Below the pieces are notes generated by a model. The model was given only the letters and a program-made list of their open reading frames with translations, searched no databases and was not told the origin of the DNA. This document shows, in pieces, positions 1 through 64,000 of a stretch of DNA of 64,000 bases. The stretch's first letter is position 1. Each line of letters starts with the position of its first letter. The translations under genes and the position numbers were made by a program. This DNA comes from Prochlorococcaceae cyanobacterium (lineage in GTDB: Bacteria > Cyanobacteriota > Cyanobacteriia > PCC-6307 > Cyanobiaceae). The stretch lies in contig JBIIIC010000014.1 in the NCBI GenBank assembly GCA_044235095.1, positions 2,382 to 66,381 of the forward strand, in the 5' to 3' direction.

Positions 1-648
1 CACCAGCGCCAGGGGCCACAGCCCCCGCCCATCGGCCACAAACACCGGTGCCGCCACTGCGGCCGACACCAGTACCGCCAGGCTGCTGAGTCGGATCGCC
101 TGGTGCACGGGCATCTGCAGCAAGCGCACCATCAACGGCACCATCAACAGCCCGCCGCCCAAGCCCAACACCCCCGTGGAGGCCCCGGCCACCAGGCCCA
201 CAGCCGCCAGGGACACCAGCAGGCGCGGCGTTTCACGCCAGGCCGGCGCGCCCTGGACCTGGGGCCCCATCACCAGAGCCAGCACCAGATACATGGCCGC
301 CTGCAGCGCCAGCATCCACTGGCCCGACCAGACCCGTCCCCACCGGCTGAACAGCAGTCCCGCCGCACCTGCCCCCAGAGCGATCGCCAGGCCGGCGCGC
401 CAGGGCAGCTGACCGCTGCGCAGGTGGGACCAGGTGCCCCCCAGGGTGGTGGGCACGATCGCCAGGGTGCTGGTGGCCAGGGCCTGATGGGGGGCAAGCC
501 CCAAGGCCAGGAGCAAGGGGGAGAACAGCAGTCCCCCGCCGATTCCCAGCAGGCCCGACAGCAAGCCCGCCAACAGCCCCAGCGGCAGCAGGGGCAGCAG
601 ACTCCAGAGCGTCAGCTGCATGCTGGCGGTCCATCCAGGTCCGCTCAT
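1..648 (-). CDS. TauE/SafE (TSUP, DUF81-like) membrane permease; the 3' part runs off the window start
   Basis: Minus-strand frame is open from ATG at 648 (alternative ATG 621) to position 1. It is absent from the ORF track because it has no stop in the window. My translation: MSGPGWTASMQLTLWSLLPLLPLGLLAGLLSGLLGIGGGLLFSPLLLALGLAPHQA... This is a hydrophobic protein with the GIGGG pattern typical of TSUP permeases. Confidence 0.55.
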   Translation of the reverse strand, partial: MSGPGWTASMQLTLWSLLPLLPLGLLAGLLSGLLGIGGGLLFSPLLLALGLAPHQALATSTLAIVPTTLGGTWSHLRSGQLPWRAGLAIALGAGAAGLLFSRWGRVWSGQWMLALQAAMYLVLALVMGPQVQGAPAWRETPRLLVSLAAVGLVAGASTGVLGLGGGLLMVPLMVRLLQMPVHQAIRLSSLAVLVSAAVAAPVFVADGRGLWPLALV

Positions 649-663
649 TCTTGGCCCCGGCGT

Positions 664-1662
664 TCAGCGGTCCCCAGACAAGCCCTGGAAGCCGGCGGCT
701 GGATCCAGGCCCAGATGCCCGGCACTGAGGATCCAGAGTTCCCGTGCCAGAGGCTCGGAGCAGGCCTCCGGGCTCGGCTGGGTGGGCGCGAAGCGCAGTC
801 GGCCTGGCCCCAGAACCCGGTTGCTCCAGTAATGGAAACCGCTGGTCTGCGGCAGCGGATCCGAGGCCAGCCCCGCCAGAAGGGCGCCGGCCCGCGCAGG
901 GGTTTCCGTGAGACGGAGCAGATCCCGGGCCACAAGAGCAAACACCGCCTGGCCCAGGGGGTTGGTGCGGCGGCTCTCGCGGAAGAAGCCGCCGCTGCTG
1001 CGCGGAATCACCAGCCCGGGGCTCCAGGCCAGCACCGGCACCGGCCGGCCCAGCTCCCGCAACCGCCGCTCCAGCTCCCGGGCCATCAGCAGGTTGCAGA
1101 GCTTGCTGTCCTTGTAGGCCTTCTCGGCATTGAACACGGGGCTGCCATCGAGCAGCACCCCCCCCGGCCCCTGGCGCAGACCCGCCAGGGTGCCGAGCCC
1201 CGCGGGCTGGCCCACCCGACCGCCGGGCGTGCTGGGGTCGTGCACCTCCGAAGCCGTGACCACCAGCCGCGAGGCCTCGCTCTCCAGCAGCAGCGGCAGC
1301 AGTCGTTGAAGCAGCGCCTGATGGGCCAGATGGTTCACCGCCACGGTGAGCTCAAAGCCCTGGGCCGACCAGCGGGGCGCCGGGCTGCCGCTGTATTGCA
1401 GGCCGGCATTGAGCACCAGGGTGTCGATCGGCTCACCGGCAGTGAGCAACCCGGCGGCGCAGTGCTCCACGCTGACCAGATCGGCCAGATCACAGATGGG
1501 GGTGTGCACGGCACGCCCTAGGCGCTGGCGCAGGCCGGCCGCCGCCGTCGCATCGCGACAGGGCAGGGTGAGCCGATGGCCGGCAGCCAGCAGCGAGCGG
1601 GCGGCGGCATGGCCGATGCCGGAGCTGCCGCCGGTGAGCACGATGTGGCGACTGGGACTCAT
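664..1662 (-). CDS. Short-chain dehydrogenase/reductase, protochlorophyllide-reductase-like
   Basis: Internal ATG at 1662 of ORF 664..1725. N-terminal VLTGGSSGIG Rossmann motif and a YKDSKLCN catalytic motif as in POR-like SDRs. Confidence 0.8.
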   Translation of the reverse strand: MSPSRHIVLTGGSSGIGHAAARSLLAAGHRLTLPCRDATAAAGLRQRLGRAVHTPICDLADLVSVEHCAAGLLTAGEPIDTLVLNAGLQYSGSPAPRWSAQGFELTVAVNHLAHQALLQRLLPLLLESEASRLVVTASEVHDPSTPGGRVGQPAGLGTLAGLRQGPGGVLLDGSPVFNAEKAYKDSKLCNLLMARELERRLRELGRPVPVLAWSPGLVIPRSSGGFFRESRRTNPLGQAVFALVARDLLRLTETPARAGALLAGLASDPLPQTSGFHYWSNRVLGPGRLRFAPTQPSPEACSEPLARELWILSAGHLGLDPAAGFQGLSGDR

Positions 1663-1841
1663 GCTGCTGGTTTCCTCCTCACCGCGCGCTCGACAGCGGC
1701 CATTCTCCCGGCCTCCCCAGGGCACTGGCGGATGGCATCAACGCCTGGCCGTCTCGGATGGCTCAGACGATTTGCGATTTGATGCGCGGCCCTATGGCTG
1801 GAGCGGGCCCTCCATAGGGTTGAACCAGCCGGGGGAGTGCC

Positions 1842-2339
1842 ATGGCCACCCAACCGCCACTCACCGCGGCACAACTCACTGCGGCAACACCGCTGACCAG
1901 GGAGGAGTTGCTCACACAGTTGCTGTTGCTCTGCAACGGCCCGGGCGAGCGGCGCGACTTCGAGCGCTGGCCCGTGGACCTGCAGCTGGAAGCCTGGCTG
2001 CAGCTCGATGGGCACCCTGCCCCCCCGATCCCGGTGGACCTGCTCGACCTCAGCAGCGGCGGCGTGCAGGTGGTGCTCGCGGGCCCTCCCACGGTGTGGC
2101 CCGGCCGGGGCGGTGTGCTGATCACCGAGACCCGTGGCGGCGGTTGTGGCAGCCGCCGCGTTGAGTGCCGCTGGCAGCGGCCCCACCCGGAGCTCCCCCT
2201 CCGGCAGTGCCTGGGGCTGGCCTTTGCGCGGAGCTCAGGTGGCACGGCCATCGGTGGGATCCAGCCGCTCACCCAGCCAGGCCACCGGCAGCATCAGCAG
2301 CATGGGCAGGGCGCACACGAGCAGGTCCTGCCCGCCTAG
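1842..2339 (+). CDS. PilZ-domain protein (putative c-di-GMP binding)
   Basis: GGGGGAG lies 5 nt upstream of the ATG at 1842. The protein has RDFER (RxxxR) followed by DLSSGG (DxSxxG). Its 3' end overlaps the convergent ATPase gene by about 100 nt. Confidence 0.55.
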   Translation: MATQPPLTAAQLTAATPLTREELLTQLLLLCNGPGERRDFERWPVDLQLEAWLQLDGHPAPPIPVDLLDLSSGGVQVVLAGPPTVWPGRGGVLITETRGGGCGSRRVECRWQRPHPELPLRQCLGLAFARSSGGTAIGGIQPLTQPGHRQHQQHGQGAHEQVLPA

Positions 2340-4943
2340 CGGCGCGGTGCCGAAGAAGCGGTTCATCAGCGACGTCTGGCTGAAGATCCACTGCACTGCC
2401 ACGGTGCCGGCGATCCCCCAGAGCACGGCCGGAGCCTGACACAGGGCGCGCCAGCCCTGGCGCGTCAGCGCTAGCAGACCATCGCGCAGCTGGCTGATGC
2501 TGGCCAGATACACCAGATAGGCCAGCACCAGACCCTGCACGGCCATGGTGCGTGCCAGGGCCAGATCGCCACTGCGCTGCTCGCTCCAGAAGAACAGCCC
2601 GAAGATCAGCGCCCAGTTGAACAGCGACACCACCAGCACCCGCCGGATCAGGCCGCCGGTGAGCAGCGGCTGCTCGGGGGGCCGGGGCGGCTGGGCCATC
2701 AGCTGCGGGGCGATCGGCTCGAACGCCAGCGCGATCGACATCGTGAGCGAGGTGACCATGTTGAGCCAGAGCACCTGCAGGGCCGTGACCGGCAGCGGGG
2801 TGCCCAGCACCGCCCCGAGCAGGATCGTCATCGAGGCACCGCCATTCACCGGCAGCACGAAGGCCAGGGTCTTGCGCAGGTTGAGGTACACACTGCGGCC
2901 CTCCTCCACCGCTGCCTCGATCGTGGCGAAGTTGTCGTCGGTGAGAAGCATGTCGGCCGCCTGGCGCGCCACCTCGGTGCCGCCCTCACCCATGGCGATG
3001 CCGATGTCGGCCTGCTTGAGCGCCGGCGCATCGTTGACGCCATCACCCGTCATCGCCACCACCTCGCCGTTGGCCTGCAGAGCCCGCACCAGCTCAAGCT
3101 TCTGGGCCGGCGCCACCCGGGCAAACACATCAACCCGCTCCACCAGCTCGGCCAGGGCGTCGGGGGTGAGTGCGGCCAGCTGACGGCCATCAACCGCCTC
3201 CAGCTCCTGGGCCTGCAGCTTCGGGCCGGCCAGCCCTTCGGAACGGCCGACCGGTTTGCCGATACCCATCTGGTGGGCGATGGCACGAGCCGTGTCGAGG
3301 TGGTCGCCGGTGATCATCTTCACGCGGATGCCGGCGGCCTGGCAGGCGGCCACAGCCCGGATCGCCTCGGCACGGGGTGGATCGAGCATCCCCTGCAGGC
3401 CCAGGAAATCCAGGTTGGCCGCCACATGGTGATGCTCCAGCTGGTCGAGGCTGGGATCGGCCTGACCGATGGCAAAAGCCAGCACCCGCTCACCCTGCGC
3501 CGCCATCCTGGCCACGGCCGCCTCAATGGCACCGCGGTTGAGGGGCTGGAGCTGGCCGGCGGGATCGAGCTGGCGGCTGCAGCGCTGCAGCACCGCCTCC
3601 ACCGAACCCTTCAGCAGGATCCGCTCACTGCCATGCAGGGTGGCCATGAACTGCTGTTCGGATTCAAATGGGATCGCATCACGGCGTGGGTGCAGGCTGA
3701 GGGCTGCCTGGCGATCGATGCCGGCCGCATCGGCGGCCACCAGCAGCGCCGTTTCGGTGGGGTCGCCCACCAGTCCTTCCTGGCTGCTGGGCCGGGCATC
3801 GTTGCAGAGCAGTCCGGCCAGGAGGGTTTCCTGCAGGGCCGCGTTCAGCTGCCCCGTGGTGCCATCACCGGGCCAGAGCTCCTCCACCGCCACCAGTGCC
3901 CCGCCGCCATAGAGATGCCGCACCGTCATCCGGTTCTGGGTGAGGGTGCCGGTCTTGTCGGAACAGATCACCGTGGTGCTGCCCAGCGACTCCACCGCCG
4001 GCAGCTTGCGGATGATCGCCCGCCGTCGCGCCATCCGATTCACGCCGATCGCCAGGGTGATCGTGACGATCGCTGGCAACTCCTCCGGGATCGCACCCAC
4101 CGCCAGGGCAACGGCCCCATCAAACATTTCCTCAGCGCCGCGGCCCCGCACCAACCCCACCAGGAAGGTGAGGCCCGCCAGTACCAGGATCGCCTTGAGC
4201 AGGGTGCGGCTGAAGCGCGTGAACTTGCGGGTGAGAGGCGTGGAGAGGTTCACCTGCTCCTGCAGGGAGGTGGAGATGCGACCCACCTCGGTGCCATCGC
4301 CGGTGGTCACCACCATCCCCAGAGCCACCCCGGCGGTGACAAAACTGCCGGCATAGGTCATGCCGATGCGCTCGGCCAGGGGCGCCTCCAGCTCCACGGC
4401 GGTGGTGCCCTTGGCCACCGGCAACGATTCACCGGTGAGCGCCGATTCATCGGTGTGGAGGTTGCGGCTTTGCAGCAACCGCAGATCTGCAGGCACCCGG
4501 GCGCCCGCTTCCAACAACACCAGATCCCCCGGCACCAGGCGCTCGGAAGGCAACCGCTGCCGCACCCCGTCGCGGATCGCCTCCACCTCCGTGCGCACCG
4601 CGCTGGAGAGGGCGGCGATGGCACTTTCGGCCTTGCTCTCCTGCACGAAGCCGATCAGGGCATTGATCACCGTGACACTCCAGATCACCAGGGCATCACG
4701 GGTGTCGCCTAGCAGCAGCTTCACCACGCCCACCACCAGGAGGGTGATCAGCAGCGGGTTGTTGAACTGCAGCAGAAACTTGAACCAGCCGGCCTGGCCG
4801 CCGCGGTCGGTGAGCGTGTTGGGGCCGAGCTGGTGAAGGCGCCGCAGGGCCTCAACCGAGCTCAGGCCGGTGCCGGCATCACTCTGAAGAGCCGCCACCA
4901 CTGCTGCGCAGGGCTGGGCATGGGCAGCAGACAACGGCGGCAT
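2235..4943 (-). CDS. P-type cation-transporting ATPase (P2-type, Ca2+/cation pump-like)
   Basis: 902 aa with CSDKTGTLTQNRM phosphorylation motif, TGD and GDGVNDAPALKQADIGIAMG hinge motifs, and multiple TM segments. Confidence 0.92.
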   Translation of the reverse strand: MPPLSAAHAQPCAAVVAALQSDAGTGLSSVEALRRLHQLGPNTLTDRGGQAGWFKFLLQFNNPLLITLLVVGVVKLLLGDTRDALVIWSVTVINALIGFVQESKAESAIAALSSAVRTEVEAIRDGVRQRLPSERLVPGDLVLLEAGARVPADLRLLQSRNLHTDESALTGESLPVAKGTTAVELEAPLAERIGMTYAGSFVTAGVALGMVVTTGDGTEVGRISTSLQEQVNLSTPLTRKFTRFSRTLLKAILVLAGLTFLVGLVRGRGAEEMFDGAVALAVGAIPEELPAIVTITLAIGVNRMARRRAIIRKLPAVESLGSTTVICSDKTGTLTQNRMTVRHLYGGGALVAVEELWPGDGTTGQLNAALQETLLAGLLCNDARPSSQEGLVGDPTETALLVAADAAGIDRQAALSLHPRRDAIPFESEQQFMATLHGSERILLKGSVEAVLQRCSRQLDPAGQLQPLNRGAIEAAVARMAAQGERVLAFAIGQADPSLDQLEHHHVAANLDFLGLQGMLDPPRAEAIRAVAACQAAGIRVKMITGDHLDTARAIAHQMGIGKPVGRSEGLAGPKLQAQELEAVDGRQLAALTPDALAELVERVDVFARVAPAQKLELVRALQANGEVVAMTGDGVNDAPALKQADIGIAMGEGGTEVARQAADMLLTDDNFATIEAAVEEGRSVYLNLRKTLAFVLPVNGGASMTILLGAVLGTPLPVTALQVLWLNMVTSLTMSIALAFEPIAPQLMAQPPRPPEQPLLTGGLIRRVLVVSLFNWALIFGLFFWSEQRSGDLALARTMAVQGLVLAYLVYLASISQLRDGLLALTRQGWRALCQAPAVLWGIAGTVAVQWIFSQTSLMNRFFGTAPLGGQDLLVCALPMLLMLPVAWLGERLDPTDGRAT

Positions 4944-4989
4944 GACAGCAGCGCGGCGCTCAGCACCACCCTGGCGCGTTTCCAGCAGC

Positions 4990-5193
4990 TCAGCCGAGGC
5001 TGGCGGCCCGATTCGCCAGGGCGCTGCTCAGGGCTGCATCCACGGCAACCAGCCGCTCCAGCACCAACTGCACGTCGAGCGCAGTGAGTTCACCGTCGGC
5101 ACTCCACTTCATGCAGGTGCGCCCCAGACAGGTGGGTTCCGCCTGGGCATCAGCGCCGGCTGGAGGCTGGAACGGGGGCTGAATCTGGGCCAT
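4990..5193 (-). CDS. Small hypothetical protein (67 aa), upstream of and on the same strand as the P-type ATPase
   Basis: AAGGAGG (reverse complement of 5201-5207) lies 7 nt upstream of the ATG at 5193. Stop at 4990, 46 nt before the ATPase start. Product: MAQIQPPFQPPAGADAQAEPTCLGRTCMKWSADGELTALDVQLVLERLVAVDAALSSALANRAASLG. No family recognised. Confidence 0.45.
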   Translation of the reverse strand: MAQIQPPFQPPAGADAQAEPTCLGRTCMKWSADGELTALDVQLVLERLVAVDAALSSALANRAASLG

Positions 5194-5313
5194 GACAGGC
5201 CCTCCTTGTGTTCTGAAACCACAATAAAAAGGAGGCGTGCGCCCCAATACCCCCTTTCGGGAGCAGTTGCAAGTAGTGGTCTTAGGGTCAACACCCGGAA
5301 GCCTGTCAAGCCG

Positions 5314-7461
5314 ATGAGCAAGCCAGTCCTGCCCCCGGAGCTCTACATCAACCGGGAGCTGAGCTGGCTGCAGTTCAATCGGCGGGTGCTGGCCCAGGCA
5401 CTGGATGAGCGCACGCCTCTGCTGGAGCAGGCGAAATTCAGCGCCATCTTCAGCAACAACCTCGACGAATTCTTCATGGTTCGCGTGGCCTCGCTCAAGT
5501 CGCAGCTGGAGGCCGGCGTGAGCGAACTGAGCGACGACGGGCGCACCCCCCGCCAGCAGCTCGATGCCATCCAGGAGGACCTGCGCCCCCTGCTCAGCCT
5601 GCAGCAGCAGCACTACCGCCATTTCCTTAAACCCCACCTGGCGGAATATGGCGTGCAGGTGCTCGACTACCGCCAACTCAACGCCGCGCAGAAGAACTGG
5701 GCCGACGACTACTTCCGTCGCGCCATCTTCCCGGTGCTCACGCCGCTGGCCGTGGATCCGGCCCACCCGTTCCCGTTCATGAGCAACCTCAGCCTCAACG
5801 TGGCGGCTGAGATCAGTGATCCCGACACCGGCCAGCAGCAATTTGCCCGCATCAAGGTGCCGCAGAAGATTCTGCCGCGCTTCGTGCAACTCCCTGCGGA
5901 GCTGAGTGCTCAGGATCCCAGGCCGGTGTTTGTGGCGGTGCCGCTCGAGCAGCTGGTGGCCTTCAACCTGCAGCTGCTGTTTCCCGGCATGACCGTGGAG
6001 GGGCACTACTTCTTCCGGGTCACCCGCGATGCCGACCTGGAACTGCGCGACCTGGAAGCCGACGACCTGATGGAGTCGCTCCAGGAGGGGCTGCGCAAGC
6101 GCCGGCTGGGCGGCGAGGTGGTGCGCCTGGAGGTGGCCGACGAGATGCCCGAGCGCGTGATCCAGCAGCTGATCGAGGGCACAGGCGTGGAACCCGCCGA
6201 CCTCTACCGGATCAATGGCCCCCTGGGTCTCGACGACCTGATGGGACTGTTGGCCATTTCTCTGCCCAGCCTCAAGGACAAGCCCTACACCGGCCGCACC
6301 AGCAAGGCCCTGGCCCGCGCCCAGCGCAGTCAGCTGCAGGACGGCTCGATCAAGGAAGAGGAATTCGAGAGCATCTTCCGGGTGCTGCGCCAGCGCGATG
6401 TGCTGCTGCACCACCCCTTCGATCTGTTTGCCACCTCGGTGGAGGAATTTCTCAACCAGGCCGCCGACGATCGGGATGTGCTGGCGATCAAGATGACGCT
6501 CTACCGCACCAGCAAGGGCTCACCGATCATCGCCGCCCTGATCCGCGCCGCCGAAAAGGGCAAGCAGGTGATGGCCCTGGTGGAACTGAAAGCCCGCTTC
6601 GATGAAGACAGCAACATCCAGTGGGCCCGCCAACTGGAGAGCGCGGGGGTGCATGTGGTGTATGGCGTGCTGGGGCTGAAGACCCACACCAAGGTGATGC
6701 TGGTGGTGCGACGTGAGAAACAGAATCTGCGCACCTACGTGCACATTGGCACCGGCAACTACAACTCCAAGACTTCGAGCCTCTACACCGACTACGGCCT
6801 GCTCAGCTGCCGCCCCGACCTGGGAGCCGATCTGGTCGAATTGTTCAACTACCTCACCGGTTTTTCCAAACAGCAGAGCTTCCGCAAGCTGCTGGTGGCA
6901 CCGGTGACCCTGCGCAAGGGCATCGAGGAGCGCATCCGCCGCGAAATCGACTTCGCCCGTTCAGGTCGGGGCGGACGCATCCGCGCCAAGATGAATGCCC
7001 TTGTGGATCCGGCGATCATCGCCCTGCTCTACGAGGCCTCCCAGGCCGGGGTGGAGATCGACCTGGTGGTGCGCGGCATGTGCAGCCTGGTGCCCGGGAT
7101 GCCGGGCGTGAGTGAAACCATCCGGGTGGTGAGCGTGATCGGCCGCTTCCTGGAGCACTCACGGCTCTACTGGTTCGGCAATGGCGGCGAGCCCGAGATC
7201 TTCATCGGCAGCGCCGACTGGATGCCGCGCAACCTCGACCGACGGGTGGAGGCCCTCACCCCGATCGAGGATCTGGAGCTGCGCCTGCGCCTGGAGCAAC
7301 TGCTCGATCTCTACCTCAACGACAACCGCTCCGCCTGGGACATGCAGAGCGATGGCAGCTTCGTGATGCGGCAACCCGAGGGCGAGGAGCGCCAGGTACA
7401 ACGCCAAATGATGGAATGCTGGCGCGGGGGCGTGCTGCAACTGGAAAGCGGCGCCAGCTGA
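5314..7461 (+). CDS. ppk: Polyphosphate kinase 1
   Basis: Internal ATG at 5314 of ORF 4942..7461 gives MSKPVLPPELYINRELSWLQFNRRVL, the typical PPK1 N-terminus. 715 aa with PLD-like HxK-type C-terminal domains (THTKVMLVVRRE, EHSR). Confidence 0.95.
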   Translation: MSKPVLPPELYINRELSWLQFNRRVLAQALDERTPLLEQAKFSAIFSNNLDEFFMVRVASLKSQLEAGVSELSDDGRTPRQQLDAIQEDLRPLLSLQQQHYRHFLKPHLAEYGVQVLDYRQLNAAQKNWADDYFRRAIFPVLTPLAVDPAHPFPFMSNLSLNVAAEISDPDTGQQQFARIKVPQKILPRFVQLPAELSAQDPRPVFVAVPLEQLVAFNLQLLFPGMTVEGHYFFRVTRDADLELRDLEADDLMESLQEGLRKRRLGGEVVRLEVADEMPERVIQQLIEGTGVEPADLYRINGPLGLDDLMGLLAISLPSLKDKPYTGRTSKALARAQRSQLQDGSIKEEEFESIFRVLRQRDVLLHHPFDLFATSVEEFLNQAADDRDVLAIKMTLYRTSKGSPIIAALIRAAEKGKQVMALVELKARFDEDSNIQWARQLESAGVHVVYGVLGLKTHTKVMLVVRREKQNLRTYVHIGTGNYNSKTSSLYTDYGLLSCRPDLGADLVELFNYLTGFSKQQSFRKLLVAPVTLRKGIEERIRREIDFARSGRGGRIRAKMNALVDPAIIALLYEASQAGVEIDLVVRGMCSLVPGMPGVSETIRVVSVIGRFLEHSRLYWFGNGGEPEIFIGSADWMPRNLDRRVEALTPIEDLELRLRLEQLLDLYLNDNRSAWDMQSDGSFVMRQPEGEERQVQRQMMECWRGGVLQLESGAS

Positions 7462-7481
7462 ACCGGCACCGCCAGCAACCG

Positions 7482-7518
7482 GAGGTGAATGGAGCCCTCA
7501 AGCGGCTCCATTCACCTC
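7482..7518. terminator. Perfect 15-bp stem-loop between convergent ppk and a small minus-strand ORF
   Basis: GAGGTGAATGGAGCC (7482-7496), loop CTCAAGC, GGCTCCATTCACCTC (7504-7518). No U-tract, and it overlaps the last codons of the minus-strand ORF. Confidence 0.4.
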
Positions 7519-7731
7519 ACGCGCCAACAGGGCGTAGAGATAGTCGGGCTGGCGGTATTGGGTGGGCAGGCAGTTGTGCAGAGTCTCCAGGCGTTGCCAG
7601 CACACGGTGCGACGCACTTTGGCGATCGATTTACCCTCACGGATCAGCAATCTCAGTGCCTTGCAATAAAGGGAATAGTTGGCTTCCAGTTCTCCGATCG
7701 TGAGGCTTGGGGCGGGGAGGGTGCTGGTCAT
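7498..7731 (-). CDS. Hypothetical small protein (77 aa from ATG 7731; alternative GTG 7815 preceded by GGAAGGAG)
   Basis: ORF 7498..7869 lies in a locally lower-GC stretch. Product: MTSTLPAPSLTIGELEANYSLYCKALRLLIREGKSIAKVRRTVCWQRLETLHNCLPTQYRQPDYLYALLAREVNGAA. No family recognised. Confidence 0.4.
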   Translation of the reverse strand: MTSTLPAPSLTIGELEANYSLYCKALRLLIREGKSIAKVRRTVCWQRLETLHNCLPTQYRQPDYLYALLAREVNGAA

Positions 7732-7891
7732 TGTGCGGGCGTTCAACTGCGTAACAGGCTGGGCAAACCGCCGCACCGGCGGTCGGATGCAACAGCGCAG
7801 AACCCTTGTGGGCACAGCGATCACTCTCCTTCCGACAGCGACCCGAGCGAGCCCCCCATTCGGGGACATTTAGCCCCGGAAACCAACTGAT

Positions 7892-8578
7892 TCAGAGCTG
7901 GACCATGCCGCAACGCATACCCTTAAGCACGGCCTGCAATCGGTTATTGACGTCCAAGGTCTTGAGCAGGCGCTTGGTGTAAGTCTTTGCTGTTTCCTCG
8001 CTCACCACGAGCTTTTCGGCGATCTCCCGGTCGGTGAGACCACTGGCGAGCAGATCGAGCACCTCGTATTCGCGCTTGGTAAGCCGCGGGCAGCTCAGGT
8101 AAGGCAGGTTGCCGGAGCGCAGCGACGGGCTGCGGTAGCTGTGGTGGCCCATCACCGCCATCACGGCAGCCTGCAGGGGACGCTGGTCGCCGATGAAGTC
8201 GGCCTCGGCCACCACCGCCTCCAGCCAGGCGGCATCCACGTATTGGGCCGGGATCACATCACCGAGGGCCAGCACCACCACCTTGAGGCTGGGCTGGGCC
8301 TCCCGGGCCTTGCGGGCCAGCTCGAAACCGCTGCCACTCTCGAGGTAGTCGGTGCAGATCAGCAGCTCATAGGGCTCGCGCGCCAGATAGCCGAGGCAGG
8401 TGGGCTCATCGGTCACGGCACAGCCGATGTGGGTGCGGTCGTGAAACGACTCACACACCGAGCGCAGCAGGAAGCGCCCCTTCATGGCGATCGCCACCTT
8501 GCCCCGGATCGCCACCGACAGCAGCACCTGATCCAGGGTGGTGCCTTCCAGGGTGCTGAGAAAGGGGGTGAGGTCCAT
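7892..8578 (-). CDS. LuxR/NarL-type transcriptional regulator with an atypical receiver-like N-terminal domain
   Basis: Internal ATG at 8578. C-terminal LTKREYEVLDLLASGLTDREIAEKLVVSEETAKTYTKRLLKTL is a LuxR-type HTH. The N-terminal domain keeps a candidate Asp (LLICTDYLESGSG) but lacks the acidic DD pair. Confidence 0.8.
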   Translation of the reverse strand: MDLTPFLSTLEGTTLDQVLLSVAIRGKVAIAMKGRFLLRSVCESFHDRTHIGCAVTDEPTCLGYLAREPYELLICTDYLESGSGFELARKAREAQPSLKVVVLALGDVIPAQYVDAAWLEAVVAEADFIGDQRPLQAAVMAVMGHHSYRSPSLRSGNLPYLSCPRLTKREYEVLDLLASGLTDREIAEKLVVSEETAKTYTKRLLKTLDVNNRLQAVLKGMRCGMVQL

Positions 8579-8679
8579 GAACCTCCTCCTGGCAGGCCGG
8601 CAGCAGTGCTCCGGATCCGGCACCAACCTAGGCAGCAGCCTTCCCCACCGAGCCAATTACCCCCAGATGGGGACACCCC

Positions 8680-9276
8680 GTGATGACCACTCCCGCCTCC
8701 CGATCCACATCGGGGTTGCCCTCAACCCCACGCCCGCCTGCCGATGCTCCCGCTGGAGCGAAGCTGCTGGAGCTGGAGCGCCGCAGCCGCCAGCTGGGCA
8801 GCGGTATCAGCGCCGACCAGCTGGTGGGCGAATGGCGGCTGGATCAGCTGTGGAGCAAACGGGAGGCCACACCCCAGGAGGGTGCGGCGGCCCTGCTGCG
8901 CGGCCTGCAGGCCTGCCTGGCCATCGAGCTGCCTAACGCTCACGGGGTGTCGAGCGGTGACACGCCCAACGGCCTGCAGCTGCGCAACAGCGTGCAGCTG
9001 GGCCCTGTGCAGCTGCGCTTCCTCGGCCCGGGTGAGCTGCGGGGCCGCAGACCGCTGCTGGTGTTTCACTTCAGCCTCTGGCAGCTGGTGTGGGGGGAGC
9101 GGGTGCTGGCGTCGGGCCAGCTGGCCGCGCCAGCACCCCGGCGGCAGCCCTTCTTTGCCCTGATCGCCTGCAGTACGGCAGCCAACGAGAGCGGCACGGC
9201 CTGGCTGGCGGCCCGGGGCCGGGGCGGCGGCCTGGCCCTGTGGCGACGCCAGCAGCGCAGTGAGGCGCCGAATTAA
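8680..9276 (+). CDS. Hypothetical protein
   Basis: 198-aa ORF with a GTG/ATG start. It shares a TTAA stop overlap with convergent hypE. No motif recognised. Confidence 0.45.
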   Translation: MMTTPASRSTSGLPSTPRPPADAPAGAKLLELERRSRQLGSGISADQLVGEWRLDQLWSKREATPQEGAAALLRGLQACLAIELPNAHGVSSGDTPNGLQLRNSVQLGPVQLRFLGPGELRGRRPLLVFHFSLWQLVWGERVLASGQLAAPAPRRQPFFALIACSTAANESGTAWLAARGRGGGLALWRRQQRSEAPN

Positions 9277-10268
9277 CAGATGCGCGGCAGCAGCTCGCCG
9301 CTCTGCGGAATCAGCAACCGCTCGGTGCCGAGCCCCGTGCGCAGCAGCACCCGCGGGGCAGCGGTGGCCGCCTGCACCGTGCCGATCCAGCAGCCGCCGT
9401 GAGGAGCCAGCAGGGCCAGGGCCGCTTCGGCCCGCTCAGGCGGCAGCACCGCCAGGAAGCGCCCCTCATTGGCCAGGTGCAGGGGCTCGAAACCCAGCAG
9501 CGCGCAGGTGCGGGCCACCGGCTCGATCACCGGCAGCCGTGGCTCCTCCACCACCAGCTCCAGCCCCGAGCCCTCGGCCAGCTCCTGCAGGGCGCTGGCC
9601 AGCCCGCCACGGGTGAGGTCGCGCAAGCAGTGGGGCACCAATCCGGCGCTGAGCAGCAGCTCCACCTGCGGCCAGAGCGGGGCGCAGTCGCTGGCCACCG
9701 GCGGCTCCAGGGCCAGGCCATGGCGCGCGGCCAGGATCGCCACACCATGGCGGCCCAGGTCGCCGCTGAGCAGCAGCTGATCACCCTGGCGGATAGCCGT
9801 GGGCTCGATCGGCTCGGGGCTCACCAGCTCGCCGATGCCGCTGGTGGTGATGAACAGCCCGTCGGCCTTGCCCCGCTCCACCACCTTGGTGTCGCCGGTG
9901 CACACCTGCACGCCGCAGGCGGCGGCGGCCCGCAGCATCGATGCCACCACCCGGCGCAGCAGCGCCAGCTCCAGCCCCTCCTCGAGGATCAGGCCCACGC
10001 TCAGATGCCGCGGCCGCGCCCCGGCCATGGCCAGGTCGTTGGCGGTGCCGGTGATCGCCAGGCTGCCGATGTCGCCGCCGGCAAACTCCAGCGGCTCCAC
10101 CACATAGCCGTCGGTGCTGAAGGCGAGCCGGCCGTGGGGCAGGGTGAGCCGGGCGGCGTCGTGCAGCACCGGCGGCTCGGGGCCGTAGAGCGCCAGCAGC
10201 TCCTCGGCAATCAGCCGCTGCATCAGGGTGCCGCCGCCGCCATGGGCCAGCTGGATGCGCCCGCTCAT
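9273..10268 (-). CDS. hypE: Hydrogenase maturation protein HypE
   Basis: MSGRIQLAHGGGG N-terminus, AIR-synthase-like body, and the C-terminal PRIC motif characteristic of HypE. Confidence 0.95.
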   Translation of the reverse strand: MSGRIQLAHGGGGTLMQRLIAEELLALYGPEPPVLHDAARLTLPHGRLAFSTDGYVVEPLEFAGGDIGSLAITGTANDLAMAGARPRHLSVGLILEEGLELALLRRVVASMLRAAAACGVQVCTGDTKVVERGKADGLFITTSGIGELVSPEPIEPTAIRQGDQLLLSGDLGRHGVAILAARHGLALEPPVASDCAPLWPQVELLLSAGLVPHCLRDLTRGGLASALQELAEGSGLELVVEEPRLPVIEPVARTCALLGFEPLHLANEGRFLAVLPPERAEAALALLAPHGGCWIGTVQAATAAPRVLLRTGLGTERLLIPQSGELLPRIC

Positions 10269-11401
10269 CGGCTGTTCCGGTGGATCGGGCCGCTGGCGCT
10301 GGTGGGGCGGTAGCGGTAATAGGCGGCGCAGGCCCCCTCGCTCGACACCATCGGCGCCCCCAGCGGATGCTCGGGGGTGCAGGCCGTGCCGAAGGCCGGG
10401 CAGTCGGCGGGGCGGGCCTGGCCCCGCAGGATCGGGCCGCTGATGCAGGTTTGCGTTGGCGCGGGCTCAGCCTCGGGACCATCAAGGCCAAAGCGCGCGC
10501 GGGCATCCAGGCCCCGATAGTGCTCGCGCAGGGCCAGGCCGCCGCCGACCAGCACCCCCAGCCCGCGCCAGGGCTGATCCACCACGGCGAACACCTGGTC
10601 GATCAGCTGCCGCGCCGCGGGGTTGCCGCCGGGCCGCACCGCAGCGGCGTAGCCGTTCACCACGCCGGCCTCGCCGGCCTCCAGCATGCGCACACAGGCC
10701 AGCAGCCCCTCCATCAGCACCAGCGGCTCGAAGCCGCTCACCACCACCGGCAGCCGATGGCGCGCCGCCAGGTCGTTGAGCTCGGCGATGCCCATCACGC
10801 TGGCCACATGGCCGGCCGCCAGAAAGCCCTGCACCTGGTTGCCGGGCTGCTCCAGGATCGAGACCATGGCCGGCACCACCCGCACGTGAGCCACCAGCAG
10901 CGACAGGTTGGGCACGCCCTGGGCCAGGGCCTGGCGGGCCAGCAGAGCGGTGGCCGGCACCGTGGTTTCAAAACCCACCGCCAGAAACACCACCTGGCGC
11001 CCGGGATGGGCCGCCGCCAGCTCCAGCGCCTGCAGCGGTGAGGTGAGCAGGCGCACGTCGCCGCCGGCGGCGCGCACGCCCAGCAGGTCGTGGCCGGCGA
11101 CTGTGCCCGGCACCCGCAACATGTCGCCGTAGGAGCAGAGGATCACCTCCGGCCGCTCGGCCAGCCGCAGGGCCGCGTCGATCGTGGCCGCCGGGGTTAC
11201 GCACACCGGACAGCCAGGCCCGTGGATCAGCCGCAAGCCTGGCGGCAGCAGCTGATCGAGCCCCCAGCGCACGATCGCGTGGGTCTGGCCGCCGCACACC
11301 TCCATCAGCGTCCAGGGGCGGGTGGTGATCGCCGCCAGCTCCGCGGCGAGCACCTGGACCCGGCCCATGGGATCCACGGCTGCGCTGGGCGGAGCACTCA
11401 T
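10265..11401 (-). CDS. hypD: Hydrogenase maturation protein HypD
   Basis: CGGQTHAI and GPGCPVCVTP motifs. ATGA overlaps with both neighbouring genes. Confidence 0.95.
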   Translation of the reverse strand: MSAPPSAAVDPMGRVQVLAAELAAITTRPWTLMEVCGGQTHAIVRWGLDQLLPPGLRLIHGPGCPVCVTPAATIDAALRLAERPEVILCSYGDMLRVPGTVAGHDLLGVRAAGGDVRLLTSPLQALELAAAHPGRQVVFLAVGFETTVPATALLARQALAQGVPNLSLLVAHVRVVPAMVSILEQPGNQVQGFLAAGHVASVMGIAELNDLAARHRLPVVVSGFEPLVLMEGLLACVRMLEAGEAGVVNGYAAAVRPGGNPAARQLIDQVFAVVDQPWRGLGVLVGGGLALREHYRGLDARARFGLDGPEAEPAPTQTCISGPILRGQARPADCPAFGTACTPEHPLGAPMVSSEGACAAYYRYRPTSASGPIHRNSR

Positions 11402-12428
11402 GGCGGCTCGCTGCCGCTCCAGGGCTCGGCGAACCGGTAGCTGGCGATGGCACGGCGGTACTGGGCCCGCTCATAGCCGGTGGGATCGGGACAGCGCCGC
11501 TGGCTCATGCAGCCGATCAGCTCGCCTACCGAGCCGTAGTCGTGCTCAGCCAGCCAGTGGGCCAGCTCCTCCTCGATGCCGGCCAGCCGCTCGGGTCCGT
11601 GCCGCAGCAGCGCCGCCACCATCTGGGTGCAGCTGGCGCCGGCCATCAGCATCCGCACCACATCGGTGCCGCGGTGCACGCCGCCGCTGGCGGCCAGCTG
11701 CAGGGGCTGGCGGCCGTGCAGCAGGGCGATCCAGCGCAGCGGCAGGCGCAGGTCGTGGGGGGTGGAGAGCAGCAGGTTGGGCCGCAGGGTCAGCTCCTCG
11801 ATGTCGATATCGGGCTGGTAGAAGCGGTTGAACAGCACCAGGCCATCGGCCCCGGCGCGGGCGATGCGGGCTGCCACAGCGGTGAGATTGGTGTAGAAGG
11901 GGGCGAGCTTCACCGCCAGCGGCAGGCTGAGTTCGGCGCGTACCTCGCGCACGATTTCCTCCAGCTGGTTCTCGATCGCCTCGCCGCTCAGGCCCGGATC
12001 GGTGGGCAGGGAGTAGATATTGAGCTCGAGAGCCGAGGCTCCGGCCGCCTCGATCCGCTTGGCCGTTTCCACCCAGCGGCCCGGGCTGGTGCCGTTGAGA
12101 CTGGCGATCACCGGTATCGACAGGCGGCGTCGCGCCTCCTCCAGCTGGCGGAGATACAGATCGATGCCGCCATGGCGCAGGGCCGGCTCGGGCAGGTAGC
12201 TGAGCGCCTCGCTGTAGCTGTCGGCACCGGCCATGGCGTGCCAGTTGAGATCGAGCTGCTCGGCCTCGATGTCTTCCTCAAACAGCGAGTGCAGCACCAC
12301 CGCCGCCGCACCGGCGCGTTCCAGCACCTGCAGCCGATTGAGGTCGTCGCTGAGGGGGGCGGCGGCACCCACCACCAACGGGGTGCGCAGCTTCAGGCCC
12401 AGCCAGGTGGTGGAGAGATCGGGGCGGC

Positions 12429-12432
<4 letters not shown>
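11398..12432 (-). CDS. Dihydroorotate dehydrogenase-like flavoprotein (TIM barrel; canonical class-1 Cys motif absent)
   Basis: 344 aa. PyrD-like N-terminus (LGLKLRTPLVVGAA) and FMN-binding end (SGGVHRGTDVVRMLMAGASCTQMVAAL). The position of the NxSCPN loop reads ELNIYSLPTD. Confidence 0.8.
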
Positions 12433-16087
<3,655 letters not shown>

Positions 16088-16091
<4 letters not shown>

Positions 16092-16324
16092 GGCTCGTCA
16101 TCCAGCACCAGGCTCAGGGCCACCCCCACGTGCACCAGCACCCGATCGCCCAGCCGGGCCTCGGGCAGGCAGGCCAGGCTCACCTGCTGGCGCACGCCAC
16201 CGAAATCCACCTCAGCGCAGCGCCAGAGCGGATCGGGTGGGTCATCACGATCCGCATCGGCTTCACCGCCGGGCGCCGCACCCTGGCGGATCGCCACGAT
16301 CACCCCGGGGGTGGCCAGGCACAT
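16088..16324 (-). CDS. hypC: Hydrogenase assembly chaperone HypC
   Basis: 78 aa starting MCLATPG, the HypC signature. Confidence 0.9.
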
Positions 16325-16328
16325 GGGC

Positions 16329-18713
16329 TCAGCGCGGGCTCTGCTTCGTTATAGGGAGGTCGTGGAGGGCTGCCCAAAGCTGGCCCAGGGCCAGGCCCCC
16401 ATCGTTACAAGGCAGTTGCTGGGGCCAGAACGGCTCCAGCCCGCGGCGGCGCAGGGCCTGGGCCGTGAGCTCAAGGAGCAGGGCGTTCTGGAAGCAGCCG
16501 CCCGCCAGCGCCACCTGGCGGCAGCCGCGCTCGCGGGCCGCCTGTGCGGCCAGCACCGCCAGGCCCTCGGCCAGGCTGCGGTGCAGCCAGAGCGCCGATC
16601 GGGCCGGTGGCACCCCGGCCGCCTGATCGGCCAGCAGCTGCTCGATGAGCGGTTGCCAGTTGAGCCAGCCGCGCTCCGGATCGGCCAACAGGCCGGATTC
16701 CGCCACCGCTGCGGAGCTGCCAGCGGCCAGGGGCTGGCGCGCCAGCTCCTGCTGCGCCAGCCCCTCCAGCCGCAGCCCCGCCTCGCCCTCGTAGCTCTGC
16801 TGCTGGCACACCGCCAGCAGGGAGGCCGCACCATCAAACAGACGCCCCAGCGACGAGCACAGCGGCGCCTGCAATCCGGCCGCGGTGGCCGCCGCCAGCA
16901 GATCCCAGCCCTCGGGGCCGGCCAGCGCCGCGGCCGCGGCCCGGCAGGAGGCAGGGGCCTGGGCCCCGCGCCGATCGCCCGCCGCCACCAGCAGGCCCAG
17001 GGCCACCCGCCAGCACTGGCGCATGGCCGCTTCGCCGCCGGGCAGGGGGAAGGGGCGCAGCCCCGCCAGACGCTGAAAGCCACGCGGCTCCAGCCAGAGC
17101 AGCTCGCCGCCCCAGAGCTGGTGGCCGGGGGCGCCTGGAGCCAGGCCGAGGCCGTCGCAGGTCCAGGCCAGCAGCGGCAGAGGCAGCCCCTGCTCGGCCG
17201 CCACCGCCAACCCATGGGCGCGGTGGTGCTGCACCCGCAGCAGCGGCAGCCCCCGCTCCCGTGCCAGGCGGGCCGCCAGGGCCTGGCTCACGTAGCCGGG
17301 ATGGCCATCGACGGCAATCGCCTCCAGCTGGGCGCCGTAGCGGTCGGTGAGTTGGGCCAGCCCCTGCTCCAGCCAGCGCTGGTGCCGGGCGCCGGCCAGG
17401 TCGCCCAGGTGGGGCGCCGGCCAGCAATGACCGGCATGCAACAGCGCTGGCGCACTCTTGAGATCACCGCCCAGGGCCAGCAGGCTGCGCCCGGCATTCG
17501 GCGAGTGCGGCAACGCCAGCGCCGCCGGCACGTAGCCGCGGGCGCGGCGCAACAGGGCCGGCCGCTCCTCCAGCAGCTGCAGCAGGGAATCATCGAGCGG
17601 CCGGGCGATCGGCCGGTTGTGCACCAGAAAGCCATCGGCGATCCCGGCCAACCGCTCCCGGGCCTCAAGCGGATCGATGCAGAGCAGCTCGCCGCTGCGG
17701 TTGCCACTGGTGGCCACCAGGGGCCGCTCCAGCGCCGCCGCCAGCAGCTGATGCAGCCCCGAGGCCGGCAGCATCACCCCCAGGGCGGCGCTGCCCGGCG
17801 CCACACCCGGCAGGGCTTGCCAGGCGTCGGGCCGCCGCGGCAACAGCACGATCGGCGCCGCCGGCGCCCGCAACTGCCGCTCGGCCTCGGGGCTGAGCTC
17901 CACCCAGGGGGCCGTCTGAGCGGCATCGGCCACCAGCAGGGCAAAGGGCTTGGCGGGCCGGCCCTTGCGCCGCCGCAGCCGAGCCACCGCGTTGGCCGCG
18001 GTGGCATCCACCAGCAGCTGGAAGCCGCCCACCCCCTGCAGGGCCAGGATGCCGCCGCCGCGCAGCAGCTCAGCCGCCCCCTCCAGGGGATCGCCCGGCA
18101 GCGTCGCCCCATCCGCACCCCAATAGGCAAGCCGCGGCCCACAGGCTGGGCAGCCGATGGTTTCGGCGTGGAAGCGGCGATCGACCGGGTTGTGAAACTC
18201 GGCCTGGCAGGCGGGGCAGAGCGGAAACGCAGCCAGGGTGGTGTGGGCGCGGGCGTAGGGCGCGGCCGTGGCGATCGAGTAGCGCGGGCCGCAGGCGGCG
18301 CAGCTGATGAAGGGATAGCGGTGGCGGCGGCTGGCGGGATCGTGCAGCTCAGCCAGGCAGGCGGGGCAGGGGGCCAGATCGGCCACCAGGGCCGGTGCCA
18401 CCAGGCCCACACCCAGGGGCTGGGGGTCGGCGGCGGCGATGCGCAGGCCGGCCGGCGCCGGATCGAGGGGCGGGAGCCATGCGGGCTGCAACGGCTCCAG
18501 TCGCGCCGGCGCTGGCAGGGCCCCAGGCAGCTCGCGCAGCAGCGCCTCCAGTGCCGGCCGGGGGCCCTGCAGCTCCAGCCTCACGGCCCCGGCCACGTTT
18601 TCGATCACCCCAGCCAGGCCCCGCGCCGCCGCCAGGCGATGCACCAGGGGCCGGAAGCCCACCCCCTGCACCACGCCGCAACAGAGCAGCCGCAACCGGA
18701 CCGGCGGGCTCAC
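16329..18713 (-). CDS. hypF: Carbamoyltransferase HypF
   Basis: 794 aa. Acylphosphatase-like N-terminus (GVVQGVGFRP), paired CxxC zinc fingers (CPACLAE, CAACGPR, CPACQAE, CPACGPR), and YrdC and Kae1-like domains. GTG start overlaps the hypB stop. Confidence 0.95.
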   Translation of the reverse strand: MSPPVRLRLLCCGVVQGVGFRPLVHRLAAARGLAGVIENVAGAVRLELQGPRPALEALLRELPGALPAPARLEPLQPAWLPPLDPAPAGLRIAAADPQPLGVGLVAPALVADLAPCPACLAELHDPASRRHRYPFISCAACGPRYSIATAAPYARAHTTLAAFPLCPACQAEFHNPVDRRFHAETIGCPACGPRLAYWGADGATLPGDPLEGAAELLRGGGILALQGVGGFQLLVDATAANAVARLRRRKGRPAKPFALLVADAAQTAPWVELSPEAERQLRAPAAPIVLLPRRPDAWQALPGVAPGSAALGVMLPASGLHQLLAAALERPLVATSGNRSGELLCIDPLEARERLAGIADGFLVHNRPIARPLDDSLLQLLEERPALLRRARGYVPAALALPHSPNAGRSLLALGGDLKSAPALLHAGHCWPAPHLGDLAGARHQRWLEQGLAQLTDRYGAQLEAIAVDGHPGYVSQALAARLARERGLPLLRVQHHRAHGLAVAAEQGLPLPLLAWTCDGLGLAPGAPGHQLWGGELLWLEPRGFQRLAGLRPFPLPGGEAAMRQCWRVALGLLVAAGDRRGAQAPASCRAAAAALAGPEGWDLLAAATAAGLQAPLCSSLGRLFDGAASLLAVCQQQSYEGEAGLRLEGLAQQELARQPLAAGSSAAVAESGLLADPERGWLNWQPLIEQLLADQAAGVPPARSALWLHRSLAEGLAVLAAQAARERGCRQVALAGGCFQNALLLELTAQALRRRGLEPFWPQQLPCNDGGLALGQLWAALHDLPITKQSPR

Positions 18714-19426
18714 GCCGGCACCGGCAGCCCCAGCTCCTCGATCAGGGCGGCGACCCCCGCCCCGGTGCGGGCCGACACCTCCAGCACCCGGGCCCGCGGC
18801 GCCACCCGGGAGAGATGGGCGCGGGTGTGGGGCAGATCAAAGCCGGTGGCCTCCAGCAGGTCCAGCTTGCTGATCAGCACCAGATCGGCCGAGTGAAATG
18901 TGGCCGGGTATTTGAGCGGCTTGTCTTCCCCCTCGGTCACCGAGAGCAGCACCAGCCGCCGGGTCTCGCCCAGGTCGTAGGCGGCCGGACACACCAGGTT
19001 GCCCACGTTTTCGATCACCAGCAGATCGAAGGCCTCCAGGGGCTCGGGCAGGGCCGCGAGGGCCCGCTCCACCATGGCGGCCTCCAGGTGACAGGCCTGG
19101 CCGGTGGTGATCTGCACCGCCGTGAGGCCGGCGGCCTGAAGCCGGCGGGCGTCGTGGTCGGTGGCGAGATCGCCCACGATCACCGCCACGCGCCGGCCGG
19201 CGGCCGTGAGCTCGGCGCCGAGCCTCTCCAGCAGGGCGGTCTTGCCCGAACCCGGCGAGGAGAGCAGGTTGAGCACCGGCAGGCCGGCGGCGGCGAAACG
19301 CTCCCGCAACCGGGCGGCCAGGGCGTCGTTGCGGGCGAGCAGCGCCTGGCCCAGCTCCAGGTGCACGGGCAGCTGCCTGGGCGCCTGCTCGGGCGCCGGC
19401 GCACTGCAGCCACAGTTGCCGCACAT
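18710..19426 (-). CDS. hypB: Hydrogenase nickel-incorporation GTPase HypB
   Basis: MCGNCGCS N-terminal metal site, GSPGSGKT P-loop and ENVGNLVCP motif. Confidence 0.95.
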   Translation of the reverse strand: MCGNCGCSAPAPEQAPRQLPVHLELGQALLARNDALAARLRERFAAAGLPVLNLLSSPGSGKTALLERLGAELTAAGRRVAVIVGDLATDHDARRLQAAGLTAVQITTGQACHLEAAMVERALAALPEPLEAFDLLVIENVGNLVCPAAYDLGETRRLVLLSVTEGEDKPLKYPATFHSADLVLISKLDLLEATGFDLPHTRAHLSRVAPRARVLEVSARTGAGVAALIEELGLPVPA

Positions 19427-19505
19427 GGCCGCTCAAGCGGGACTTTCAGGCTAGGCCGGAAACCAGGCCCTGCCTAGCATCCGGGCCAGGAACGGGAGAG
19501 ATCAC

Positions 19506-21497
19506 GTGCAGAGCCTGCTGCTCGACATCGTGGTGATCTTCGGGATGTCGGTGCTGGCAGCGGTGGTGTGCCACAGGCTGCGGCTGCCGAGCTCGATCGG
19601 CCTGCTGCTGGCCGGCGTGCTGGCCGGCCCGGAACTGCTGGGCCTGATCCGCAACGTGCACGAGATCGAGCTGCTGGCCGAGATCGGCGTGGTGCTGCTG
19701 CTGTTCGTGATCGGCCTGGAGATCTCCGTGGCTGATGTGAAGCGGCTCAAGCGCCAGTTCACCGTGGGCGGCAGCGCCCAGTTCTTCGGCACGGCGCTGG
19801 TGGTGGCGCCGGTGCTGGCGGCCCTGGGGCTTGGGGCGGCGCAGAGCGTGTATCTGGGTTTCGTGGTGGCCCTCTCCAGCACCGCGATCGTGCTGCGGCT
19901 GCTGCAGGAGCGGGCCCAGCTGGAAACGCCCCACGGCCGCGCCGTGCTGGCCACGCTCATCTACCAGGACATCGGCGTGGTGCCGGTGATGCTGATGGCA
20001 CCGCTGCTGGCCGGCGGCGCTGCGGGCGCGGCGGGCGCGGCGGGGGCCGGGAATGGGCTGGCGGCGATCGCCAGCCTGATCGGCCGGATCGTGATCGTGG
20101 CCGTGTTCGGCTATGCGGCCTACCGCTGGGTGGTGCCCTGGGTGCTGGAGCGGATCACCCGCACCCGCAGCTCGGAAGCCTTCCTGCTTGGGGTGTTCAT
20201 GCTCTGCGTGGGCATCGCCGTGTTCACCCAGTCGCTGGGGCTGTCGCTGGCCTTGGGGGCTTTTCTGGCGGGCTTCATCCTGTCGGAATCGGATTACTCG
20301 CACCAGGCGGTGGCGGTGATGCTGCCGTTCCGCGACGTGCTGATGAGCCTGTTCTTCGTGTCGATCGGCATGCTGCTCGACATCAACTACCTGGCGCGCC
20401 ACCCGCTGGAGATCGGCCTGCTCACCCTCGGCGTGGTGGTGATCAAGCCGCTGGTGGGAATCGGTTCAGGCCTGCTGCAGGGGCTGCCGCTGCGCGGGGC
20501 CGTGCTGGCCGGCATGGCGATTGGCCAGGTGGGGGAGTTTTCGCTGGTGGCCACCAAGGCGGCGGTGGGCACCGGGCTGCTGGGCAGCGAGATCTTCCAG
20601 ATGGTGCTGGATGTGGCCGTGCTGAGCATGGTGCTCACGCCGCTGTTGATGGCGACGGCGCCGCGGCTGGCGGATCGGCTCAGCCGTACGCCCCTGGCCC
20701 GGCTGCAACACCGCTCGCTCGGCCCGACGTCTGGCGAGGGCGGGCCGGCCTATTGCAGCCACGTGCTGATCATCGGCTTCGGCGTGACCGGCCGCAACCT
20801 GGCCCACAGCGCCCGCCGCAGCGATGTGCCCTACGCAGTGGTGGAAACCAACGCGGCGATCGTGCGCCAGGGCCTGGCCGACGGTGAGCCGATCCACTAC
20901 GGCGACGCCAGCCAGGCGCCGATCCTGGAGCTGGTGCACGCCGAGAAGGCGCGGGCAATCGTGGTGGTGATCGACGATCCCGCCGGCGCCCGCCGCATCG
21001 TGGAGCTGGCGCGGCGCGTGGCGCCTGATGCCTACATCCTGGTGCGCAGCCGCTACCTGCGGGAGGTGGAGCCACTGATCAGCCTCGGCGCCGATGAGGT
21101 GATCGCCGATGAGCTGGAGGTGTCGATCGAGGTGTTCTCGCGGGTGCTGGCGCGGATGCTGGTGCCCCGCGACGACATCAAGCGCCTGATCGGCGAGGTG
21201 CGCGGCGACTGGCGGCAGATGGCCCGCGGCCTGGCCGCCGAGGCCACCTCGGTGCCCGATCTGCGCGTGGCCGTGCCGAATCTGGCCACCCATACCCTGC
21301 GGCTGTCGCCCCACTCACCGCTGGTGGGCCGCACGATCGCCACCAGCGGCCTGCGCCAGAGCCACGGCGTGACCGTGCTGGCGATCACCCGCGGCGGCAC
21401 ACCCCTGGCCAACCCCACGGGCGACACCAGCTTCCAGAAGGGCGATCTGGTGTTCGTGATCGGCCCGGAGCAGTGGGATCCGGCCTCGATCAACTGA
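19506..21497 (+). CDS. CPA2-family monovalent cation:proton antiporter with C-terminal RCK (TrkA-N and TrkA-C) domains, KefB-like
   Basis: 663 aa with a GTG start. About 12 TM segments, then VLIIGFGVTGRNLA (Rossmann, TrkA-N), then a TrkA-C-like end. Confidence 0.88.
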   Translation: MQSLLLDIVVIFGMSVLAAVVCHRLRLPSSIGLLLAGVLAGPELLGLIRNVHEIELLAEIGVVLLLFVIGLEISVADVKRLKRQFTVGGSAQFFGTALVVAPVLAALGLGAAQSVYLGFVVALSSTAIVLRLLQERAQLETPHGRAVLATLIYQDIGVVPVMLMAPLLAGGAAGAAGAAGAGNGLAAIASLIGRIVIVAVFGYAAYRWVVPWVLERITRTRSSEAFLLGVFMLCVGIAVFTQSLGLSLALGAFLAGFILSESDYSHQAVAVMLPFRDVLMSLFFVSIGMLLDINYLARHPLEIGLLTLGVVVIKPLVGIGSGLLQGLPLRGAVLAGMAIGQVGEFSLVATKAAVGTGLLGSEIFQMVLDVAVLSMVLTPLLMATAPRLADRLSRTPLARLQHRSLGPTSGEGGPAYCSHVLIIGFGVTGRNLAHSARRSDVPYAVVETNAAIVRQGLADGEPIHYGDASQAPILELVHAEKARAIVVVIDDPAGARRIVELARRVAPDAYILVRSRYLREVEPLISLGADEVIADELEVSIEVFSRVLARMLVPRDDIKRLIGEVRGDWRQMARGLAAEATSVPDLRVAVPNLATHTLRLSPHSPLVGRTIATSGLRQSHGVTVLAITRGGTPLANPTGDTSFQKGDLVFVIGPEQWDPASIN

Positions 21498-21866
21498 TCA
21501 GCGGTCACCCAGCTCCAGGGCCGCCAGCTCCAGCTCGCGGCGATAGAGCGGCAGGCCAGCGCGCGCGATGTGGGCCAGCAGTGCTGGATGGGAGATGGAA
21601 GCAAGGCGGGAGAGGTCGATCACCCAAGGCAGCAACAGATCATCGAGATCAGCATCGATGCGGGCCAGGGTGCCGGCGCTGAGAGCCGGACCGATCAGGG
21701 TGAGATCGATATCGGAGGCGGGGCGGTGGCGACCCAGGGCACGTGAGCCGTAGAGGATTGCGGATTCCACCTCGGGATAGGCGAGCAAGACCTGCTGAAT
21801 GGCGCGAATGGCGGAATCCGGCAGGCCCGTGGGTTGGGGGGTGGGTTTCGACGCAGTCGTGGTCAT
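21498..21866 (-). CDS. Nucleotidyltransferase-domain protein (MntA / HI0073-like antitoxin candidate)
   Basis: 122 aa with the pol-beta NTase motif YGSRALGRHRPASDIDL. ATGA overlap with the upstream HEPN gene. The C-terminal RELELAALELG is identical to the HypA C-terminus. Confidence 0.8.
   Translation of the reverse strand: MTTTASKPTPQPTGLPDSAIRAIQQVLLAYPEVESAILYGSRALGRHRPASDIDLTLIGPALSAGTLARIDADLDDLLLPWVIDLSRLASISHPALLAHIARAGLPLYRRELELAALELGDR
21508..21540. repeat. Copy A of a 33-nt imperfect direct repeat (hypA 3'-end-like sequence)
   Basis: CCCAGCTCCAGGGCCGCCAGCTCCAGCTCGCGG here against CCGAGCTCCAACGCGGCCAGCTCCAGCTCGCGG at 22327-22359. 29 of 33 positions are identical by my alignment. 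Confidence 0.85.
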
Positions 21867-22285
21867 TGCGAATCGTTGCTCAGCGCTGCGAAACGCTCCC
21901 GCAGCGCGCCAAACAGGAATGCAAAGCGATCGATCACATCGTGGGCGATCGCCTGGGCCTGCTCGAGGTTGTAGGTGTGCGAAGACTGATTGCGGGCCTT
22001 GATCATCGCCATCCAGCCCTCGCCATCGCTGATCAACCCATTCTGAAAGGCCAGGCGGGTGGCATCGCGTGAGCCGATGATCCCCTCTATCCCCTGGTAC
22101 TGCAGATAGTCCTTGAGCAGATTCCAGGCCAGTTCATGGGTGAATTCAAAGCTCTGAATCAGTCCCTGCTGCTCCAGTTCGCTCAGGGGGCGTTGTTGGG
22201 CCAGCTGCACGCCACGACCCAGCACCTGCAGCGCCCGCTGGAAGTTGTCGAACCGCTGCCGCCAGCGGAGATCCACCTCTGCCAT
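21863..22285 (-). CDS. HEPN-domain protein, nucleotidyltransferase substrate-binding HI0074 family (HepT-like toxin candidate)
   Basis: Third in-frame ATG of ORF 21863..22453 (alternatives 22303 and 22318). The MAEVDLRWRQRFDNFQRAL N-terminus is typical of the family. It has the Rx4H motif RNQSSH. Confidence 0.8.
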   Translation of the reverse strand: MAEVDLRWRQRFDNFQRALQVLGRGVQLAQQRPLSELEQQGLIQSFEFTHELAWNLLKDYLQYQGIEGIIGSRDATRLAFQNGLISDGEGWMAMIKARNQSSHTYNLEQAQAIAHDVIDRFAFLFGALRERFAALSNDSQ

Positions 22286-22322
22286 GGGGCCAGCCTTCAA
22301 CATGGCTCTGTGGAGCATCCTG

Positions 22323-22664
22323 TCAGCCGAGCTCCAACGCGGCCAGCTCCAGCTCGCGGCCCTGCAGCAGCTGGCGGCTGAAGGCGCCGCAGCGGGGGCA
22401 GAGGCAATCGCCCTGCCCGGCCTCGAAGGGCTGCTGGCAGGGCTCGCAGGCAAAGCGGGCGACCACGGTGTCGATCTGCAGCGCCGCCCCCTCGGCCGCT
22501 GTGCCGGCCATCACCACCTGATGGGCGAAGCGCAGCGCCTCCGGCTCCACGCCGGCCAGGCTGCCGATGCGCAGGCGGATCACGGCGATGCGGCCACCGC
22601 CATGGGCCCGGGCCTGCTCCAGGGCCAGATCGCGCACCGCTTCCATCAGGCTCAGCTCATGCAT
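22323..22664 (-). CDS. hypA: Hydrogenase nickel-insertion protein HypA
   Basis: 113 aa with an MHELSL start and a CEPC...CPRC zinc site. Confidence 0.92.
   Translation of the reverse strand: MHELSLMEAVRDLALEQARAHGGGRIAVIRLRIGSLAGVEPEALRFAHQVVMAGTAAEGAALQIDTVVARFACEPCQQPFEAGQGDCLCPRCGAFSRQLLQGRELELAALELG
22327..22359. repeat. Copy B of the 33-nt imperfect direct repeat (native hypA 3' end)
   Basis: See copy A at 21508-21540. The two copies bracket the complete HEPN/NTase gene pair, 819 bp apart. Confidence 0.85.
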
Positions 22665-23136
22665 GGCCAGCCAGCCACTGGCGCAGCAGGGCGCGGGCCT
22701 GGGGCAGGGCCGCGCGCAGCTCGGCTGAGAGCGCCGTGCCGTGATCGAAGGCCGTGGCCGGCACCAGCAGCAGCTGGGCCTCGGGGGCCCGACCGTAGAG
22801 GGCCTGGCTTACCGCAAGCAGGGCGGCCGGCTCCAGCCGGTGGCTGTCGGCGCCTGCCCCGGCGCTGGTGCCTGCGGCTGCGCCCGCCGGGCTGAGCGGC
22901 TGCAGCTGGGGCGCGGCCCCCGCAGGAGCCGGCCAGGCATCGATGAACAGCACCCGCTGAAGCCGAGCCAGTTCGGCGGCCAGCTCAGGGGTGAGCTGCT
23001 GCATGCAGCGCACCGCCACCGGGCCCGCGGGATCGGCGGCGGTGAGCACCGCCGCCTGCTCGGCCAGCAGGGCGCCCACGCCGTCGTCGCCGCGCAGGGG
23101 ATTGCCGATGCCGATCACCAGGCGACTGGCAGCCAT
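22657..23136 (-). CDS. hoxW: Hydrogenase maturation endopeptidase HoxW
   Basis: Internal ATG at 23136 gives MAASRLVIGIGNPLRGDDGVG, the HycI/HoxW protease signature. ATGA overlap with the hoxH stop and an 8-nt overlap with the hypA start. Confidence 0.85.
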   Translation of the reverse strand: MAASRLVIGIGNPLRGDDGVGALLAEQAAVLTAADPAGPVAVRCMQQLTPELAAELARLQRVLFIDAWPAPAGAAPQLQPLSPAGAAAGTSAGAGADSHRLEPAALLAVSQALYGRAPEAQLLLVPATAFDHGTALSAELRAALPQARALLRQWLAGHA

Positions 23137-24596
23137 CAATCCCGCACCCGCTCCGCCAGCACCCGCCCACCCGCATCCACCAGCGCAATCCGCAGCGGCA
23201 TCTGGCCGGCGGCGTGGGTGCTGCAGCTCAGGCACGGGTCGAAGCAGCGGATGCCCGCCTCCACCCGGTTGAGCAGGGGCTCGGGGATCTCGGCGCCCTC
23301 CGCCACCGGCTCGCTGATGAACTCCCGGGCGATCTGGGTCACGGTGCGGTTCATCGCCAGGTTGTTCTGGCCCGTGGCGATGATCAGGTTCACGCGGGTG
23401 ATCAGGCCCTCGTCGTTCACCCGGTAGTGGTGAAACAACGTGCCGCGCGGTGCCTCGCTCACCCCCACCGCCTCGTTGGCGTTGAGGCTGGCGTGGGCGC
23501 GGATGCGGCCACCCATCAGGCGCTCATCGGCCACCAGCTGCTCGATCCCCTCCAGGCAGGCCACGATCTCCACCAGCCGGGCATGGTGATACGCAAATGA
23601 GGAGGTCACAACCCTGCCGCCGCTCTCGGCCGTGCCGCTGCGCTGGCGAAACTCCGCCAGCTCCCGATCAGCCCACTCCGTGCCGATGTGCTCGCACCCA
23701 TTCAGCCGCGCCAGCGGGCCCACCCGGTAGATCCCCTCCGGATAGCCGAGCGGCTTGTAATAAGGAAACTTCAGGTAGCTCCAGCTCTCCACCGCCTCGC
23801 CCAGGAAATCGGCGTAGTCGTCTTCGCTGAGGCCGTCGGCCACGATCCGGCCCGTGCTGTCGATGAAGCGGATCGCCCCCTCGATGCACTCCCAGCTCCC
23901 ACCTGTGCCCACCAGGCCCATGAACAGCGACGGGAAATCGCCAAAGGTGCGCTGCTCCCGCTGCAGCGGCCCATCCAGCAGCGTTTTGTAGAGCTCCAGC
24001 GCCTTGGCCACCGTGGCCTTGGCCTCCGGCAGCCGCTGCAGGATCCAATCCCGGGCCTCCGCGCTCAACGGCGTGCGCACGCCACCGGGCACCGCCCAGG
24101 CCGAATGGATCCTGCGGCCGCCCAGCAGCTCCAGCACCTGCTGGCCGAACTGGCGCAGCCGGATGCCGGCGCGGGCCAGCTCCGGATCGGCAGCCATCAG
24201 GCCAAACACATTGCGCCGGGCCGGATCGCTCTCCCAGCCCAGCAGGAAATCGGGGCTGCTCAGATGAAAAAACGAGAGGGCGTGGCTCTGGCAGAGCTGG
24301 GCCAGGTTCAGCAGTCGCCGCAGCTGCCGCGCCGCCGGTGGCGGCTGCACCGCCAGCAGCTTGTCGCCGGTTTTCGCCGCGGCAAGGAGGTGGCTCACCG
24401 GACAGATGCCGCAGATCCGCGCCGTGATGCCCGCCATCTCCGTGAATGGATGGCCCTCGCAGAAGGTTTCAAACCCCCGATACTCCACAACGTGGAAGCG
24501 GGCATCGCTGAGCCGCCCGGCTTCATCGAGGTGCAGGGTGATCTTGGCGTGGCCCTCGATGCGGGTCACCGGGTCGATCGTGATCGTGCGGGTCAT
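23136..24596 (-). CDS. hoxH: Bidirectional [NiFe] hydrogenase large (catalytic) subunit HoxH
   Basis: Internal ATG at 24596 of the 797-aa track ORF. MTRTITIDPVTRIEGH start, RICGICPVSH N-terminal Ni-binding motif and DPCLSCSTH C-terminal motif. 486 aa. Confidence 0.95.
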   Translation of the reverse strand: MTRTITIDPVTRIEGHAKITLHLDEAGRLSDARFHVVEYRGFETFCEGHPFTEMAGITARICGICPVSHLLAAAKTGDKLLAVQPPPAARQLRRLLNLAQLCQSHALSFFHLSSPDFLLGWESDPARRNVFGLMAADPELARAGIRLRQFGQQVLELLGGRRIHSAWAVPGGVRTPLSAEARDWILQRLPEAKATVAKALELYKTLLDGPLQREQRTFGDFPSLFMGLVGTGGSWECIEGAIRFIDSTGRIVADGLSEDDYADFLGEAVESWSYLKFPYYKPLGYPEGIYRVGPLARLNGCEHIGTEWADRELAEFRQRSGTAESGGRVVTSSFAYHHARLVEIVACLEGIEQLVADERLMGGRIRAHASLNANEAVGVSEAPRGTLFHHYRVNDEGLITRVNLIIATGQNNLAMNRTVTQIAREFISEPVAEGAEIPEPLLNRVEAGIRCFDPCLSCSTHAAGQMPLRIALVDAGGRVLAERVRD

Positions 24597-24673
24597 CCCA
24601 CGGCGGATCAGTTGGGCGCGACCCTCAGCATGGCCACGCCGGACAGGCCTGCTGCACGGCCGGCAGCTGAACG

Positions 24674-25285
24674 CTACGGCTGACCCGCTGGTGGCCCCGG
24701 CGGCAGCTCGGGAGGCAGCCGCCCCTCCACCTCCAGGCGGAACACCATGATCCGCTGCACCACATACACCAGCTGGGCCGTGCTCCAGCCGGCCATCAGC
24801 ACCCCGTTCACCGCCTCCGCCACGCTCAGCAGGCGCCAACACTGGGGCAGGGTCATGTCGCCGTAGCCCACGGTGGTGAAGGTGATCCCGGAGAAATACA
24901 CGCTGGCCTCCAGCCCCGCAAACAGGCCCAGGCCGCGATACACCAGTGCCCAGAGCAGGATCTCCACCAGCAGGGCCAGGGCCGTGAGCAGGGCCATCGC
25001 CACGATCAGCAGCAGCCGCCGGGAGCTGCGCGGCGCGCACCAGGCATCCAGCCGCGGCCGGTGGGTGAGTTCGGCCTGGATCACCGTCACCACGCTGTGT
25101 ACCACTGCCGTGAGCACCAGCATCCCCACGGCGATCACCAGCTGGGTGCCCAACCCGGCACAGGCCGGGGCAGCCGGGGCCAGCGGGGCCTGGGCACCGC
25201 TCACCGGCAGGCCCGCCAGCAGGTGAACCACCAGGCCGGCCAGCAGGCCGATATAACTCCAACCCAGCAGCGCGCGGCGGCCCAT
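24674..25285 (-). CDS. Minimal potassium-channel family protein (pore TVGYGD, no ligand-binding domain)
   Basis: ATG at 25285 with GGAG 9 nt upstream, 5 nt after the upstream stop. 203 aa with TM helices and the selectivity-filter sequence FTTVGYGD. Confidence 0.75.
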   Translation of the reverse strand: MGRRALLGWSYIGLLAGLVVHLLAGLPVSGAQAPLAPAAPACAGLGTQLVIAVGMLVLTAVVHSVVTVIQAELTHRPRLDAWCAPRSSRRLLLIVAMALLTALALLVEILLWALVYRGLGLFAGLEASVYFSGITFTTVGYGDMTLPQCWRLLSVAEAVNGVLMAGWSTAQLVYVVQRIMVFRLEVEGRLPPELPPGPPAGQP

Positions 25286-25290
25286 GGCGC

Positions 25291-26385
25291 TCACTCCGGC
25301 AACGGCAGCCCGAGCCAGCGGGCCTCCTCGCGGGCGGCGGGCAGCAGCTGCGCCAGCTCCTCGGCACTGGCATTGGCGCTGGCGCGCAGCTGCCGGTAGC
25401 GGCGCAGGGCCGAACTGGGAAACAGCAGCAGGCCCACCGCCAGGGCCAGCCCACAGCCCAGCGTGTAATCGATCCAGCGGTGCGGGAGGTACCACGCCAC
25501 CAGCGGGCCGTAGCCAATGAAGGCCACACCGCTGGAGATCAGGGCGGTGCGCAGGTGATCGCCCCGATTCAGCGCCAGCACCAGCGCCGCCGTGCCCCCC
25601 ATCACCAGGCCGGTCTGCAGCGAGCCGAGCCCGAAGCTGTTGAACACCAGCAGCGGCATCAGGATGCCGAGGCTCACCCCGATCATCCGGTCGCGCACGC
25701 GAGCCAGCGTGGCGCCGATGCTGTCGTTGAGCAGCAGCACCACCCCGAAATACAGGTATTTCGGGGTGACGGCCCCCAGCCCTTCGCCGATCGCCAGCGC
25801 CAGCGACGCAAACACCAGTTTGCGCCAGAAGAAGGGCGAGGTGAGCCCCTGGCTGAGCCGCTGCGCCAGCGGCAGATCGCTCTCATCGGCAGCCGGCTCT
25901 GGCTTGGAGCCCTCCCCACCCGGGGCCAGCCCCGCCGGTGTGAAGGCCAGCTGCACCGCCGTGCCGATCGCCATGCCCAGACTGATGGCGAGCAGGTGAT
26001 CGCGCCAATCGCTCCAGCTGGGGGCACTGGCCAGCAGCGGCAGCACCCCTGCCACCGCCAGCACCCCGGAGAGCATCCGCAGCTTGGCCGGCAGCAGCAG
26101 CGCCAGCAGCTGCATCAGCGCCGCCACCAACCCAAACACGAACACCTGGGGCACCGCCTCCAGGGCCAGCCCCAGGCTGATCCCCACCGCCATGCCGAAG
26201 CCCAGCAGCACCAGCAGCACCGGGTAGATCGCCAGGGGCCAGCGGCTGAAATCCGGCCGCACCACCAGCACCGCGATCACCGCGCCATAGGCGATCGAAT
26301 CGCCGCCCAGGCCCACGCCCTGGCACACGGCCGCACTGAAGGCCGCCGCCAGGCCGATCACCAGGACCACGCGCAGCTGGGCCAT
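25291..26385 (-). CDS. Polytopic inner-membrane protein, FUSC/ArAE-like efflux component (assignment partly from context)
   Basis: 364 aa in two hydrophobic halves separated by a charged loop. It directly follows the HlyD gene and the small membrane protein, as in aaeXAB-type operons. Confidence 0.55.
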   Translation of the reverse strand: MAQLRVVLVIGLAAAFSAAVCQGVGLGGDSIAYGAVIAVLVVRPDFSRWPLAIYPVLLVLLGFGMAVGISLGLALEAVPQVFVFGLVAALMQLLALLLPAKLRMLSGVLAVAGVLPLLASAPSWSDWRDHLLAISLGMAIGTAVQLAFTPAGLAPGGEGSKPEPAADESDLPLAQRLSQGLTSPFFWRKLVFASLALAIGEGLGAVTPKYLYFGVVLLLNDSIGATLARVRDRMIGVSLGILMPLLVFNSFGLGSLQTGLVMGGTAALVLALNRGDHLRTALISSGVAFIGYGPLVAWYLPHRWIDYTLGCGLALAVGLLLFPSSALRRYRQLRASANASAEELAQLLPAAREEARWLGLPLPE

Positions 26386-26568
26386 TCAGGGGCGCGGCGG
26401 GCGCAGCGCCTGGGCCCAGCCCAGCAGCAGCACCACCACCAGCAGCGCCACCCAGAACCACAGCCGCGGCGGCGCACTCACGCTGGCGATCCCCAGCAGC
26501 AGCAGGGCCAGCCAGGGGGCCGGCTGGCGCCAGGGCCCCAGCCAACGTTCACCGGGTGATCGGCTCAT
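26386..26568 (-). CDS. Small two-TM membrane protein (AaeX-like by position)
   Basis: 60 aa. ATGA overlap with the HlyD stop, and its own stop abuts the ATG of the next gene. Confidence 0.5.
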   Translation of the reverse strand: MSRSPGERWLGPWRQPAPWLALLLLGIASVSAPPRLWFWVALLVVVLLLGWAQALRPPRP

Positions 26569-27776
26569 CGCTCCGCCCCCCCGAGCCAGCGCAGAAACGG
26601 CAGCACGAAACTCATCAGCGAACGGCGTTCGACTTCCACCTTCGCCCTGGCGGGGGTGCCGTTTTCGAGGGGCAGATCCGGCCCTCGGCCGCTGCTCCAG
26701 CGCAGGCCACTGGGGGTGGGGGCCACCTCCAGCTCCACCGTCACCAGTTGCACCGGGGCCGTGAACTTGTCGCCGGCGATCTCCACCGGGTCGCCCCCCT
26801 CGCCGAAGGCGGCCTGGCGGCTGCGGGTCATCAGGCTCTGGGCCAGCTCTGGATCGCCCACCACCCGGCTCACCTCGGCCAGATCCGCCGCCGCCGGCGA
26901 GATGGCCACGATCCGGCCCTCAAGCAGGCCATAGCGCTCCGCCGTGCCGCCGTAGCGGTCGCGCGTCTGCAGCAGTGGATCGAGCTGGATGGGCTCACCC
27001 ACCCGCAGCCGCACCGCGTCGGCGTCGCTGAACAGGGCCGTGGCCAGCCGCGGCCGCTCCTCCTGCCGGGGTCCGGGGCCCAGCGTGCCCAACCGCTGGC
27101 CGGGGATCACCGCCTGGCCCGGGGCCACCGCCAGGCTCAGCAGCACCCCCGAGCGCGGGGCCAGCACCTGCTGGGAATCGCGCTGCCCTTCCAGCTCGGC
27201 CCGGTTCACATCCAGCTGGGCCAGCTGCCCCTCCAGCGCCCTGATCTGGCCCACGTTGCGCAGATAGAGGTCTTGGGCGCCCACCCACAGGGGGCTGTAG
27301 CGCGGGATCACCTCCTCGCGGCGGAGGCTGTCGAGGGCCCGCATCTGTTGCAACACCGGCTTGTTGGTGGTGCGCAGAGCCGCGATCTGGGCCTCAATCG
27401 CCTCCTGCTGGCGGCTGATGGCCAGCTTCTGGCGCTCCAGGGCACCGGGATCGGGGCCCACCGCCCCGGCCCCGGCCGCCGCCTGGTCCACCCGGTTGAG
27501 GGTGAGCAGCAGCTCGCCCCGCTCCACGGCGTCACCCACCCGCCGATGCAGCATCTGCACCTGCCCCGCCGAGCGGGCGTAGAACCCCACCCGACTGCCG
27601 GGCTGCAGCAGCACCGCGCTGCCCTCCACCTTCACCGCCACCACCGGCGAGAGCGCCCACACGCCACAGATCGCCGTGACCACGGCCATCGGTAGCAGCT
27701 GCGGCACAGACAGGCGCGGCTCGGAATCCAATGCGGTTGTCGCCGCGGCTTCGGCGGCGGTTTCACCTGCGGCCAT
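26565..27776 (-). CDS. HlyD-family membrane fusion / periplasmic adaptor protein
   Basis: Internal ATG at 27776 of the 881-aa track ORF. N-terminal TM segment, a lipoyl-like segment (GDAVERGELLLTL), a long coiled coil and a beta-barrel (APRSGVLLSLAVAPGQAV). Confidence 0.85.
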   Translation of the reverse strand: MAAGETAAEAAATTALDSEPRLSVPQLLPMAVVTAICGVWALSPVVAVKVEGSAVLLQPGSRVGFYARSAGQVQMLHRRVGDAVERGELLLTLNRVDQAAAGAGAVGPDPGALERQKLAISRQQEAIEAQIAALRTTNKPVLQQMRALDSLRREEVIPRYSPLWVGAQDLYLRNVGQIRALEGQLAQLDVNRAELEGQRDSQQVLAPRSGVLLSLAVAPGQAVIPGQRLGTLGPGPRQEERPRLATALFSDADAVRLRVGEPIQLDPLLQTRDRYGGTAERYGLLEGRIVAISPAAADLAEVSRVVGDPELAQSLMTRSRQAAFGEGGDPVEIAGDKFTAPVQLVTVELEVAPTPSGLRWSSGRGPDLPLENGTPARAKVEVERRSLMSFVLPFLRWLGGAER

Positions 27777-27842
27777 GGCGCCTGGCAATCCCGCCGCCCG
27801 TGAAGTGGCCTTACGGTACCGGCAATTTCCCGCATCAAGCCG

Positions 27843-29261
27843 TTGGGTCGCCGGACAGGCTGGTGGAGCACCATTGGGCTGATCACCCTGGCCCTGGCCC
27901 CTCTCCAGCCCGCCTGCGCCCAGCCCGCCCCGCTGCAGCTCAGCCGCCAGCAGGCTCTCGAGCTCGGGCTGAACGCCTCGCTCAGCCTGCGCGGCAGGGC
28001 CCTGGCGGTGGAGGAGAACCAGTCCCTGGTGGGGCTGGCCCGCTCCCGTTTCCTGCCCAAACTGGACCTGGTGGCCCTCGGCACCTTTGCCCAGGTGGAC
28101 ACCAATGTGGGCTTCATCTCCAACCTGCCCACGATCGGCGATCTGAGCCTCAACCTCAATGGCGACAGCTCCGCTCTCATCACCAACACCTTCGTGAACC
28201 TGGGGCTGGTGTTCACGATGCCCCTGGTGGATTTCGGCCGGGGACCGCTGCAGCAGGCGGCCCGGGCCGACCTGGAGTCCTCCCGGGCCGAGCAGGCCGA
28301 GCAGGAGCGGCGCACCCGCTTCGAGATCCTCAACCGCTACCTGGCGGCCCAGTACACCGCCGCTCTGATCCCGGTGTGGCAGAGCTCCCTGACCCTGTCG
28401 CAAACCCTGCTGCGCGATGTGAATGCCATCCGGCGCGAGGGGTTGGCGCCGCGCATCGACACCTTCCAGGCCGAAGCGCAGGTGCAGGCGGATCTGCAGG
28501 GCCTGGCCGAAGCCCGCGCCCAGCACGCGATCGCCCTCAGTGCCCTGGCCCGCAGCCTCAACCTGCCCGCCGAAGCGGCGGTGCAGACCACCGACCCACT
28601 CCTGCCTGACCCCGCCTGGCCACTCTCGCTGGAGGGAACGCTGCAGCAGGCCCTCAACCAACGCCCGGCCCTGGAGACCCTGCAGCGGCAGGTGGCGGCC
28701 CAGCAGGCCCGGGTGAAGCTGGCGCGGGCCACGCGACTGCCGAGCGTGGGCCTGCTGCTGGGCGGCGGCATCAGCGGCGACTGGCTGAGCGTGCCCAACG
28801 CCAGCACCACCGCCTCCGTGGGTGGAGCTGGCCTGCCCGCCCTCAGCAGCAGTGGCAGTGCCTCCGGCAGCTTCGTGGACTGGGGCGCGGCCATCACGGT
28901 GCGCCAATCCCTCTACGACGGCGGCCAGAGCCGTGAAACGGTGGCCCTGGCCCAGCGCCGGGCCCAGCAGGCGGAGCTGGCGGTGGAGGAAGCCCAGCAG
29001 GGGATTATCCAGAGCGTGGAAACCTGGTACGCCACCCACCAGGCCAGCGCAGCCCAGACCCAGGCCACCGCCGCAGCGATCAAGGCCAATGAACGGTCGG
29101 TGCGGGATGGCCTCCTGCGCTATCGGGCCGGACTGGCACCGATCACCGAGGTGCTGCTGGCCCAGCGCAACCTGCAGGTGGCGCGCGCCGCGGAGGCCAC
29201 GGCCATCCACCGCTGGAACCTGAGCCGGGCGGCGCTGGAACTGGAGACCGGCCAGCCCTGA
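27843..29261 (+). CDS. TolC-family outer-membrane efflux protein
   Basis: 472 aa with a signal peptide (LALAPLQPACAQP) and two repeated OEP-type halves. Divergent from the HlyD gene across a 66-nt spacer. Confidence 0.85.
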   Translation: MGRRTGWWSTIGLITLALAPLQPACAQPAPLQLSRQQALELGLNASLSLRGRALAVEENQSLVGLARSRFLPKLDLVALGTFAQVDTNVGFISNLPTIGDLSLNLNGDSSALITNTFVNLGLVFTMPLVDFGRGPLQQAARADLESSRAEQAEQERRTRFEILNRYLAAQYTAALIPVWQSSLTLSQTLLRDVNAIRREGLAPRIDTFQAEAQVQADLQGLAEARAQHAIALSALARSLNLPAEAAVQTTDPLLPDPAWPLSLEGTLQQALNQRPALETLQRQVAAQQARVKLARATRLPSVGLLLGGGISGDWLSVPNASTTASVGGAGLPALSSSGSASGSFVDWGAAITVRQSLYDGGQSRETVALAQRRAQQAELAVEEAQQGIIQSVETWYATHQASAAQTQATAAAIKANERSVRDGLLRYRAGLAPITEVLLAQRNLQVARAAEATAIHRWNLSRAALELETGQP

Positions 29262-29271
29262 CTGGCCAGCC

Positions 29272-29844
29272 CTAGCCGAACCGCAACTGCGCGGCGCCCT
29301 GCTGCCGCGGCCGCTCGCCGAGCAGCAACGGCTCCAGAAAACCGCGGATGCGCTCGGCCGACGGCGGACAGCCGGGCAGATACAGATCCACCGGAATCAC
29401 CTCATGCAGCGGCAGCACCCGCTCCAGCAGCTCCGGCACGATCCCCGGCGCGTGGGGGTGCTGGGCGCCCGTGTCGGCCAGCTCCACGTAGCCGCGATCC
29501 AGCACGCTCTGGCGCGAGCCCCCATCCACGTGCGCCCAGAGGTTGCGCAGGCCCGGCACGTTGGCGGTCACGGCGCAGTCGCCGAACGACACCACCAAAG
29601 CGCTGCGCGCCCGCAGCTGCAGGGCCAGCTCGAGGTTGTCGGCGTTGGCCACCGCCCCCTCCACCAGGCACACATCCACCCCTTCGGGAAACACCTTCAC
29701 GTCGCTGGCCACCGGCGAGAACACCACCTCCACCCGCTCGGCCAGCTTGAACAGCCACTCGTCGAGATCGAGAAACGACATGTGGCAGCCGCTGCAGCCG
29801 GCCAGCCACACCGTGGCGAACCGCAACTTGGCGGTGGCCGTCAC
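29272..29844 (-). CDS. hoxY: Bidirectional [NiFe] hydrogenase small subunit HoxY
   Basis: GTG at 29844 preceded by [37 protein letters not shown]-terminus and LPGCPP motif. GTGA overlap with the hoxU stop. Confidence 0.9.
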
Positions 29845-30572
29845 GGCGCCTCCCCCTGATTGAGCCAATGCCGCTGCTCGCGGGCCATCCGCAGCAGCTG
29901 GGCCCGCTCGCGGTGGGGCTGCTTCTCGGCGGTGGTGTCGTCTCTGGCGAACAGGGCGCCGGTGGGGCACACATCCACGCACTTGCCACAGTTGGTGCAG
30001 GCCTCCACCTCTCCCCAGGGCTGATCGAGCCCGGCGATGATCCGGCACTGGGCGCCGCGGTGCGCCACATCCCACACATGGGCCCCCTCGATCTCGTCGC
30101 ACACGCGCACGCAGCGGGTGCAGAGGATGCAGTGGTGGTGGTCGAGGGCGAACAGGGGATGGGAGGCATCCACCCGCCGCTGGGGATATTGGTAGGGAAA
30201 GCGGGAGTGGTCCATCCCCACCGTCACCGCCACGTCCTGCAGTTCGCAGGCGCCGTTGGCCACGCAGAAGGCGCAGATGTGGTTGCCCTCGGCGAAGAAC
30301 AGCTCCACCGCCATGCGCCGCCACTCGCGCAGCTGGAGGGTCTGGGTGAGGATCACCAGCCCCTCGCTCGCCGCCGTGGCGCAGGCAGGCTGCAGTTTGC
30401 CGCTGCCCTCCACCTCCACTAGGCACAGCCGGCAGGCGCCTACCGGCGTGAGGCCATCGAGATGGCAGAGGGTGGGCAGCTCGGCGCCGGCGGCCCGGGC
30501 GGCATCCAGCAGCGAGGCTCCGGCCGGCACCGCCACCTCCACGCCATCCACCCGCAGGGTGAGCACGCTCAT
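29841..30572 (-). CDS. hoxU: Diaphorase subunit HoxU (NuoG-like Fe-S protein)
   Basis: Internal ATG at 30572. [10 protein letters not shown] start, 2Fe-2S and 4Fe-4S Cys motifs ([35 protein letters not shown]). ATGA overlap with hoxF. Confidence 0.95.
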
Positions 30573-32212
30573 GGCCCGGCCTCCTGCAGGTTGCAGGCAT
30601 CGAGCGGTTCGCACTGCCGGGGTGCCCGGCAGGCCGCCTGATACTCCTGGCGGAAATGGCGCAGGGTGCTCAGCACAGGATTGGGTGCCGCCTGGCCCAG
30701 GCCGCAGAGGCTGGTGGCCTGCACCATGGCGCACAGCTGCTCCAGCGTCTCCAGGTCGGCTGGGGTGGCCCGCCGCTCCACGAAGCGATCGAGCAGCGCC
30801 GCCAGCTGCACCGTGCCGGCCCGGCAGGGCACGCACTTGCCGCAGCTCTCCTGCACGCTGAAGCGCATGAAGTGGCGCGCCACCTCCGGCATCGCCGTGG
30901 CCTCGCCCATCACCACCATGCCGCCCGAGCCCATCATCGAACCGAGCGCCCGCAGGTTCTCGTAGTCCACCGGCGTGTCGAGCAGCGTCGCGGGAATGCA
31001 ACCGCCCGAGGGCCCGCCGGTCTGCACGGCCTTCACACCCCCATCCGGCCCATCGGCGCCGGGCACGCCCCCGCCCATCGCCACCACCACGGTGCGCAGG
31101 CTGGTGCCCATCGGCACCTCCAACAGGCCGGTGCGCTCCACCGCGCCGGAGAGGGCAAACACCTTGGTGCCCCTGCTGGCGCCGGTGCCCATGGCGGCAT
31201 ACCAGTCGCCCCCCTCCCGCAGGATGGCCGGGATCGCCGCCAGCGTCTCCACGTTGTTGATCAGGGTGGGCGCCTGCCACAGGCCCGCCTCGGCGGGATA
31301 GGGGGGGCGCGGCCGGGGTGTGCCGCGCTGGCCCTGGATCGAGGCCAGCAGTGCCGTTTCCTCGCCGCACACGTAGGCACCGGCCCCCACCCGCACCTCC
31401 AGGCGCAGGTTGAAGCGGCTGCCGGCCATGCCGGCGCCGAGCAACCCCTTGGCGCGCGCCTGCTGGAGCGCCAGCCGCAGCCGGGCGATGGCCAGGGGAT
31501 ATTCGGCACGCACGTACACGTAGCCGTGCTCGGCGCCAACGGCGAAGGCGGCCAGGGCCAGTCCTTCGATCAGCCGGTGTGGATCGCCCTCCAGCACGGC
31601 ACGGTCCATGAAGGCACCGGGGTCGCCCTCATCGGCGTTGCACACCACGAAGCGCGGCCCGGGGGGCTGCAGGGCCACCGTGTCCCACTTGAGGCCGGTG
31701 GGGTAGCCGGCACCGCCACGGCCGCGCAGCCCACTGCGTTTCACCTGCTCCCGCACCTGCTCCGGCGTGCACTCCGCCAGCACCCGCTGCAGCTGGCCGT
31801 AGGTGCCATGGGCCAGGGCATCGTCGATCGACCCGGGATCCACCAGCCCGCAGGTTTCGAGCACCACCGGCCGCTGCAGGGCAAAAAAAGGCTGGGCCAG
31901 ATCCAGCTGCCGCTCCGGCAGGCTGTTGCCCAGCCCGGCGGCACGCTCCAGCAGCGCCTCCGCCTCCTGAGGCAGCAGGCCGCCATGGAGGGCCAGCGGC
32001 TGCCAGCCGCTGGCTCCGGCTTCCCGGTGATCCTCCGCCACCAGCGGTCCCTTGCCGCAGAGCCGCAGACAGCCCACGGCCTTGATCTGCACCACCCCGG
32101 CCGCCCCGCCCAGCCGATCGCGGGCCGCCTCCAGGGCCGCCTGCAGCTCCTGGCCGCCGGCAGACCGGCAGCCGCTGGCGGTGCAACAACGCAGTCGCGT
32201 GGCCGTGCCCAT
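30569..32212 (-). CDS. hoxF: Diaphorase subunit HoxF (NuoF-like, NAD(P)H/FMN-binding)
   Basis: ATG at 32212 preceded by GGGGAGG. NuoF-like [16 protein letters not shown] and [10 protein letters not shown] motifs. Confidence 0.95.
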
Positions 32213-32216
32213 CAGC

Positions 32217-32696
32217 TCACCTCCCCAGCCCCAGAGCCGCCAATCGCGCGCCCAGCGCCTGGGGGTCATCCACCGGCAGCCGGGGCTCAAGCCGGCCATC
32301 CACCACCAGCACCGGCGCCTGGCCGCAAGCCCCCAGACAGCTCACCGTTTCCAGGGCCCAGGTGCCGTTGCCGGCCGGATCGTCGAGCCGCAGGCCGAGC
32401 AGCGGCTCCAGACAACGGGCCAGCTCCGCCCCACCCTTCACGAAACAGGCGGTGCCCAGACACACCGCACAGCGGTGGGCGGTGGGCGGCGCCAGCCGGA
32501 ACAGGTGGTAGAAGCTCGCCACCCCATACACCCGGCTGAGCGGCAACTGGAATTCCCGCGCCACCTCCGCCAGCGCAGCCCGGGACAGAAAGCCATGGAT
32601 CTCCTGCACCTGGTGCAGCACTTCGATCAACGCGTCGGCCTGGCCGCGCTGCTGCCGCACCAGCCGGCTGATGGCGCTGGGCGCGGCTGCTCCCAC
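32217..32696 (-). CDS. hoxE: Diaphorase subunit HoxE (NuoE-like 2Fe-2S); start uncertain
   Basis: NuoE-like motifs YHLFRLAP, CLGTACFVKG and CLGACGQAPV. I favour GTG at 32696 (GGAGGA 6 nt upstream), giving 159 aa. The track ORF extends to ATG 32867, which would overlap the upstream gene by 56 nt. Confidence 0.85.
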   Translation of the reverse strand: MGAAAPSAISRLVRQQRGQADALIEVLHQVQEIHGFLSRAALAEVAREFQLPLSRVYGVASFYHLFRLAPPTAHRCAVCLGTACFVKGGAELARCLEPLLGLRLDDPAGNGTWALETVSCLGACGQAPVLVVDGRLEPRLPVDDPQALGARLAALGLGR

Positions 32697-32773
32697 AGGC
32701 ACTCCTCCGACTCTCTTCGGGATAGCAAGGGCTGGTGGCGCCGGCAGGCGAACCCGGCGGGCCCGACACGTCT

Positions 32774-32809
32774 GTTTGCGAACCGGTTGGCGAACAGGTT
32801 TGCGAACCG
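32774..32809. repeat. Three tandem 12-mers upstream of hoxE
   Basis: Plus strand reads GTTTGCGAACCG / GTTGGCGAACAG / GTTTGCGAACCG. The repeats begin 3 nt downstream (on the minus strand) of the stop codon at 32812-32814, and their near edge is about 78 nt upstream of the favoured hoxE start. Confidence 0.8.
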
Positions 32810-32811
32810 GC

Positions 32812-33096
32812 TCAGGTTTCGTTGCCGCCGAACATGTCGTCGTAGCCCTCCTCGGGCATGAATTCATTCCAGCCCGGACTGGCCTGCTGCAGCAGCCCGT
32901 AGCGGGCGTCCTCGTCGTCCATCAGGGTGTTGCCGGTGGGGCGGGTGTCGCAGGTGATGCCGCCGTCGCCGCTGGGCTGGCAGTTGTCAAACACCACATC
33001 GGCCCGCAGCGGAGCCGGTGCCAGCAGTGGGATCGGCAGCACCATCAGCAGGCCGGTGAGCGCCAGCAACCAGCGTGCACTGCGCGGGGATCCCAT
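32812..33096 (-). CDS. Small secreted hypothetical protein (94 aa)
   Basis: Internal ATG at 33096. MGSPRSARWLLALTGLLMVLPIPLLAPAPLRA looks like a signal peptide. The mature part is acidic and has two Cys residues. Confidence 0.45.
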   Translation of the reverse strand: MGSPRSARWLLALTGLLMVLPIPLLAPAPLRADVVFDNCQPSGDGGITCDTRPTGNTLMDDEDARYGLLQQASPGWNEFMPEEGYDDMFGGNET

Positions 33097-33169
33097 GCCC
33101 AGGCCCCCCGTGCTCGGGCACCGGGGGCGCGCCAACTGAGAGGATGGGGAGGCGCAAGCATCTGGTGCG

Positions 33170-33286
33170 ATGTACACCGACTGGACGGCCGTCATCCTGC
33201 TGCTGCTGACCGCAGCACCCCTGGCAGTGGTGGTGGGCACCGCCGGCTTCTTCATCTGGCAGCAGCGGCGGAAGCAGCTGCGCTGA
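33170..33286 (+). CDS. Possible 38-aa single-TM peptide
   Basis: ATG...TGA encoding MYTDWTAVILLLLTAAPLAVVVGTAGFFIWQQRRKQLR. It is below the track's size cut-off, has no clear SD, and overlaps a convergent ORF. Confidence 0.2.
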   Translation: MYTDWTAVILLLLTAAPLAVVVGTAGFFIWQQRRKQLR

Positions 33287-33548
33287 ACTGAGACCCGCTG
33301 AGCTGAGACGCGCTGAGCTCGCCGGCTTCGAACTGGGTGGCGTTGCGCAGGGCTTCGGCCCGTAGTGCCGCCAGCTTCGCCATGGTGATGGCGGCTTTCA
33401 GCGACGGTGTCTGCCCCTGCCCCAGGCAGGGCAGACAGGTGCGGTAGCGCTGACCGCCGAGCCTCAGGGTGCCGCTGCCGCCGCAGTGGGGGCACATGGA
33501 AGCCTGGCTGGATGGGTTCGCGGAACGGGCGGGATCAACCGTCATCAC
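33252..33548 (-). CDS. Small protein with DnaJ-type CxxCxGxG zinc-finger repeats
   Basis: 98 aa containing CPHCGGSG and CLPCLGQG. The tail has pentapeptide-like repeats encoded by roughly 15-nt tandem repeats at about 33281-33325. Confidence 0.4.
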   Translation of the reverse strand: MMTVDPARSANPSSQASMCPHCGGSGTLRLGGQRYRTCLPCLGQGQTPSLKAAITMAKLAALRAEALRNATQFEAGELSASQLSGSQFSAAASAAAAR

Positions 33549-33621
33549 AGGGCCCGCCTCAGCGGGCTTTGCAGTGCCTCCAGTGTGGTGGCCCCAACTG
33601 CCTGCGATCCCGAAGTCTTCC

Positions 33622-34668
33622 TTAAGTCTTGACGGGCCCGCCCAGGGCCCGCCGGAAGCGCTCCAGGGTGAGCTCCTGCCGCAACTCCTCCACGCTGAGC
33701 CGCGCGCCTGCCGGCACCAGCGCCAGGCTGGCGGCCAGCTCGCCCACCACCGCCGCCGCGTCCAGGCCCCGCTGCCGCAGGCCAGCGAGCCCCTCGGCCC
33801 CCTCCCGCTTGCTCAGGCGCGCACCACCGCCATCGCACCAGAGCGGCACGTGGCCGTAGCGCGGCGGAGCGGCCCCCAGTGCCCCCATCACCGCCACCTG
33901 GGCGGCGGTGGCAGCCCAGAGATCGGCCCCACGCAACACGTCGCTGATGCCAAGGGCCAGCTCATCCACCGCCGTGGCCAGGTGATAGGCGAGGAAGCCA
34001 TCGGCCCGCCGCAGCACCACATCGCCCACGGCGGTGGGGCCATCACAGTGGCCCGGCGCGGCATAGCGCTCCTGCCAGCGGAGCTCCCCGGGGCCCAGAC
34101 GCAGGCGCCAGCTGGGCAGGCGCCCAGCCTCAAGGCCCCAGTGGGGCGGCCGGGTGCGGCACCAGCCGGGATACACGGGCCAGCTGCCATGGGGCGCCGA
34201 GATATCCGCCAGCAAACGGCGACTGCAGCGGCAGGGATAGAGATGGCCTGAACGCCGCAAGGCCGCCAGCACGGAGCCGTAGAGGCCGCGCCGGCGACTC
34301 TGCAACAGGGCAGGGCCATCCCAGTGCAGGCCCAGCCAGCGCAGATCAGCTTCGATCGCCTCGATCGCGCCGGGGCGGTTGCGGGGGGTGTCGAGGTCGT
34401 CGTGGCGGAGGAGCCACGCCCCGCCGCTGAGGCGGGCTTCCAGCCAGCTGAGCAGAGCCGTGCGCAGGTTGCCGCGGTGCAGCGGGCCGCTGGGGGATGG
34501 CGCAAAGCGACCGCGATAGCCCTGGCCCCGCTGGGCCAGCCCCGCCCCCAGCTGGGCCTGGATGTGGGCGGGCAGGGCGGCGAGCACCGGGCGAAGCGAC
34601 CATCGCTGCCCCCATCCAAACCCTTCAGCCGCAGCGATGAAGCCAACGCCTGAGCTGGAACCCGGCAC
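33622..34668 (-). CDS. gluQ: Glutamyl-Q tRNA(Asp) synthetase
   Basis: RFAPSPSGPLHRGNLRTALLSWL class-I HIGH-like region and a GluRS catalytic-domain-like body without an anticodon-binding domain. Start uncertain (ATG 34668 or GTG 34587). Confidence 0.85.
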   Translation of the reverse strand: MPGSSSGVGFIAAAEGFGWGQRWSLRPVLAALPAHIQAQLGAGLAQRGQGYRGRFAPSPSGPLHRGNLRTALLSWLEARLSGGAWLLRHDDLDTPRNRPGAIEAIEADLRWLGLHWDGPALLQSRRRGLYGSVLAALRRSGHLYPCRCSRRLLADISAPHGSWPVYPGWCRTRPPHWGLEAGRLPSWRLRLGPGELRWQERYAAPGHCDGPTAVGDVVLRRADGFLAYHLATAVDELALGISDVLRGADLWAATAAQVAVMGALGAAPPRYGHVPLWCDGGGARLSKREGAEGLAGLRQRGLDAAAVVGELAASLALVPAGARLSVEELRQELTLERFRRALGGPVKT

Positions 34669-34685
34669 CGGCGCGCGGTAGCCAC

Positions 34686-34708
34686 AAAAAAGCGGCCCCC
34701 TGGGCCGC
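34686..34708 (-). terminator. Rho-independent terminator downstream of hup
   Basis: Minus strand reads GCGGCCC-AGG-GGGCCGC followed by TTTTTT, about 58 nt after the hup stop. Confidence 0.75.
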
Positions 34709-34765
34709 TTCCGGAGTACGACGAGTTGTGCAAAGAGAGGTGCGGTGAGCCTGCGGAGGGGCGGA

Positions 34766-35041
34766 TCAGCCCTGCACGCGGTCTTTGAACATCTTGCCGG
34801 CGGTGAAGGCAGGCACCCGCTTGGCGGGAATCTTGATCTTGTCGCCGGTCTTGGGGTTCAGGCCCTGACGAGCGGAGCGCTCACGAGGCTCGAAGGAACC
34901 AAACCCGAGGATCGAGACCTTCTTGCCCTCCACCACCGAGTCGATGATGGTTTCGATGGCGGCATCCACCACCTGGGAGACGTCGGTCTTGGTGAGCTCG
35001 GTGCGGGCGGCAACGAGGTTGACGAGATCAGCTTTGTTCAT
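34766..35041 (-). CDS. hup: DNA-binding protein HU
   Basis: Internal ATG at 35041. MNKADLVNLVAARTELTKTDV...GFGSFEPRERSARQGLNPKTGDKIKIPAKRVPAFTAGK is canonical HU. Confidence 0.95.
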   Translation of the reverse strand: MNKADLVNLVAARTELTKTDVSQVVDAAIETIIDSVVEGKKVSILGFGSFEPRERSARQGLNPKTGDKIKIPAKRVPAFTAGKMFKDRVQG

Positions 35042-35285
35042 GGGAAGGAGAAGCCTCGAGAGCGGCGGTCGGGGGAGTGGGCCAGCGGGGAAAGCAGCTG
35101 GACGAGGGTGCTGGGGCGTGTCGGCGAACCCGACCTGCCTGAGGTAAGCGGGCCAATGGTATGGGGGGCAGACCGGGACTGCAACCGGAAAGCCCGCCGC
35201 CGCAACGGTTTTTGCTGACAGCTGGCCATCCGGGCCCCAAGGCGGAGAGCTGGCAGCGAACGCTGGAGCCAACACCCTGCACCGC

Positions 35286-35954
35286 TCAAACAGTCAGCTC
35301 CAGACCCCGCAGCAGTGCCGCGCCCTCCGGCACCAGCGCCTCGCCCCGCAGGGCGCCAAGCCCGCCGCCGCAAGCGATCACGCCGGGCGAACCGGCCGGC
35401 AACCACTGCCGCAGCCGCTCGATGCTGGCCAGCTGCCGCGGCCAATGGAAGGTGCGGGCCGTGCGCAGCGGCGCCAGCACCCCGGGGGCGGTGGGCAGCA
35501 GCAGCCGGCCGCAGAACAGCAGATCCAGCCCGTGGCGCCGCACGTGCAGCACCGCCGCTCCCGGCGTGGGCCCTGGCGTCCAGAGCAGGCTGCCGCCGGC
35601 CAATTCCTGCTCAGCCCCCCAGCGCTGTAGCGACTCCACCCCCGGCAGCAGGTAGGCCTCCTGCTCCTGCACCCACACCGGCCAGCCCAGCTGCTCCTGA
35701 AAGCGGCGGCAGCGGCCATGGCCCTCGCGGCTGGTGAGCACCACCACACCGCCGCCCTGCAGGGCCTCGAGACAGTCGAGGTTGGCCTGGGTGAAGCCCG
35801 GGCAATCCACCAGCAGGGCCGGCTGCTCCCCCTCAGCCTCCAGCAACCAGCTGCTGCCCCCCTGGCTGTCGCGGCTGGGGGAGAACAGCCACAGCCCGGG
35901 CTGCACCTGCCGCGGCGGCCGGCCGGGTTCGGGAGGGGAGATCAGCAGCGCCAT
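35286..35954 (-). CDS. Metallo-beta-lactamase-fold-like protein (degenerate metal motif)
   Basis: 222 aa. The layout resembles the MBL fold, but the HxHxDH position reads TSREGHG. Confidence 0.45.
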   Translation of the reverse strand: MALLISPPEPGRPPRQVQPGLWLFSPSRDSQGGSSWLLEAEGEQPALLVDCPGFTQANLDCLEALQGGGVVVLTSREGHGRCRRFQEQLGWPVWVQEQEAYLLPGVESLQRWGAEQELAGGSLLWTPGPTPGAAVLHVRRHGLDLLFCGRLLLPTAPGVLAPLRTARTFHWPRQLASIERLRQWLPAGSPGVIACGGGLGALRGEALVPEGAALLRGLELTV

Positions 35955-36028
35955 GTGTTGATCAAACCACCCGGCCGGCAGACCCGCTGGAGCGATCTGC
36001 CTAGGTTGGGGCCGTTGCCCGCTGAGCG

Positions 36029-38116
36029 TTGTCGAGCCCCCAAGCCCGCGTGCACCTCGGCAAGCCCTGGCCCCTCGGCGCCAGCCTCACCGGCCGTGGG
36101 GTCAACTTCTCGGTGGTGGCTCCGCTCGCCACCCGACTCGAGCTGCTGCTGTTTGCCCATGGCGAGGCCACGGAGCCCAGCCAGGTGATCGAGCTGGATC
36201 AGCGCCACCGCTCCGCCGACCACTGGCACGTGGAAGTGGAGGGGATCGGCATCGGCCAGTGCTACGGCTACCGGGTGTTCGGGCCCCTGCAGCCCGGCGG
36301 CCACGGCTTCAACCCCTCCAAGGTGCTGCTCGATCCCTGCGCCCGGGCGATCGCCGGCTGGGATGGCTACCAACGGGGCGCCGCCGTGGGGGCAGCCCCC
36401 AACACCAGCTGCTGCCTCAAGGGGGTGGTCACCGAACGCGACCGCTTTGATTTCGAAGCGGCGCCGCGGCCCCGCCACAGCTGGCAGAGCAGCGTGATCT
36501 ACGAACTGCACGTGGGTGGCTTCACCCAGGGGGCCGGCTGTCCGGTGGCAGCCGAACGCCAGGGCAGCCTGCTGGGACTGATCGACACCCTGCCCTACCT
36601 GAAGGAGCTGGGCATCACGGCGATCGAGCTGCTACCGGTGATGGCCTTCGATCCGGCCGACGCTCCAGCGGGGCGGATCAACCACTGGGGCTACAGCCCC
36701 CTGAGCTGGATGGCCCCCCACCCCGGCTACCTGCTGGGCGACGACCCGCTGGCGGGCCGGGAGCAGGTGCGCCAACTGGTGAGCGCCTGCCACCGGGCCG
36801 GCATCGAGGTGTTGCTGGATGTGGTGTACAACCACACCAGCGAGGGCAATCAGGCCGGCCCCACCCTCAGCTGGCGTGGCTTCTGCGATCGCCTCTACTA
36901 CCAGCAGAGCGCCCGGGGCGACTACCAGGATGTGAGCGGCTGCGGCAACACGATCGCCGCCAACCGGCCGCTGGTGCGCCGTCTCATCCTGGAATCCCTG
37001 CGCTGCTGGGCCACCGAGCTGGGGGTGGATGGCTTCCGCTTCGACCTGGGCATCGCCCTCAGCCGCGGCGACAACCTGGCGCCGCTGGAGGAGCCGCCCC
37101 TGTTTGAAGACATGGAGGCCGACCCAGACCTGGCCGACCTCAAGCTCATCAGTGAGCCGTGGGACTGCGGCGGCCTCTACAAGCTGGCCGACTTTCCGGC
37201 CCGGCGGGTGGCCACCTGGAACGGTCGCTTCCGCGACGACCTGCGCCGCTTCTGGAAAGGCGATGAAAAGACCTGCTGGGCCCTGGGCCAGCGCCTCTCC
37301 GGCAGCCCCGACCTCTACACCGAAACGCCGGTGCATCCCGGCCAGTGCATCACCTTCCTCACCGCCCACGACGGCTTCACCCTGGCCGATCTGGTGAGCT
37401 TCAACGGCAAGCACAACCTGGCCAACGGCGAAGACAACCGCGACGGCGACAACCACAACAACAGCTGGAACCACGGCGCGGAGGGACCCAGCAGCGACCA
37501 CGCGATCACGGCCCTGCGTGAGCGCCAGCTGCGCAACCTGCTGGCCAGCCTGCTGCTGGCGCCAGGCGTGCCGATGCTGCTGATGGGCGACGAGGTGCGC
37601 CGCAGCCAGGGCGGCAACAACAACACCTGGTGCCAGAACAACCCGCTGGGCTGGATGCACTGGCAGCCGGACGGCCGTGATCGTGCGGTGCGGCTCTATC
37701 TGCAGCGCCTGGTGACGCTGCGCCGCCTGCTGCTGCCCCTGCTCAACCCCGAGCTGCCGTTTGAGGAGCAGCCCCAGCGCCGCAGCACCGACCCCTCCCA
37801 CCGCTGGCGCCAGTGGCACGGTGTGCAGCTGGACCGACCGGACTGGGCCGCGTGGTCGCACACCCTGGCCTGGAGCATCAACGACAACCGCGAAGGGCCG
37901 CTGCTGTGGTGTGGCATGAACGCCTACAGCAAGGCCATGCACTTCGACCTGCCGGTGTGCCCCGCAGGCTGGCTGCGGGTGATCGACACCGCCCTGCCGC
38001 TCGACGAGGACCTGCCCGAGGCTCCCCAGCGCTGGAGTCCGGCCGGCATTCCCCTGGAGAACCGCAGCCTGGTTCTACTGGTAAACCAGAACCTGCTGAA
38101 GGGGAAGCGGCTTTAG
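36029..38116 (+). CDS. glgX: Glycogen debranching enzyme (isoamylase-type)
   Basis: 695 aa. GH13 motifs DVVYNHT, GFRFDLG, EPWD and FLTAHDGFTL. TTG start at 36029, or GTG at 36050. Confidence 0.95.
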   Translation: MSSPQARVHLGKPWPLGASLTGRGVNFSVVAPLATRLELLLFAHGEATEPSQVIELDQRHRSADHWHVEVEGIGIGQCYGYRVFGPLQPGGHGFNPSKVLLDPCARAIAGWDGYQRGAAVGAAPNTSCCLKGVVTERDRFDFEAAPRPRHSWQSSVIYELHVGGFTQGAGCPVAAERQGSLLGLIDTLPYLKELGITAIELLPVMAFDPADAPAGRINHWGYSPLSWMAPHPGYLLGDDPLAGREQVRQLVSACHRAGIEVLLDVVYNHTSEGNQAGPTLSWRGFCDRLYYQQSARGDYQDVSGCGNTIAANRPLVRRLILESLRCWATELGVDGFRFDLGIALSRGDNLAPLEEPPLFEDMEADPDLADLKLISEPWDCGGLYKLADFPARRVATWNGRFRDDLRRFWKGDEKTCWALGQRLSGSPDLYTETPVHPGQCITFLTAHDGFTLADLVSFNGKHNLANGEDNRDGDNHNNSWNHGAEGPSSDHAITALRERQLRNLLASLLLAPGVPMLLMGDEVRRSQGGNNNTWCQNNPLGWMHWQPDGRDRAVRLYLQRLVTLRRLLLPLLNPELPFEEQPQRRSTDPSHRWRQWHGVQLDRPDWAAWSHTLAWSINDNREGPLLWCGMNAYSKAMHFDLPVCPAGWLRVIDTALPLDEDLPEAPQRWSPAGIPLENRSLVLLVNQNLLKGKRL

Positions 38117-38118
38117 AG

Positions 38119-38189
<71 letters not shown>

Positions 38190-38261
38190 AGCAGTACGGA
38201 TGAACCAGTCGCACGCCAGTCGACAGGCGATCTGGCGTGGCGGCTAACGGTTCGCTGCCGC

Positions 38262-39749
38262 ATGACCCATGGGCCCAGGCCCACGAGCTCAAGCATTATG
38301 GCCTGCGTGCGAGAGCGGTTTCCGGTGACAGGCCCAGGCAAGGCAGCGGCCGTCTCCCAGCCCGCTACAGCCCCAGCCACGGATGCCGCCGATCTGGCTC
38401 CGGGTGGTCGGCAGCGGCTGTTGTGGGCCTATGGACTGGGCGATGCGGGCACCGGCATGGCAGCGTCGCTGATCGGCTTCTATCTGTTCGTTTTTTATAC
38501 GTCTGCGGCAGGGCTGCCGGCCTGGATGGCAGGGCTGGTGCTGATGGTGGGCCGGCTCTGGGACGGCATCAACGATCCCCTGGTGGGCTGGCTCAGCGAC
38601 AAGACCCACAGCCGCTGGGGGCCGCGGCTGCCCTGGATCTTCGGCAGTGCCATCCCCCTCGGACTCACCATGGCGGCGATGTGGTGGTATCCCGAGGGTG
38701 GGATCTGGCTGAAGTTCGCCTACTTCGTGGCGATCTCGGCCCTGGCCAACAGCTTCTACACCGCCGTGAACCTGCCCTACTCCGCCCTGGCGGCGGAGCT
38801 CACCACCGATGTGGGGCTGCGCACCCGGCTCAACACCGCCCGCTTCACCGGCTCGATCCTGGCCAGCCTCGTGGGCATCGTGCTCGGCGGCCTGTTGCTG
38901 CAGGACCACCGGGACGGCGGCAGCTACCTGCAGATGGGGATCCTGAGTGGCGCTCTGGTGAGCGTCTCGACGCTGCTCTGCGGCTGGGGGCTGGCTCCAG
39001 TGGCCCGCCGTTGCCAGCGGCCGATCGCCCACAGCGGCACCACCCGCCGGCTGCTGCAGCGGGTGCATCGCAACGGCCGGTTCCTGCGCGTGCTGGGGCT
39101 CTACCTGCTGCTCTGGTGTGCCCTGCAGATCATGCAGACCGCAGCGCTGATCTACCTGCCGGTGGTGATGCGCCTGCCGGAGAGCTGGAGCAACTGGATC
39201 CTGCTGCCCTTCATGCTCAGCACCCTGGCAGGCCTGTGGGTCTGGAATCGGGTCTGCCATCAGCGCGGCCGGCTGGTCGCCCTCCGCCGCGGCACCTTGC
39301 TGTGGATCGGCGCCTGCCTGGTGGCGATGGTGCTGCCGGCCCTGGATGCAGCGGTGCTCCCCACCGCCAGCACCGCCAACCTGGTGCGGCTGACCTTGTT
39401 GGTGGTCACGATCATGGTGGCCGGAGTGGGTGCCGCATCGGCCTACCTGATCCCCTGGGCCCTGCTGCCCGACGCGATCGATGCCGACCCGGAGCGGCCG
39501 GCCGGCCAGTACAGCGCCTGGATGGTGCTGGGCCAGAAGCTCTGCATCAGCCTCGCCCTGCTGTTTTTCGGCAACCTGATGAGCCTCAGCGGCTATGTGG
39601 CCGCCCGGGCAGCGGATCAGCCCACCAGCGCCCTGGTGGCGATCCGGCTCTGCATGGGCCTGATTCCCGCCCTGCTGGTGGTGCTGGGCCTGGTGGTGAT
39701 GCGACGCTGGCCCCAACGTCAACCCCAGCCGCAACCCCAGTGGCCATGA
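38262..39749 (+). CDS. MFS transporter, glycoside-pentoside-hexuronide (GPH) symporter-like
   Basis: 12-TM protein with the GRLWDGINDPLVGWLSDKT motif typical of the GPH/MelB family. Alternative ATG at 38298. Confidence 0.85.
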   Translation: MTHGPRPTSSSIMACVRERFPVTGPGKAAAVSQPATAPATDAADLAPGGRQRLLWAYGLGDAGTGMAASLIGFYLFVFYTSAAGLPAWMAGLVLMVGRLWDGINDPLVGWLSDKTHSRWGPRLPWIFGSAIPLGLTMAAMWWYPEGGIWLKFAYFVAISALANSFYTAVNLPYSALAAELTTDVGLRTRLNTARFTGSILASLVGIVLGGLLLQDHRDGGSYLQMGILSGALVSVSTLLCGWGLAPVARRCQRPIAHSGTTRRLLQRVHRNGRFLRVLGLYLLLWCALQIMQTAALIYLPVVMRLPESWSNWILLPFMLSTLAGLWVWNRVCHQRGRLVALRRGTLLWIGACLVAMVLPALDAAVLPTASTANLVRLTLLVVTIMVAGVGAASAYLIPWALLPDAIDADPERPAGQYSAWMVLGQKLCISLALLFFGNLMSLSGYVAARAADQPTSALVAIRLCMGLIPALLVVLGLVVMRRWPQRQPQPQPQWP

Positions 39750-40510
39750 CCCGCCAGGCCAGGCTGACAGCCCCCCGCTGGCTGAAGCGCCTCGGCGCCA
39801 GCTGCCTGATCGGCGGCCAGGCGGTGAGCTCGGTGGTGCGCGGCCGCATCAACACCACCGATCTGCTGGCCGAACTGATGGAGGCGGGGCCCGGCAGCTT
39901 CCTGATCGTGTTCATCACCTCGCTGGCAGCGGGCACGGTGTTCAACATTCAGGCCGTGGCGGAACTGTCCAAGCAGGGAGCCAGCTCAGCGGTGGGCGGC
40001 CTGCTGGCCCTGGGTCTGGCCCGGGAAATCGCCCCCCTGCTCACCGCCACCCTGCTCACGGGCAAGGTGGCCACCGCCTATGCGGCCCAGCTGGGCACGA
40101 TGCGCGTCACCGAGCAGATCGACGCCATCACCATGCTGCGCACCGACCCGGTGGAATATCTGGTGGTGCCACGGGTGCTGGCCATGGTGATCATGGCGCC
40201 GGTGCAGTGCCTGCTGTTTTTCTGGGTGGGGATCTGGAGCGGCCAGATCAGCAGCACCTTGCTCTACAACATTCCACCCACGGTGTTCTGGAACTCGGTG
40301 CGCACCTGGATGGAGCCCTCGGATCTGCCCTCAATGCTGATCAAGGCGGTGGTCTTCGGCCTGCAGATCGCCGTGATCTCCTGCGGTTGGGGGCTCACCA
40401 CCAGCGGCGGCCCCAAGGAGGTGGGCACCAGCACCACCGGCGCGGTGGTGATGATCCTCGTCACCGTGGCCCTGATGGATGCCCTGCTCACCAAGATTCT
40501 GTTCGGCTGA
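39746..40510 (+). CDS. MlaE-family ABC transporter permease (lipid-transport type, Ycf63-like)
   Basis: Internal ATG at 39746 (ATGA overlap with the MFS stop). 254 aa with the conserved REIAPLLTA and MRVTEQIDA motifs of MlaE/TGD1. Confidence 0.88.
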   Translation: MTRQARLTAPRWLKRLGASCLIGGQAVSSVVRGRINTTDLLAELMEAGPGSFLIVFITSLAAGTVFNIQAVAELSKQGASSAVGGLLALGLAREIAPLLTATLLTGKVATAYAAQLGTMRVTEQIDAITMLRTDPVEYLVVPRVLAMVIMAPVQCLLFFWVGIWSGQISSTLLYNIPPTVFWNSVRTWMEPSDLPSMLIKAVVFGLQIAVISCGWGLTTSGGPKEVGTSTTGAVVMILVTVALMDALLTKILFG

Positions 40511-40974
40511 TGGCTGCTGATCCCTCCCCTGCGGGCGCAACTCCTCTCGACAAGGCTCCCGCGACTGCGCCCGGCGCCCCAGGACCCGCGGTGGTGCTGG
40601 CCCCCCGCTTCGGGGTTCCGCTCGGGGTGGTGGTGCTGGGTCTGAGCAGCCTGGCGCTGCTGCCCCTGTGGGGTGGTGCACCGTGGCTGGCCCTGGCCGT
40701 GAGCCTGTTCGGCCTGTTTCTCCTGCTGCAGGCGGTGCTGCTGCGGCTGGAATTCAGCAGCGATGCCCTGCTGGTGTGGCGCCAGCAGACCCTGCTGCGG
40801 CGCTTCCCCTACGAGGCCTGGCTCGGCTGGCGGCTGTTCTGGCCCGGCCTGCCGGTGCTGTTCTATTTCCGTGAACGCCAGAGCATCCACCTGCTGCCGG
40901 TGCTCTTCGATGCGGCCACACTGCAGGCCCAGCTGGAGCAGCGCCTCGGCCACCTGAGCCACCGCCATGACTAA
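40510..40974 (+). CDS. Conserved cyanobacterial membrane protein (DUF3119-like; family name from memory)
   Basis: TGATG coupling to the upstream gene. 154 aa with two TM segments followed by a soluble domain. Confidence 0.55.
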   Translation: MAADPSPAGATPLDKAPATAPGAPGPAVVLAPRFGVPLGVVVLGLSSLALLPLWGGAPWLALAVSLFGLFLLLQAVLLRLEFSSDALLVWRQQTLLRRFPYEAWLGWRLFWPGLPVLFYFRERQSIHLLPVLFDAATLQAQLEQRLGHLSHRHD

Positions 40975-41869
40975 GCCGACCCCATCCCCCAGCCCCGAGC
41001 TGCAGCCCCTGGTGGAGCTGGCCCTGCAGGAGCTGCGCCAGCAACGCGACGTTCTCAGCCGCGAGATCGGCGAACTCGAGGCCCGCAAGCAGCAGATCGA
41101 GCGGGAGATCGCCGGCAGCTTCGCCGGCCAGGCGGATGGCATCGCCCGCCGGCTGAAGGGCTTCCAGGAGTATCTGGTGGGGGCGCTGCAGGATCTGGTG
41201 GTGGCCGCCGACCAGATCGACCTGGTGCCCCAGCCCCTGCTGGTGCAGCCCTCGCCCCTGGATGCGACCCAGGCCCCATCCTCAGCCGGCGGCGGCGAGG
41301 CCAGTGGGGCGCCACTGGCCCATGCCGGACTGTTTAGCAACGACGCCGACCTGATCCGCAGCCGGCTGGAGAGCCTGCAGGGCCAGCCCGACTTCTACGC
41401 CGACCCCTGGAAGCTGCGCCGCACGCTGGAGGCCAGCGCGGCCACCCAGCTCGAGAGCTGGTTTCTGGAGCAGGGCGGGCGCGGCGCCCAGTCGAGCAGC
41501 GGCAGCCGCAACCGCAACGCCCTGACCACCGCCGCGGCCATCGCCATCCTGGGCGAGCTCTACGGCGACCGCTTCCAGACCCTGGTGCTGGCCGGTCAGC
41601 CCGAGCGGCTAGGCGAATGGCGCCGAGGCCTGCAGGACTGCCTGGGCCTCTCCCGCGACGACTTCGGCCCCAGCAGCGGCATCGTGCTGTTCGAGCGGCC
41701 CGATGCCTTGATCGATCGTGCCGACCGGCTCGAGGAGCGCGGCGAACTGCCCTTCATTGTGATCGACGCCGCCGAGCAGGTGGTCGACATTCCGATCCTG
41801 CAGTTCCCGCTCTGGCTGGCCTTCGCCGCCGGGCCGGGTGAACTGGCCAGCGACGACGACTTCGTCTGA
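40967..41869 (+). CDS. Conserved cyanobacterial coiled-coil protein (DUF3086-like; family name from memory)
   Basis: 300 aa. Overlaps the upstream gene by 8 nt. N-terminal coiled coil. Confidence 0.55.
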   Translation: MTKPTPSPSPELQPLVELALQELRQQRDVLSREIGELEARKQQIEREIAGSFAGQADGIARRLKGFQEYLVGALQDLVVAADQIDLVPQPLLVQPSPLDATQAPSSAGGGEASGAPLAHAGLFSNDADLIRSRLESLQGQPDFYADPWKLRRTLEASAATQLESWFLEQGGRGAQSSSGSRNRNALTTAAAIAILGELYGDRFQTLVLAGQPERLGEWRRGLQDCLGLSRDDFGPSSGIVLFERPDALIDRADRLEERGELPFIVIDAAEQVVDIPILQFPLWLAFAAGPGELASDDDFV

Positions 41870-41942
41870 CCGCTCGCCACACCGCACCTGACCGCACGGC
41901 TGCCAGGCCCTCCCCCCAGCTCCTCCCTCACCGCCCCTCTCC

Positions 41943-42557
41943 ATGCCGATCCTGCTGCTGTTCGCCGGTTACCTGCTGGGCTCGATCCCCAGCGGCTACC
42001 TGGCCGGGCGCTGGTGGCGCGGCATCGACATCCGCCAGGAAGGCTCTGGCTCCACCGGTGCCACCAACGTGCTGCGGGTGGTGGGCAAGGGGCCGGCGTT
42101 GCTGGTGTTTGCGGTCGACGTGCTCAAGGGCACCGCGGCGGTGCTGCTGGCCCAGGCAGTGTTGCCCGGCTCGGATGTGCTGGCGGTGGCCGCGGGCCTG
42201 GCGTCCCTGGCCGGTCACAGCTGGCCGCTGTGGCTGGGCTGGCGCGGCGGCAAGGCGGTGGCCACCGCCCTGGGCATGCTGCTGGGGCTGGCCTGGCCAG
42301 TGGGGCTGGCCTGCTTCGGCATCTTTCTCACCGTGCTCAGCGCCAGCCGGATCGTGTCGCTCTCCAGCGTGGTGGGGGCCCTGGCCCTGCCCCTGTTGAT
42401 GCTGGGCTGGTTCGGGGCGCCGCTGCCGCAGAGCATCCGCTGGCCCTACCTGATCCTGGCCCTGCTTACCAGCGTGCTGGTGATCTGGCGCCACCGCAGC
42501 AATCTGAGCCGCCTGCTGGCGGGCACCGAGCCGCGATTGGGTCAGCCGCGGGGCTAG
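41943..42557 (+). CDS. plsY: Glycerol-3-phosphate acyltransferase PlsY
   Basis: GYLLGSIPSGYL and GSGSTGATNVLRV motifs. Confidence 0.95.
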   Translation: MPILLLFAGYLLGSIPSGYLAGRWWRGIDIRQEGSGSTGATNVLRVVGKGPALLVFAVDVLKGTAAVLLAQAVLPGSDVLAVAAGLASLAGHSWPLWLGWRGGKAVATALGMLLGLAWPVGLACFGIFLTVLSASRIVSLSSVVGALALPLLMLGWFGAPLPQSIRWPYLILALLTSVLVIWRHRSNLSRLLAGTEPRLGQPRG

Positions 42558-43354
42558 GCCAGCTCCCGGCTGCGCTCGGCCGCCGCCAGCACCGCCTCGA
42601 TCAGGGCTGAACGCAACCCCGCGCGCTCCAGCTCACGCAGCCCGGCGATGGTGGTGCCGGCCGGAGAACTCACCATGTCTTTGAGGGCCGCGGGATGCAG
42701 CCCCTCACCCTCCAGCAGGGCGGCGGTGCCAGCCAGGGTGCGGTGGGCGAGATCGTGGGCCAGGGCCCGGGGCAAGCCCGCCGCCACGGCGCCATCAGCC
42801 ATCGCCTCGGCCACCAGGGCCACGAATGCCGGCCCGGAGGAGGTGAGGGCCAGGAAGCCATCCAGCTGGGGCTCAGGCAGCTCAAACACCTCACCCACCT
42901 GGGCGAACAGCTGCTTCACCCACTGGCGCCGCTCGGCAGACACGCCCTCGCCCCAGGCCAGCCCCGTGAGACCGCTGCGCACCAGGGAGGGGGTGTTGGG
43001 CACGGCGCGCACGCAGCTCCAGCCCGGAAACAGCCGCTGCAGCCGCGCCAGGGTGACACCGGCCAGCACCGAGATCAGCAGGCCGCCGGCAGCGGGAGCA
43101 GTGGCTGCCACCGCATCCAGCTGCTGGGGCTTCACCGCCAGCAGCACCACCGGCGCCGCCCAGGCCGCCGCCGGATCGGTGGCCACCGCCAGGTCGTGCT
43201 TCTGGCTCAGCCGTTCAGCGGAGGCGGCACTGGCCACGGCAGCCCGCACCCCTTCGGGCGCCACCAGGCCAGCCTCCAGCAGGGGAAACAGCAAGGCCTG
43301 TGCCATGCGGCCCAGGCCCACTACACCGAAGCTCGGCTCACGCAAGGGGCTCAC
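42554..43354 (-). CDS. proC: Pyrroline-5-carboxylate reductase
   Basis: GVVGLGRMAQAL Rossmann N-terminus and the P5CR C-terminal motif SPAGTTIAGL. Confidence 0.9.
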   Translation of the reverse strand: MSPLREPSFGVVGLGRMAQALLFPLLEAGLVAPEGVRAAVASAASAERLSQKHDLAVATDPAAAWAAPVVLLAVKPQQLDAVAATAPAAGGLLISVLAGVTLARLQRLFPGWSCVRAVPNTPSLVRSGLTGLAWGEGVSAERRQWVKQLFAQVGEVFELPEPQLDGFLALTSSGPAFVALVAEAMADGAVAAGLPRALAHDLAHRTLAGTAALLEGEGLHPAALKDMVSSPAGTTIAGLRELERAGLRSALIEAVLAAAERSRELA

Positions 43355-43410
43355 TCCAGGCCAGCGATCAGCTCCAGGGGTGCCCTGGACAGCAACGGGG
43401 CAAGACGGGT

Positions 43411-43971
43411 TCAGACCGCCGCCTCGTGCCGACCCCAGGCGGGGCTGGGGGCGGCATCCTGCTCGGGCTGGGAGGCCACTTCACGCTGCACCACGGTGGG
43501 GGAGGCCGTCTCCTCACCCAGGGCCGTGGTCACCGAGACGCAACTGGGAGCAAACAGGAAGATGCTCTCGCCGATGCGCTCCTGGTGGCCATCGATGGCG
43601 AAGGTGCCACCGGCCACAAAGTCGACGGCCCGCTGAGCCTGGTCGGGCTCCATCATCGTGAGATTGAGGATCACGGTCTTGCGCTCGCGCAGGGCCTGGA
43701 TGGCCCGCGGCATCTCATCGAAGCTGCGGGGCTCCATCAGAGTGATCTCCGGGGTCTGACTGGAGAGACCGGGCATGCCGATCACGTTGGTGCCGGCGAA
43801 GGGATCCTCGAAACTGAAATCGGAGGTGGTGGCCAGGGCACTGGAGCGGCTCACGCTGCTGGCGCTGGGCTCGCTGATCTCGCCGCCGTCGTACTCGAGC
43901 TCGTCGTCGTAGTCACCATCGAGGTAGTCGTCTCCGGCAACAACGGAACGCAAACGGGAGAACAACGACAC
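43411..43971 (-). CDS. sepF: Cell division protein SepF
   Basis: GTG at 43971 gives [11 protein letters not shown]. The conserved core is [29 protein letters not shown]...[11 protein letters not shown]. Confidence 0.85.
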
Positions 43972-44042
43972 GGGGCGAACCTCTGAGGGTGGATCTTGGC
44001 CTTGAATAGCGCCTTGGCTCAAGCGCTGCAAGGCTTTAAGCC

Positions 44043-44759
44043 CTAATCCTGCACCACCGCCCGCTCGCCGAACAGAGCGCTGCCGATCCGCAGCCAGGTG
44101 CTGCCGCAGGCGGCGGCCTCGCGCCAATCGCCGCTCATGCCCATGGAGAGCTCCGCCAGCCCCAGCTCCCGGGCCAGCGCCGCACACTCACGGAACAGCT
44201 CCAGCCGTTCCACCGACTCCAGCCCCAGTGGCGCGATCGTCATCAGGCCCACCGGCCGCAGGGGCGCCAGGGCCGCCAGCTGCGGCCAACCGCTGCGCAG
44301 CTCCTCGGCGCTGAAGCCGGTCTTGTTGGGATCCGGGCGCAGCTTCACCTGAAACAACACGGCCGGCGCCCGCTCTTCCTCGGCAGCGATGCGGGCCAGG
44401 CGCTGGGCCAGGAGCCATGAATCCAGCGAGTGGATCGTGCTGAACCGGCGCACGACTCCGCGGACTTTGTTGGCCTGCAGGCGCCCGATGAAATGCCAAT
44501 CGAGGGGTTCCAGATCGGCCAGCTCCGCCTGCTTGGCGACGGCCTCCTGGAGCCTGCTCTCAGCAAAGCTGCGTTGTCCAGCAGCCACCGCAGCCCGCAT
44601 CGCCTCGACCGACTGGCCCTTGCTCACAGCCAGCAACCGGCAACCGGGCGGCAGCTGCTGGCGCAGGCTCTCCAGCCGCGCGGCGATCGGCGGGGCGGGG
44701 TCAGTCAGGGGAGGGCAATCAGATGAAGGTTTGGTCAAACAACTGGCGCCAGCGGGCAT
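44043..44759 (-). CDS. pipY: YggS/PLPBP-family pyridoxal-phosphate homeostasis protein (PipY)
   Basis: LLAVSKGQ (PLP lysine), [11 protein letters not shown] and LSMGMSGD motifs. Start uncertain (ATG 44759, TTG 44737 or ATG 44819); all overlap the pipX 3' end. Confidence 0.85.
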
Positions 44760-44985
44760 GGGCCTCGGCACTTTCGCGCCGCGCGCGGGCCAGGTTCTGC
44801 TCGGCGTAATGGCGGGCATCCATCAGGGGCACCACCTCAAAGGTGGCCCCGCGCTGCTGCAGGGTCACCACAAAGAAGATCCGCTGGGCATAGAGCGTGG
44901 CGAAAAGATCACGACCCTCGGCCACCGGCGCCACGCGGTAGAGCATGCCGAAGGTGGGATGGTTGAGATAGCGCTCAGTGCTCAC
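44719..44985 (-). CDS. pipX: PII-interacting protein PipX
   Basis: The 88-aa product begins MSTERYLNHPTFGMLYRV, contains LFATLYAQRIFFVV and ends FDQTFI, closely matching PipX as I remember it. Confidence 0.9.
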   Translation of the reverse strand: MSTERYLNHPTFGMLYRVAPVAEGRDLFATLYAQRIFFVVTLQQRGATFEVVPLMDARHYAEQNLARARRESAEAHARWRQLFDQTFI

Positions 44986-45039
44986 AGAGGCTCAGGGCTG
45001 AGGATGGAATCGCCGCCTCCAAGCGGGCGCTGGGGGCTA

Positions 45040-45963
45040 TTAAAGGGCACCGAGTTTCCAGCGCAGGCCAAACAGCACCAGCAGCCCCAGGGCAGCGCTG
45101 CTATTGAGAATCGGGGCCACCGGTGGCGGCAGCCGCAGCTGGTCGGGCGGCGACCAGTGGCCGCCGCGGGCCACCAGTGCTTCAGCACCCTGCTCGGCGC
45201 GCAGCAGCAGGTTGGCCAGCAGCCGCTCCGCCACCGCCAGCACCAGCCCCAGGCCAGCTTTCCAGCCCAGGGCGCGAAAGTTCACGGCCCGGGTGGCCAC
45301 GGCGCGCACCAGGTTCTGCAGCTCCTCCTGCACCAGGGGCATAAACCGCAGCGACAGCAGCAGGGTGAAGCCCAGCCGTTCCACTGGCCAGCCCAGCCGC
45401 GCCAGGGGCTGGAGCCACCAGCCGATCGCCCACACCAGCTCCTCCGGCGGCGTTGCCACCAGGAGGAGATTGGCGCTGTGCACCAGAGTCACCAGCAGGG
45501 TGGCGCCGTTGAGGCCCAGCTCGGCGGAACGGCGGGTGATCTCCAGTGGGCCCCACCGCCACAGCTGCCAGGACTCACCGGCGCTCTCGGGCGGCGTCTG
45601 CAGCGGTGAACCGGCCACCAGGCGCACCTCCGCCGGCGGCCGCTGCAGCTGGCCGGGCGGCACGGCGCCGGCCGGCAGCAAGGCCGCCAGCCCCCCCACC
45701 AGTACGGCCACCACCAGCAAAAGCGGCAGGCTGCGGCGCCACAGCCGCCAGGGCAGGCCGCTCAGCGCCGTGATCAGCAGCAGCAGACCCACCAGCGCAA
45801 GGCGCCAGATCGGCCCTGCCAGGATCGGTGTCACCAGGAAGGCCACGGTCCAAGCCAGCTTCAGGCGCGGGTCAAGCCGCCGCAGCCAGCTGCCGGCGCC
45901 TCCGGCCTCCGTGTCTTCCTCAGCCACAAACTGGCCGATCGGCAGCTGGCGCAGGAAGTCCAC
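45040..45963 (-). CDS. CbiQ/EcfT-family transmembrane protein
   Basis: 307 aa, polytopic. LDPRLKL N-terminal motif and the ARG...R loops typical of ECF T components. Confidence 0.7.
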   Translation of the reverse strand: MDFLRQLPIGQFVAEEDTEAGGAGSWLRRLDPRLKLAWTVAFLVTPILAGPIWRLALVGLLLLITALSGLPWRLWRRSLPLLLVVAVLVGGLAALLPAGAVPPGQLQRPPAEVRLVAGSPLQTPPESAGESWQLWRWGPLEITRRSAELGLNGATLLVTLVHSANLLLVATPPEELVWAIGWWLQPLARLGWPVERLGFTLLLSLRFMPLVQEELQNLVRAVATRAVNFRALGWKAGLGLVLAVAERLLANLLLRAEQGAEALVARGGHWSPPDQLRLPPPVAPILNSSAALGLLVLFGLRWKLGAL

Positions 45964-46033
45964 TCAGAGCCTGGGCAGTCGCCGCAGCGAAGGATCCATC
46001 GTGTCAGCCACCAGGCTGGGCATCGACCAGGCC

Positions 46034-47398
46034 TCAGCGCCCCCGAGCCTGGGACCGGGCCAGATCCCGCTCGGCGTCGCGCTGCTGCTTGCCGCGCCAG
46101 AACAGCTTGATCGGTGTGCCCTCGAAGCCCAGGCTCTCGCGGATCTGGCGCTCCACGTAGCGGCGGTAGCTGTCGCCGAAGAGCTTGGGGTCGTTGACAA
46201 ACAGCGTGAAGCTGGGCGGCCGGGTGGCCACCTGGGTGCCGTAGTAAAGGCGGCCCTGGCGGCCGCCACGGCTGGTGGGCGGCGTGCGCCAGCTGAGGGC
46301 CTCAGTGAGCACCTCATTCACCACCGAAGTGCTCACCCGGCGGCGGTGCTGCTCCACCGCCAGCAGGGCCAGGGCAAAGATGCTCTGCACCCGCTGGCCG
46401 GTGAGGGCGGAGGTGAACAGCATCGGCGCCCAGTCGAGGAAGTAGAGCTTGGCGCGGAGTTCCTTTTCCATCGCCGGCATGGTGTGGGAGTCCTTCTCGA
46501 TCGCATCCCATTTGTTCACCACCACCACGCAGGCGCGGCCGTCTTCCTCGATGCGGCCGGCCAGGCGTTGGTCCTGCTCGGTGACGCCGTCGAGGGCGTC
46601 GATCACCAGCACGCACACATCACTGCGCTCGATCGCCTTGAAGCTGCGGTTGATGCCGAAGAACTCAGGGCCGTAGTTCACCGAGCGCTTGCGGCGGATG
46701 CCGGCGGTGTCGAGGATCTTCCAGGTGTGGTTCTCCCGCTCCACCGTGGTGTCGATCGTGTCGCGGGTGGTGCCGCGGATCGGGCTCACGATCGCCCGCT
46801 GCTCGCCGCAGATGGCGTTTAGCAGGCTGGATTTGCCCACGTTGGGCCGGCCGATGATCGCCAGTTGGATCGGCTCCTCGCCGCCCTCCTCGCTGGTGGG
46901 GGGCAGGAAGCTGATCACCTGATCGAGGAGGTCGCCGGTGCCGGCGCCATGGATCGCCGAGATCGGGTGGGGCTCGCCCAGGCCCAGCCCCCAGAACTCC
47001 GCCGCCATCGACAGGCCGACCTCGGGCGACTCGCACTTGTTCACCGCCAGCAACACCGGCACGTTGTGGCCGCGCAGCCAGGTGGCGATCGCCTCATCCG
47101 CCGCCGTGCAGCCCTGCTGGCCGTCGACGATCACCAGGGCCACCGAGGCCTCAGCCAGGGCCAGGTTGGCCTGCTCGCGAATCTCGGGCAGAAATTCACT
47201 GTCGTCGTCGAACACCAGACCGCCGGTGTCGACCACCTTGAAGGTGCGATCCCCCCAGTAACCCTCTTGATAGGTGCGATCGCGGGTCACGCCCGGCTCG
47301 TCGTGCACGATCGCCTCGCGGCTGCGGCAGAGGCGATTCACCAGGGTGGATTTGCCCACATTGGGGCGGCCAAGGATGGCCACAACCGGCAAGGCCAA
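46034..47398 (-). CDS. der: Ribosome-associated GTPase Der (EngA)
   Basis: Two tandem GTPase domains ([10 protein letters not shown] twice, DTGG/DTAG, NKCE/NKWD) and a KH-like C-terminus. Confidence 0.95.
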
Positions 47399-47443
47399 GA
47401 GATGTATTCCTACGTCTGTCCTGTGTCGACCCTACAGGCCGGC

Positions 47444-48313
47444 TCAATGGTGGTCGCCTTCGGCCCAGGCCAGGGCCGCGGCCGGATCGCCACTGAGATC
47501 GGCCTTTAGAAACTCGGGCGTTTCCGGCAGCACCAGCTGCAGGTGGTTTTCCCGGTGCAGCTCCAGGCTGAGCTCGCGGCTCTGCAGCTCGAGCACATGG
47601 CCGGCATGGCGGTGGTCGTCGCTGAGCAGATGCAGATGATAGCCGGGCAGATTGATGCTGCGCGCGTAGCTGGGCGTCCAGAAGCCCACCAGGGTGCCGG
47701 CCACGTGGTCCAGATCAAACGTGGCCTGGGCATTGGTGGCGCTCACCAGATCCATGCCGGGCACAGCCTGGCAGGCCACCCGGTAGCGGATCCGCTCGAA
47801 CACCCCGCGCAGACGAATGGCCACAAACAGGTTGGCGTTGTCGCGCAACCCATCCAGCCGCGCGGTGAGATCGGCCCAGCTGGTGACCTGGTGGAGGGTG
47901 TGGCAATGGTCGGCCTGGAAGCGCGTGGCCACCCAGAAGGGAGCCAGGGCGTCGGCGGGAGCCTGGCGCACCGAGCCATCGGCGCAGGCCTGCCAGCAGC
48001 AGCCATCCAGCAGGATTCCTTCACCATCGAGGCCCTCGAAGGTGCCCAGGCCGAAGTCGCCGTGTTGGAGCAGATCGCCCACCCGCACGCAGCCCCCATA
48101 CACCCCCTGCACCAGAGCACCGGAAGTGGACACCTGATAGATGGTGTGGTGCTCCAGATCCAGTGCCGCGGCCAGGGCCGCGCGGATCACATGGCTAGCG
48201 CTTTCACCGGTGCGCCGGCAGCGCTCCTGCAGGGCCGTGAACAGGCCATCGCCGAGACGGACCTCGAGGTGATGGCTGGAGGGGTGCGAGCAGGCCTGGC
48301 GGTGGTCCATCAT
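47444..48313 (-). CDS. Alpha-acetolactate decarboxylase with an N-terminal extension of about 50 aa
   Basis: The core YQVSTSGALVQGVYGG...GDFGLGTFEGLDGEGILLDG matches the ALDC family. The extension reads LEVRLGDGLFTALQERCRRTGESASHVIRAALAAAL. Confidence 0.8.
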   Translation of the reverse strand: MMDHRQACSHPSSHHLEVRLGDGLFTALQERCRRTGESASHVIRAALAAALDLEHHTIYQVSTSGALVQGVYGGCVRVGDLLQHGDFGLGTFEGLDGEGILLDGCCWQACADGSVRQAPADALAPFWVATRFQADHCHTLHQVTSWADLTARLDGLRDNANLFVAIRLRGVFERIRYRVACQAVPGMDLVSATNAQATFDLDHVAGTLVGFWTPSYARSINLPGYHLHLLSDDHRHAGHVLELQSRELSLELHRENHLQLVLPETPEFLKADLSGDPAAALAWAEGDHH

Positions 48314-48792
48314 CAGTGCACCGCCAGATCCCCCGGATGGCCGGCCACCGGATCAGCCGGCGCCGGCAGCAGCGGCGGCAGGGGCCCGCAGTCGGGCAGG
48401 GGCTCGCCGCGCTCGGCCAGGTGGGCCAGCAGCCAGTTCACGGCGGTGGCCCGGCGAGTGCGGCGCGGATAGAGCTCACCGATGCGGTAGCCGGCAAAGC
48501 CCAGCTGCTCCTTCAGCAGTTGCTTGTATTCCTTGGCGATCGAGCGGGTGAGCGCCACGCTGGGCGGCCGCTCGGCAATGAACTGGGGCTCGATCGGGAA
48601 CGGCTCCCGCCAGCAGGCGCTCGTGGCCGGGCCCGCGCTCCAGGTGCCGGAGCCATCGGGCGCGTAACCCAGGCGCGGCCAGATCAGCTCACACACGAAG
48701 CGATCGCTGGTGCGGTCGGCGAGTACCGCTTCCAGCAGCTGGCGGCTGAGGGGGAAGGCAGCGGAGATGGCGGCGGCTTCGGCGGAGGGCAT
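48313..48792 (-). CDS. Conserved cyanobacterial hypothetical protein
   Basis: 159 aa. TGATG coupling to the downstream ALDC gene. No motif recognised with confidence. Confidence 0.5.
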   Translation of the reverse strand: MPSAEAAAISAAFPLSRQLLEAVLADRTSDRFVCELIWPRLGYAPDGSGTWSAGPATSACWREPFPIEPQFIAERPPSVALTRSIAKEYKQLLKEQLGFAGYRIGELYPRRTRRATAVNWLLAHLAERGEPLPDCGPLPPLLPAPADPVAGHPGDLAVH

Positions 48793-48820
48793 CGGCCTGG
48801 AGCCTCACAATCGGATCACC

Positions 48821-49825
48821 ATGATCACTGCCACCCCCCTGCAACTGGCCGGCCACGGCACCCCCCGGGCCCTGCGCTGCCGCGTGCTGCAGTCGCCGCT
48901 GGCGGGGGTGAGCGACCGGATCTTCCGCGGCCTGGTGCGCCGCTGGGCCCCCGATGCGCTGCTGTTCACCGAGATGGTGAACGCCACCAGCCTGGAGCTG
49001 GGCCATGGCCGCCAGAAGGTGGAGGAGCTGGCCGAGGAGGCCGGGCCGATCGGCGTGCAGCTGTTCGATCACCGCCCCGCCGCCATGGCCGAAGCGGCGC
49101 GGCGAGCGGAGGCGGCGGGCGCCTTTCTGATCGACATCAACATGGGTTGCCCGGTGAAGAAAATCGCCAGGAAGGGGGGCGGCAGCGGCCTGATCCGCGA
49201 GCCCGACCTGGCAGCCCGCATCGTCGACACCGTGGCGGCGGCGGTGGCGATCCCGGTCACGGTTAAGACCCGCCTGGGCTGGTGCGGAGGCAGCGGCAGC
49301 GACACCACCGCCAACGCCGTGCGCTGGTGCCGCCAGCTGGAGGCCGCCGGTGCCCAGCTGCTCACCCTGCACGGCCGCACCCGCGAGCAGGGCTTCAAGG
49401 GCAACGCCGACTGGGCTGCGATTGCCGCCGTGAAGCGGGCCCTCACGGTCCCCGTGATCGCCAACGGCGACATCACCAGTCCGGCCGATGCCCTGCGCTG
49501 CCTGGCGGAAACCGGCACCGATGGCGTGATGGTGGGCCGGGGCACCATGGGCGCCCCCTGGCTGGTGGGCCAGATCGATGCAGCCCTGGTCGGCCAGCCG
49601 ATCCCGCCCACGCCGGGCCCCGCCGACAAGCTGGCCCTGGCGGCCGAGCAGCTGCAGGCCCTGGTGGCCGTCAAGGGCGACCACGGCCTGCTGATCGCCC
49701 GCAAGCACCTCAGCTGGACCTGCACCGGCTTCGCCGGCGCCCCCCAGCTGCGCCACTCCCTGATGCGAGCCACCACCCCGGCCGACGCCTTGGCGCTGCT
49801 GGACCAGGCCTGGCAAGCGCTCTGA
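48821..49825 (+). CDS. dus: tRNA-dihydrouridine synthase
   Basis: Internal ATG at 48821. LAGVSDRIFR, IDINMGCPVKK and LTLHGRTREQ motifs. Confidence 0.9.
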   Translation: MITATPLQLAGHGTPRALRCRVLQSPLAGVSDRIFRGLVRRWAPDALLFTEMVNATSLELGHGRQKVEELAEEAGPIGVQLFDHRPAAMAEAARRAEAAGAFLIDINMGCPVKKIARKGGGSGLIREPDLAARIVDTVAAAVAIPVTVKTRLGWCGGSGSDTTANAVRWCRQLEAAGAQLLTLHGRTREQGFKGNADWAAIAAVKRALTVPVIANGDITSPADALRCLAETGTDGVMVGRGTMGAPWLVGQIDAALVGQPIPPTPGPADKLALAAEQLQALVAVKGDHGLLIARKHLSWTCTGFAGAPQLRHSLMRATTPADALALLDQAWQAL

Positions 49826-49840
49826 CTCAAGGGCGCTGAG

Positions 49841-50635
49841 CTAGGGCAGCACCTCGGGCCAGCCTTGGCGGATCAGCAACAACGAGAAGTATGGCTGCTC
49901 GCTGGCGGGCACCGCGGCAGCTGGGGCGATCAGCTGATCAGGCCAGCCCACCCGCTGGGCAAACAGGGCTCCCTCCAGCACCCCTCGTTCGGCCAGCAGC
50001 GGCCGCACCCAGGCCCAGCGGCGGCCCAGCTTGAGCAGAGCCAGCACGGTGCCGCTGGCCGCGGCCTGCTCCAGCAGGGCCACCAGCGCAGCGGGCGTCT
50101 CGGGGGTGGGACGGATCAGCAGGCCCTCGCTCTGCAGGGCCAGGGGCCAGGCGATCCCCTGGCTGGAGGCCGCCGCGGCTGCGGCACAGGCCGCCGGCAC
50201 TCCGGGAATCAGGCGCAGGGGGCAGGCCGGATGGCGCTGCAGCAGGGCCAGCAGCACGTAGGAGCTGCTGGCAAACAGCGAGCCATCGCCCTCACACAGC
50301 AGCACCACCGCCGCCCCGGCGGCCACCACCGCCGCCAGGGCATCGGCCGCCGCCTGCCAGGCGGCGATGCGGGGCGCCGCCTCGCTCACCATCGGGAACA
50401 GCAGCGGCAGGCGCCGCTGGCCGGCATGGATCCAGGGGGCCGCGATCGCCGCGGCCATGCCCTCCCCCCCCTCTCGGGCCACCGGATAGGCCACCACCGC
50501 CGCGGCCTGGATCGCCCGCACCGCCGCCACCGTGAGCAGCTCCGGATCCCCCGGGCCCACGCTCACCAGCGTGAGACCGGGCACCGCGCTGGCGGGGGCG
50601 CTGCCTAGGTTGGGGATCTGCGGCGCCTGCGCCAT
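49841..50635 (-). CDS. cobI: Precorrin-2 C20-methyltransferase (CobI/CbiL)
   Basis: VSVGPGDPELLTVAAVRAI motif. The ATG at 50635 overlaps the divergent mtnD start. GTG at 50584 gives a more typical N-terminal length. Confidence 0.85.
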   Translation of the reverse strand: MAQAPQIPNLGSAPASAVPGLTLVSVGPGDPELLTVAAVRAIQAAAVVAYPVAREGGEGMAAAIAAPWIHAGQRRLPLLFPMVSEAAPRIAAWQAAADALAAVVAAGAAVVLLCEGDGSLFASSSYVLLALLQRHPACPLRLIPGVPAACAAAAAASSQGIAWPLALQSEGLLIRPTPETPAALVALLEQAAASGTVLALLKLGRRWAWVRPLLAERGVLEGALFAQRVGWPDQLIAPAAAVPASEQPYFSLLLIRQGWPEVLP

Positions 50636-51218
50636 GAGTCTGCTTGCCCTCTACCGGCACGATGCCAGCACCAGTGATCCGGCGGGCCCGCCCCTGCCGG
50701 AGCTGGTCACCAGCGATCCGGCGCTGATCGTGCAGCACCTGGCCGATCACGGCATCCGTTTTCAACGCTGGCCGGCTCGCCAGCCACTGCCTGCCGGCGC
50801 CGATCAGGAGGCCATCCTGGCCGCCTACGCCGACGAGGTGGCCCAGGTGCAGGCCGGCGGCGCCTACCCCACGGTGGATGCCATCCGCCTGGCACCGGAT
50901 CACCCGGATCGCGCGATGCTCCGCCAGAAATTCCTGGCCGAACACATCCACAGCGAAGACGAGGTGCGCTTTTTCGTGGAGGGCCGGGGCCTGTTCTGCC
51001 TGCACATCGGCGAGGCGGTGCTGCAGGTGCTCTGTGAGGCGAGCGACTGGATCGCCGTGCCGGCCGGCACCAGGCACTGGTTCGACATGGGGCCCGAGCC
51101 CAGCTTCTGTGCCCTGCGCTTTTTCGAAAACCCGGAGGGCTGGGTAGCCCAGTTCACCGGCGACCCGATCGCCGAGCGCTTTCCGCTGCTCGATCAGCTG
51201 CTGGCCACGGCGTCCTGA
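50634..51218 (+). CDS. mtnD: Acireductone dioxygenase (ARD)
   Basis: Internal ATG at 50634. Cupin motifs EHIHSEDEVRFFVEG and HWF. Confidence 0.85.
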   Translation: MSLLALYRHDASTSDPAGPPLPELVTSDPALIVQHLADHGIRFQRWPARQPLPAGADQEAILAAYADEVAQVQAGGAYPTVDAIRLAPDHPDRAMLRQKFLAEHIHSEDEVRFFVEGRGLFCLHIGEAVLQVLCEASDWIAVPAGTRHWFDMGPEPSFCALRFFENPEGWVAQFTGDPIAERFPLLDQLLATAS

Positions 51219-51874
51219 ACCACCCCTGCCGAGTGGAAGCGCACCGTGCCATCGGCTGGCCGGGCAGCAACCAAGGCCTGCACTTCCAGGGCTGCCAGCT
51301 GCTCCAGCCGCTCTATCACCAGCGCCCGTGGCCAACGCTGCTCACACAGCACCCAGTACAGCCCGAAGTGGCGGGCTTCACTGGCCAGCAGCTCCCCATA
51401 GAGCCGCCTGAGCTCCGGATCGGGCGCATGCTCGGCCAACAGCGCCATGCGCTCGTGGCTGCGGGCCTCGATCAACCCCGCCACCAAAAAAGAATCGAGC
51501 ATGCGACCGGGCTCCTCCCGCCGCACCGCCCTGGTGAGCTCTGCGCCGTAGGGCGAGGCCGGCAGGGGCCTCAGCGCGATTCCACGGCGGGCCATCAGGG
51601 CCAGCACGAGCTCGAAGTGCTCCAGCTCTTCACGGGCCAGGGGGCTGAGCACCTCCGCCAGAGCGTCATCGCCGGGGTAGCGAAACATCAGTTGCAGGGC
51701 CACGCCGGCGGCTTTGCGCTCGCAGTGGGCGTGGTCGAGCAGCAGCAGATCCGGCCGCGCGATCGCTTGCTCCAGCCAGGTGGCACTGGTGGAGGCGGCC
51801 AGCCAGCGGATGCGGGCGGCTGCGGCGCTCGGCAGGCTGGCGGCACTGGGCGGGCTGGCGGCAGGCTGAATCAA
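51194..51874 (-). CDS. miaE: tRNA-(ms2io6A)-hydroxylase MiaE
   Basis: Di-iron four-helix motifs [19 protein letters not shown] and EARSHER. ATGA overlap with the aroQ stop. Confidence 0.85.
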
Positions 51875-52311
51875 GACTGGCTGCGCAGATGGGCCACCAG
51901 GCCCTCGAGGGCCAAACGGTAACTGCCGGCGCCGAACCCGCAGATCACCCCCACTGCCCCGTCGGCCAGATAGCTGTGGTGCCGGAACGGCTCACGCGCA
52001 TGCACGTTGCTGAGGTGCAGTTCCACGTAGGGAATCGCCACGCCCAGCAGGGCATCGCGCAGGGCGATCGAGGTGTGGGTGTAGGCACCGGCGTTGATCA
52101 GGATGCCGTCCACGGCGCCGCGCGCCTGGTGGATGCGATCCACCAGGGCGCCCTCGTGATTGCTCTGGAAGCACGCCAAGGCTGCCCCCAGCTCGGCCGC
52201 TCCCTGGCACAGCTCCGCGTTGATCTGCTCCAGGCTGGCGCTGCCGTAGAGCCCCGGCTCGCGCGTGCCGAGCAGGTTGAGGTTGGGGCCATGGAGGGCA
52301 AGCAGCTGCAT
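51871..52311 (-). CDS. aroQ: Type II 3-dehydroquinate dehydratase
   Basis: Internal ATG at 52311. [33 protein letters not shown] and HLSN motifs. Confidence 0.95.
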
Positions 52312-52364
52312 GGGACGGGAAGACCGGCGGGAGGGCCGGCTGGTAAGTTCTCGGGGTGTGGTTC

Positions 52365-52446
52365 GGGTCGGTGCCCGAGTGGTTAATGGGGGCGGACTGT
52401 AAATCCGCTGGCTCTGCCTACGCTGGTTCAAATCCAGCCCGGCCCA
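52365..52446 (+). tRNA. tRNA-Tyr (anticodon GUA)
   Basis: GGGTCGGTGCCCGAGTGGTTAATGGGGGCGGACTGTAAATCCGC... has a long variable arm and the T-arm GCTGGTTCAAATCCAGC. Confidence 0.9.
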
Positions 52447-52456
52447 TCCACCACAC

Positions 52457-52528
<72 letters not shown>

Positions 52529-52699
52529 TCAAAAGGCTGCAAAGGGCAACCGCAGGTTTTCCACGCGAAGCTGCACGCTCGATGATGGCTGTACCAGCTG
52601 GAAAGCTCCAGCTCAACCATCTCCTGCTCGGGATGCATTCCGAAGGTCTGGCATCTGAACGGGACACCATCCAGTCGATCCCAGATGGACGGCATCCAA

Positions 52700-52731
52700 A
52701 TGGAGTGTTTGCTGCATGGAGTGTTTGCTGC
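52700..52731 (+). repeat. Perfect 16-bp tandem duplication containing the response-regulator start codon
   Basis: ATGGAGTGTTTGCTGC occurs at 52700-52715 and again at 52716-52731. Confidence 0.95.
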
Positions 52732-53345
52732 GCTGCCTGATCGTGGAAGATCAGGTGATGTTCGTGCAGCTGCTCAGCAGGCTGCTGTACGGCATGCCTG
52801 GGCTGGAGATCGTGGCGACGGCCACCAGTTGCCGGGAGGGCATGCAGGCCTGTCAGCTGCATCGGCCCGAGCTGCTGATCCTCGATCTGGCCCTGCCTGA
52901 TGGTGAAGGCCTGCAGGTGGCGCGCTTTCTGCGGATGCTGGAACCCGACGCCAGGGTGCTGGTGCTCTCCGCGCAGGCCAGCAGCTTTGTGTGCCCTGAG
53001 GAGCTGGAAGCCATGGTGGTGGGCGTGGTCGACAAGACGTCGACCTACGAAACCCTTGAGGAGGTGATTCACAGCGCCCTCCATCCCCAGAGCGGCAGCG
53101 CCCAACCCGCCAACAGCGACACTGTGCTGGCGCTCGGCCTCACGCCCCGCCAGCGCCAGATCTTCAGCCTGATCGGCCGGGGCCTCACCAGCAAGGACAT
53201 CGCCCGGCTCACCGGCCTGTCGGTGGCCACGGTGGAAACCCACCGCAAGGGGATCGCCCGCAGGCTGGGCCGCAGTGGCGCCGAGCTGGTGCGCATGGCC
53301 GCTCTGCACGGCGACCTGTTGATGCATCCACCGGTGCAGCCATGA
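52716..53345 (+). CDS. NarL/LuxR-family two-component response regulator
   Basis: Receiver domain (LIVEDQ, LLILDLALPDGEG) and a LuxR HTH (LTPRQRQIFSLIGRGLTSKDIARLTGLSVATVETHR). Confidence 0.9.
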   Translation: MECLLRCLIVEDQVMFVQLLSRLLYGMPGLEIVATATSCREGMQACQLHRPELLILDLALPDGEGLQVARFLRMLEPDARVLVLSAQASSFVCPEELEAMVVGVVDKTSTYETLEEVIHSALHPQSGSAQPANSDTVLALGLTPRQRQIFSLIGRGLTSKDIARLTGLSVATVETHRKGIARRLGRSGAELVRMAALHGDLLMHPPVQP

Positions 53346-55849
53346 GCAGCGGCACCGGGCCTGCCCCCAGGCCCACCAGCCACCAGGGGCAGATGCGCCG
53401 CCACCGGCTGGGCCCGCGGCGCCTGATGGGCCGGCAGCTGCGCGAACGACTGGTGCTGGCCACCACCCTGCAGCTGGTGATCGTGAGCAGCGCGATCGGC
53501 AGCCTGGCCTACTTCAGCGGGCGCCGCAGCGGTCTGCAGCTGGCCGAAAGTTTTCGCCAGCAGGCAGCGACCCTGAGCCTGGCCGAACAGCTCTCTTCAA
53601 AGCTGCAGGCCAGCCGCGTGATCAACGAGCTCAACGCCCTCGCCTTCGAGCAGGGAGACCTCCGCCACAACCAACCCGACGAGCTGGCTCGGCGGTTCTG
53701 GAAGCAGATGCAGCTCTACCCGGTGGGCTGCATCAACTTCGGCGGGGTGGATGGCTCCTATATCGGCGTGGAGCGCCGCGACAGCGGCGAGCTGGTGCTC
53801 AACCTCGATGTGGCCGAGGGGGGTGTGGGCCGGGGCCGGCTCGGCATCTACGCCATGGAACCGATCGGGAAGCGGGGCCGGTTGCTGGAGGTGGTGCCCG
53901 GCATGACGCCCACCCACCAGGAGGCCTGGTACACCGAGACCGTGGCGGCCGATCGCCCCACCTGGAGCTCGATCTACCAGTGGGAAGACCGCCCCGAGGT
54001 GTTTGCGATCTCCTTCAACCAGCCGCTGCGCGATCGCCAGAACCGGCTGATCGGCGTGATCGGGGTGGATTTCGTGCTCAGCCAACTGAGCACCTGGCTG
54101 CAGCAGCTCTGGGACCGGCGCAGCGGCATGGCCCTGATCGTGGAGGCCAACGGCATGGTGGTGGCCAGCTCCCGACCGGGCTGGACACTGCAGGTCAGCG
54201 GCAAGGAACAGCGCCGGGTCCGCCTCGATCAACTCACCAGCCCCGCGATCCGGCAGGCCAGCCGCTATTTCTTCGCCCCCCAGGGCGATCAGCTACGGCT
54301 GCGCACCGGCGCCACCGCCCTGCCCCTGCTGGAGAACCGCAGCAGCGGCCACCACCAGCTGATCGCCCTGCAGCCCTGGGGCCAGGAACTGGGGCTGACC
54401 TGGTATCTGCTCACCGCCAAGCCCACCGAAACCGACACCCTCAACGCCGAGCGCGCCGCCCTCGGGGCCCTGGGGTTCAGCGTGGCGGCCCTGGCCCTGG
54501 CATTCCTGCTCACCCGCCAGCTCACGGGCTGGCTGTTGCTGCCCCTGGAGCGGCTGCACCGCGATGCCCGCAGCGCCGCCGCCCAGCTCCAGGCCCAGCA
54601 GGCCGAGGGCAGCACGAGCGGGGGGGTGGCCTTCGCAGGCGAGCTCCCTGAGGATTCGGCTGCCGAAATCAGCGAGGTATCGAACGCCTTTGCCGATCTG
54701 GTGAGCCAGCTCAACCAGCTGGCCACCGCCCTGCGGGAGAAGGAGCAGCGGCTGGAGCAACTGCTCGACGGACTGCCGGTGGCCATTGCCGTGCTCGACG
54801 CCAGCGATCGGGGGCCCGTGCACTTCACCAACCAGGCCTTCCTGCGCAGCTTTGGCACGGCGGCCACCCAGCTCCCCAGCGTGGAATCCTGGCGGCAGCG
54901 CTGGCCCCAGTGGCCGGATCTGGCCGATGCGTCACTGCAGGGTCGCGAAACCCAGATCCGCAGCCAGGCCGGGACACTGCTCACGGTGCTGGTGTGCACC
55001 GGGCACAACGACGGCAGGCGGGTGGAGGCCTATCTCGATCTCACCGCCATACGGCTGGCGGAGCGACAACTGACTGAGGCCCTGGAGCGGGAGCGGCTCA
55101 AGGACGCCGAAACCCTGCTGCTGCTGCACGACAAGCTGCGCAGCAGCCTGCAGGCGGCCGCGGTGGCGCACGAGATCAACCTGCCGCTCAGCAGCCTGCT
55201 GCTCAACGCCAAGTTGCTGCTCGGCCAGAGCGACACCCCCCTGCCTCCCGAGCTGGAGGAGCTGCTGGGGGGAATCGCCCGCAACGCCGACCAGGTGGTG
55301 CTCACGATCGAGAAGATGCGGGCGCTGCTGCGCAATGTGCAGACCAGCCATCAGCCCCTCAACCTGGCCGCTGTGGTGCGCAGCGCGCTCCTCTACCTGC
55401 GGCCCAACCTGCAGGCCAGCGGCATCCAGGTGCAGCGCCAGGGCCTCGACAGCCGTCCCACGGTGATGGGGGATCGGGCCCAGATCCAGATGGCCGTGGT
55501 GAATCTGCTGCGCAACGCCATCGAGGCCCTCGAACAGGCAGCCGCCACCGCCGATGGCCAGCCCCCCCTGATCAGCGTGGAGCTGGTGCAGGACAAACAG
55601 CGGGTGAGCGTGGTGGTGGGCGACAACGGCCCGGGCTTCAGCTCGCCCCAGCTGGCTCGCCAGCCCCTGCAAACCAGCAAGCAAACGGGCACGGGACTGG
55701 GGCTGTTCCTGGCCGAAACCACCATGGCGAACCATCACGGCGAGCTGGTGCTGGGACGCTCCCCCCAGGGCGGCGCCGAGGCCCGGCTCGTGTTCCCGGA
55801 CTGCGGCGAAGGCACCCCCACCACCCTGCCCCCACCCACTTCTCGGTAG
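53342..55849 (+). CDS. Sensor histidine kinase with a large periplasmic (Cache-like) domain, HAMP, PAS, HisKA and HATPase domains
   Basis: ATGA overlap with the regulator. Two TM segments flank about 300 aa. H-box AAVAHEINLPL, N-box LLRNAIEAL, DNGPGF and GTGLGL. Confidence 0.9.
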   Translation: MSSGTGPAPRPTSHQGQMRRHRLGPRRLMGRQLRERLVLATTLQLVIVSSAIGSLAYFSGRRSGLQLAESFRQQAATLSLAEQLSSKLQASRVINELNALAFEQGDLRHNQPDELARRFWKQMQLYPVGCINFGGVDGSYIGVERRDSGELVLNLDVAEGGVGRGRLGIYAMEPIGKRGRLLEVVPGMTPTHQEAWYTETVAADRPTWSSIYQWEDRPEVFAISFNQPLRDRQNRLIGVIGVDFVLSQLSTWLQQLWDRRSGMALIVEANGMVVASSRPGWTLQVSGKEQRRVRLDQLTSPAIRQASRYFFAPQGDQLRLRTGATALPLLENRSSGHHQLIALQPWGQELGLTWYLLTAKPTETDTLNAERAALGALGFSVAALALAFLLTRQLTGWLLLPLERLHRDARSAAAQLQAQQAEGSTSGGVAFAGELPEDSAAEISEVSNAFADLVSQLNQLATALREKEQRLEQLLDGLPVAIAVLDASDRGPVHFTNQAFLRSFGTAATQLPSVESWRQRWPQWPDLADASLQGRETQIRSQAGTLLTVLVCTGHNDGRRVEAYLDLTAIRLAERQLTEALERERLKDAETLLLLHDKLRSSLQAAAVAHEINLPLSSLLLNAKLLLGQSDTPLPPELEELLGGIARNADQVVLTIEKMRALLRNVQTSHQPLNLAAVVRSALLYLRPNLQASGIQVQRQGLDSRPTVMGDRAQIQMAVVNLLRNAIEALEQAAATADGQPPLISVELVQDKQRVSVVVGDNGPGFSSPQLARQPLQTSKQTGTGLGLFLAETTMANHHGELVLGRSPQGGAEARLVFPDCGEGTPTTLPPPTSR

Positions 55850-55924
55850 ACAGCCGATAGTTAACCGGAAGGGGTTCTTAGCGTTGACTTGTGAAATCCA
55901 CAGCGTCCCAGCGGCCGACCGGCC

Positions 55925-56851
55925 ATGCGCGACATCCTCATTCATGGATTACCCGTGCTGGATCTGCTGGAGATCACCGCCAGCACCTCGCAGGTGGCGA
56001 CCTGGCTGAACTGCGACCAGAGCTCCGTATCGCGGCTTTACCGCCATACCAGCAACACCCTGGGGCTCGGGTTTGAGAAGTGCAACGGCACTTACCAGGC
56101 CCAGCGCAACCAGGACGTGCTGTGCTCCCTGCGGCAGGCCTCCCAGTTGCTGCGCCTCCAGCGCGGAGCGCTGCGCTGGGTGGGCACCCCCTGGAACTGT
56201 GCGGTGCTCGCTGCCGCGATTGCGCCGCCCCCCCTGCCACGCCACTGGCTGGGCGAACAGCGCACCCTCGCGTTGCTACAGCAGCACGTGATCGACCTGG
56301 CGGTGATCTCCGGCCTGGATGTGCTCCCGCCTGGCTGGGAAGCCCGCCGATTCCCCTTTCACTTCGGCCAATGGGTGGCCTTTGGCGTGGTGCGCTATCC
56401 GATCGACCTAGCCAGCCACCCCGACCACCCCCTGCAACGGCAGGCCCAGCTGCAACCCGGCGACCTGGCCGGGTACCCCACACCGTCTGGTGCCGCTCAG
56501 CAGTTCCCGGTGCTGAGCGAGTACCTGGCCCAGCTCGGACTGCGGCAGTCCAGGGGCCACCGCTCCAGCCCAGTCAGCGCCACTGGCTCCCCAAGGAAAT
56601 GCCTGGGAGGCTGGGAAGCCAGCACCGCCGACTGCTGCCATGTGGTGCCCAGCAGCACCCTGCATCGCCACGTGCTGGCCGAGCGCGTGCAGCTGGCTCC
56701 GCTGAAACTCAACACCGGCCTGCGCGACATCGACCTGGTGCTGCTGCACCGGGACCACGAGGACAACACTGCCGTGGAGAGGCTGATCGGCTTGATCCGC
56801 AGCACCTACCTGAGCCATTTCGGCCAGCTCGACGGCCTCGACTGGCTCTAG
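55925..56851 (+). CDS. Hypothetical protein with a LysR-like N-terminal HTH
   Basis: 308 aa. LEITASTSQVATWLNCDQSSVSRLYRHTSNTLGLGF resembles a LysR-type HTH. The rest resembles a periplasmic-binding-fold effector domain only weakly. Confidence 0.45.
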   Translation: MRDILIHGLPVLDLLEITASTSQVATWLNCDQSSVSRLYRHTSNTLGLGFEKCNGTYQAQRNQDVLCSLRQASQLLRLQRGALRWVGTPWNCAVLAAAIAPPPLPRHWLGEQRTLALLQQHVIDLAVISGLDVLPPGWEARRFPFHFGQWVAFGVVRYPIDLASHPDHPLQRQAQLQPGDLAGYPTPSGAAQQFPVLSEYLAQLGLRQSRGHRSSPVSATGSPRKCLGGWEASTADCCHVVPSSTLHRHVLAERVQLAPLKLNTGLRDIDLVLLHRDHEDNTAVERLIGLIRSTYLSHFGQLDGLDWL

Positions 56852-56895
56852 GCACCGGGAGCATTTGCCAGGGTGGGAGCAGTTCCCGTGGCCCG

Positions 56896-58272
56896 ATGGT
56901 CCCCACCCTGCCGATCCAGGCCATGCGCGCACCGGTGGAGGAGGGTCACACCCGCCCCCAGGCCTGGCGCCTGGAGCAGCTCGATCGGCTGAGCCGTCTG
57001 CTGGCAGAGCACGAGCAGGAGGTGGCCGATGCCCTGGGGGCCGATCTGGGCAAACCGCCGCTGGAAGCCCACTTCGAGCTGGTGGCCGTGCGCCAGGAAC
57101 TGGCGCTCACCCGCAGGATGCTGCGCCACTGGATGGCGCCGCGGAAGGTGGGGGTATCGCTCGCGCTCAGCCCGGCCCGGGCCTGGGTGCAGGCCGAACC
57201 GCTGGGCTGCGTGCTGATCATCGGCCCCTGGAACTATCCCTTCCAGCTCTGCCTGCACCCGCTGGTGAGCGCCCTGGCCGCCGGCAACACCGCCGTGCTC
57301 AAGCCCTCCGAACACGCACCGCGCACCGCCGAGCTGATCGCCCGGCTGATCGCTGACGCCTTTGAGCCGGATGTGGTGCAGGTGGTGTGCGGCGATGGTG
57401 CCGTGGCCGCCGGCCTGCTGGAGCAGCGGTTTGACCACATCTTCTTCACCGGCGGCGGCCGGGTGGGCCGGCTGGTGATGGCCGCCGCGGCCCAGCACCT
57501 CACGCCGGTGACCCTGGAGCTGGGCGGCAAGAGTCCGGCGATCGTGCTGGCCGATGCCCAGGTCGCCACCACCGCGCGGCGCCTGGTGTGGGGCAAGAGT
57601 CTCAACGCCGGCCAGACCTGCATCGCCCCCGACCACCTGCTGGTGGAAGCACCGCTGGGCGAGCCGTTGGTTGCGGCGATGGCTGCCGAGATCCGGCGTT
57701 TCTATGGGGCTGATCCGCTCCAGTCGCCCGATCTGGGTGCGATCGTGAACCAGGCCCAGTTCGAGCGACTGCGGCGGCTGCTGGAGGGCGCCCAGGCCCG
57801 CGGCCAGGTGCTGGTGGGCGGTCGCTGGAGTGAAGCGGATCGGCGGATCGAGCCCAGCCTGGTGGCGGTGGAGAGCCCCGATGATCCGCTGATGCAGGAG
57901 GAGCTGTTCGGGCCGCTCCTGCCCGTGCACACGATCGCCAACCTGGAGGAGGCCCTGGCCCAGGTGCGCCTGCGGCCCAAGCCCCTGGCGCTCTACCTGT
58001 TCAGCCGCAGCCGCACGGCCCAGCAGCGCACCCTGGCCACCACCAGCTCGGGCGGCGTGTGCTTCAACGACGTGGTGCTCCAGGCCGGGGCTGCGGAGCT
58101 GCCCTTCGGTGGGGTGGGAGAGAGCGGCATCGGTCGCTACCACGGCCAGGCCGGCTTCGACACCTTCTCCCATCTACGCAGCGTGCTGGCCCGGCCCTTT
58201 GCCCTGGATCTGCCCTTCCGCTACCCGCCCTATGCCGGCAAGCTCCCCCTGGTGCGGCGGCTGCTGGGTTGA
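56896..58272 (+). CDS. Aldehyde dehydrogenase (class-3-like, NAD(P)+-dependent)
   Basis: Internal ATG at 56896 of the 730-aa track ORF. GPWNYP, LELGGKSP and GQTCIAPD (catalytic Cys) motifs. Confidence 0.9.
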   Translation: MVPTLPIQAMRAPVEEGHTRPQAWRLEQLDRLSRLLAEHEQEVADALGADLGKPPLEAHFELVAVRQELALTRRMLRHWMAPRKVGVSLALSPARAWVQAEPLGCVLIIGPWNYPFQLCLHPLVSALAAGNTAVLKPSEHAPRTAELIARLIADAFEPDVVQVVCGDGAVAAGLLEQRFDHIFFTGGGRVGRLVMAAAAQHLTPVTLELGGKSPAIVLADAQVATTARRLVWGKSLNAGQTCIAPDHLLVEAPLGEPLVAAMAAEIRRFYGADPLQSPDLGAIVNQAQFERLRRLLEGAQARGQVLVGGRWSEADRRIEPSLVAVESPDDPLMQEELFGPLLPVHTIANLEEALAQVRLRPKPLALYLFSRSRTAQQRTLATTSSGGVCFNDVVLQAGAAELPFGGVGESGIGRYHGQAGFDTFSHLRSVLARPFALDLPFRYPPYAGKLPLVRRLLG

Positions 58273-58360
58273 TCAGGAGCTTTGATCGGCCGAAGGTGAA
58301 CGGCAGGCTGGTCCACCCGGGGTGCCCACCCTATGGTTTGCGGAGCTATCGGTGGTGTCG

Positions 58361-60241
58361 ATGCGCCGTTCACTCGCAGCTCTGGCCCTAGCGGTGGTGT
58401 TGCCGATGCCGGCCCTGATGGGCGGCAAGGTGCACGCCGATGTGGTGGTGAAGCCCGGTGAAACGCTCTCTGAAATCGCCGATCGCCATGGGGTGAGCCT
58501 CACCCGGCTGATGCAGGCCAACGGCATCGCCAACCCCGACCTGGTGGTGGCTGGCACGCGCCTGGTGCTTCCGGGCAGTGGCGCCAGCAGCGGCAATCGC
58601 GGCAGCTCAGGCAGGAGTGGCGGCACCGTCACGGTGCAACCGGGCGACACCCTGTCCGACATCGCCGCCCGCCATGGGATGAGCGTGAACCGACTCATGC
58701 AGGTCAACGGCATCACCAACCCCGATCTGGTGGTGGCTGGCACGCGCCTGGTGGTGAATGGCGGCAGCGGCGGCACCGGCAGACGCACCGCCGCAGCACC
58801 GGCCCCATCCCTGCCCACCGCCCCCTACACCGTGAAGAGTGGGGAAACGCTCTCGGAGATCGCCGATCGCTTCGGAACAACCACCGATCGCCTGATCCAG
58901 CTCAACCGCATCAGCAACCCCAACCTGGTGGTGGCAGGCACCCGTCTGGCGGTCCCGGGGCGCCCCGCAGCAACGCCCCGCAGCTCCGGCTCGGCCAGCA
59001 GCGCCAAACCCCAGAAACATGTGGTGCAGGAAGGTGAGAGCCTCTCGGCCATCGCCGATCGCTACGGCATGAGCGTGGACCGGCTAATCGCCATCAACGC
59101 CATCAGCGACCCCGACCTGGTGTGGGCCGGCTCCCACCTGAAACTGCAGGCTCCGCCGGCTCCGAAACCGGCTCCGCGGCCTACCGCCCAGGCCAAGCCC
59201 AAACCCGCCGCAAAGCCGGCTGCGGCCAAAACAGCCAGCCCCAAACAGCCAGCCTCCCAGCCCCAGCTGACCGCAAGGCCGGCCACAACCGCGACAGCAA
59301 CAACCGCGACGGCCGCCACCCCGACCCCCAAACCACAGCCCCAGGCCCAGGCCCAGGCCCAGCCAAAGCCGCAACCCCAGCCGCAGCCACAGGTCCAGGC
59401 CCAACCCGTTGCTCAAGCGCAACCCGTTGTTCAAGAGCAAGCCATGGTCCAACCGGTTGCCCAGGCTCAGCCGGCACCCCGCCCCCAGCAGGCTGCCCAG
59501 GCGGCCGCCACCCCATCCCCTGTCGCCCGCAACGCCACAGCCACGGTGGCGTCAGCCTCAGCGGCCCCAGCCACAGCTGCCGCAACCGCAGGTTCCACAG
59601 CCGCAGGTTCCGCAGCCCCAGGCACCGTCCGCCCATCGATAGCGATGGCGACCACAGCCGCAGCCACCCCCACAACCAGGAGTACAGCAGCGGCAACCGA
59701 GCCGGCGGTGCGCTCCGTGGCCTCGGCCACAGGCCAGCCCAGCACAACCCTCTGGGCAGCCCAGACCACCACCAAATCCCAGGCCAGCAGGAGCATCACG
59801 TCTAGGTCCACTCCCACAGTCGCGACTGCAACCACAACCTCGACCACAACCTCGACCACAGGCGCTACCGCGACCGCAGCCACGACTGCAGCCGCAGCAA
59901 CGGCCAGCGCCCAGGCCACCCCCGCGACCCGAGCCGCCACAACCAGGCCCACCACGGCCGCCCCCAAGACATCCAGCAAGACCGCTACCAGGCCAGGCGG
60001 AGCCGAATGGCGCAGCTATGGCCCCCTGCAGGTCGACTGGTCGAACTGGCAACCGATGGGCGGCAGCTACGTGGCTCCCACCCTCAACGGTGATGGGCAG
60101 GCCCTTTATCTGGCGGTGAATTGCGGCGCCCGCAAGCTCAATGCCACCAGCCAGTCGGGCCAGTGGAAGAGCTGGGATTCCCCCCAGACCGACTTCGAGC
60201 AGCAGCTGATCGCCGACCTCTGCAAGGCCAAGGGCTCCTGA
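58361..60241 (+). CDS. Secreted protein with four LysM repeats, a long Ala/Thr/Pro/Gln low-complexity linker and a conserved C-terminal domain
   Basis: ATG at 58361 gives the signal peptide [21 protein letters not shown]. The four LysM units ([27 protein letters not shown]..., and so on) lie between about 58440 and 59150. Confidence 0.85.
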
Positions 60242-60259
60242 TCCCGGGCGGGCGGCCCT

Positions 60260-61804
60260 TCAGGCTGCCCAGTGCAGGGGCCAGGGTTGGCGCAGAAAGC
60301 GTTGGCCCGACGGACGCAGGTAGAGCCGCTGGGAGCCATCGTCGCTCTCGCTGATCAGTTCCTCCTGCACCAAGCGTCGCGCCAGCCAGGCCCAGCGCTC
60401 CTCTTCCGAGCTGGCCGCCCCATCGGCCAGCTCGACCGTCAGGCTGCGCAGGTCGCGGCCGCTGCGCTCCTCCAGCAGCTCCAGCAGCCGGGCTGCCCGC
60501 TCCGACCAGTTGCGACGTCCGGAGCGATCCGCCTGGCACACGTCGCAGCGGCCGCAATCCGGCGCCAGCTCCCCTACCGCCAGCAGCAGGGCCTGCTCCC
60601 TGCAGCTGTCGCCCTCCGCCACGGCCTCCATGCGCCGCAGCTGTCGCTGGGCCAGCTCCAGCCGGGGCCGTTCCAACTCCCGCTGTTCCGGGCTGAGGGC
60701 CTGACCAGTGGCCCGGATGGCCCGCGCCAGGCTGAGGCGATCGGCCGGATCAAACAGCACCAGGCAGCGCGCCGGCAGCCCGTCACGTCCCGCCCGCCCC
60801 GACTCCTGCAGGTAGCCCTCCGGGCTGGCGGGCAGGTCGAGGTGCAGCACCAACCCCACGTCGGGCCGATCCACCCCCATGCCGAAGGCCACCGTGGCCA
60901 CCAGCAGCGGTCTGGGCTGCTGCTGAAAGTGCGCCAAGGCCAGCTGGCGGCTTTCCGGATCCATCCCGGCGTGATAGGCGATGGCCTCGATGCCGTTGGC
61001 CGTGAGCCGATCGGCCCACTGCTCCACCGAGCGGCGCGTGCGCGCATAGATCAGCACCGCCCCGCGCGCCGCGCTCACGGCATCCAGCACCTCAGGCAAG
61101 GGATCGGCCGGTCGCCGAGCCATGGCGTAGTGGAGATTGGCGCGCCGGGCTGAACGCACCTGAACCAGGGGACGCCGCAGCTGGAGCAGCCGAATGATGT
61201 CGGCCCGCACCTGGGGAGCGGCAGTGGCGCTCAGGGCCACGAGGGGAACCCCGGGGCAGAGGCTGCGGAGCTGCCCCAGACGCCGGTAATCAGGGCGGAA
61301 ATCGTGCCCCCAGGCGCTGATGCAGTGAGCCTCATCCACCGCAAGGGCCACCAGCCTGCCGCTCTCGAGCACCTCGTCGAGCAGCTGGCGGGTGGCCTCG
61401 CCCTGCAGGCGCTCAGGGGCCAGATAGAGCAGCCGCAACCGGTTGTCGGCCAGTCGCCGCAGGAGCTGCTGGCGTTCAGAAGCAGGCAGTCCCCGGTGCA
61501 GGCAGGCGGCCGGAATGCCCCGGCGTTGCAGCTGGCCCACCTGATCCTGCATCAGGGCCACCAGTGGGGACACCACCAGCACCAGGCCCTCGCGCACAAG
61601 CGCCGGCAGCTGATAGCAGAGCGACTTGCCACCGCCGGTGGGCAGCACCGCGAGGCAGTCGCGGCCTTCCAGCAGGGCCTCCACCACCGGCCGCTGACCG
61701 GGACGGAAGCGATCCCAGCCGAAGTGCCGCTGGAGAGCCTGCTCGAGCGAATCGGGCACGAAGCAGACACCACCAGTAGCGATCGCCCAGGGTAGCGGCC
61801 CCAC
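60260..61804 (-). CDS. recQ: RecQ-family ATP-dependent DNA helicase (short form, no HRDC domain seen)
   Basis: LPTGGGKSLCYQLPAL, DEAHCISAWGHDFRPDY, SATA and GRAGRDG motifs, plus a zinc-binding CGRCDVC. GTG start at 61804 (a downstream GTG is also possible). Confidence 0.9.
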   Translation of the reverse strand: MGPLPWAIATGGVCFVPDSLEQALQRHFGWDRFRPGQRPVVEALLEGRDCLAVLPTGGGKSLCYQLPALVREGLVLVVSPLVALMQDQVGQLQRRGIPAACLHRGLPASERQQLLRRLADNRLRLLYLAPERLQGEATRQLLDEVLESGRLVALAVDEAHCISAWGHDFRPDYRRLGQLRSLCPGVPLVALSATAAPQVRADIIRLLQLRRPLVQVRSARRANLHYAMARRPADPLPEVLDAVSAARGAVLIYARTRRSVEQWADRLTANGIEAIAYHAGMDPESRQLALAHFQQQPRPLLVATVAFGMGVDRPDVGLVLHLDLPASPEGYLQESGRAGRDGLPARCLVLFDPADRLSLARAIRATGQALSPEQRELERPRLELAQRQLRRMEAVAEGDSCREQALLLAVGELAPDCGRCDVCQADRSGRRNWSERAARLLELLEERSGRDLRSLTVELADGAASSEEERWAWLARRLVQEELISESDDGSQRLYLRPSGQRFLRQPWPLHWAA

Positions 61805-61806
61805 CC

Positions 61807-62925
61807 CTAGGGCATCGGAGGCGGCGCCAGCTGATCAGGCGACTCCTCCACCAGCTGCAGCCTCACCCGCTTGCCGCCGGCCAGCTCCCCCAGCGACACC
61901 CTCAGGGTGCTGCCGCTCAGCGACTGCAGGGCCGTGAGCAACTCGCGCAGGTGGGGGGTACTGCTGCCGCTCTCCACCCACAGGCGCTCCTGCAGGCCAC
62001 CCAGCCTGCGCCAGCTGGTGTGCAGCTTGAGCACGGCAGCCTCGAGTGCCTGGGCCTGGCCCACGGCATCGGCCAGCAGGCCAAGGGCATCAAGGCGCTG
62101 GGCCTCCTGCAGGGCCTTGTCGAAATCGAGTTGGTCGTACTGGAAAGCGCGCACCGCCAGCGCCGCCTCGGCCGCCTTGCTCAGCCAACGGGCCGTGTGG
62201 GTCACATCGCGCACCCGCTCCAGCTCGGGCTCCTCGCGCAGCACCTTGCGCAGGTCATCCTGCTGGTCCTCCGGCAGCTTGGCCAGTTCCTTCACCAGCG
62301 GAGCCACCGCTCTCGGCGGCAACAGGTTTTCGGCGGTGCGCTGGCGGATCTCCTCGGGCAGCAGCGGACTGGTGGCCGCCGTGAATTCATCGGCCAAACG
62401 CCGAACCTGCTTGCGGGTGATCTCCTGGCCCTCGTTGGCCGCCTCGGCGATCATCTGCTGAACCTCCGGATCGGCCTGGGCCGTTTCCAGAAAGGCCCGC
62501 TTGGAGAAGAGGTTCACGCTGGCCTCCTGCAGCAACCCATCCCCCACCAGTGCATCGGCCGACTCAGCCAGCTGGATCAGGGTGTAGGCGCGGGTCTTGC
62601 TGATCTCCCGCTCCCTGAGCCACTGCAGGAATCCGGTGCCGCGCCCCTCGCCGCCGCGTTTCTCGCGATCGCGCACGGCCCGGAGGATCCGGCCCCGCCA
62701 GATCTCGGTCTGCAGGTCGAAGCGGTCGCAGACCGCCCAGGCCTCTTCAAGCCGGGCCAGAAACTCCATCGTGCTGATGGTGTCGCTGTCGGGATCGGGG
62801 AGCTCCAGATTGAGCACGGGCGGGGCCGTTGCCTCCAGGGAAGCCATCGACACGGGCAGCAGCGGGCGAACCGCCGCGATGCTCCCACGGGCCCAGCCGC
62901 CTGGCGCCGTTTCTAGGAGTTCCAC
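61807..62925 (-). CDS. Hypothetical helical protein, tightly coupled upstream of recQ
   Basis: 372-aa ORF (alternative ATG 62847). Its stop lies 2 nt before the recQ start. No family recognised. Confidence 0.55.
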   Translation of the reverse strand: MELLETAPGGWARGSIAAVRPLLPVSMASLEATAPPVLNLELPDPDSDTISTMEFLARLEEAWAVCDRFDLQTEIWRGRILRAVRDREKRGGEGRGTGFLQWLREREISKTRAYTLIQLAESADALVGDGLLQEASVNLFSKRAFLETAQADPEVQQMIAEAANEGQEITRKQVRRLADEFTAATSPLLPEEIRQRTAENLLPPRAVAPLVKELAKLPEDQQDDLRKVLREEPELERVRDVTHTARWLSKAAEAALAVRAFQYDQLDFDKALQEAQRLDALGLLADAVGQAQALEAAVLKLHTSWRRLGGLQERLWVESGSSTPHLRELLTALQSLSGSTLRVSLGELAGGKRVRLQLVEESPDQLAPPPMP

Positions 62926-63014
62926 GCCTGGCGACGAATCGTGACGCGCCCTGCATCTGACGGCTGTGATCCGGGTATCTTCCCTCTGGCAGCCACCCGA
63001 TCTACAGCGCAGCG

Positions 63015-63224
63015 ATGGCCATCTCCCGCGGCGACAAAGTGCGCATCAAGCGCCCTGAGTCCTACTGGTTCAACGAAGTCGGCACTGTCGCCTCGATCGA
63101 CACCTCCGGCATCCGCTACCCCGTGGTGGTGCGCTTTGAAAAGGTGAACTACAACGGCTACAGCGGCTCCGAGGGCGGCATCAACACCAACAACTTCGCC
63201 GAGAGCGAGCTCGAGAAGGCCTGA
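63015..63224 (+). CDS. psaE: Photosystem I reaction centre subunit IV
   Basis: [51 protein letters not shown] is canonical PsaE. Confidence 0.97.
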
Positions 63225-63263
63225 ACCTCAAGCCGCCTTCCGGCAAGCCCACAGCATTCTCTT

Positions 63264-63297
63264 CCCCTGGCTTGCCTGGCAAGCCAGGGGTTTTGGT
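63264..63297 (+). terminator. Rho-independent terminator of psaE
   Basis: CCCCTGGCTTGCC/GGCAAGCCAGGGG inverted repeat followed by TTTTGGTT. Confidence 0.75.
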
Positions 63298-63335
63298 TAT
63301 GGCAACCTGGCGAGTCACCTGCCGCCAGCCGCTCC

Positions 63336-64000
63336 GTGCCGGAACTGCCCGAAGTGGAAACCGTGCGCCGCGGACTGGAGCAGCGCACCGGCGGCTACAG
63401 GATTGAGCGGGTGCAGGTTCACCGCGCCCGAGCGATCGCCCATCCACCTGAGCCGGAAGCGTTCTGCCAGGCCCTCAGCAGCTGCCAGGTGGGCGTCTGG
63501 AGCCGACGCGGCAAATACCTGATCGCCAGCCTGCAGCGCAACGGTGAGCACGCTGGCCACTGGGGCGTGCACCTGCGCATGACCGGCCAATTTCTCTGGC
63601 TCGAGCAGCCCCGGCCCGTGTGCGCGCACACGCGGGTGCAGCTCTGGAACGCCCAGGGCCAGGAACTGCGCTTCGTGGACACCCGCAGCTTCGGCCAGAT
63701 GTGGTGGGTGCCACCCTCATCACCCGTTGACAGCGTGATCACGGGCCTGCGGAAACTCGGCCCTGAACCCTTCAGCGACGCCTTCAACGCCTGCTATCTG
63801 CGGAACAGGCTCAAGGGCTCCCAGCGTCCGATCAAGAACGCCTTGCTCGATCAGGCCCTGGTGGCCGGTGTGGGCAACATCTATGCCGATGAGTCGCTGT
63901 TTGCCGCCGGAATCCGCCCCCACACCCCCAGTGGCCGGGTGAGCATGGCCCAGCTTGAAACGCTGCGCTCAGCCCTGGTGGAGGTGCTGGAGCGCAGCAT
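63336..64000 (+). CDS. mutM: Formamidopyrimidine-DNA glycosylase; the 3' part runs off the window end
   Basis: GTG at 63336 followed by PELPEVETVRRGLE, the invariant Fpg N-terminus. The frame is open to the window end, so it is absent from the ORF track. Confidence 0.9.
   Translation, partial: MPELPEVETVRRGLEQRTGGYRIERVQVHRARAIAHPPEPEAFCQALSSCQVGVWSRRGKYLIASLQRNGEHAGHWGVHLRMTGQFLWLEQPRPVCAHTRVQLWNAQGQELRFVDTRSFGQMWWVPPSSPVDSVITGLRKLGPEPFSDAFNACYLRNRLKGSQRPIKNALLDQALVAGVGNIYADESLFAAGIRPHTPSGRVSMAQLETLRSALVEVLERS

Follow-up and report, generated by a model that had tools for sequence, protein, structure and literature searches.

Probable duplicative insertion of a HEPN-MNT toxin-antitoxin cassette at the overlapping hypA/kefB junction of a picocyanobacterial hox-hyp cluster

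The HEPN-MNT cassette described here most probably (with a probability of about 0.8) was inserted at the junction where hypA and a convergent kefB-like gene overlap, an event that would have duplicated the junction and re-terminated the NTase gene within the tail of hypA. The trace of this event is a 33-nt direct repeat, which is a genuine scar of duplicative insertion, real but ordinary. A scar of insertion or recombination at the hypA 3' end had been proposed by a sequence-only reading of this DNA, and the proposal is supported by the foreign tail of the NTase and by the existence of empty and occupied alleles in related genomes, the two points on which, by its own terms, it could have failed. 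All coordinates refer to the whole 64,000-nucleotide stretch of lake picocyanobacterial DNA that was analyzed (the window), in which the relevant features are the following.

23136-24596, minus strand: hoxH, read from the sequence
22657-23136, minus strand: hoxW, hydrogenase maturation endopeptidase (open reading frame and translation; synteny with L036, see below)
22323-22664, minus strand: hypA, nickel metallochaperone of 113 aa (PF01155, TIGR00100)
22327-22359, minus strand: left (hypA-side) copy of the repeat, encoding HypA R103-G113
22286-22322, minus strand: 37-nt spacer between hypA and the HEPN gene
21863-22285, minus strand: HEPN toxin gene, 140 aa, HI0074 family (PF08780, TIGR01987, PDB 8XDJ)
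21498-21866, minus strand: MNT/NTase antitoxin gene, 122 aa (PF18765, PDB 8XEH)
21508-21540, minus strand: right (NTase-side) copy of the repeat, a displaced hypA 3' end that has kept the place beside the kefB stop which it has at the empty site
21501-21539, minus strand: chimeric C-terminal tail of the NTase, R110-R122, RELELAALELGDR, outside the Polbeta domain
19506-21497, plus strand: kefB-like K+/H+ antiporter gene, convergent, 663 aa (PF00999 with TrkA_N and TrkA_C)

Read directly from the sequence, the minus-strand order is hoxH, hoxW, hypA, the 37-nt spacer, HEPN and NTase. The genes are tightly packed: hoxW and hoxH are coupled, their stop and start having one base in common, the ends of hypA and hoxW overlap by 8 nt, the HEPN stop and NTase start form an ATGA overlap, and the NTase stop directly adjoins the stop of the convergent kefB-like gene (TGA/TCA). 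Both the 37-nt gap and the ATGA overlap had been noted earlier and proved correct. The cassette thus sits between hypA and the kefB-like gene, two convergent genes whose ends overlap where the cassette is absent.

The sequence-only reading described the pair as an HI0074-type HEPN protein with Rx4H and an NTase with GSx(n)DxD, a description that profiles and motifs bear out. The HEPN protein matches PF08780 (E 7.5e-44, 149 bits, cut-off 31.8) and TIGR01987 (93.3 bits, cut-off 55.8), and it is 56% identical over 135 aa to the Legionella pneumophila HEPN of PDB 8XDJ (E 2.6e-46). Its RX4HXY motif reads RNQSSHTY (R98...H103-T-Y105), and Q44 and E47 align identically to the metal-site residues of HEPN-Lpg. 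Directly downstream in the same operon lies a minimal NTase with the GSx(9-10)DxD motif, here G40-S41 and D52-I-D54 (GSx10DxD), which matches PF18765 over residues 23-111 (E 5e-12, 46 bits, cut-off 26.9) as well as PF01909, and is 47% identical over 99 aa to the L. pneumophila MNT of PDB 8XEH. Against the MntA equivalog NF047752, the partner of DUF86-type HepT, the NTase scored 44.1 bits with a cut-off of 60; it would work like MntA yet falls outside that equivalog. HepT/MntA pairs have the mntA-first order, and the HEPN-first order had been regarded as unusual. It is normal for this family, with the NTase downstream of the HEPN in 72 of 79 related loci, overlapping in four more and upstream in none. 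Judged by its profiles and motifs, the pair belongs with Legionella lpg2920/lpg2921 as an ordinary, intact type VII HEPN-MNT module that has all catalytic motifs. The roles of the HEPN residues, namely the acceptor tyrosine of RX4HXY and the metal site Q44/E47, are known from the Legionella work (PMC11586414). By analogy, the MNT would AMPylate Tyr105 of RX4HXY and so neutralize the HEPN RNase; for the cyanobacterial pair, we infer both HEPN toxicity and AMPylation by MNT. A PADLOC search matched none of its listed anti-phage defense systems, giving no match of any kind for the HEPN and only partial matches for the NTase, to the candidate families PDC-S09 and PDC-M05A.

A pairwise comparison of the 33-nt copies at 22327-22359 and 21508-21540 shows agreement at 29 of 33 positions, as had been claimed, with an exact core of 19 nt. 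When a 1-nt gap is allowed, the similarity spans 22322-22360 and 21504-21541. The window has a GC content of 70%, and the repeat core includes the low-complexity unit CAGCTCCAGCTC, and proteins of a genome with this GC content are richest in L, A, E, G and R; these features speak for a chance resemblance of Leu/Glu/Ala-rich, GC-rich stretches, or for an NTase tail that is natively like that of HypA. When all direct 33-mer pairs in the 64-kb window were scanned exhaustively, four clusters had at least 29 matches; one is the present pair, and the others fall at 58.5-58.9 kb, inside a LysM-like protein with internal repeats. No further near-copy of the 33-mer occurs within the window, 100 shuffles gave no hits, and the 13- to 18-mers of the repeat core occur exactly twice each. 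Together with the tails of NTase homologues and the empty and occupied alleles described below, the scan refutes chance similarity and a native tail, whose probability is practically nil. The copies differ in five codons, if GGC/GGT immediately beyond the 33-mer is included, and each of these differences is synonymous, although a random change would be synonymous 28% of the time (0.28^5 = 0.002).

The repeated peptide belongs to HypA. The HypA protein, ending in ...GRELELAALELG*, matches PF01155 over positions 1-111 of 112 (E 1e-29), which covers residues 1-111 of 113 and includes the C-terminal strand, and TIGR00100 with 89.3 bits (cut-off 88.1); its translation contains MHELS...CEPC...CPRC, that is, the MHE N-terminus and two CxxC pairs. 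Seventeen HypA orthologues end in G[RQ][ED]L.L..[LV][ED][LV]x, so that the earlier remark on the fit of the tail to the usual HypA pattern stands, and by this comparison RELELAALELG is native to HypA. The tails vary even among close lineages (AALELG, AALELA and ASLELS).

By the same kind of comparison, the tail is foreign to the NTase, as had been suggested. The Polbeta profile ends at residue 111, and in 118 of the 120 best NTase homologues LYRR is followed by a short unrelated tail, most often xDxPD (115 aa), which the chimeric tail replaces in the window. The two homologues with a HypA-like tail are P0001 (99% identical and from the same lineage) and P0002, and the tail is absent from 24 of 24 cyanobacterial cassette loci in other contexts. 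The claim that HypA and the NTase both end in RELELAALELG holds for the shared peptide; as to the NTase terminus, it fails, as DR is added and the protein ends in RELELAALELGDR*. For annotators, this 11-residue identity between HypA and NTase is a recombination scar and does not indicate a shared domain. The cassette itself is common elsewhere in picocyanobacterial genomes, and at several loci its neighbor is a type I restriction gene or another MNT pair.

Comparison of the regions downstream of hypA revealed an insertion polymorphism. The two closest relatives, L141 and L152, lack the cassette: hoxW-hypA directly overlaps kefB, with hypA (...RELELASLELS*; ...CTC AGT TGA on the hypA strand) overlapping the convergent kefB-like stop by 8 nt, so that hypA tail and kefB stop are contiguous. 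These relatives are 89% identical to the window at the nucleotide level in hoxW-hypA and 94-95% identical in kefB. A more distant relative, L036, is occupied, with the same synteny (its called genes include PF27537 HoxH and PF01155 HypA) and the same LYR/RE junction. There, the flanking duplication (5421-5515 versus 6328-6409) comprises the hypA tail and 53 nt of the kefB 3' end, of which 49 match; the duplicated unit is about 95 nt long and starts in the hypA tail at codon R103, whereas in the window the part from the hypA tail, 33-39 nt, is all that can be recognized. The original duplication would thus have exceeded the hypA tail. Cassette identity to the window is 82.4% for L036 and 84.2% for L153, where the cassette has its canonical context; as sequence identities, these values do not decide between a single and an independent origin of the insertions in the window and L036. 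A pattern scan of a genome collection for further occupied or empty sites gave 33 hits, of which only L141 and the contig of L001 were relevant, and a scan of a single metagenome yielded one locus, L152. Contigs from four lake metagenomes show the arrangement of the window, and none carries a joint that skips the cassette, contigs being prone to drop rare variants. In L001, the hypA-kefB spacer is 187 nt long, and only the 8-nt CCTGGAGC beside the kefB stop is convincing; this spacer was considered as a decayed scar and rejected, since a longer gapped alignment gave a borderline p of about 0.04 and the spacer does not resemble the cassette.

From these alleles a history can be proposed. The ancestral state would be the empty site with its 8-nt hypA/kefB overlap, which is still extant, and the HEPN-MNT cassette would have landed at this junction. 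Because hypA and kefB overlap, only insertions that duplicate the junction leave both genes intact, and such a duplication may have preserved both here. The NTase gene would have been deprived of its final five codons and its stop, and would now be read in frame into the displaced hypA tail (RELELAALELGDR*). The right junction lies in a GCCGC microhomology (NTase ...TAT CGC CGC; hypA ...GGC CGC GAG), which points to illegitimate rather than site-specific recombination; we infer this mechanism of recombination. Some observations run against this account. The 37-nt spacer of the window contains no significant kefB remnant in local alignments tested against shuffles (p = 0.35 with the kefB 3' end, 0.07 with the empty allele and 0.87 with the L036 spacer), and the longer duplication is seen in L036 only. 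The nearest relatives are empty and the more distant L036 is occupied, which implies that the cassette was inserted twice or that it was lost precisely, as recombination of one repeat with the other would bring about. Furthermore, A109 and G113 are present in both window copies, while S109 is found in the L036 copies and the empty alleles; together with five differences that are all synonymous, this is not what a single old duplication with neutral drift of the NTase copy predicts.

A rival explanation is that the whole block from hox to hypA and the cassette was imported out of a different lineage. In this case of homology-facilitated illegitimate recombination, one crossover would be homologous and lie upstream, within hox, and the other would be illegitimate and lie at GCCGC in the resident hypA tail. 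The copies would then be diverged hypA alleles and not the products of a duplication in situ, and purely synonymous differences are as expected for two working hypA ends; at synonymous sites, the copies (5 of 11 codons) have diverged no less than the window and L036 genes have from each other, and the junction lies within microhomology. Relative to L152, the nucleotide divergence of kefB (5.6%) is much lower than that of hoxW-hypA (10.8%), and in L039 the cassette is 98.7% identical to that of the window and the kefB end only 91.7%. However, in every comparison with kefB, hoxW is the faster-evolving gene, which makes the discontinuity less telling, and the L039 contig is a short metagenome assembly. 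An imported block also needs a donor in which hypA was already followed directly by the cassette, and no such donor turned up beyond the present arrangement; as HypA tails differ among close lineages, an identical peptide in two alleles would be a coincidence. Import is regarded as an unlikely alternative to duplication of the junction upon insertion. A transposon or insertion sequence was rejected as the source: no transposase open reading frame is present, the duplication is 33-95 nt, and the sole inverted match (I1) turns out to be this repeat, which is palindromic and rich in GAGCTC.

The repeat could also be read as attL/attR, with the cassette being all or part of an integrative element that supplies a replacement gene 3' end. 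Direct repeats do flank the insert, the hypA end is regenerated intact, and in another relative, L017, about 90 nt of the hoxW 5' end is duplicated around an unrelated insert. Nevertheless, the 819-nt unit contains the two toxin-antitoxin genes only, with no integrase or transposase, the same cassette occurs in many unrelated contexts without hypA-like flanks, the junction truncates the NTase open reading frame, unlike an element with defined ends, and the length of the duplicated flank varies by lineage, all of which make site-specific integration extremely unlikely. As to the tail itself, selection might have kept it, either as a helix standing in for alpha-4 or because it imitates the C-terminus of HypA and thereby links the module to hydrogenase maturation. 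Consistent with this are the ratio of zero nonsynonymous to five synonymous differences between the copies, the short helix that AlphaFold2 predicts at residues 110-120 with moderate confidence (pLDDT about 71), and the importance of the alpha-4 helix in other MntA proteins (PMC11586414). Yet outgroup comparison places no more than one or two of the five changes in the NTase copy and leaves the rest in hypA, where purifying selection is expected; a helix is expected for an ELELAALEL string from composition alone; and the L. pneumophila MNT is functional although only three residues follow its corresponding Tyr. Four amino acid replacements have turned the NTase-side tail of L036 into REPALTSLALS, so that no constraint acts on it there. 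A selected function is thus very unlikely. Most likely the protein simply tolerates the acquired residues as a passenger, which would mean that the C-terminus of such MNT antitoxins can be replaced.

In 24 of 27 cyanobacterial cassettes, TAnnnT is found at -12 of the HEPN start; copies of the L036 type keep it as TAGCCT, it is replaced by AAGGCT in the window and L039, with an SD-like GAAGG remaining in the window, and a scan of both strands of the hypA-HEPN spacer for consensus promoters and terminators found none. As TAnnnT is lost and the cassette lies 37 nt behind hypA with no terminator between, it is probably expressed from the hoxH-hoxW-hypA transcript, and read-through as the tail of this transcript is plausible. 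A search of metatranscriptomes for read-through gave only two runs, with 6% of the sequence words, too few to be of use.

In four more relatives, inserts of unrelated kinds lie between hoxH, hoxW and hypA, and small cassettes, toxin-antitoxin pairs among them, have repeatedly accumulated in the hoxH-hoxW-hypA region, which may interest students of flexible genome islands in picocyanobacteria; a literature search on the hox/hypA context in picocyanobacteria found nothing on such cassettes. One speculative, improbable generalization is that the 3' part of the picocyanobacterial hox-hyp cluster is a hotspot for recurrent integrase-free insertion that duplicates about 90 nt of a flanking gene end, which would keep host genes intact even when they overlap. 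Two independent cases of flank duplication were observed: in L036 and the window, some 95 nt at hypA/kefB is repeated, and in L017, some 90 nt from the hoxW 5' end. If the generalization were true and a defined mechanism lay behind it, such as sister-chromosome recombination in polyploid cells bridged by incoming DNA, it would represent a new route of gene-cassette acquisition. The window in itself offers a natural example of a selfish two-gene module that would have entered a site of overlapping genes, with both neighbors surviving and the incoming gene re-terminated by host coding sequence.

Integration at a gene 3' end with a replacement end is known from prophage 21 and e14 in the icd gene of Escherichia coli, and from many elements in tRNA genes. 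Like these, the window has a direct repeat of the host 3' end, an intact gene and copies that differ mainly at synonymous sites; unlike them, it has no integrase and no defined ends, the cassette gene is truncated and the duplicated length depends on the lineage. Homology-facilitated illegitimate, or microhomology-mediated, insertion occurs in naturally transformable bacteria, and it resembles the window in the 5-nt GCCGC microhomology at the junction and the foreign DNA beside a homologous anchor, whereas the window event is read from sequence, neither donor nor intermediate having been found.

Among toxin-antitoxin systems, the closest is the L. pneumophila pair lpg2920/lpg2921 (PDB 8XDJ, 8XEH, 8XEM and 8XEO; PMC11586414), which has the same HI0074/PF08780 HEPN with RX4HXY (Y105 as AMP acceptor) and Q44/E47, a similarly short MNT that lacks the long alpha-4 helix, and the same order of overlapping genes with HEPN first. 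In contrast, the window MNT has a 12-residue foreign extension from hypA, and its pair lies in a hydrogenase cluster, probably with no promoter element of its own. Haemophilus influenzae HI0074/HI0073 and TTHA0048 (PDB 1JOG and 1WTY) share PF08780/TIGR01987 and the two-gene architecture and are much more distant in sequence (E 2e-11 and 1e-16). In the HepT/MntA systems, represented by Shewanella oneidensis SO_3166/SO_3165 and the Aphanizomenon flos-aquae HEPN/MNT, the MNT acts by transferring AMP to a Tyr within RX4HXY of the HEPN RNase (PMC7641770; summarized in PMC11586414), as the window module may do by homology; however, HepT HEPNs form another family, the window HEPN matching PF08780 only, and their MntA has a long alpha-4 helix, unlike the window NTase (PMC11586414). 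The cassette thus adds a freshwater cyanobacterial member to the recently characterized Legionella-type HEPN-MNT systems.

A real insertion scar at the 3' end of hypA has given the antitoxin of a known kind of toxin-antitoxin module a chimeric C-terminus. The scar lies in a region with a GC content of 70%, near-identical copies of which are present in lake-water metagenomes, and the relatives of the window sequence are Cyanobium/Prochlorococcaceae MAGs. Assignments made with Pfam and NCBIfam profiles gave the following features:

23136-24596, minus strand, hoxH
22657-23136, minus strand, hoxW
22323-22664, minus strand, hypA (113 aa; PF01155 profile positions 1-111 of 112; TIGR00100 above cut-off)
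37 nt, minus strand, spacer between hypA and the HEPN gene
21863-22285, minus strand, HEPN toxin gene (140 aa; PF08780 and TIGR01987, HI0074 family)
21498-21866, minus strand, NTase antitoxin gene (122 aa; PF18765 and PF01909)
19506-21497, convergent, kefB-like antiporter gene (Na_H_Exchanger, TrkA_N and TrkA_C)

The ATG of the NTase gene overlaps the HEPN stop (ATGA), the stop of the kefB-like gene directly abuts that of the NTase (TGA/TCA), and hypB and hypF lie beyond. Within 16329-21497, the kefB-like gene is placed in opposite orientation between hypA, with its cassette, and hypB-hypF, splitting an otherwise single hox-hyp cluster; the related contig L036 has the same layout. At 23011-23054, contigs of three lake metagenomes (X1-X3) lack 42 nt inside hoxW and carry CCACCG instead, which is an in-frame length variant in the population.

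The 33-nt direct repeat that the sequence-only reading had placed at the cassette flanks was recovered by direct comparison and by a whole-window scan, and stood up against shuffles. Its hypA-side copy (22327-22359) and NTase-side copy (21508-21540) are identical at 29 of 33 positions, with a 19-nt exact core, and with a 1-nt gap allowed the similarity spans 22322-22360 and 21504-21541. When all direct offsets were scanned for 33-mers with at least 29 matches, the whole window yielded four clusters, namely this pair and three internal to a LysM-like repeat protein (58.5-58.9 kb); no further near-copy of the hypA-tail 33-mer occurs in the window or in 100 dinucleotide shuffles. The LysM-like protein is a 639-aa ORF (58322-60241) with four such repeats, assigned to LysM by eye, and a long Pro/Ala/Gln/Thr-rich region, and no direct repeats in the window besides its own and the hypA/NTase pair reach this threshold.

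In the translated sequences, HypA R103-G113 is identical to NTase R110-G120 (RELELAALELG). The two proteins had been described as ending in this peptide; they do share it, but in the NTase two further residues, D-R, precede the stop. This tail is native to HypA and foreign to the NTase. It falls within the HypA profile and 17 cyanobacterial HypA orthologues end in G[RQ][ED]L.L..[LV][ED][LV]x, in agreement with the HypA C-terminal pattern proposed earlier, and the Polbeta profile ends at NTase residue 111. Among the best 120 of 3,312 NTase matches, 118 have LYRR and then a short terminal stretch of unrelated sequence, the commonest being xDxPD (protein length 115 aa), and an alignable tail is present only in the other two, P0001 (99% identical) and P0002 (80% identical, ending in LYRREPALTSLALS). 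Furthermore, all 24 cyanobacterial cassette copies from other genomic contexts have canonical tails, so that the acquisition of a HypA-derived tail by the NTase is borne out. In an AlphaFold2 model of mean pLDDT 79, the borrowed tail is a short helix beyond the final core strand (residues 110-120, pLDDT about 71); a tail of this composition is expected to fold so, and the helix is no evidence of function.

Comparison of the regions downstream of hypA in relatives with and without the cassette disclosed an insertion polymorphism. The closest relatives, the Prochlorococcaceae MAG L141 and the JGI metagenome contig L152, with 89% nucleotide identity to the window over hoxW-hypA and 94-95% over kefB, have no cassette, and their hypA ends in GRELELASLELS* (CTC AGT TGA), with an 8-nt overlap with the convergent kefB stop. 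The site is occupied in L036, a 66.9-kb ENA contig from a more distant relative (84-87% nucleotide identity) with the same arrangement as the window: hoxH-hoxW-hypA-HEPN-NTase, a convergent kefB-like gene, then hypB-hypF-hypC, with hox diaphorase and small-subunit genes (by Pfam) upstream of hoxH. Its NTase is fused to a HypA-type tail at the same codon (LYR/RE). With the foreign tail and these empty and occupied sites, the proposal of a cassette insertion scar at the hypA 3' end is essentially right.

The flanking duplication of L036 is longer (5421-5515 versus 6328-6409; 71 matches in 95 columns, one 13-nt indel) and includes the kefB 3' end (5463-5515 versus 6357-6409, 49/53 identical); therefore, the duplicated unit is the hypA-tail/kefB-end junction, not the hypA tail alone. 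A kefB remnant is not demonstrable in the 37-nt spacer of the window (p 0.07-0.35 against shuffles). Because hypA and kefB overlap, an insertion that keeps both genes whole must duplicate their junction, and the surviving product would be hypA plus tail (plus a partial kefB end), the cassette, then tail plus kefB. The right-hand junction falls in a GCCGC microhomology (NTase TAT CGC CGC, hypA GGC CGC GAG), the cassette carries no recombinase gene, and the NTase itself would have been shortened by five codons at insertion, a combination better explained by illegitimate recombination than by a site-specific element.

The insertions of the window and L036 may represent one event, as they share synteny and the junction codon, their cassettes are among each other's nearest relatives (82.4%), and recombination between the repeats would restore precisely the empty allele of L141/L152. 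However, both window copies encode A109 and G113, whereas S109 is found in the copies of L036 and in the empty alleles, and the canonical-context cassette of L153 is slightly closer to that of the window (84.2%). The window copies also differ in 5 of 11 codons, all synonymously, next to per-gene values for synonymously different codons of 0.06-0.20 against L141/L152 and 0.15-0.34 against L036. Gene conversion could have contributed to this divergence, as could an imported hypA allele, by homology-facilitated illegitimate recombination. A contribution from selection on the tail is unlikely, since comparison with outgroups places no more than one or two of the five changes in the NTase copy, and the L036 NTase tail carries four amino-acid replacements.

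Further differences are visible around this junction. L001, another close relative, has a 187-nt non-coding hypA-kefB spacer (L001:3021-3207) in which an 8-nt hypA-tail piece (CCTGGAGC) still sits directly beside the kefB stop, and which may be a remnant of another event at the same place. On the short metagenome contig L039, whose cassette is 98.7% identical to that of the window, 10 mismatches occur in 73 nt of the kefB 3' end (window 21401-21473, L039:898-970), but the final 24 nt of kefB and the repeat are free of mismatches, reflecting either a recombination breakpoint or an assembly chimera.

In several relatives, different small inserts occupy the hoxH-hoxW-hypA stretch, the 3' portion of the hox cluster, which gives this stretch the appearance of an insertion hotspot. 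These comprise a PIN-domain gene accompanied by a small partner, located between hoxH and hoxW (L007:2808-3469), LemA-DUF2207 between hoxW and hypA (L005:1598-3971), and HEPN-MNT copies at two other positions, between hoxW and hypA (L010:3169-3917) and, with a canonical tail, about 1 kb upstream of hoxW (L001:440-2158). L017 gives a second example in which an insert is enclosed by a copied end of an adjacent gene: its AAA-ATPase insert (L017:700-2950) is flanked by a duplicate of about 90 nt of the hoxW 5' end (L017:721-810 versus L017:2907-2996, 76/90 aligned positions identical), 2.2 kb upstream of intact hoxW. In the usual cassette contexts (L153:400-2282, L056, L046, L052, L053, L001), a second NTase gene of the MNT type, in many cases frameshifted or cut short, lies 4-6 nt beyond the NTase stop; L153 and L056 then have a type I restriction R subunit gene, and L001 keeps an EcoEI_R_C fragment downstream of the NTase.

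Of 27 cyanobacterial cassettes, 24 (including L001, L010, L036, L040-L059 and L072; L056, with a mis-placed start, is not judgeable) carry a TAnnnT hexamer at -12/-11 relative to the HEPN ATG and lack a Shine-Dalgarno sequence; in other phyla, the copies carry AAGGAG-like ribosome sites in place of the hexamer. The variability of its middle positions is compatible with a -10 element, suggesting a leaderless mRNA. The window (22286-22297) and L039 read AAGGCT there, so that the TA is lost and GAAGG is left 8 nt ahead of the ATG; among the judged cyanobacterial cassettes the change is limited to the window lineage, and L036 keeps TAGCCT. No consensus terminator or sigma-70-like promoter was found in 21300-23300. 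In the window lineage, the loss of TAnnnT would fit the suggested read-through of the pair from hoxH-hoxW-hypA.

The HEPN-first order, previously taken as a reversal of the usual one, turned out to be the rule for the HI0074-type family: in 79 related loci across many phyla, the NTase gene lies downstream in 72 and upstream in none, with a further 4 in which it overlaps the end of the HEPN gene. Over 135 residues, the HEPN protein shares 56% identity with that of L. pneumophila (lpg2920, PDB 8XDJ), and over 99 residues the NTase shares 47% with the L. pneumophila MNT (lpg2921, PDB 8XEH). Unlike other MntA proteins, this MNT has no long alpha-4 helix; it turns the toxin off by poly-AMPylating HEPN Tyr105 in the RX4HXY motif (PMC11586414). 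Because Q44, E47 and R98-x4-H103-x-Y105 of the HEPN protein and G40-S41 and D52-x-D54 of the NTase are all retained, the pair is best read, by homology, as an intact type VII HEPN-MNT toxin-antitoxin module. Against the MntA equivalog the NTase reaches 44 bits, below the cut-off of 60; it would by homology work like MntA while standing outside that equivalog family. The scar is a neat example within this known class, not a new kind of system.

Follow-up and report, generated by a model that had tools for sequence, protein, structure and literature searches.

A cluster of transport genes between hoxY and hoxH in Cyanobium and related picocyanobacteria

The hox locus and its intervening genes

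The window, the whole stretch of 64,000 nt of DNA analysed here, belongs to a Cyanobium host of ~70% GC and carries a bidirectional [NiFe] hydrogenase (Hox, group 3d), with HoxE, HoxF, HoxU, HoxY, HoxH, and HoxW all identified by Pfam or NCBIfam (Table 1). The genes hoxE-F-U-Y are followed by a convergent TolC-like gene, by genes for an HlyD-like protein, a 60-aa protein (p60), a FUSC-like protein, and a K+ channel (kch), and then by hoxH-hoxW-hypA, such that the two hox halves share one strand, with hoxY and hoxH kept apart by 4.7 kb and five membrane-protein genes. The original prediction of a physical split of hoxH from hoxEFUY by efflux genes is borne out by the gene coordinates and domains, and the identities it gave to the five intervening genes by Pfam matches and by the pore filter read in translation.

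Table 1. Coordinates of the hox genes, the intervening module, and associated sequence elements in the window.
Feature	Position	Strand	Evidence or remark
hoxE (diaphorase subunit, 159 aa)	32217..32696	-	PF01257, on identical gene in L081
hoxF	30569..32212	-	Complex1_51K and NADH_4Fe-4S domains
hoxU	29841..30572	-	Fer2_4, NADH-G_4Fe-4S_3, and Fer4_Nqo3 domains
hoxY (hydrogenase small subunit, 190 aa)	29272..29844	-	Oxidored_q6, 98 bits
Local tandem duplication, hoxY stop/tolC stop junction	29250..29275	.	14-nt period, 10-nt exact core
tolC (TolC-like outer-membrane factor)	27843..29261	+	Pfam OEP, 147.8 bits
Conserved motif ATTGCCGGTACCGTAAGGCCACTTC, tolC-hlyD intergenic region	27802..27826	-	common to embedded and free-standing modules
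hlyD (HlyD-like membrane-fusion, periplasmic adaptor protein, 403 aa)	26565..27776	-	HlyD_3, 34.2 bits
p60 (60-aa two-helix membrane protein)	26386..26568	-	position between hlyD and FUSC-like gene
Half-size FUSC-like inner-membrane protein, 364 aa	25291..26385	-	FUSC_2, 29.6 bits (cut-off 25.6)
kch (K+ channel, 203 aa)	24674..25285	-	Ion_trans_2, 43 bits; pore TTVGYGD
kch-hoxH spacer, 77 nt	24597..24673	-	three elements inside
Decayed hoxY 3' tail GGCGTGGCCATGCTGAGG	24623-24640	-	18-mer identical in L094, L100, L137
Mini-ORF MLRVAPN*	24608-24631	-	end 11 nt before hoxH ATG
Ancestral hoxY-hoxH spacer remnants TGATCCGCC	24602-24610	-	inside the 77-nt spacer
hoxH (large, catalytic subunit, 486 aa), intact	23136..24596	-	NiFeSe_Hases and PF27537 HoxH
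hoxW (maturation protease)	22657..23136	-	TIGR00072, 69.8 bits
hypA	22323..22664	-	PF01155, 103 bits

HoxH retains both Ni-Fe ligand motifs (RICGICPVSH at residue 60 and DPCLSCSTH at residue 453) and is 95% identical to the HoxH of a module-less relative (L086), with a hoxH dN/dS of 0.11. The C-terminus of HoxY is likewise complete (..QLRFG*), its tail agreeing with that of L086. The hox genes lie in a wider fermentation island, with genes for PFOR, hypA, hypB, hypC, hypD, hypE, and hypF, and a KefC-like K+ efflux gene.

The gene junctions are tight on both sides of the split, with hoxE and hoxF 4 nt apart, hoxF/hoxU and hoxU/hoxY joined by ATGA and GTGA overlaps respectively, hlyD/p60 by an ATGA overlap, and p60 and the FUSC-like gene by 0 nt, followed by 5 nt before kch with a GGAG overlapping the stop, 77 nt between kch and hoxH, and an 8-nt overlap of hoxW with hypA. 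Direct reading agrees with the junctions listed previously at every point other than hoxH/hoxW, which is a 1-nt overlap (TGATG) and not an ATGA.

The tolC gene is convergent with hoxY and divergent from hlyD, and its product is matched by TIGR01844 and TIGR01845 under their cut-offs, as is the HlyD-like protein by its top NCBIfam match, NHLM_micro_HlyD (95 bits). The 60-aa protein is kept at the same position across modules of 46–100% identity and has no match in family-model searches, including to DUF1656. The FUSC_2 match of the FUSC-like protein covers residues 195–317 only, with scores against the ArAE_1 and YccS/YhfK models falling under their cut-offs, and the family is very narrow, with 53 representatives among 1.84 billion proteins, three of them full-length clusters. 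Its predicted fold consists of two helical bundles with a short linker between them, which is not the full-length FUSC architecture, and searches by sequence and by this fold (pLDDT 65.9, TM ~0.2) returned no solved relative. The K+ channel has a pore domain with a TVGYG selectivity filter. Values of dN/dS of 0.12–0.48 indicate purifying selection on the module genes. With an outer-membrane factor and a periplasmic adaptor encoded alongside an inner-membrane component, and the gene set conserved across 64 loci, the module is best explained as a predicted FusC/AaeAB-style four-component exporter with an attached channel. Upstream of hlyD, the ATTGCCGGTACCGTAAGGCCACTTC motif contains a TAnnnT-type -10 candidate (TACCGT, 27813-27818, 36 nt upstream of the hlyD ATG), and the form common to embedded and free-standing copies, CCGGTAC(C/G)GTAAGGCC, contains TAnnnT, suggesting that the motif may act as the module's own promoter-like element.

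Distribution and boundaries of the inserted block

The layout represents a genuine operon variant that is both inherited and exchanged. An identical arrangement with an identical HoxH is found on two independent JGI metagenome contigs (L081, 72.8 kb, and L082, 16.4 kb), on which ground assembly error is rejected, and at least 17 further hox-embedded loci were found in a dozen or more related picocyanobacteria. The same gene order is observed in L092-L100, L112, L114, L115, L120, L137, and L147, with L108 counted as embedded by its spacer, and the embedded layout is present in three complete genomes (CP060396.1, CP060395.1, and OY986434.1); complete genomes with this layout include Synechococcus sp. 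CCY9201 and CBW1108. Embedded loci number 0 among the 44 picocyanobacterial species representatives listed in the genome scan, most hox operons of close relatives are without the module, and the module is free-standing, without hox, at 47 other picocyanobacterial loci, kch being included in the closer of these. As to whether the efflux genes are distributed independently of hox, which the original prediction held to be damaging, these free-standing loci and module-less operons show that they are in part. Several free-standing copies lie ~3 kb from a LuxR-type regulator gene.

Embedded copies are not uniform, with kch deleted in L099, L100, and L147, and tolC disrupted by an IS in CBW1108 and split in L093; the IS elements in L097 are secondary insertions. 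Sister-clade hox operons are split otherwise, with GGDEF/EAL genes between hoxE and hoxF (L009-type loci), and in L170 a 749-aa gene follows hoxH.

In neighbour-joining trees, built without support values, the embedded modules form one clade by HlyD+FUSC, and module-positive and module-negative operons are interleaved by HoxH. Two loci without hox flanks (L101 and L102) nest within the embedded HlyD+FUSC clade, and given this placement a single capture could need an additional escape event. Nucleotide identity between the window and L094 is 0.61–0.83 in hoxF/U/Y, jumps to 0.83–0.95 exactly at the tolC stop, and drops again to ~0.75 in hoxH, with the module proteins 80–93% identical and the hox proteins 54–71%; the reverse pattern of protein identity is seen against L120 and L095. 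In the closest relative, L086, the hox genes are contiguous, and homology with the window breaks at 29276 and 24596. Such comparisons point to exchange of the module as a sharply bounded block. The block is without a recombinase or transposase, terminal inverted repeats, and an attC site, all five of its genes encoding transport proteins, and does not classify as a mobile element, its sole flanking repeat being the duplicated hoxY tail.

The stop codons of hoxY and tolC lie 10 nt apart in the window, within a local tandem duplication whose exact core, AGGGCTGGCC (hox strand), occupies 29250-29259 and 29264-29273. The 12-nt direct repeat reported earlier at this junction does exist, with a 10-nt exact core, and its interpretation as an insertion scar is rejected, the repeat being absent from other embedded loci and present at one end only. 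The repeat is best read as a local duplication of the tolC terminus because only one copy is present in L094 and L120, where the stop codons of hoxY and tolC overlap or abut, and relative to these loci the window has an extra 10–14 nt copy of that terminus. The repeat is real and belongs to a class common in the window, which holds 22 short near-tandem repeats versus 2.5 ± 1.6 expected from Markov simulations.

The spacer before hoxH and the expression of hoxH

Remnants of the hoxY tail of the GGCCATGCTG type are present in every embedded spacer, with spacers measuring 38–95 nt wherever kch is intact and consisting mostly of hoxY relic. The relic is unambiguous in L147, L097, and L114, with the L147 spacer matching the real hoxY tail of L023 at 68/69, and with shuffle tests of own hoxY tail against own spacer giving 1/300 for L097 and 0/300 for L114; the L095 relic matches the L006 tail at 35/37. 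The window's own relic is short and not significant alone in shuffles of tail against spacer. In L120, the spacer is only 38 nt and the mini-ORF overlaps the hoxH ATG. A decayed hoxY 3' end in this position suggests insertion into a formerly contiguous hoxYH, of which the relic would mark the footprint.

A consensus scan of the kch-hoxH spacer found no terminator-like site, U-tract, or sigma-70-like promoter, in keeping with the earlier report of 77 nt devoid of a terminator-like hairpin or U-tract, and the same scan found no terminator-like or promoter-like site at the hoxY/tolC junction, with Rfam giving no match alongside; for promoters, the scan is weak in a 70% GC cyanobacterium, returning 0 in 13 kb. 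The spacer sequence contains no TAnnnT hexamer, and its fold is ordinary (z = -1.46). Because the string from the module through hoxH and hoxW to hypA is compact, and neither a terminator nor a promoter is recognisable ahead of hoxH, the module and hoxH are plausibly co-transcribed; there may also be an internal promoter within kch. A transcript from the hox promoter would be antisense to tolC, as tolC is convergent.

Origin of the layout and comparison with known systems

We consider it fairly probable that a self-contained transport cluster entered at the hoxY 3' end and was then inherited, exchanged, and tolerated, with hoxH-hoxW-hypA served by read-through. The five genes would represent a self-contained picocyanobacterial cluster, located elsewhere in the genome in most relatives, of which one lineage would have been captured at the hoxY 3' end of an originally contiguous hoxEFUYH-hoxW-hypA operon. 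The stop codons of tolC and kch would essentially delimit the insert, which would leave a decaying duplicate of the hoxY tail before hoxH. The embedded version would subsequently have been inherited, transferred as a block with sharp limits among hox operons that differ considerably, and probably lost again in some lineages. Read-through into hoxH-hoxW-hypA would most likely start at the module promoter, at the hox promoter (crossing tolC in antisense), or at both, and the hoxY-derived mini-ORF may keep translational coupling for hoxH. The insertion is best explained as tolerated, and not required for hydrogenase function.

Alternatively, hoxH-hoxW-hypA may possess a promoter of their own, located within the spacer or the 3' portion of kch, leaving the module transcriptionally independent of both hox halves, a possibility we place on the doubtful side. 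Split hox transcription units with separate promoters do occur in other cyanobacteria, such as Synechococcus elongatus with its hoxEF / hoxUYHW-hypAB split. The consensus promoter scan is insensitive in this genome; however, the spacer lacks even a TAnnnT hexamer, and whilst the GGCGTGGCCATGCTGAGG block is conserved more than its surroundings, this is accounted for by descent from the hoxY tail, with the reduced L120 spacer and its overlapping mini-ORF also arguing against an insulated hoxH.

It appears rather unlikely that the exporter and K+ channel lie in the hox operon owing to a shared function with the hydrogenase, for instance through organic-acid anion release with K+ as counter-ion in dark fermentation, on one anoxia-responsive transcript. 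The persistence of the layout over lineages with FUSC proteins only 65–83% identical, under purifying selection, the arrival of the block at an identical junction in highly divergent hox operons, and the surrounding fermentation island (PFOR, hyp genes, KefC-like gene) would fit such wiring, as would the export of carboxylic acids by FusC/AaeAB-type pumps (PMC7682875). However, most modules lie apart from hox, the hox operons of close relatives mostly lack the module, kch or tolC is lost or damaged in the embedded loci named above, the hox operons of sister clades are also interrupted by unrelated multi-gene insertions (L009-type, L170), and specificity is not indicated by any structural or sequence match. 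The link to fermentation-product export or ion balance proposed in the original prediction finds no direct support and is weakened by the decayed kch or tolC of some embedded copies, and a functional tie of the module to hydrogen metabolism is speculative.

We regard as distinctly improbable a cassette without a recombinase that has gone in and out of hox operons repeatedly, by recombination at the hoxY 3' end with the duplicated tail as attachment site, and is kept for fermentation end-product disposal and charge balance; if true, an organic-anion exporter and a K+ channel would come under the hox/anoxia programme while electrons are vented by the hydrogenase. A one-off neutral insertion or assembly chimera in this genome, with the 12-nt repeat as scar, agrees with the module-less closest relative and the 0 among 44 representatives listed, but is refuted by the independent contigs, the three complete genomes, the at least 17 embedded loci, and the distribution of the repeat, and deserves practically no credence.

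Splits between hoxY and hoxH as such are already known in cyanobacteria, with one to three genes between them in PCC 7002, Acaryochloris, and Cyanothece (gene IDs in the supplementary table of PMC5186783), whilst in the picocyanobacteria PCC 6307 and WH5701 the two are adjacent (PMC5186783). The original prediction knew of no hoxY/hoxH split filled with a tripartite exporter; an exporter-filled split of this kind occurs in at least 17 other loci. In Synechocystis, which like the window has non-hox ORFs between hoxY and hoxH, a promoter upstream of hoxE yields a single polycistronic transcript of the hox string including these ORFs (PMC4264147). The Synechocystis ORFs are two, small, and on the same strand, whereas the window has 4.7 kb with five membrane-protein genes, including one convergent with hoxY, in a block that, unlike that of Synechocystis, has its own putative promoter-like element, exists independently elsewhere, and appears to be exchanged as a unit. 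Among the hox organisation groups of Puggioni et al. 2016, one has hoxEFUY apart from hoxH-hoxW (PMC5186783). Other split loci resemble the window in that the hox structural genes are not one uninterrupted cluster, but their halves lie in different genome regions, whereas those of the window share a strand and are separated by a defined cassette, at a distance of 4.7 kb.

FusC/AaeAB/FuaABC-type pumps, which include the 'tetrapartite' Burkholderia bucl8-fusCDE pump (PMC7682875) and AaeAB, described as a 'metabolic relief valve' (cited in PMC7682875), share with the window an outer-membrane factor, an adaptor, a small (~60–67 aa) membrane protein, a FUSC-family protein, and start/stop overlaps, with the 60-aa protein in a position analogous to the small FusD (PMC7682875). 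The window's inner-membrane protein is half-size at 364 aa, in contrast to the ~650–730 aa of FUSC pumps, which have two membrane domains with cytoplasmic domains; it is ~26% identical to full-length FUSC proteins across its own C-terminal half and barely over the FUSC_2 threshold. Furthermore, the window has another gene order and an additional K+ channel gene. In Cyanobium, Synechococcus, and Vulcanococcus, the free-standing tolC / hlyD-p60-fusc(-kch) cluster matches that of the window in its five (or four) genes, their order and orientation, and the intergenic motif, with the window's cluster distinguished by its hox flanks.

Gene order of the window and of its nearest relative

The split order of the original prediction, in which hoxEFUY is followed by an exporter module and then by hoxH-hoxW-hypA, is confirmed by ORF calls (six-frame ORFs with high third-position GC, in a region evenly at about 70% GC) and by Pfam and NCBIfam scans; the interpretation offered with it is supported in part. 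The module comprises tolC, convergent with hoxY, hlyD, a gene for a 60-aa membrane protein (p60), fusc, and a K+ channel gene (kch). The gene junctions are likewise as first described, except that hoxH and hoxW meet at TGATG, a 1-nt overlap. HoxH of the window keeps both Ni-Fe ligand motifs, and is 92–95% identical to Cyanobium proteins, on which basis the host is assigned to Cyanobium.

Features of the hox-hyp region of the window
Feature	Position	Strand	Remarks
LuxR-type (GerE) regulator gene	7892-8656	minus	just past hypE
Dihydroorotate-dehydrogenase-like flavoprotein	11398-12579	minus	between hypC and hypD
PFOR (pyruvate:ferredoxin oxidoreductase, nifJ-type, about 1220 aa)	12429-16097	minus	between hypC and hypD
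KefC/KefB-like gene	19506-21497	plus	same position in L086, L087
MntA/HepT pair	21498-22303	minus	directly after hypA; indel relative to L086, 21542-22322
hypA	22323-22664	minus	
hoxW	22657-23136	minus	
hoxH	23136-24596	minus	
K+ channel (kch)	24674-25285	minus	TTVGYGD filter
FUSC_2 protein (fusc)	25291-26385	minus	
60-aa two-helix protein (p60)	26386-26568	minus	
HlyD-like adaptor (hlyD)	26565-27776	minus	
Conserved motif ATTGCCGGTACCGTAAGGCCACTTC	27802-27826		tolC-hlyD intergenic region
TolC-like outer-membrane factor (tolC)	27843-29261	plus	
hoxY	29272-29844	minus	
hoxU	29841-30572	minus	
hoxF	30569-32212	minus	
hoxE	32217-32696	minus	

The exact HoxH of the window is present on 12 metagenome contigs, two of which (L081, 72.8 kb, and L082, 16.4 kb) reach far enough upstream and have a gene order identical to that of the window, with three shorter contigs stopping inside the channel gene, 77 nt ahead of hoxH. 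An assembly chimera is rejected, as the same order recurs on separate contigs, and a foreign, non-cyanobacterial origin of the module is rejected on the uniform GC (about 0.70–0.73) and on its exclusively picocyanobacterial homologues.

The closest relative by HoxH (L086, 95% identity) has a contiguous hoxEFUYH-hoxW-hypA string, with the hoxY stop and hoxH ATG separated by GCC only. Nucleotide homology between the window and this locus ends at 29276 and picks up again at 24596, with the HoxY C-terminus complete in both. A second lineage-specific insertion in the hox-hyp string of the window consists of an MntA-like nucleotidyltransferase and a HI0074/HepT-like substrate-binding subunit (type VII toxin-antitoxin), a pair missing from L086, whose homology to the window restarts at 21541.

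Distribution and history of the exporter module

When the hoxY-hoxH interval is compared across cyanobacteria, as proposed with the original prediction, hoxY adjoins hoxH in 44 of 44 picocyanobacterial loci among the 600 matches listed; these come from species-representative genomes and give no frequency for the embedded layout, with the module between hoxY and hoxH. More distant cyanobacteria among the matches listed show hoxY-hoxH gaps of 0.3–1.8 kb, consistent with known interspersed ORFs. The FUSC-like protein of the window has many relatives at 65–93% identity, all picocyanobacterial, and all contexts first examined from the module side are embedded: L092, L093, L094, and the complete genomes of Synechococcus sp. 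CCY9201, OY986434.1, and CBW1108 (L097, CP060395.1; tolC broken by IS elements). The embedded layout is not unique to the window. A wider metagenome scan with the FUSC alignment gave 72 further loci, and mapping of all twelve proteins onto the loci identified 17 embedded loci in addition to the window, plus L108, recognised by its spacer, and 47 free-standing tolC / hlyD-p60-fusc(-kch) clusters without a nearby hox gene; 16 loci were too short to be assigned. The closer free-standing clusters include the channel gene, and none was detected in any locus with a FUSC ≤62% identical to that of the window.

A neighbour-joining tree of HlyD and FUSC groups all embedded modules into a single clade, with free-standing L104 as its neighbour and two loci without hox flanks (L101, L102) nested within it. 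The HoxH tree mixes embedded with module-less operons and places L094 and L100 on a deep branch. The Hox proteins of the window and L094 are 54–71% identical and the module proteins 80–93%, with nucleotide identity rising from 0.61–0.83 to 0.83–0.95 exactly at the tolC stop and falling again in hoxH; the opposite pattern is seen with L120 and L095. A short contig, L137 (2451 nt), matches the window at 87% in the K+ channel and 97% in hoxH, and at only 65% in FUSC and 52% in p60, suggesting a mosaic that recombined between fusc and kch. The simplest reading would be that a hox operon captured the module once, and that the block was later passed among hox operons and occasionally lost, the number of events being uncertain as neither tree carries support values. 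No recombinase lies within the block, and the cassette would represent a clean natural example of multi-gene block exchange at exact gene boundaries without one.

The insertion footprint ahead of hoxH

The short pre-hoxH spacer of every embedded locus contains a GGCCATGCTG(G/A)GG... block, which by sequence is the hoxY 3' terminus (..G P A M L G/R F G stop). Compared with the real hoxY tail and spacer of module-less L023, the L147 spacer agrees in 68 of 69 positions; for L095 against L006 the agreement is 35 of 37; and the spacers of L097 and L114 match their own hoxY tails far better than shuffles (1/300 and 0/300). The relic of the window is short and by itself not significant, the window's hoxY tail and spacer matching no better than shuffles (160/500), and other loci are what identify it: L094, L100, and L137 share GGCGTGGCCATGCTGAGG (24623-24640) without a difference, and TGATCCGCC, which comes after it, also occurs in the hoxY-hoxH spacers of L001 and L007.

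The hoxY and tolC stops of embedded loci overlap, abut, or lie ≤45 nt apart. Together with the relic, this places the limits of the insert essentially at the tolC and kch stop codons, with a copy of the hoxY tail on either side. No hoxY-tail-like sequence was found at the ends of free-standing modules. Two nested tail remnants in L095 and in the L097/L099/L114 group hint that integration occurred more than once. The relic of most embedded loci is still a mini-ORF starting at the old Met codon, ending in the window (MLRVAPN*) 11 nt ahead of the hoxH ATG and overlapping that ATG in L120; speculatively, it may preserve translational coupling for hoxH.

The short direct repeat at the hoxY/tolC stop junction (29250-29275), originally proposed as an insertion scar, does exist, but the scar does not hold: in L094, GGCTGGCC occurs once and the hoxY and tolC stops overlap, and in L120 the unit also occurs once and the stops abut, so the repeat is a local duplication parting two stop codons. 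The window has 22 short near-tandem repeats against 2.5 expected, and an additional 10–14 nt copy of the tolC terminus. Elsewhere, seven short tandem repeats (periods 12–18 nt) are packed into about 900 nt (58961-59848), probably inside a repetitive protein-coding gene.

Expression, function and comparison with known systems

The core of ATTGCCGGTACCGTAAGGCCACTTC is kept in embedded and free-standing modules alike, and contains a TAnnnT hexamer (TACCGT, TACGGT, TACCCT, TATCCT or TAATTT) about 36 nt ahead of the hlyD start, which we infer to be the module's own candidate -10 region. A near-palindrome in this motif, CCGGTACCGT (GGTACC core; 27810-27820 and homologous sites), could be a regulator binding site, instead of or besides a -10 element. 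In a tblastx search of the window against free-standing loci for an 'empty' native module site, the sole shared gene was the LuxR-type regulator, which is not collinear. Its homologues (77–80% identical) are found some 3 kb ahead of tolC in free-standing L103, L116, L119, L124, and L127, around 900-1900; the protein is a possible regulator of the module, unless the two share a neighbourhood by coincidence.

A consensus scan, itself uninformative (0 promoters in the whole 13 kb, and terminator-like matches only within genes and at the shuffle rate), found no sigma-70-like or terminator-like site in the kch-hoxH spacer or at the hoxY/tolC junction. The spacer is mostly hoxY relic without a TAnnnT hexamer. 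As it also shows no unusual fold, and an Rfam search of 21000-34000 (E ≤ 0.1) gave no match, read-through from the candidate module promoter would be the most economical source of hoxH transcripts, whilst an internal promoter within kch may drive hoxH instead. As the hoxY and tolC stops lie so close together, and as cyanobacteria are not known to have Rho, the hox promoter may in addition give transcripts that run on antisense through tolC. In this layout, stoichiometric synthesis of HoxY and HoxH would hinge on cassette transcription, which bears on the reading of transcriptomes and on engineering.

We favour the module as a tolerated hitch-hiker of the hox operon rather than a dedicated partner of the hydrogenase. 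Partnership is consistent with the persistence of the embedded layout under purifying selection (dN/dS of the module genes 0.12–0.48 against four embedded relatives), with entry of the block into divergent hox operons at the same junction, and with surroundings that include PFOR, hypA, hypB, hypC, hypD, hypE, hypF, and a KefC-like gene. However, the majority of hox operons lack the module and the majority of modules lack hox, L099, L100, and L147 have lost kch, tolC is split in L093 and disrupted in CBW1108, and unrelated insertions split hox operons of sister clades, between hoxE and hoxF (L009-type loci) or after hoxH (L170, L172).

In the former (L009, L010, L012, L013, L016, and L018, of another Synechococcus/Cyanobium subclade), hoxE (about 1400) and hoxF (about 7090) lie about 5.6 kb apart, with one gene on the same strand and two c-di-GMP genes on the opposite strand (GGDEF; PAS-GGDEF-EAL) in between. 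In the close relatives (HoxH 90–93% identical) L170 and L172 (9512-13200), and L002 and L004, about 2–4 kb of other genes separate hoxH from hoxW, making this junction an insertion site too; the interval in L170 and L172 encodes a 749-aa opposite-strand protein without a Pfam match. In CBW1108, two transposase genes (DUF772/DDE, IS1595; 5191-7960) interrupt tolC, beyond hoxH lie further IS elements and a HicAB pair (13570-18700), and hoxW and hypA were not detected downstream of hoxH; this hox locus is being eroded.

Lying between hypA and hypB, the KefC/KefB-like gene, for a CPA2-type K+ efflux protein that carries TrkA domains, is a second K+-handling gene of the hox-hyp-PFOR locus, and PFOR and the flavoprotein amid hyp genes give the whole 25-kb stretch the character of a fermentation and hydrogen island. 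A functional link, if true, would tie H2 metabolism to metabolite and K+ export. The Hox hydrogenase of the abundant freshwater and brackish picocyanobacteria is now being tied to dark-anoxia survival (PMC13588713, PMC9361551), and a sizeable set of these has hoxH downstream of an exporter/channel cassette.

The split of hoxY from hoxH is in itself not new, as ORFs between the two are known from the textbook case of Synechocystis 6803, where they sit within one transcript (PMC4264147), and from several cyanobacteria in which gene-ID gaps reveal them (PMC5186783). In the searchable literature we found no account of a multi-component exporter and channel interrupting a hox operon, nor of picocyanobacterial recurrence or block-wise exchange of such an insert.

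The cassette points to a narrow putative exporter family confined to picocyanobacteria, the FUSC-like protein having 53 representatives among 1.84 billion proteins, with only 3 full-length clusters. A profile search of PDB sequences gave no match, nor did Foldseek against the PDB give a meaningful one (E ≥ 0.05, TM about 0.2) for an AlphaFold2 model built on a 17-sequence alignment (mean pLDDT 65.9). The module shares with FusC-type 'tetrapartite' pumps an outer-membrane protein, FusC, a small protein (67 aa in those pumps), and an adaptor (PMC7682875), but its inner-membrane protein is a half-size, lineage-restricted relative, only about 26% identical to classical full-length FUSC proteins.
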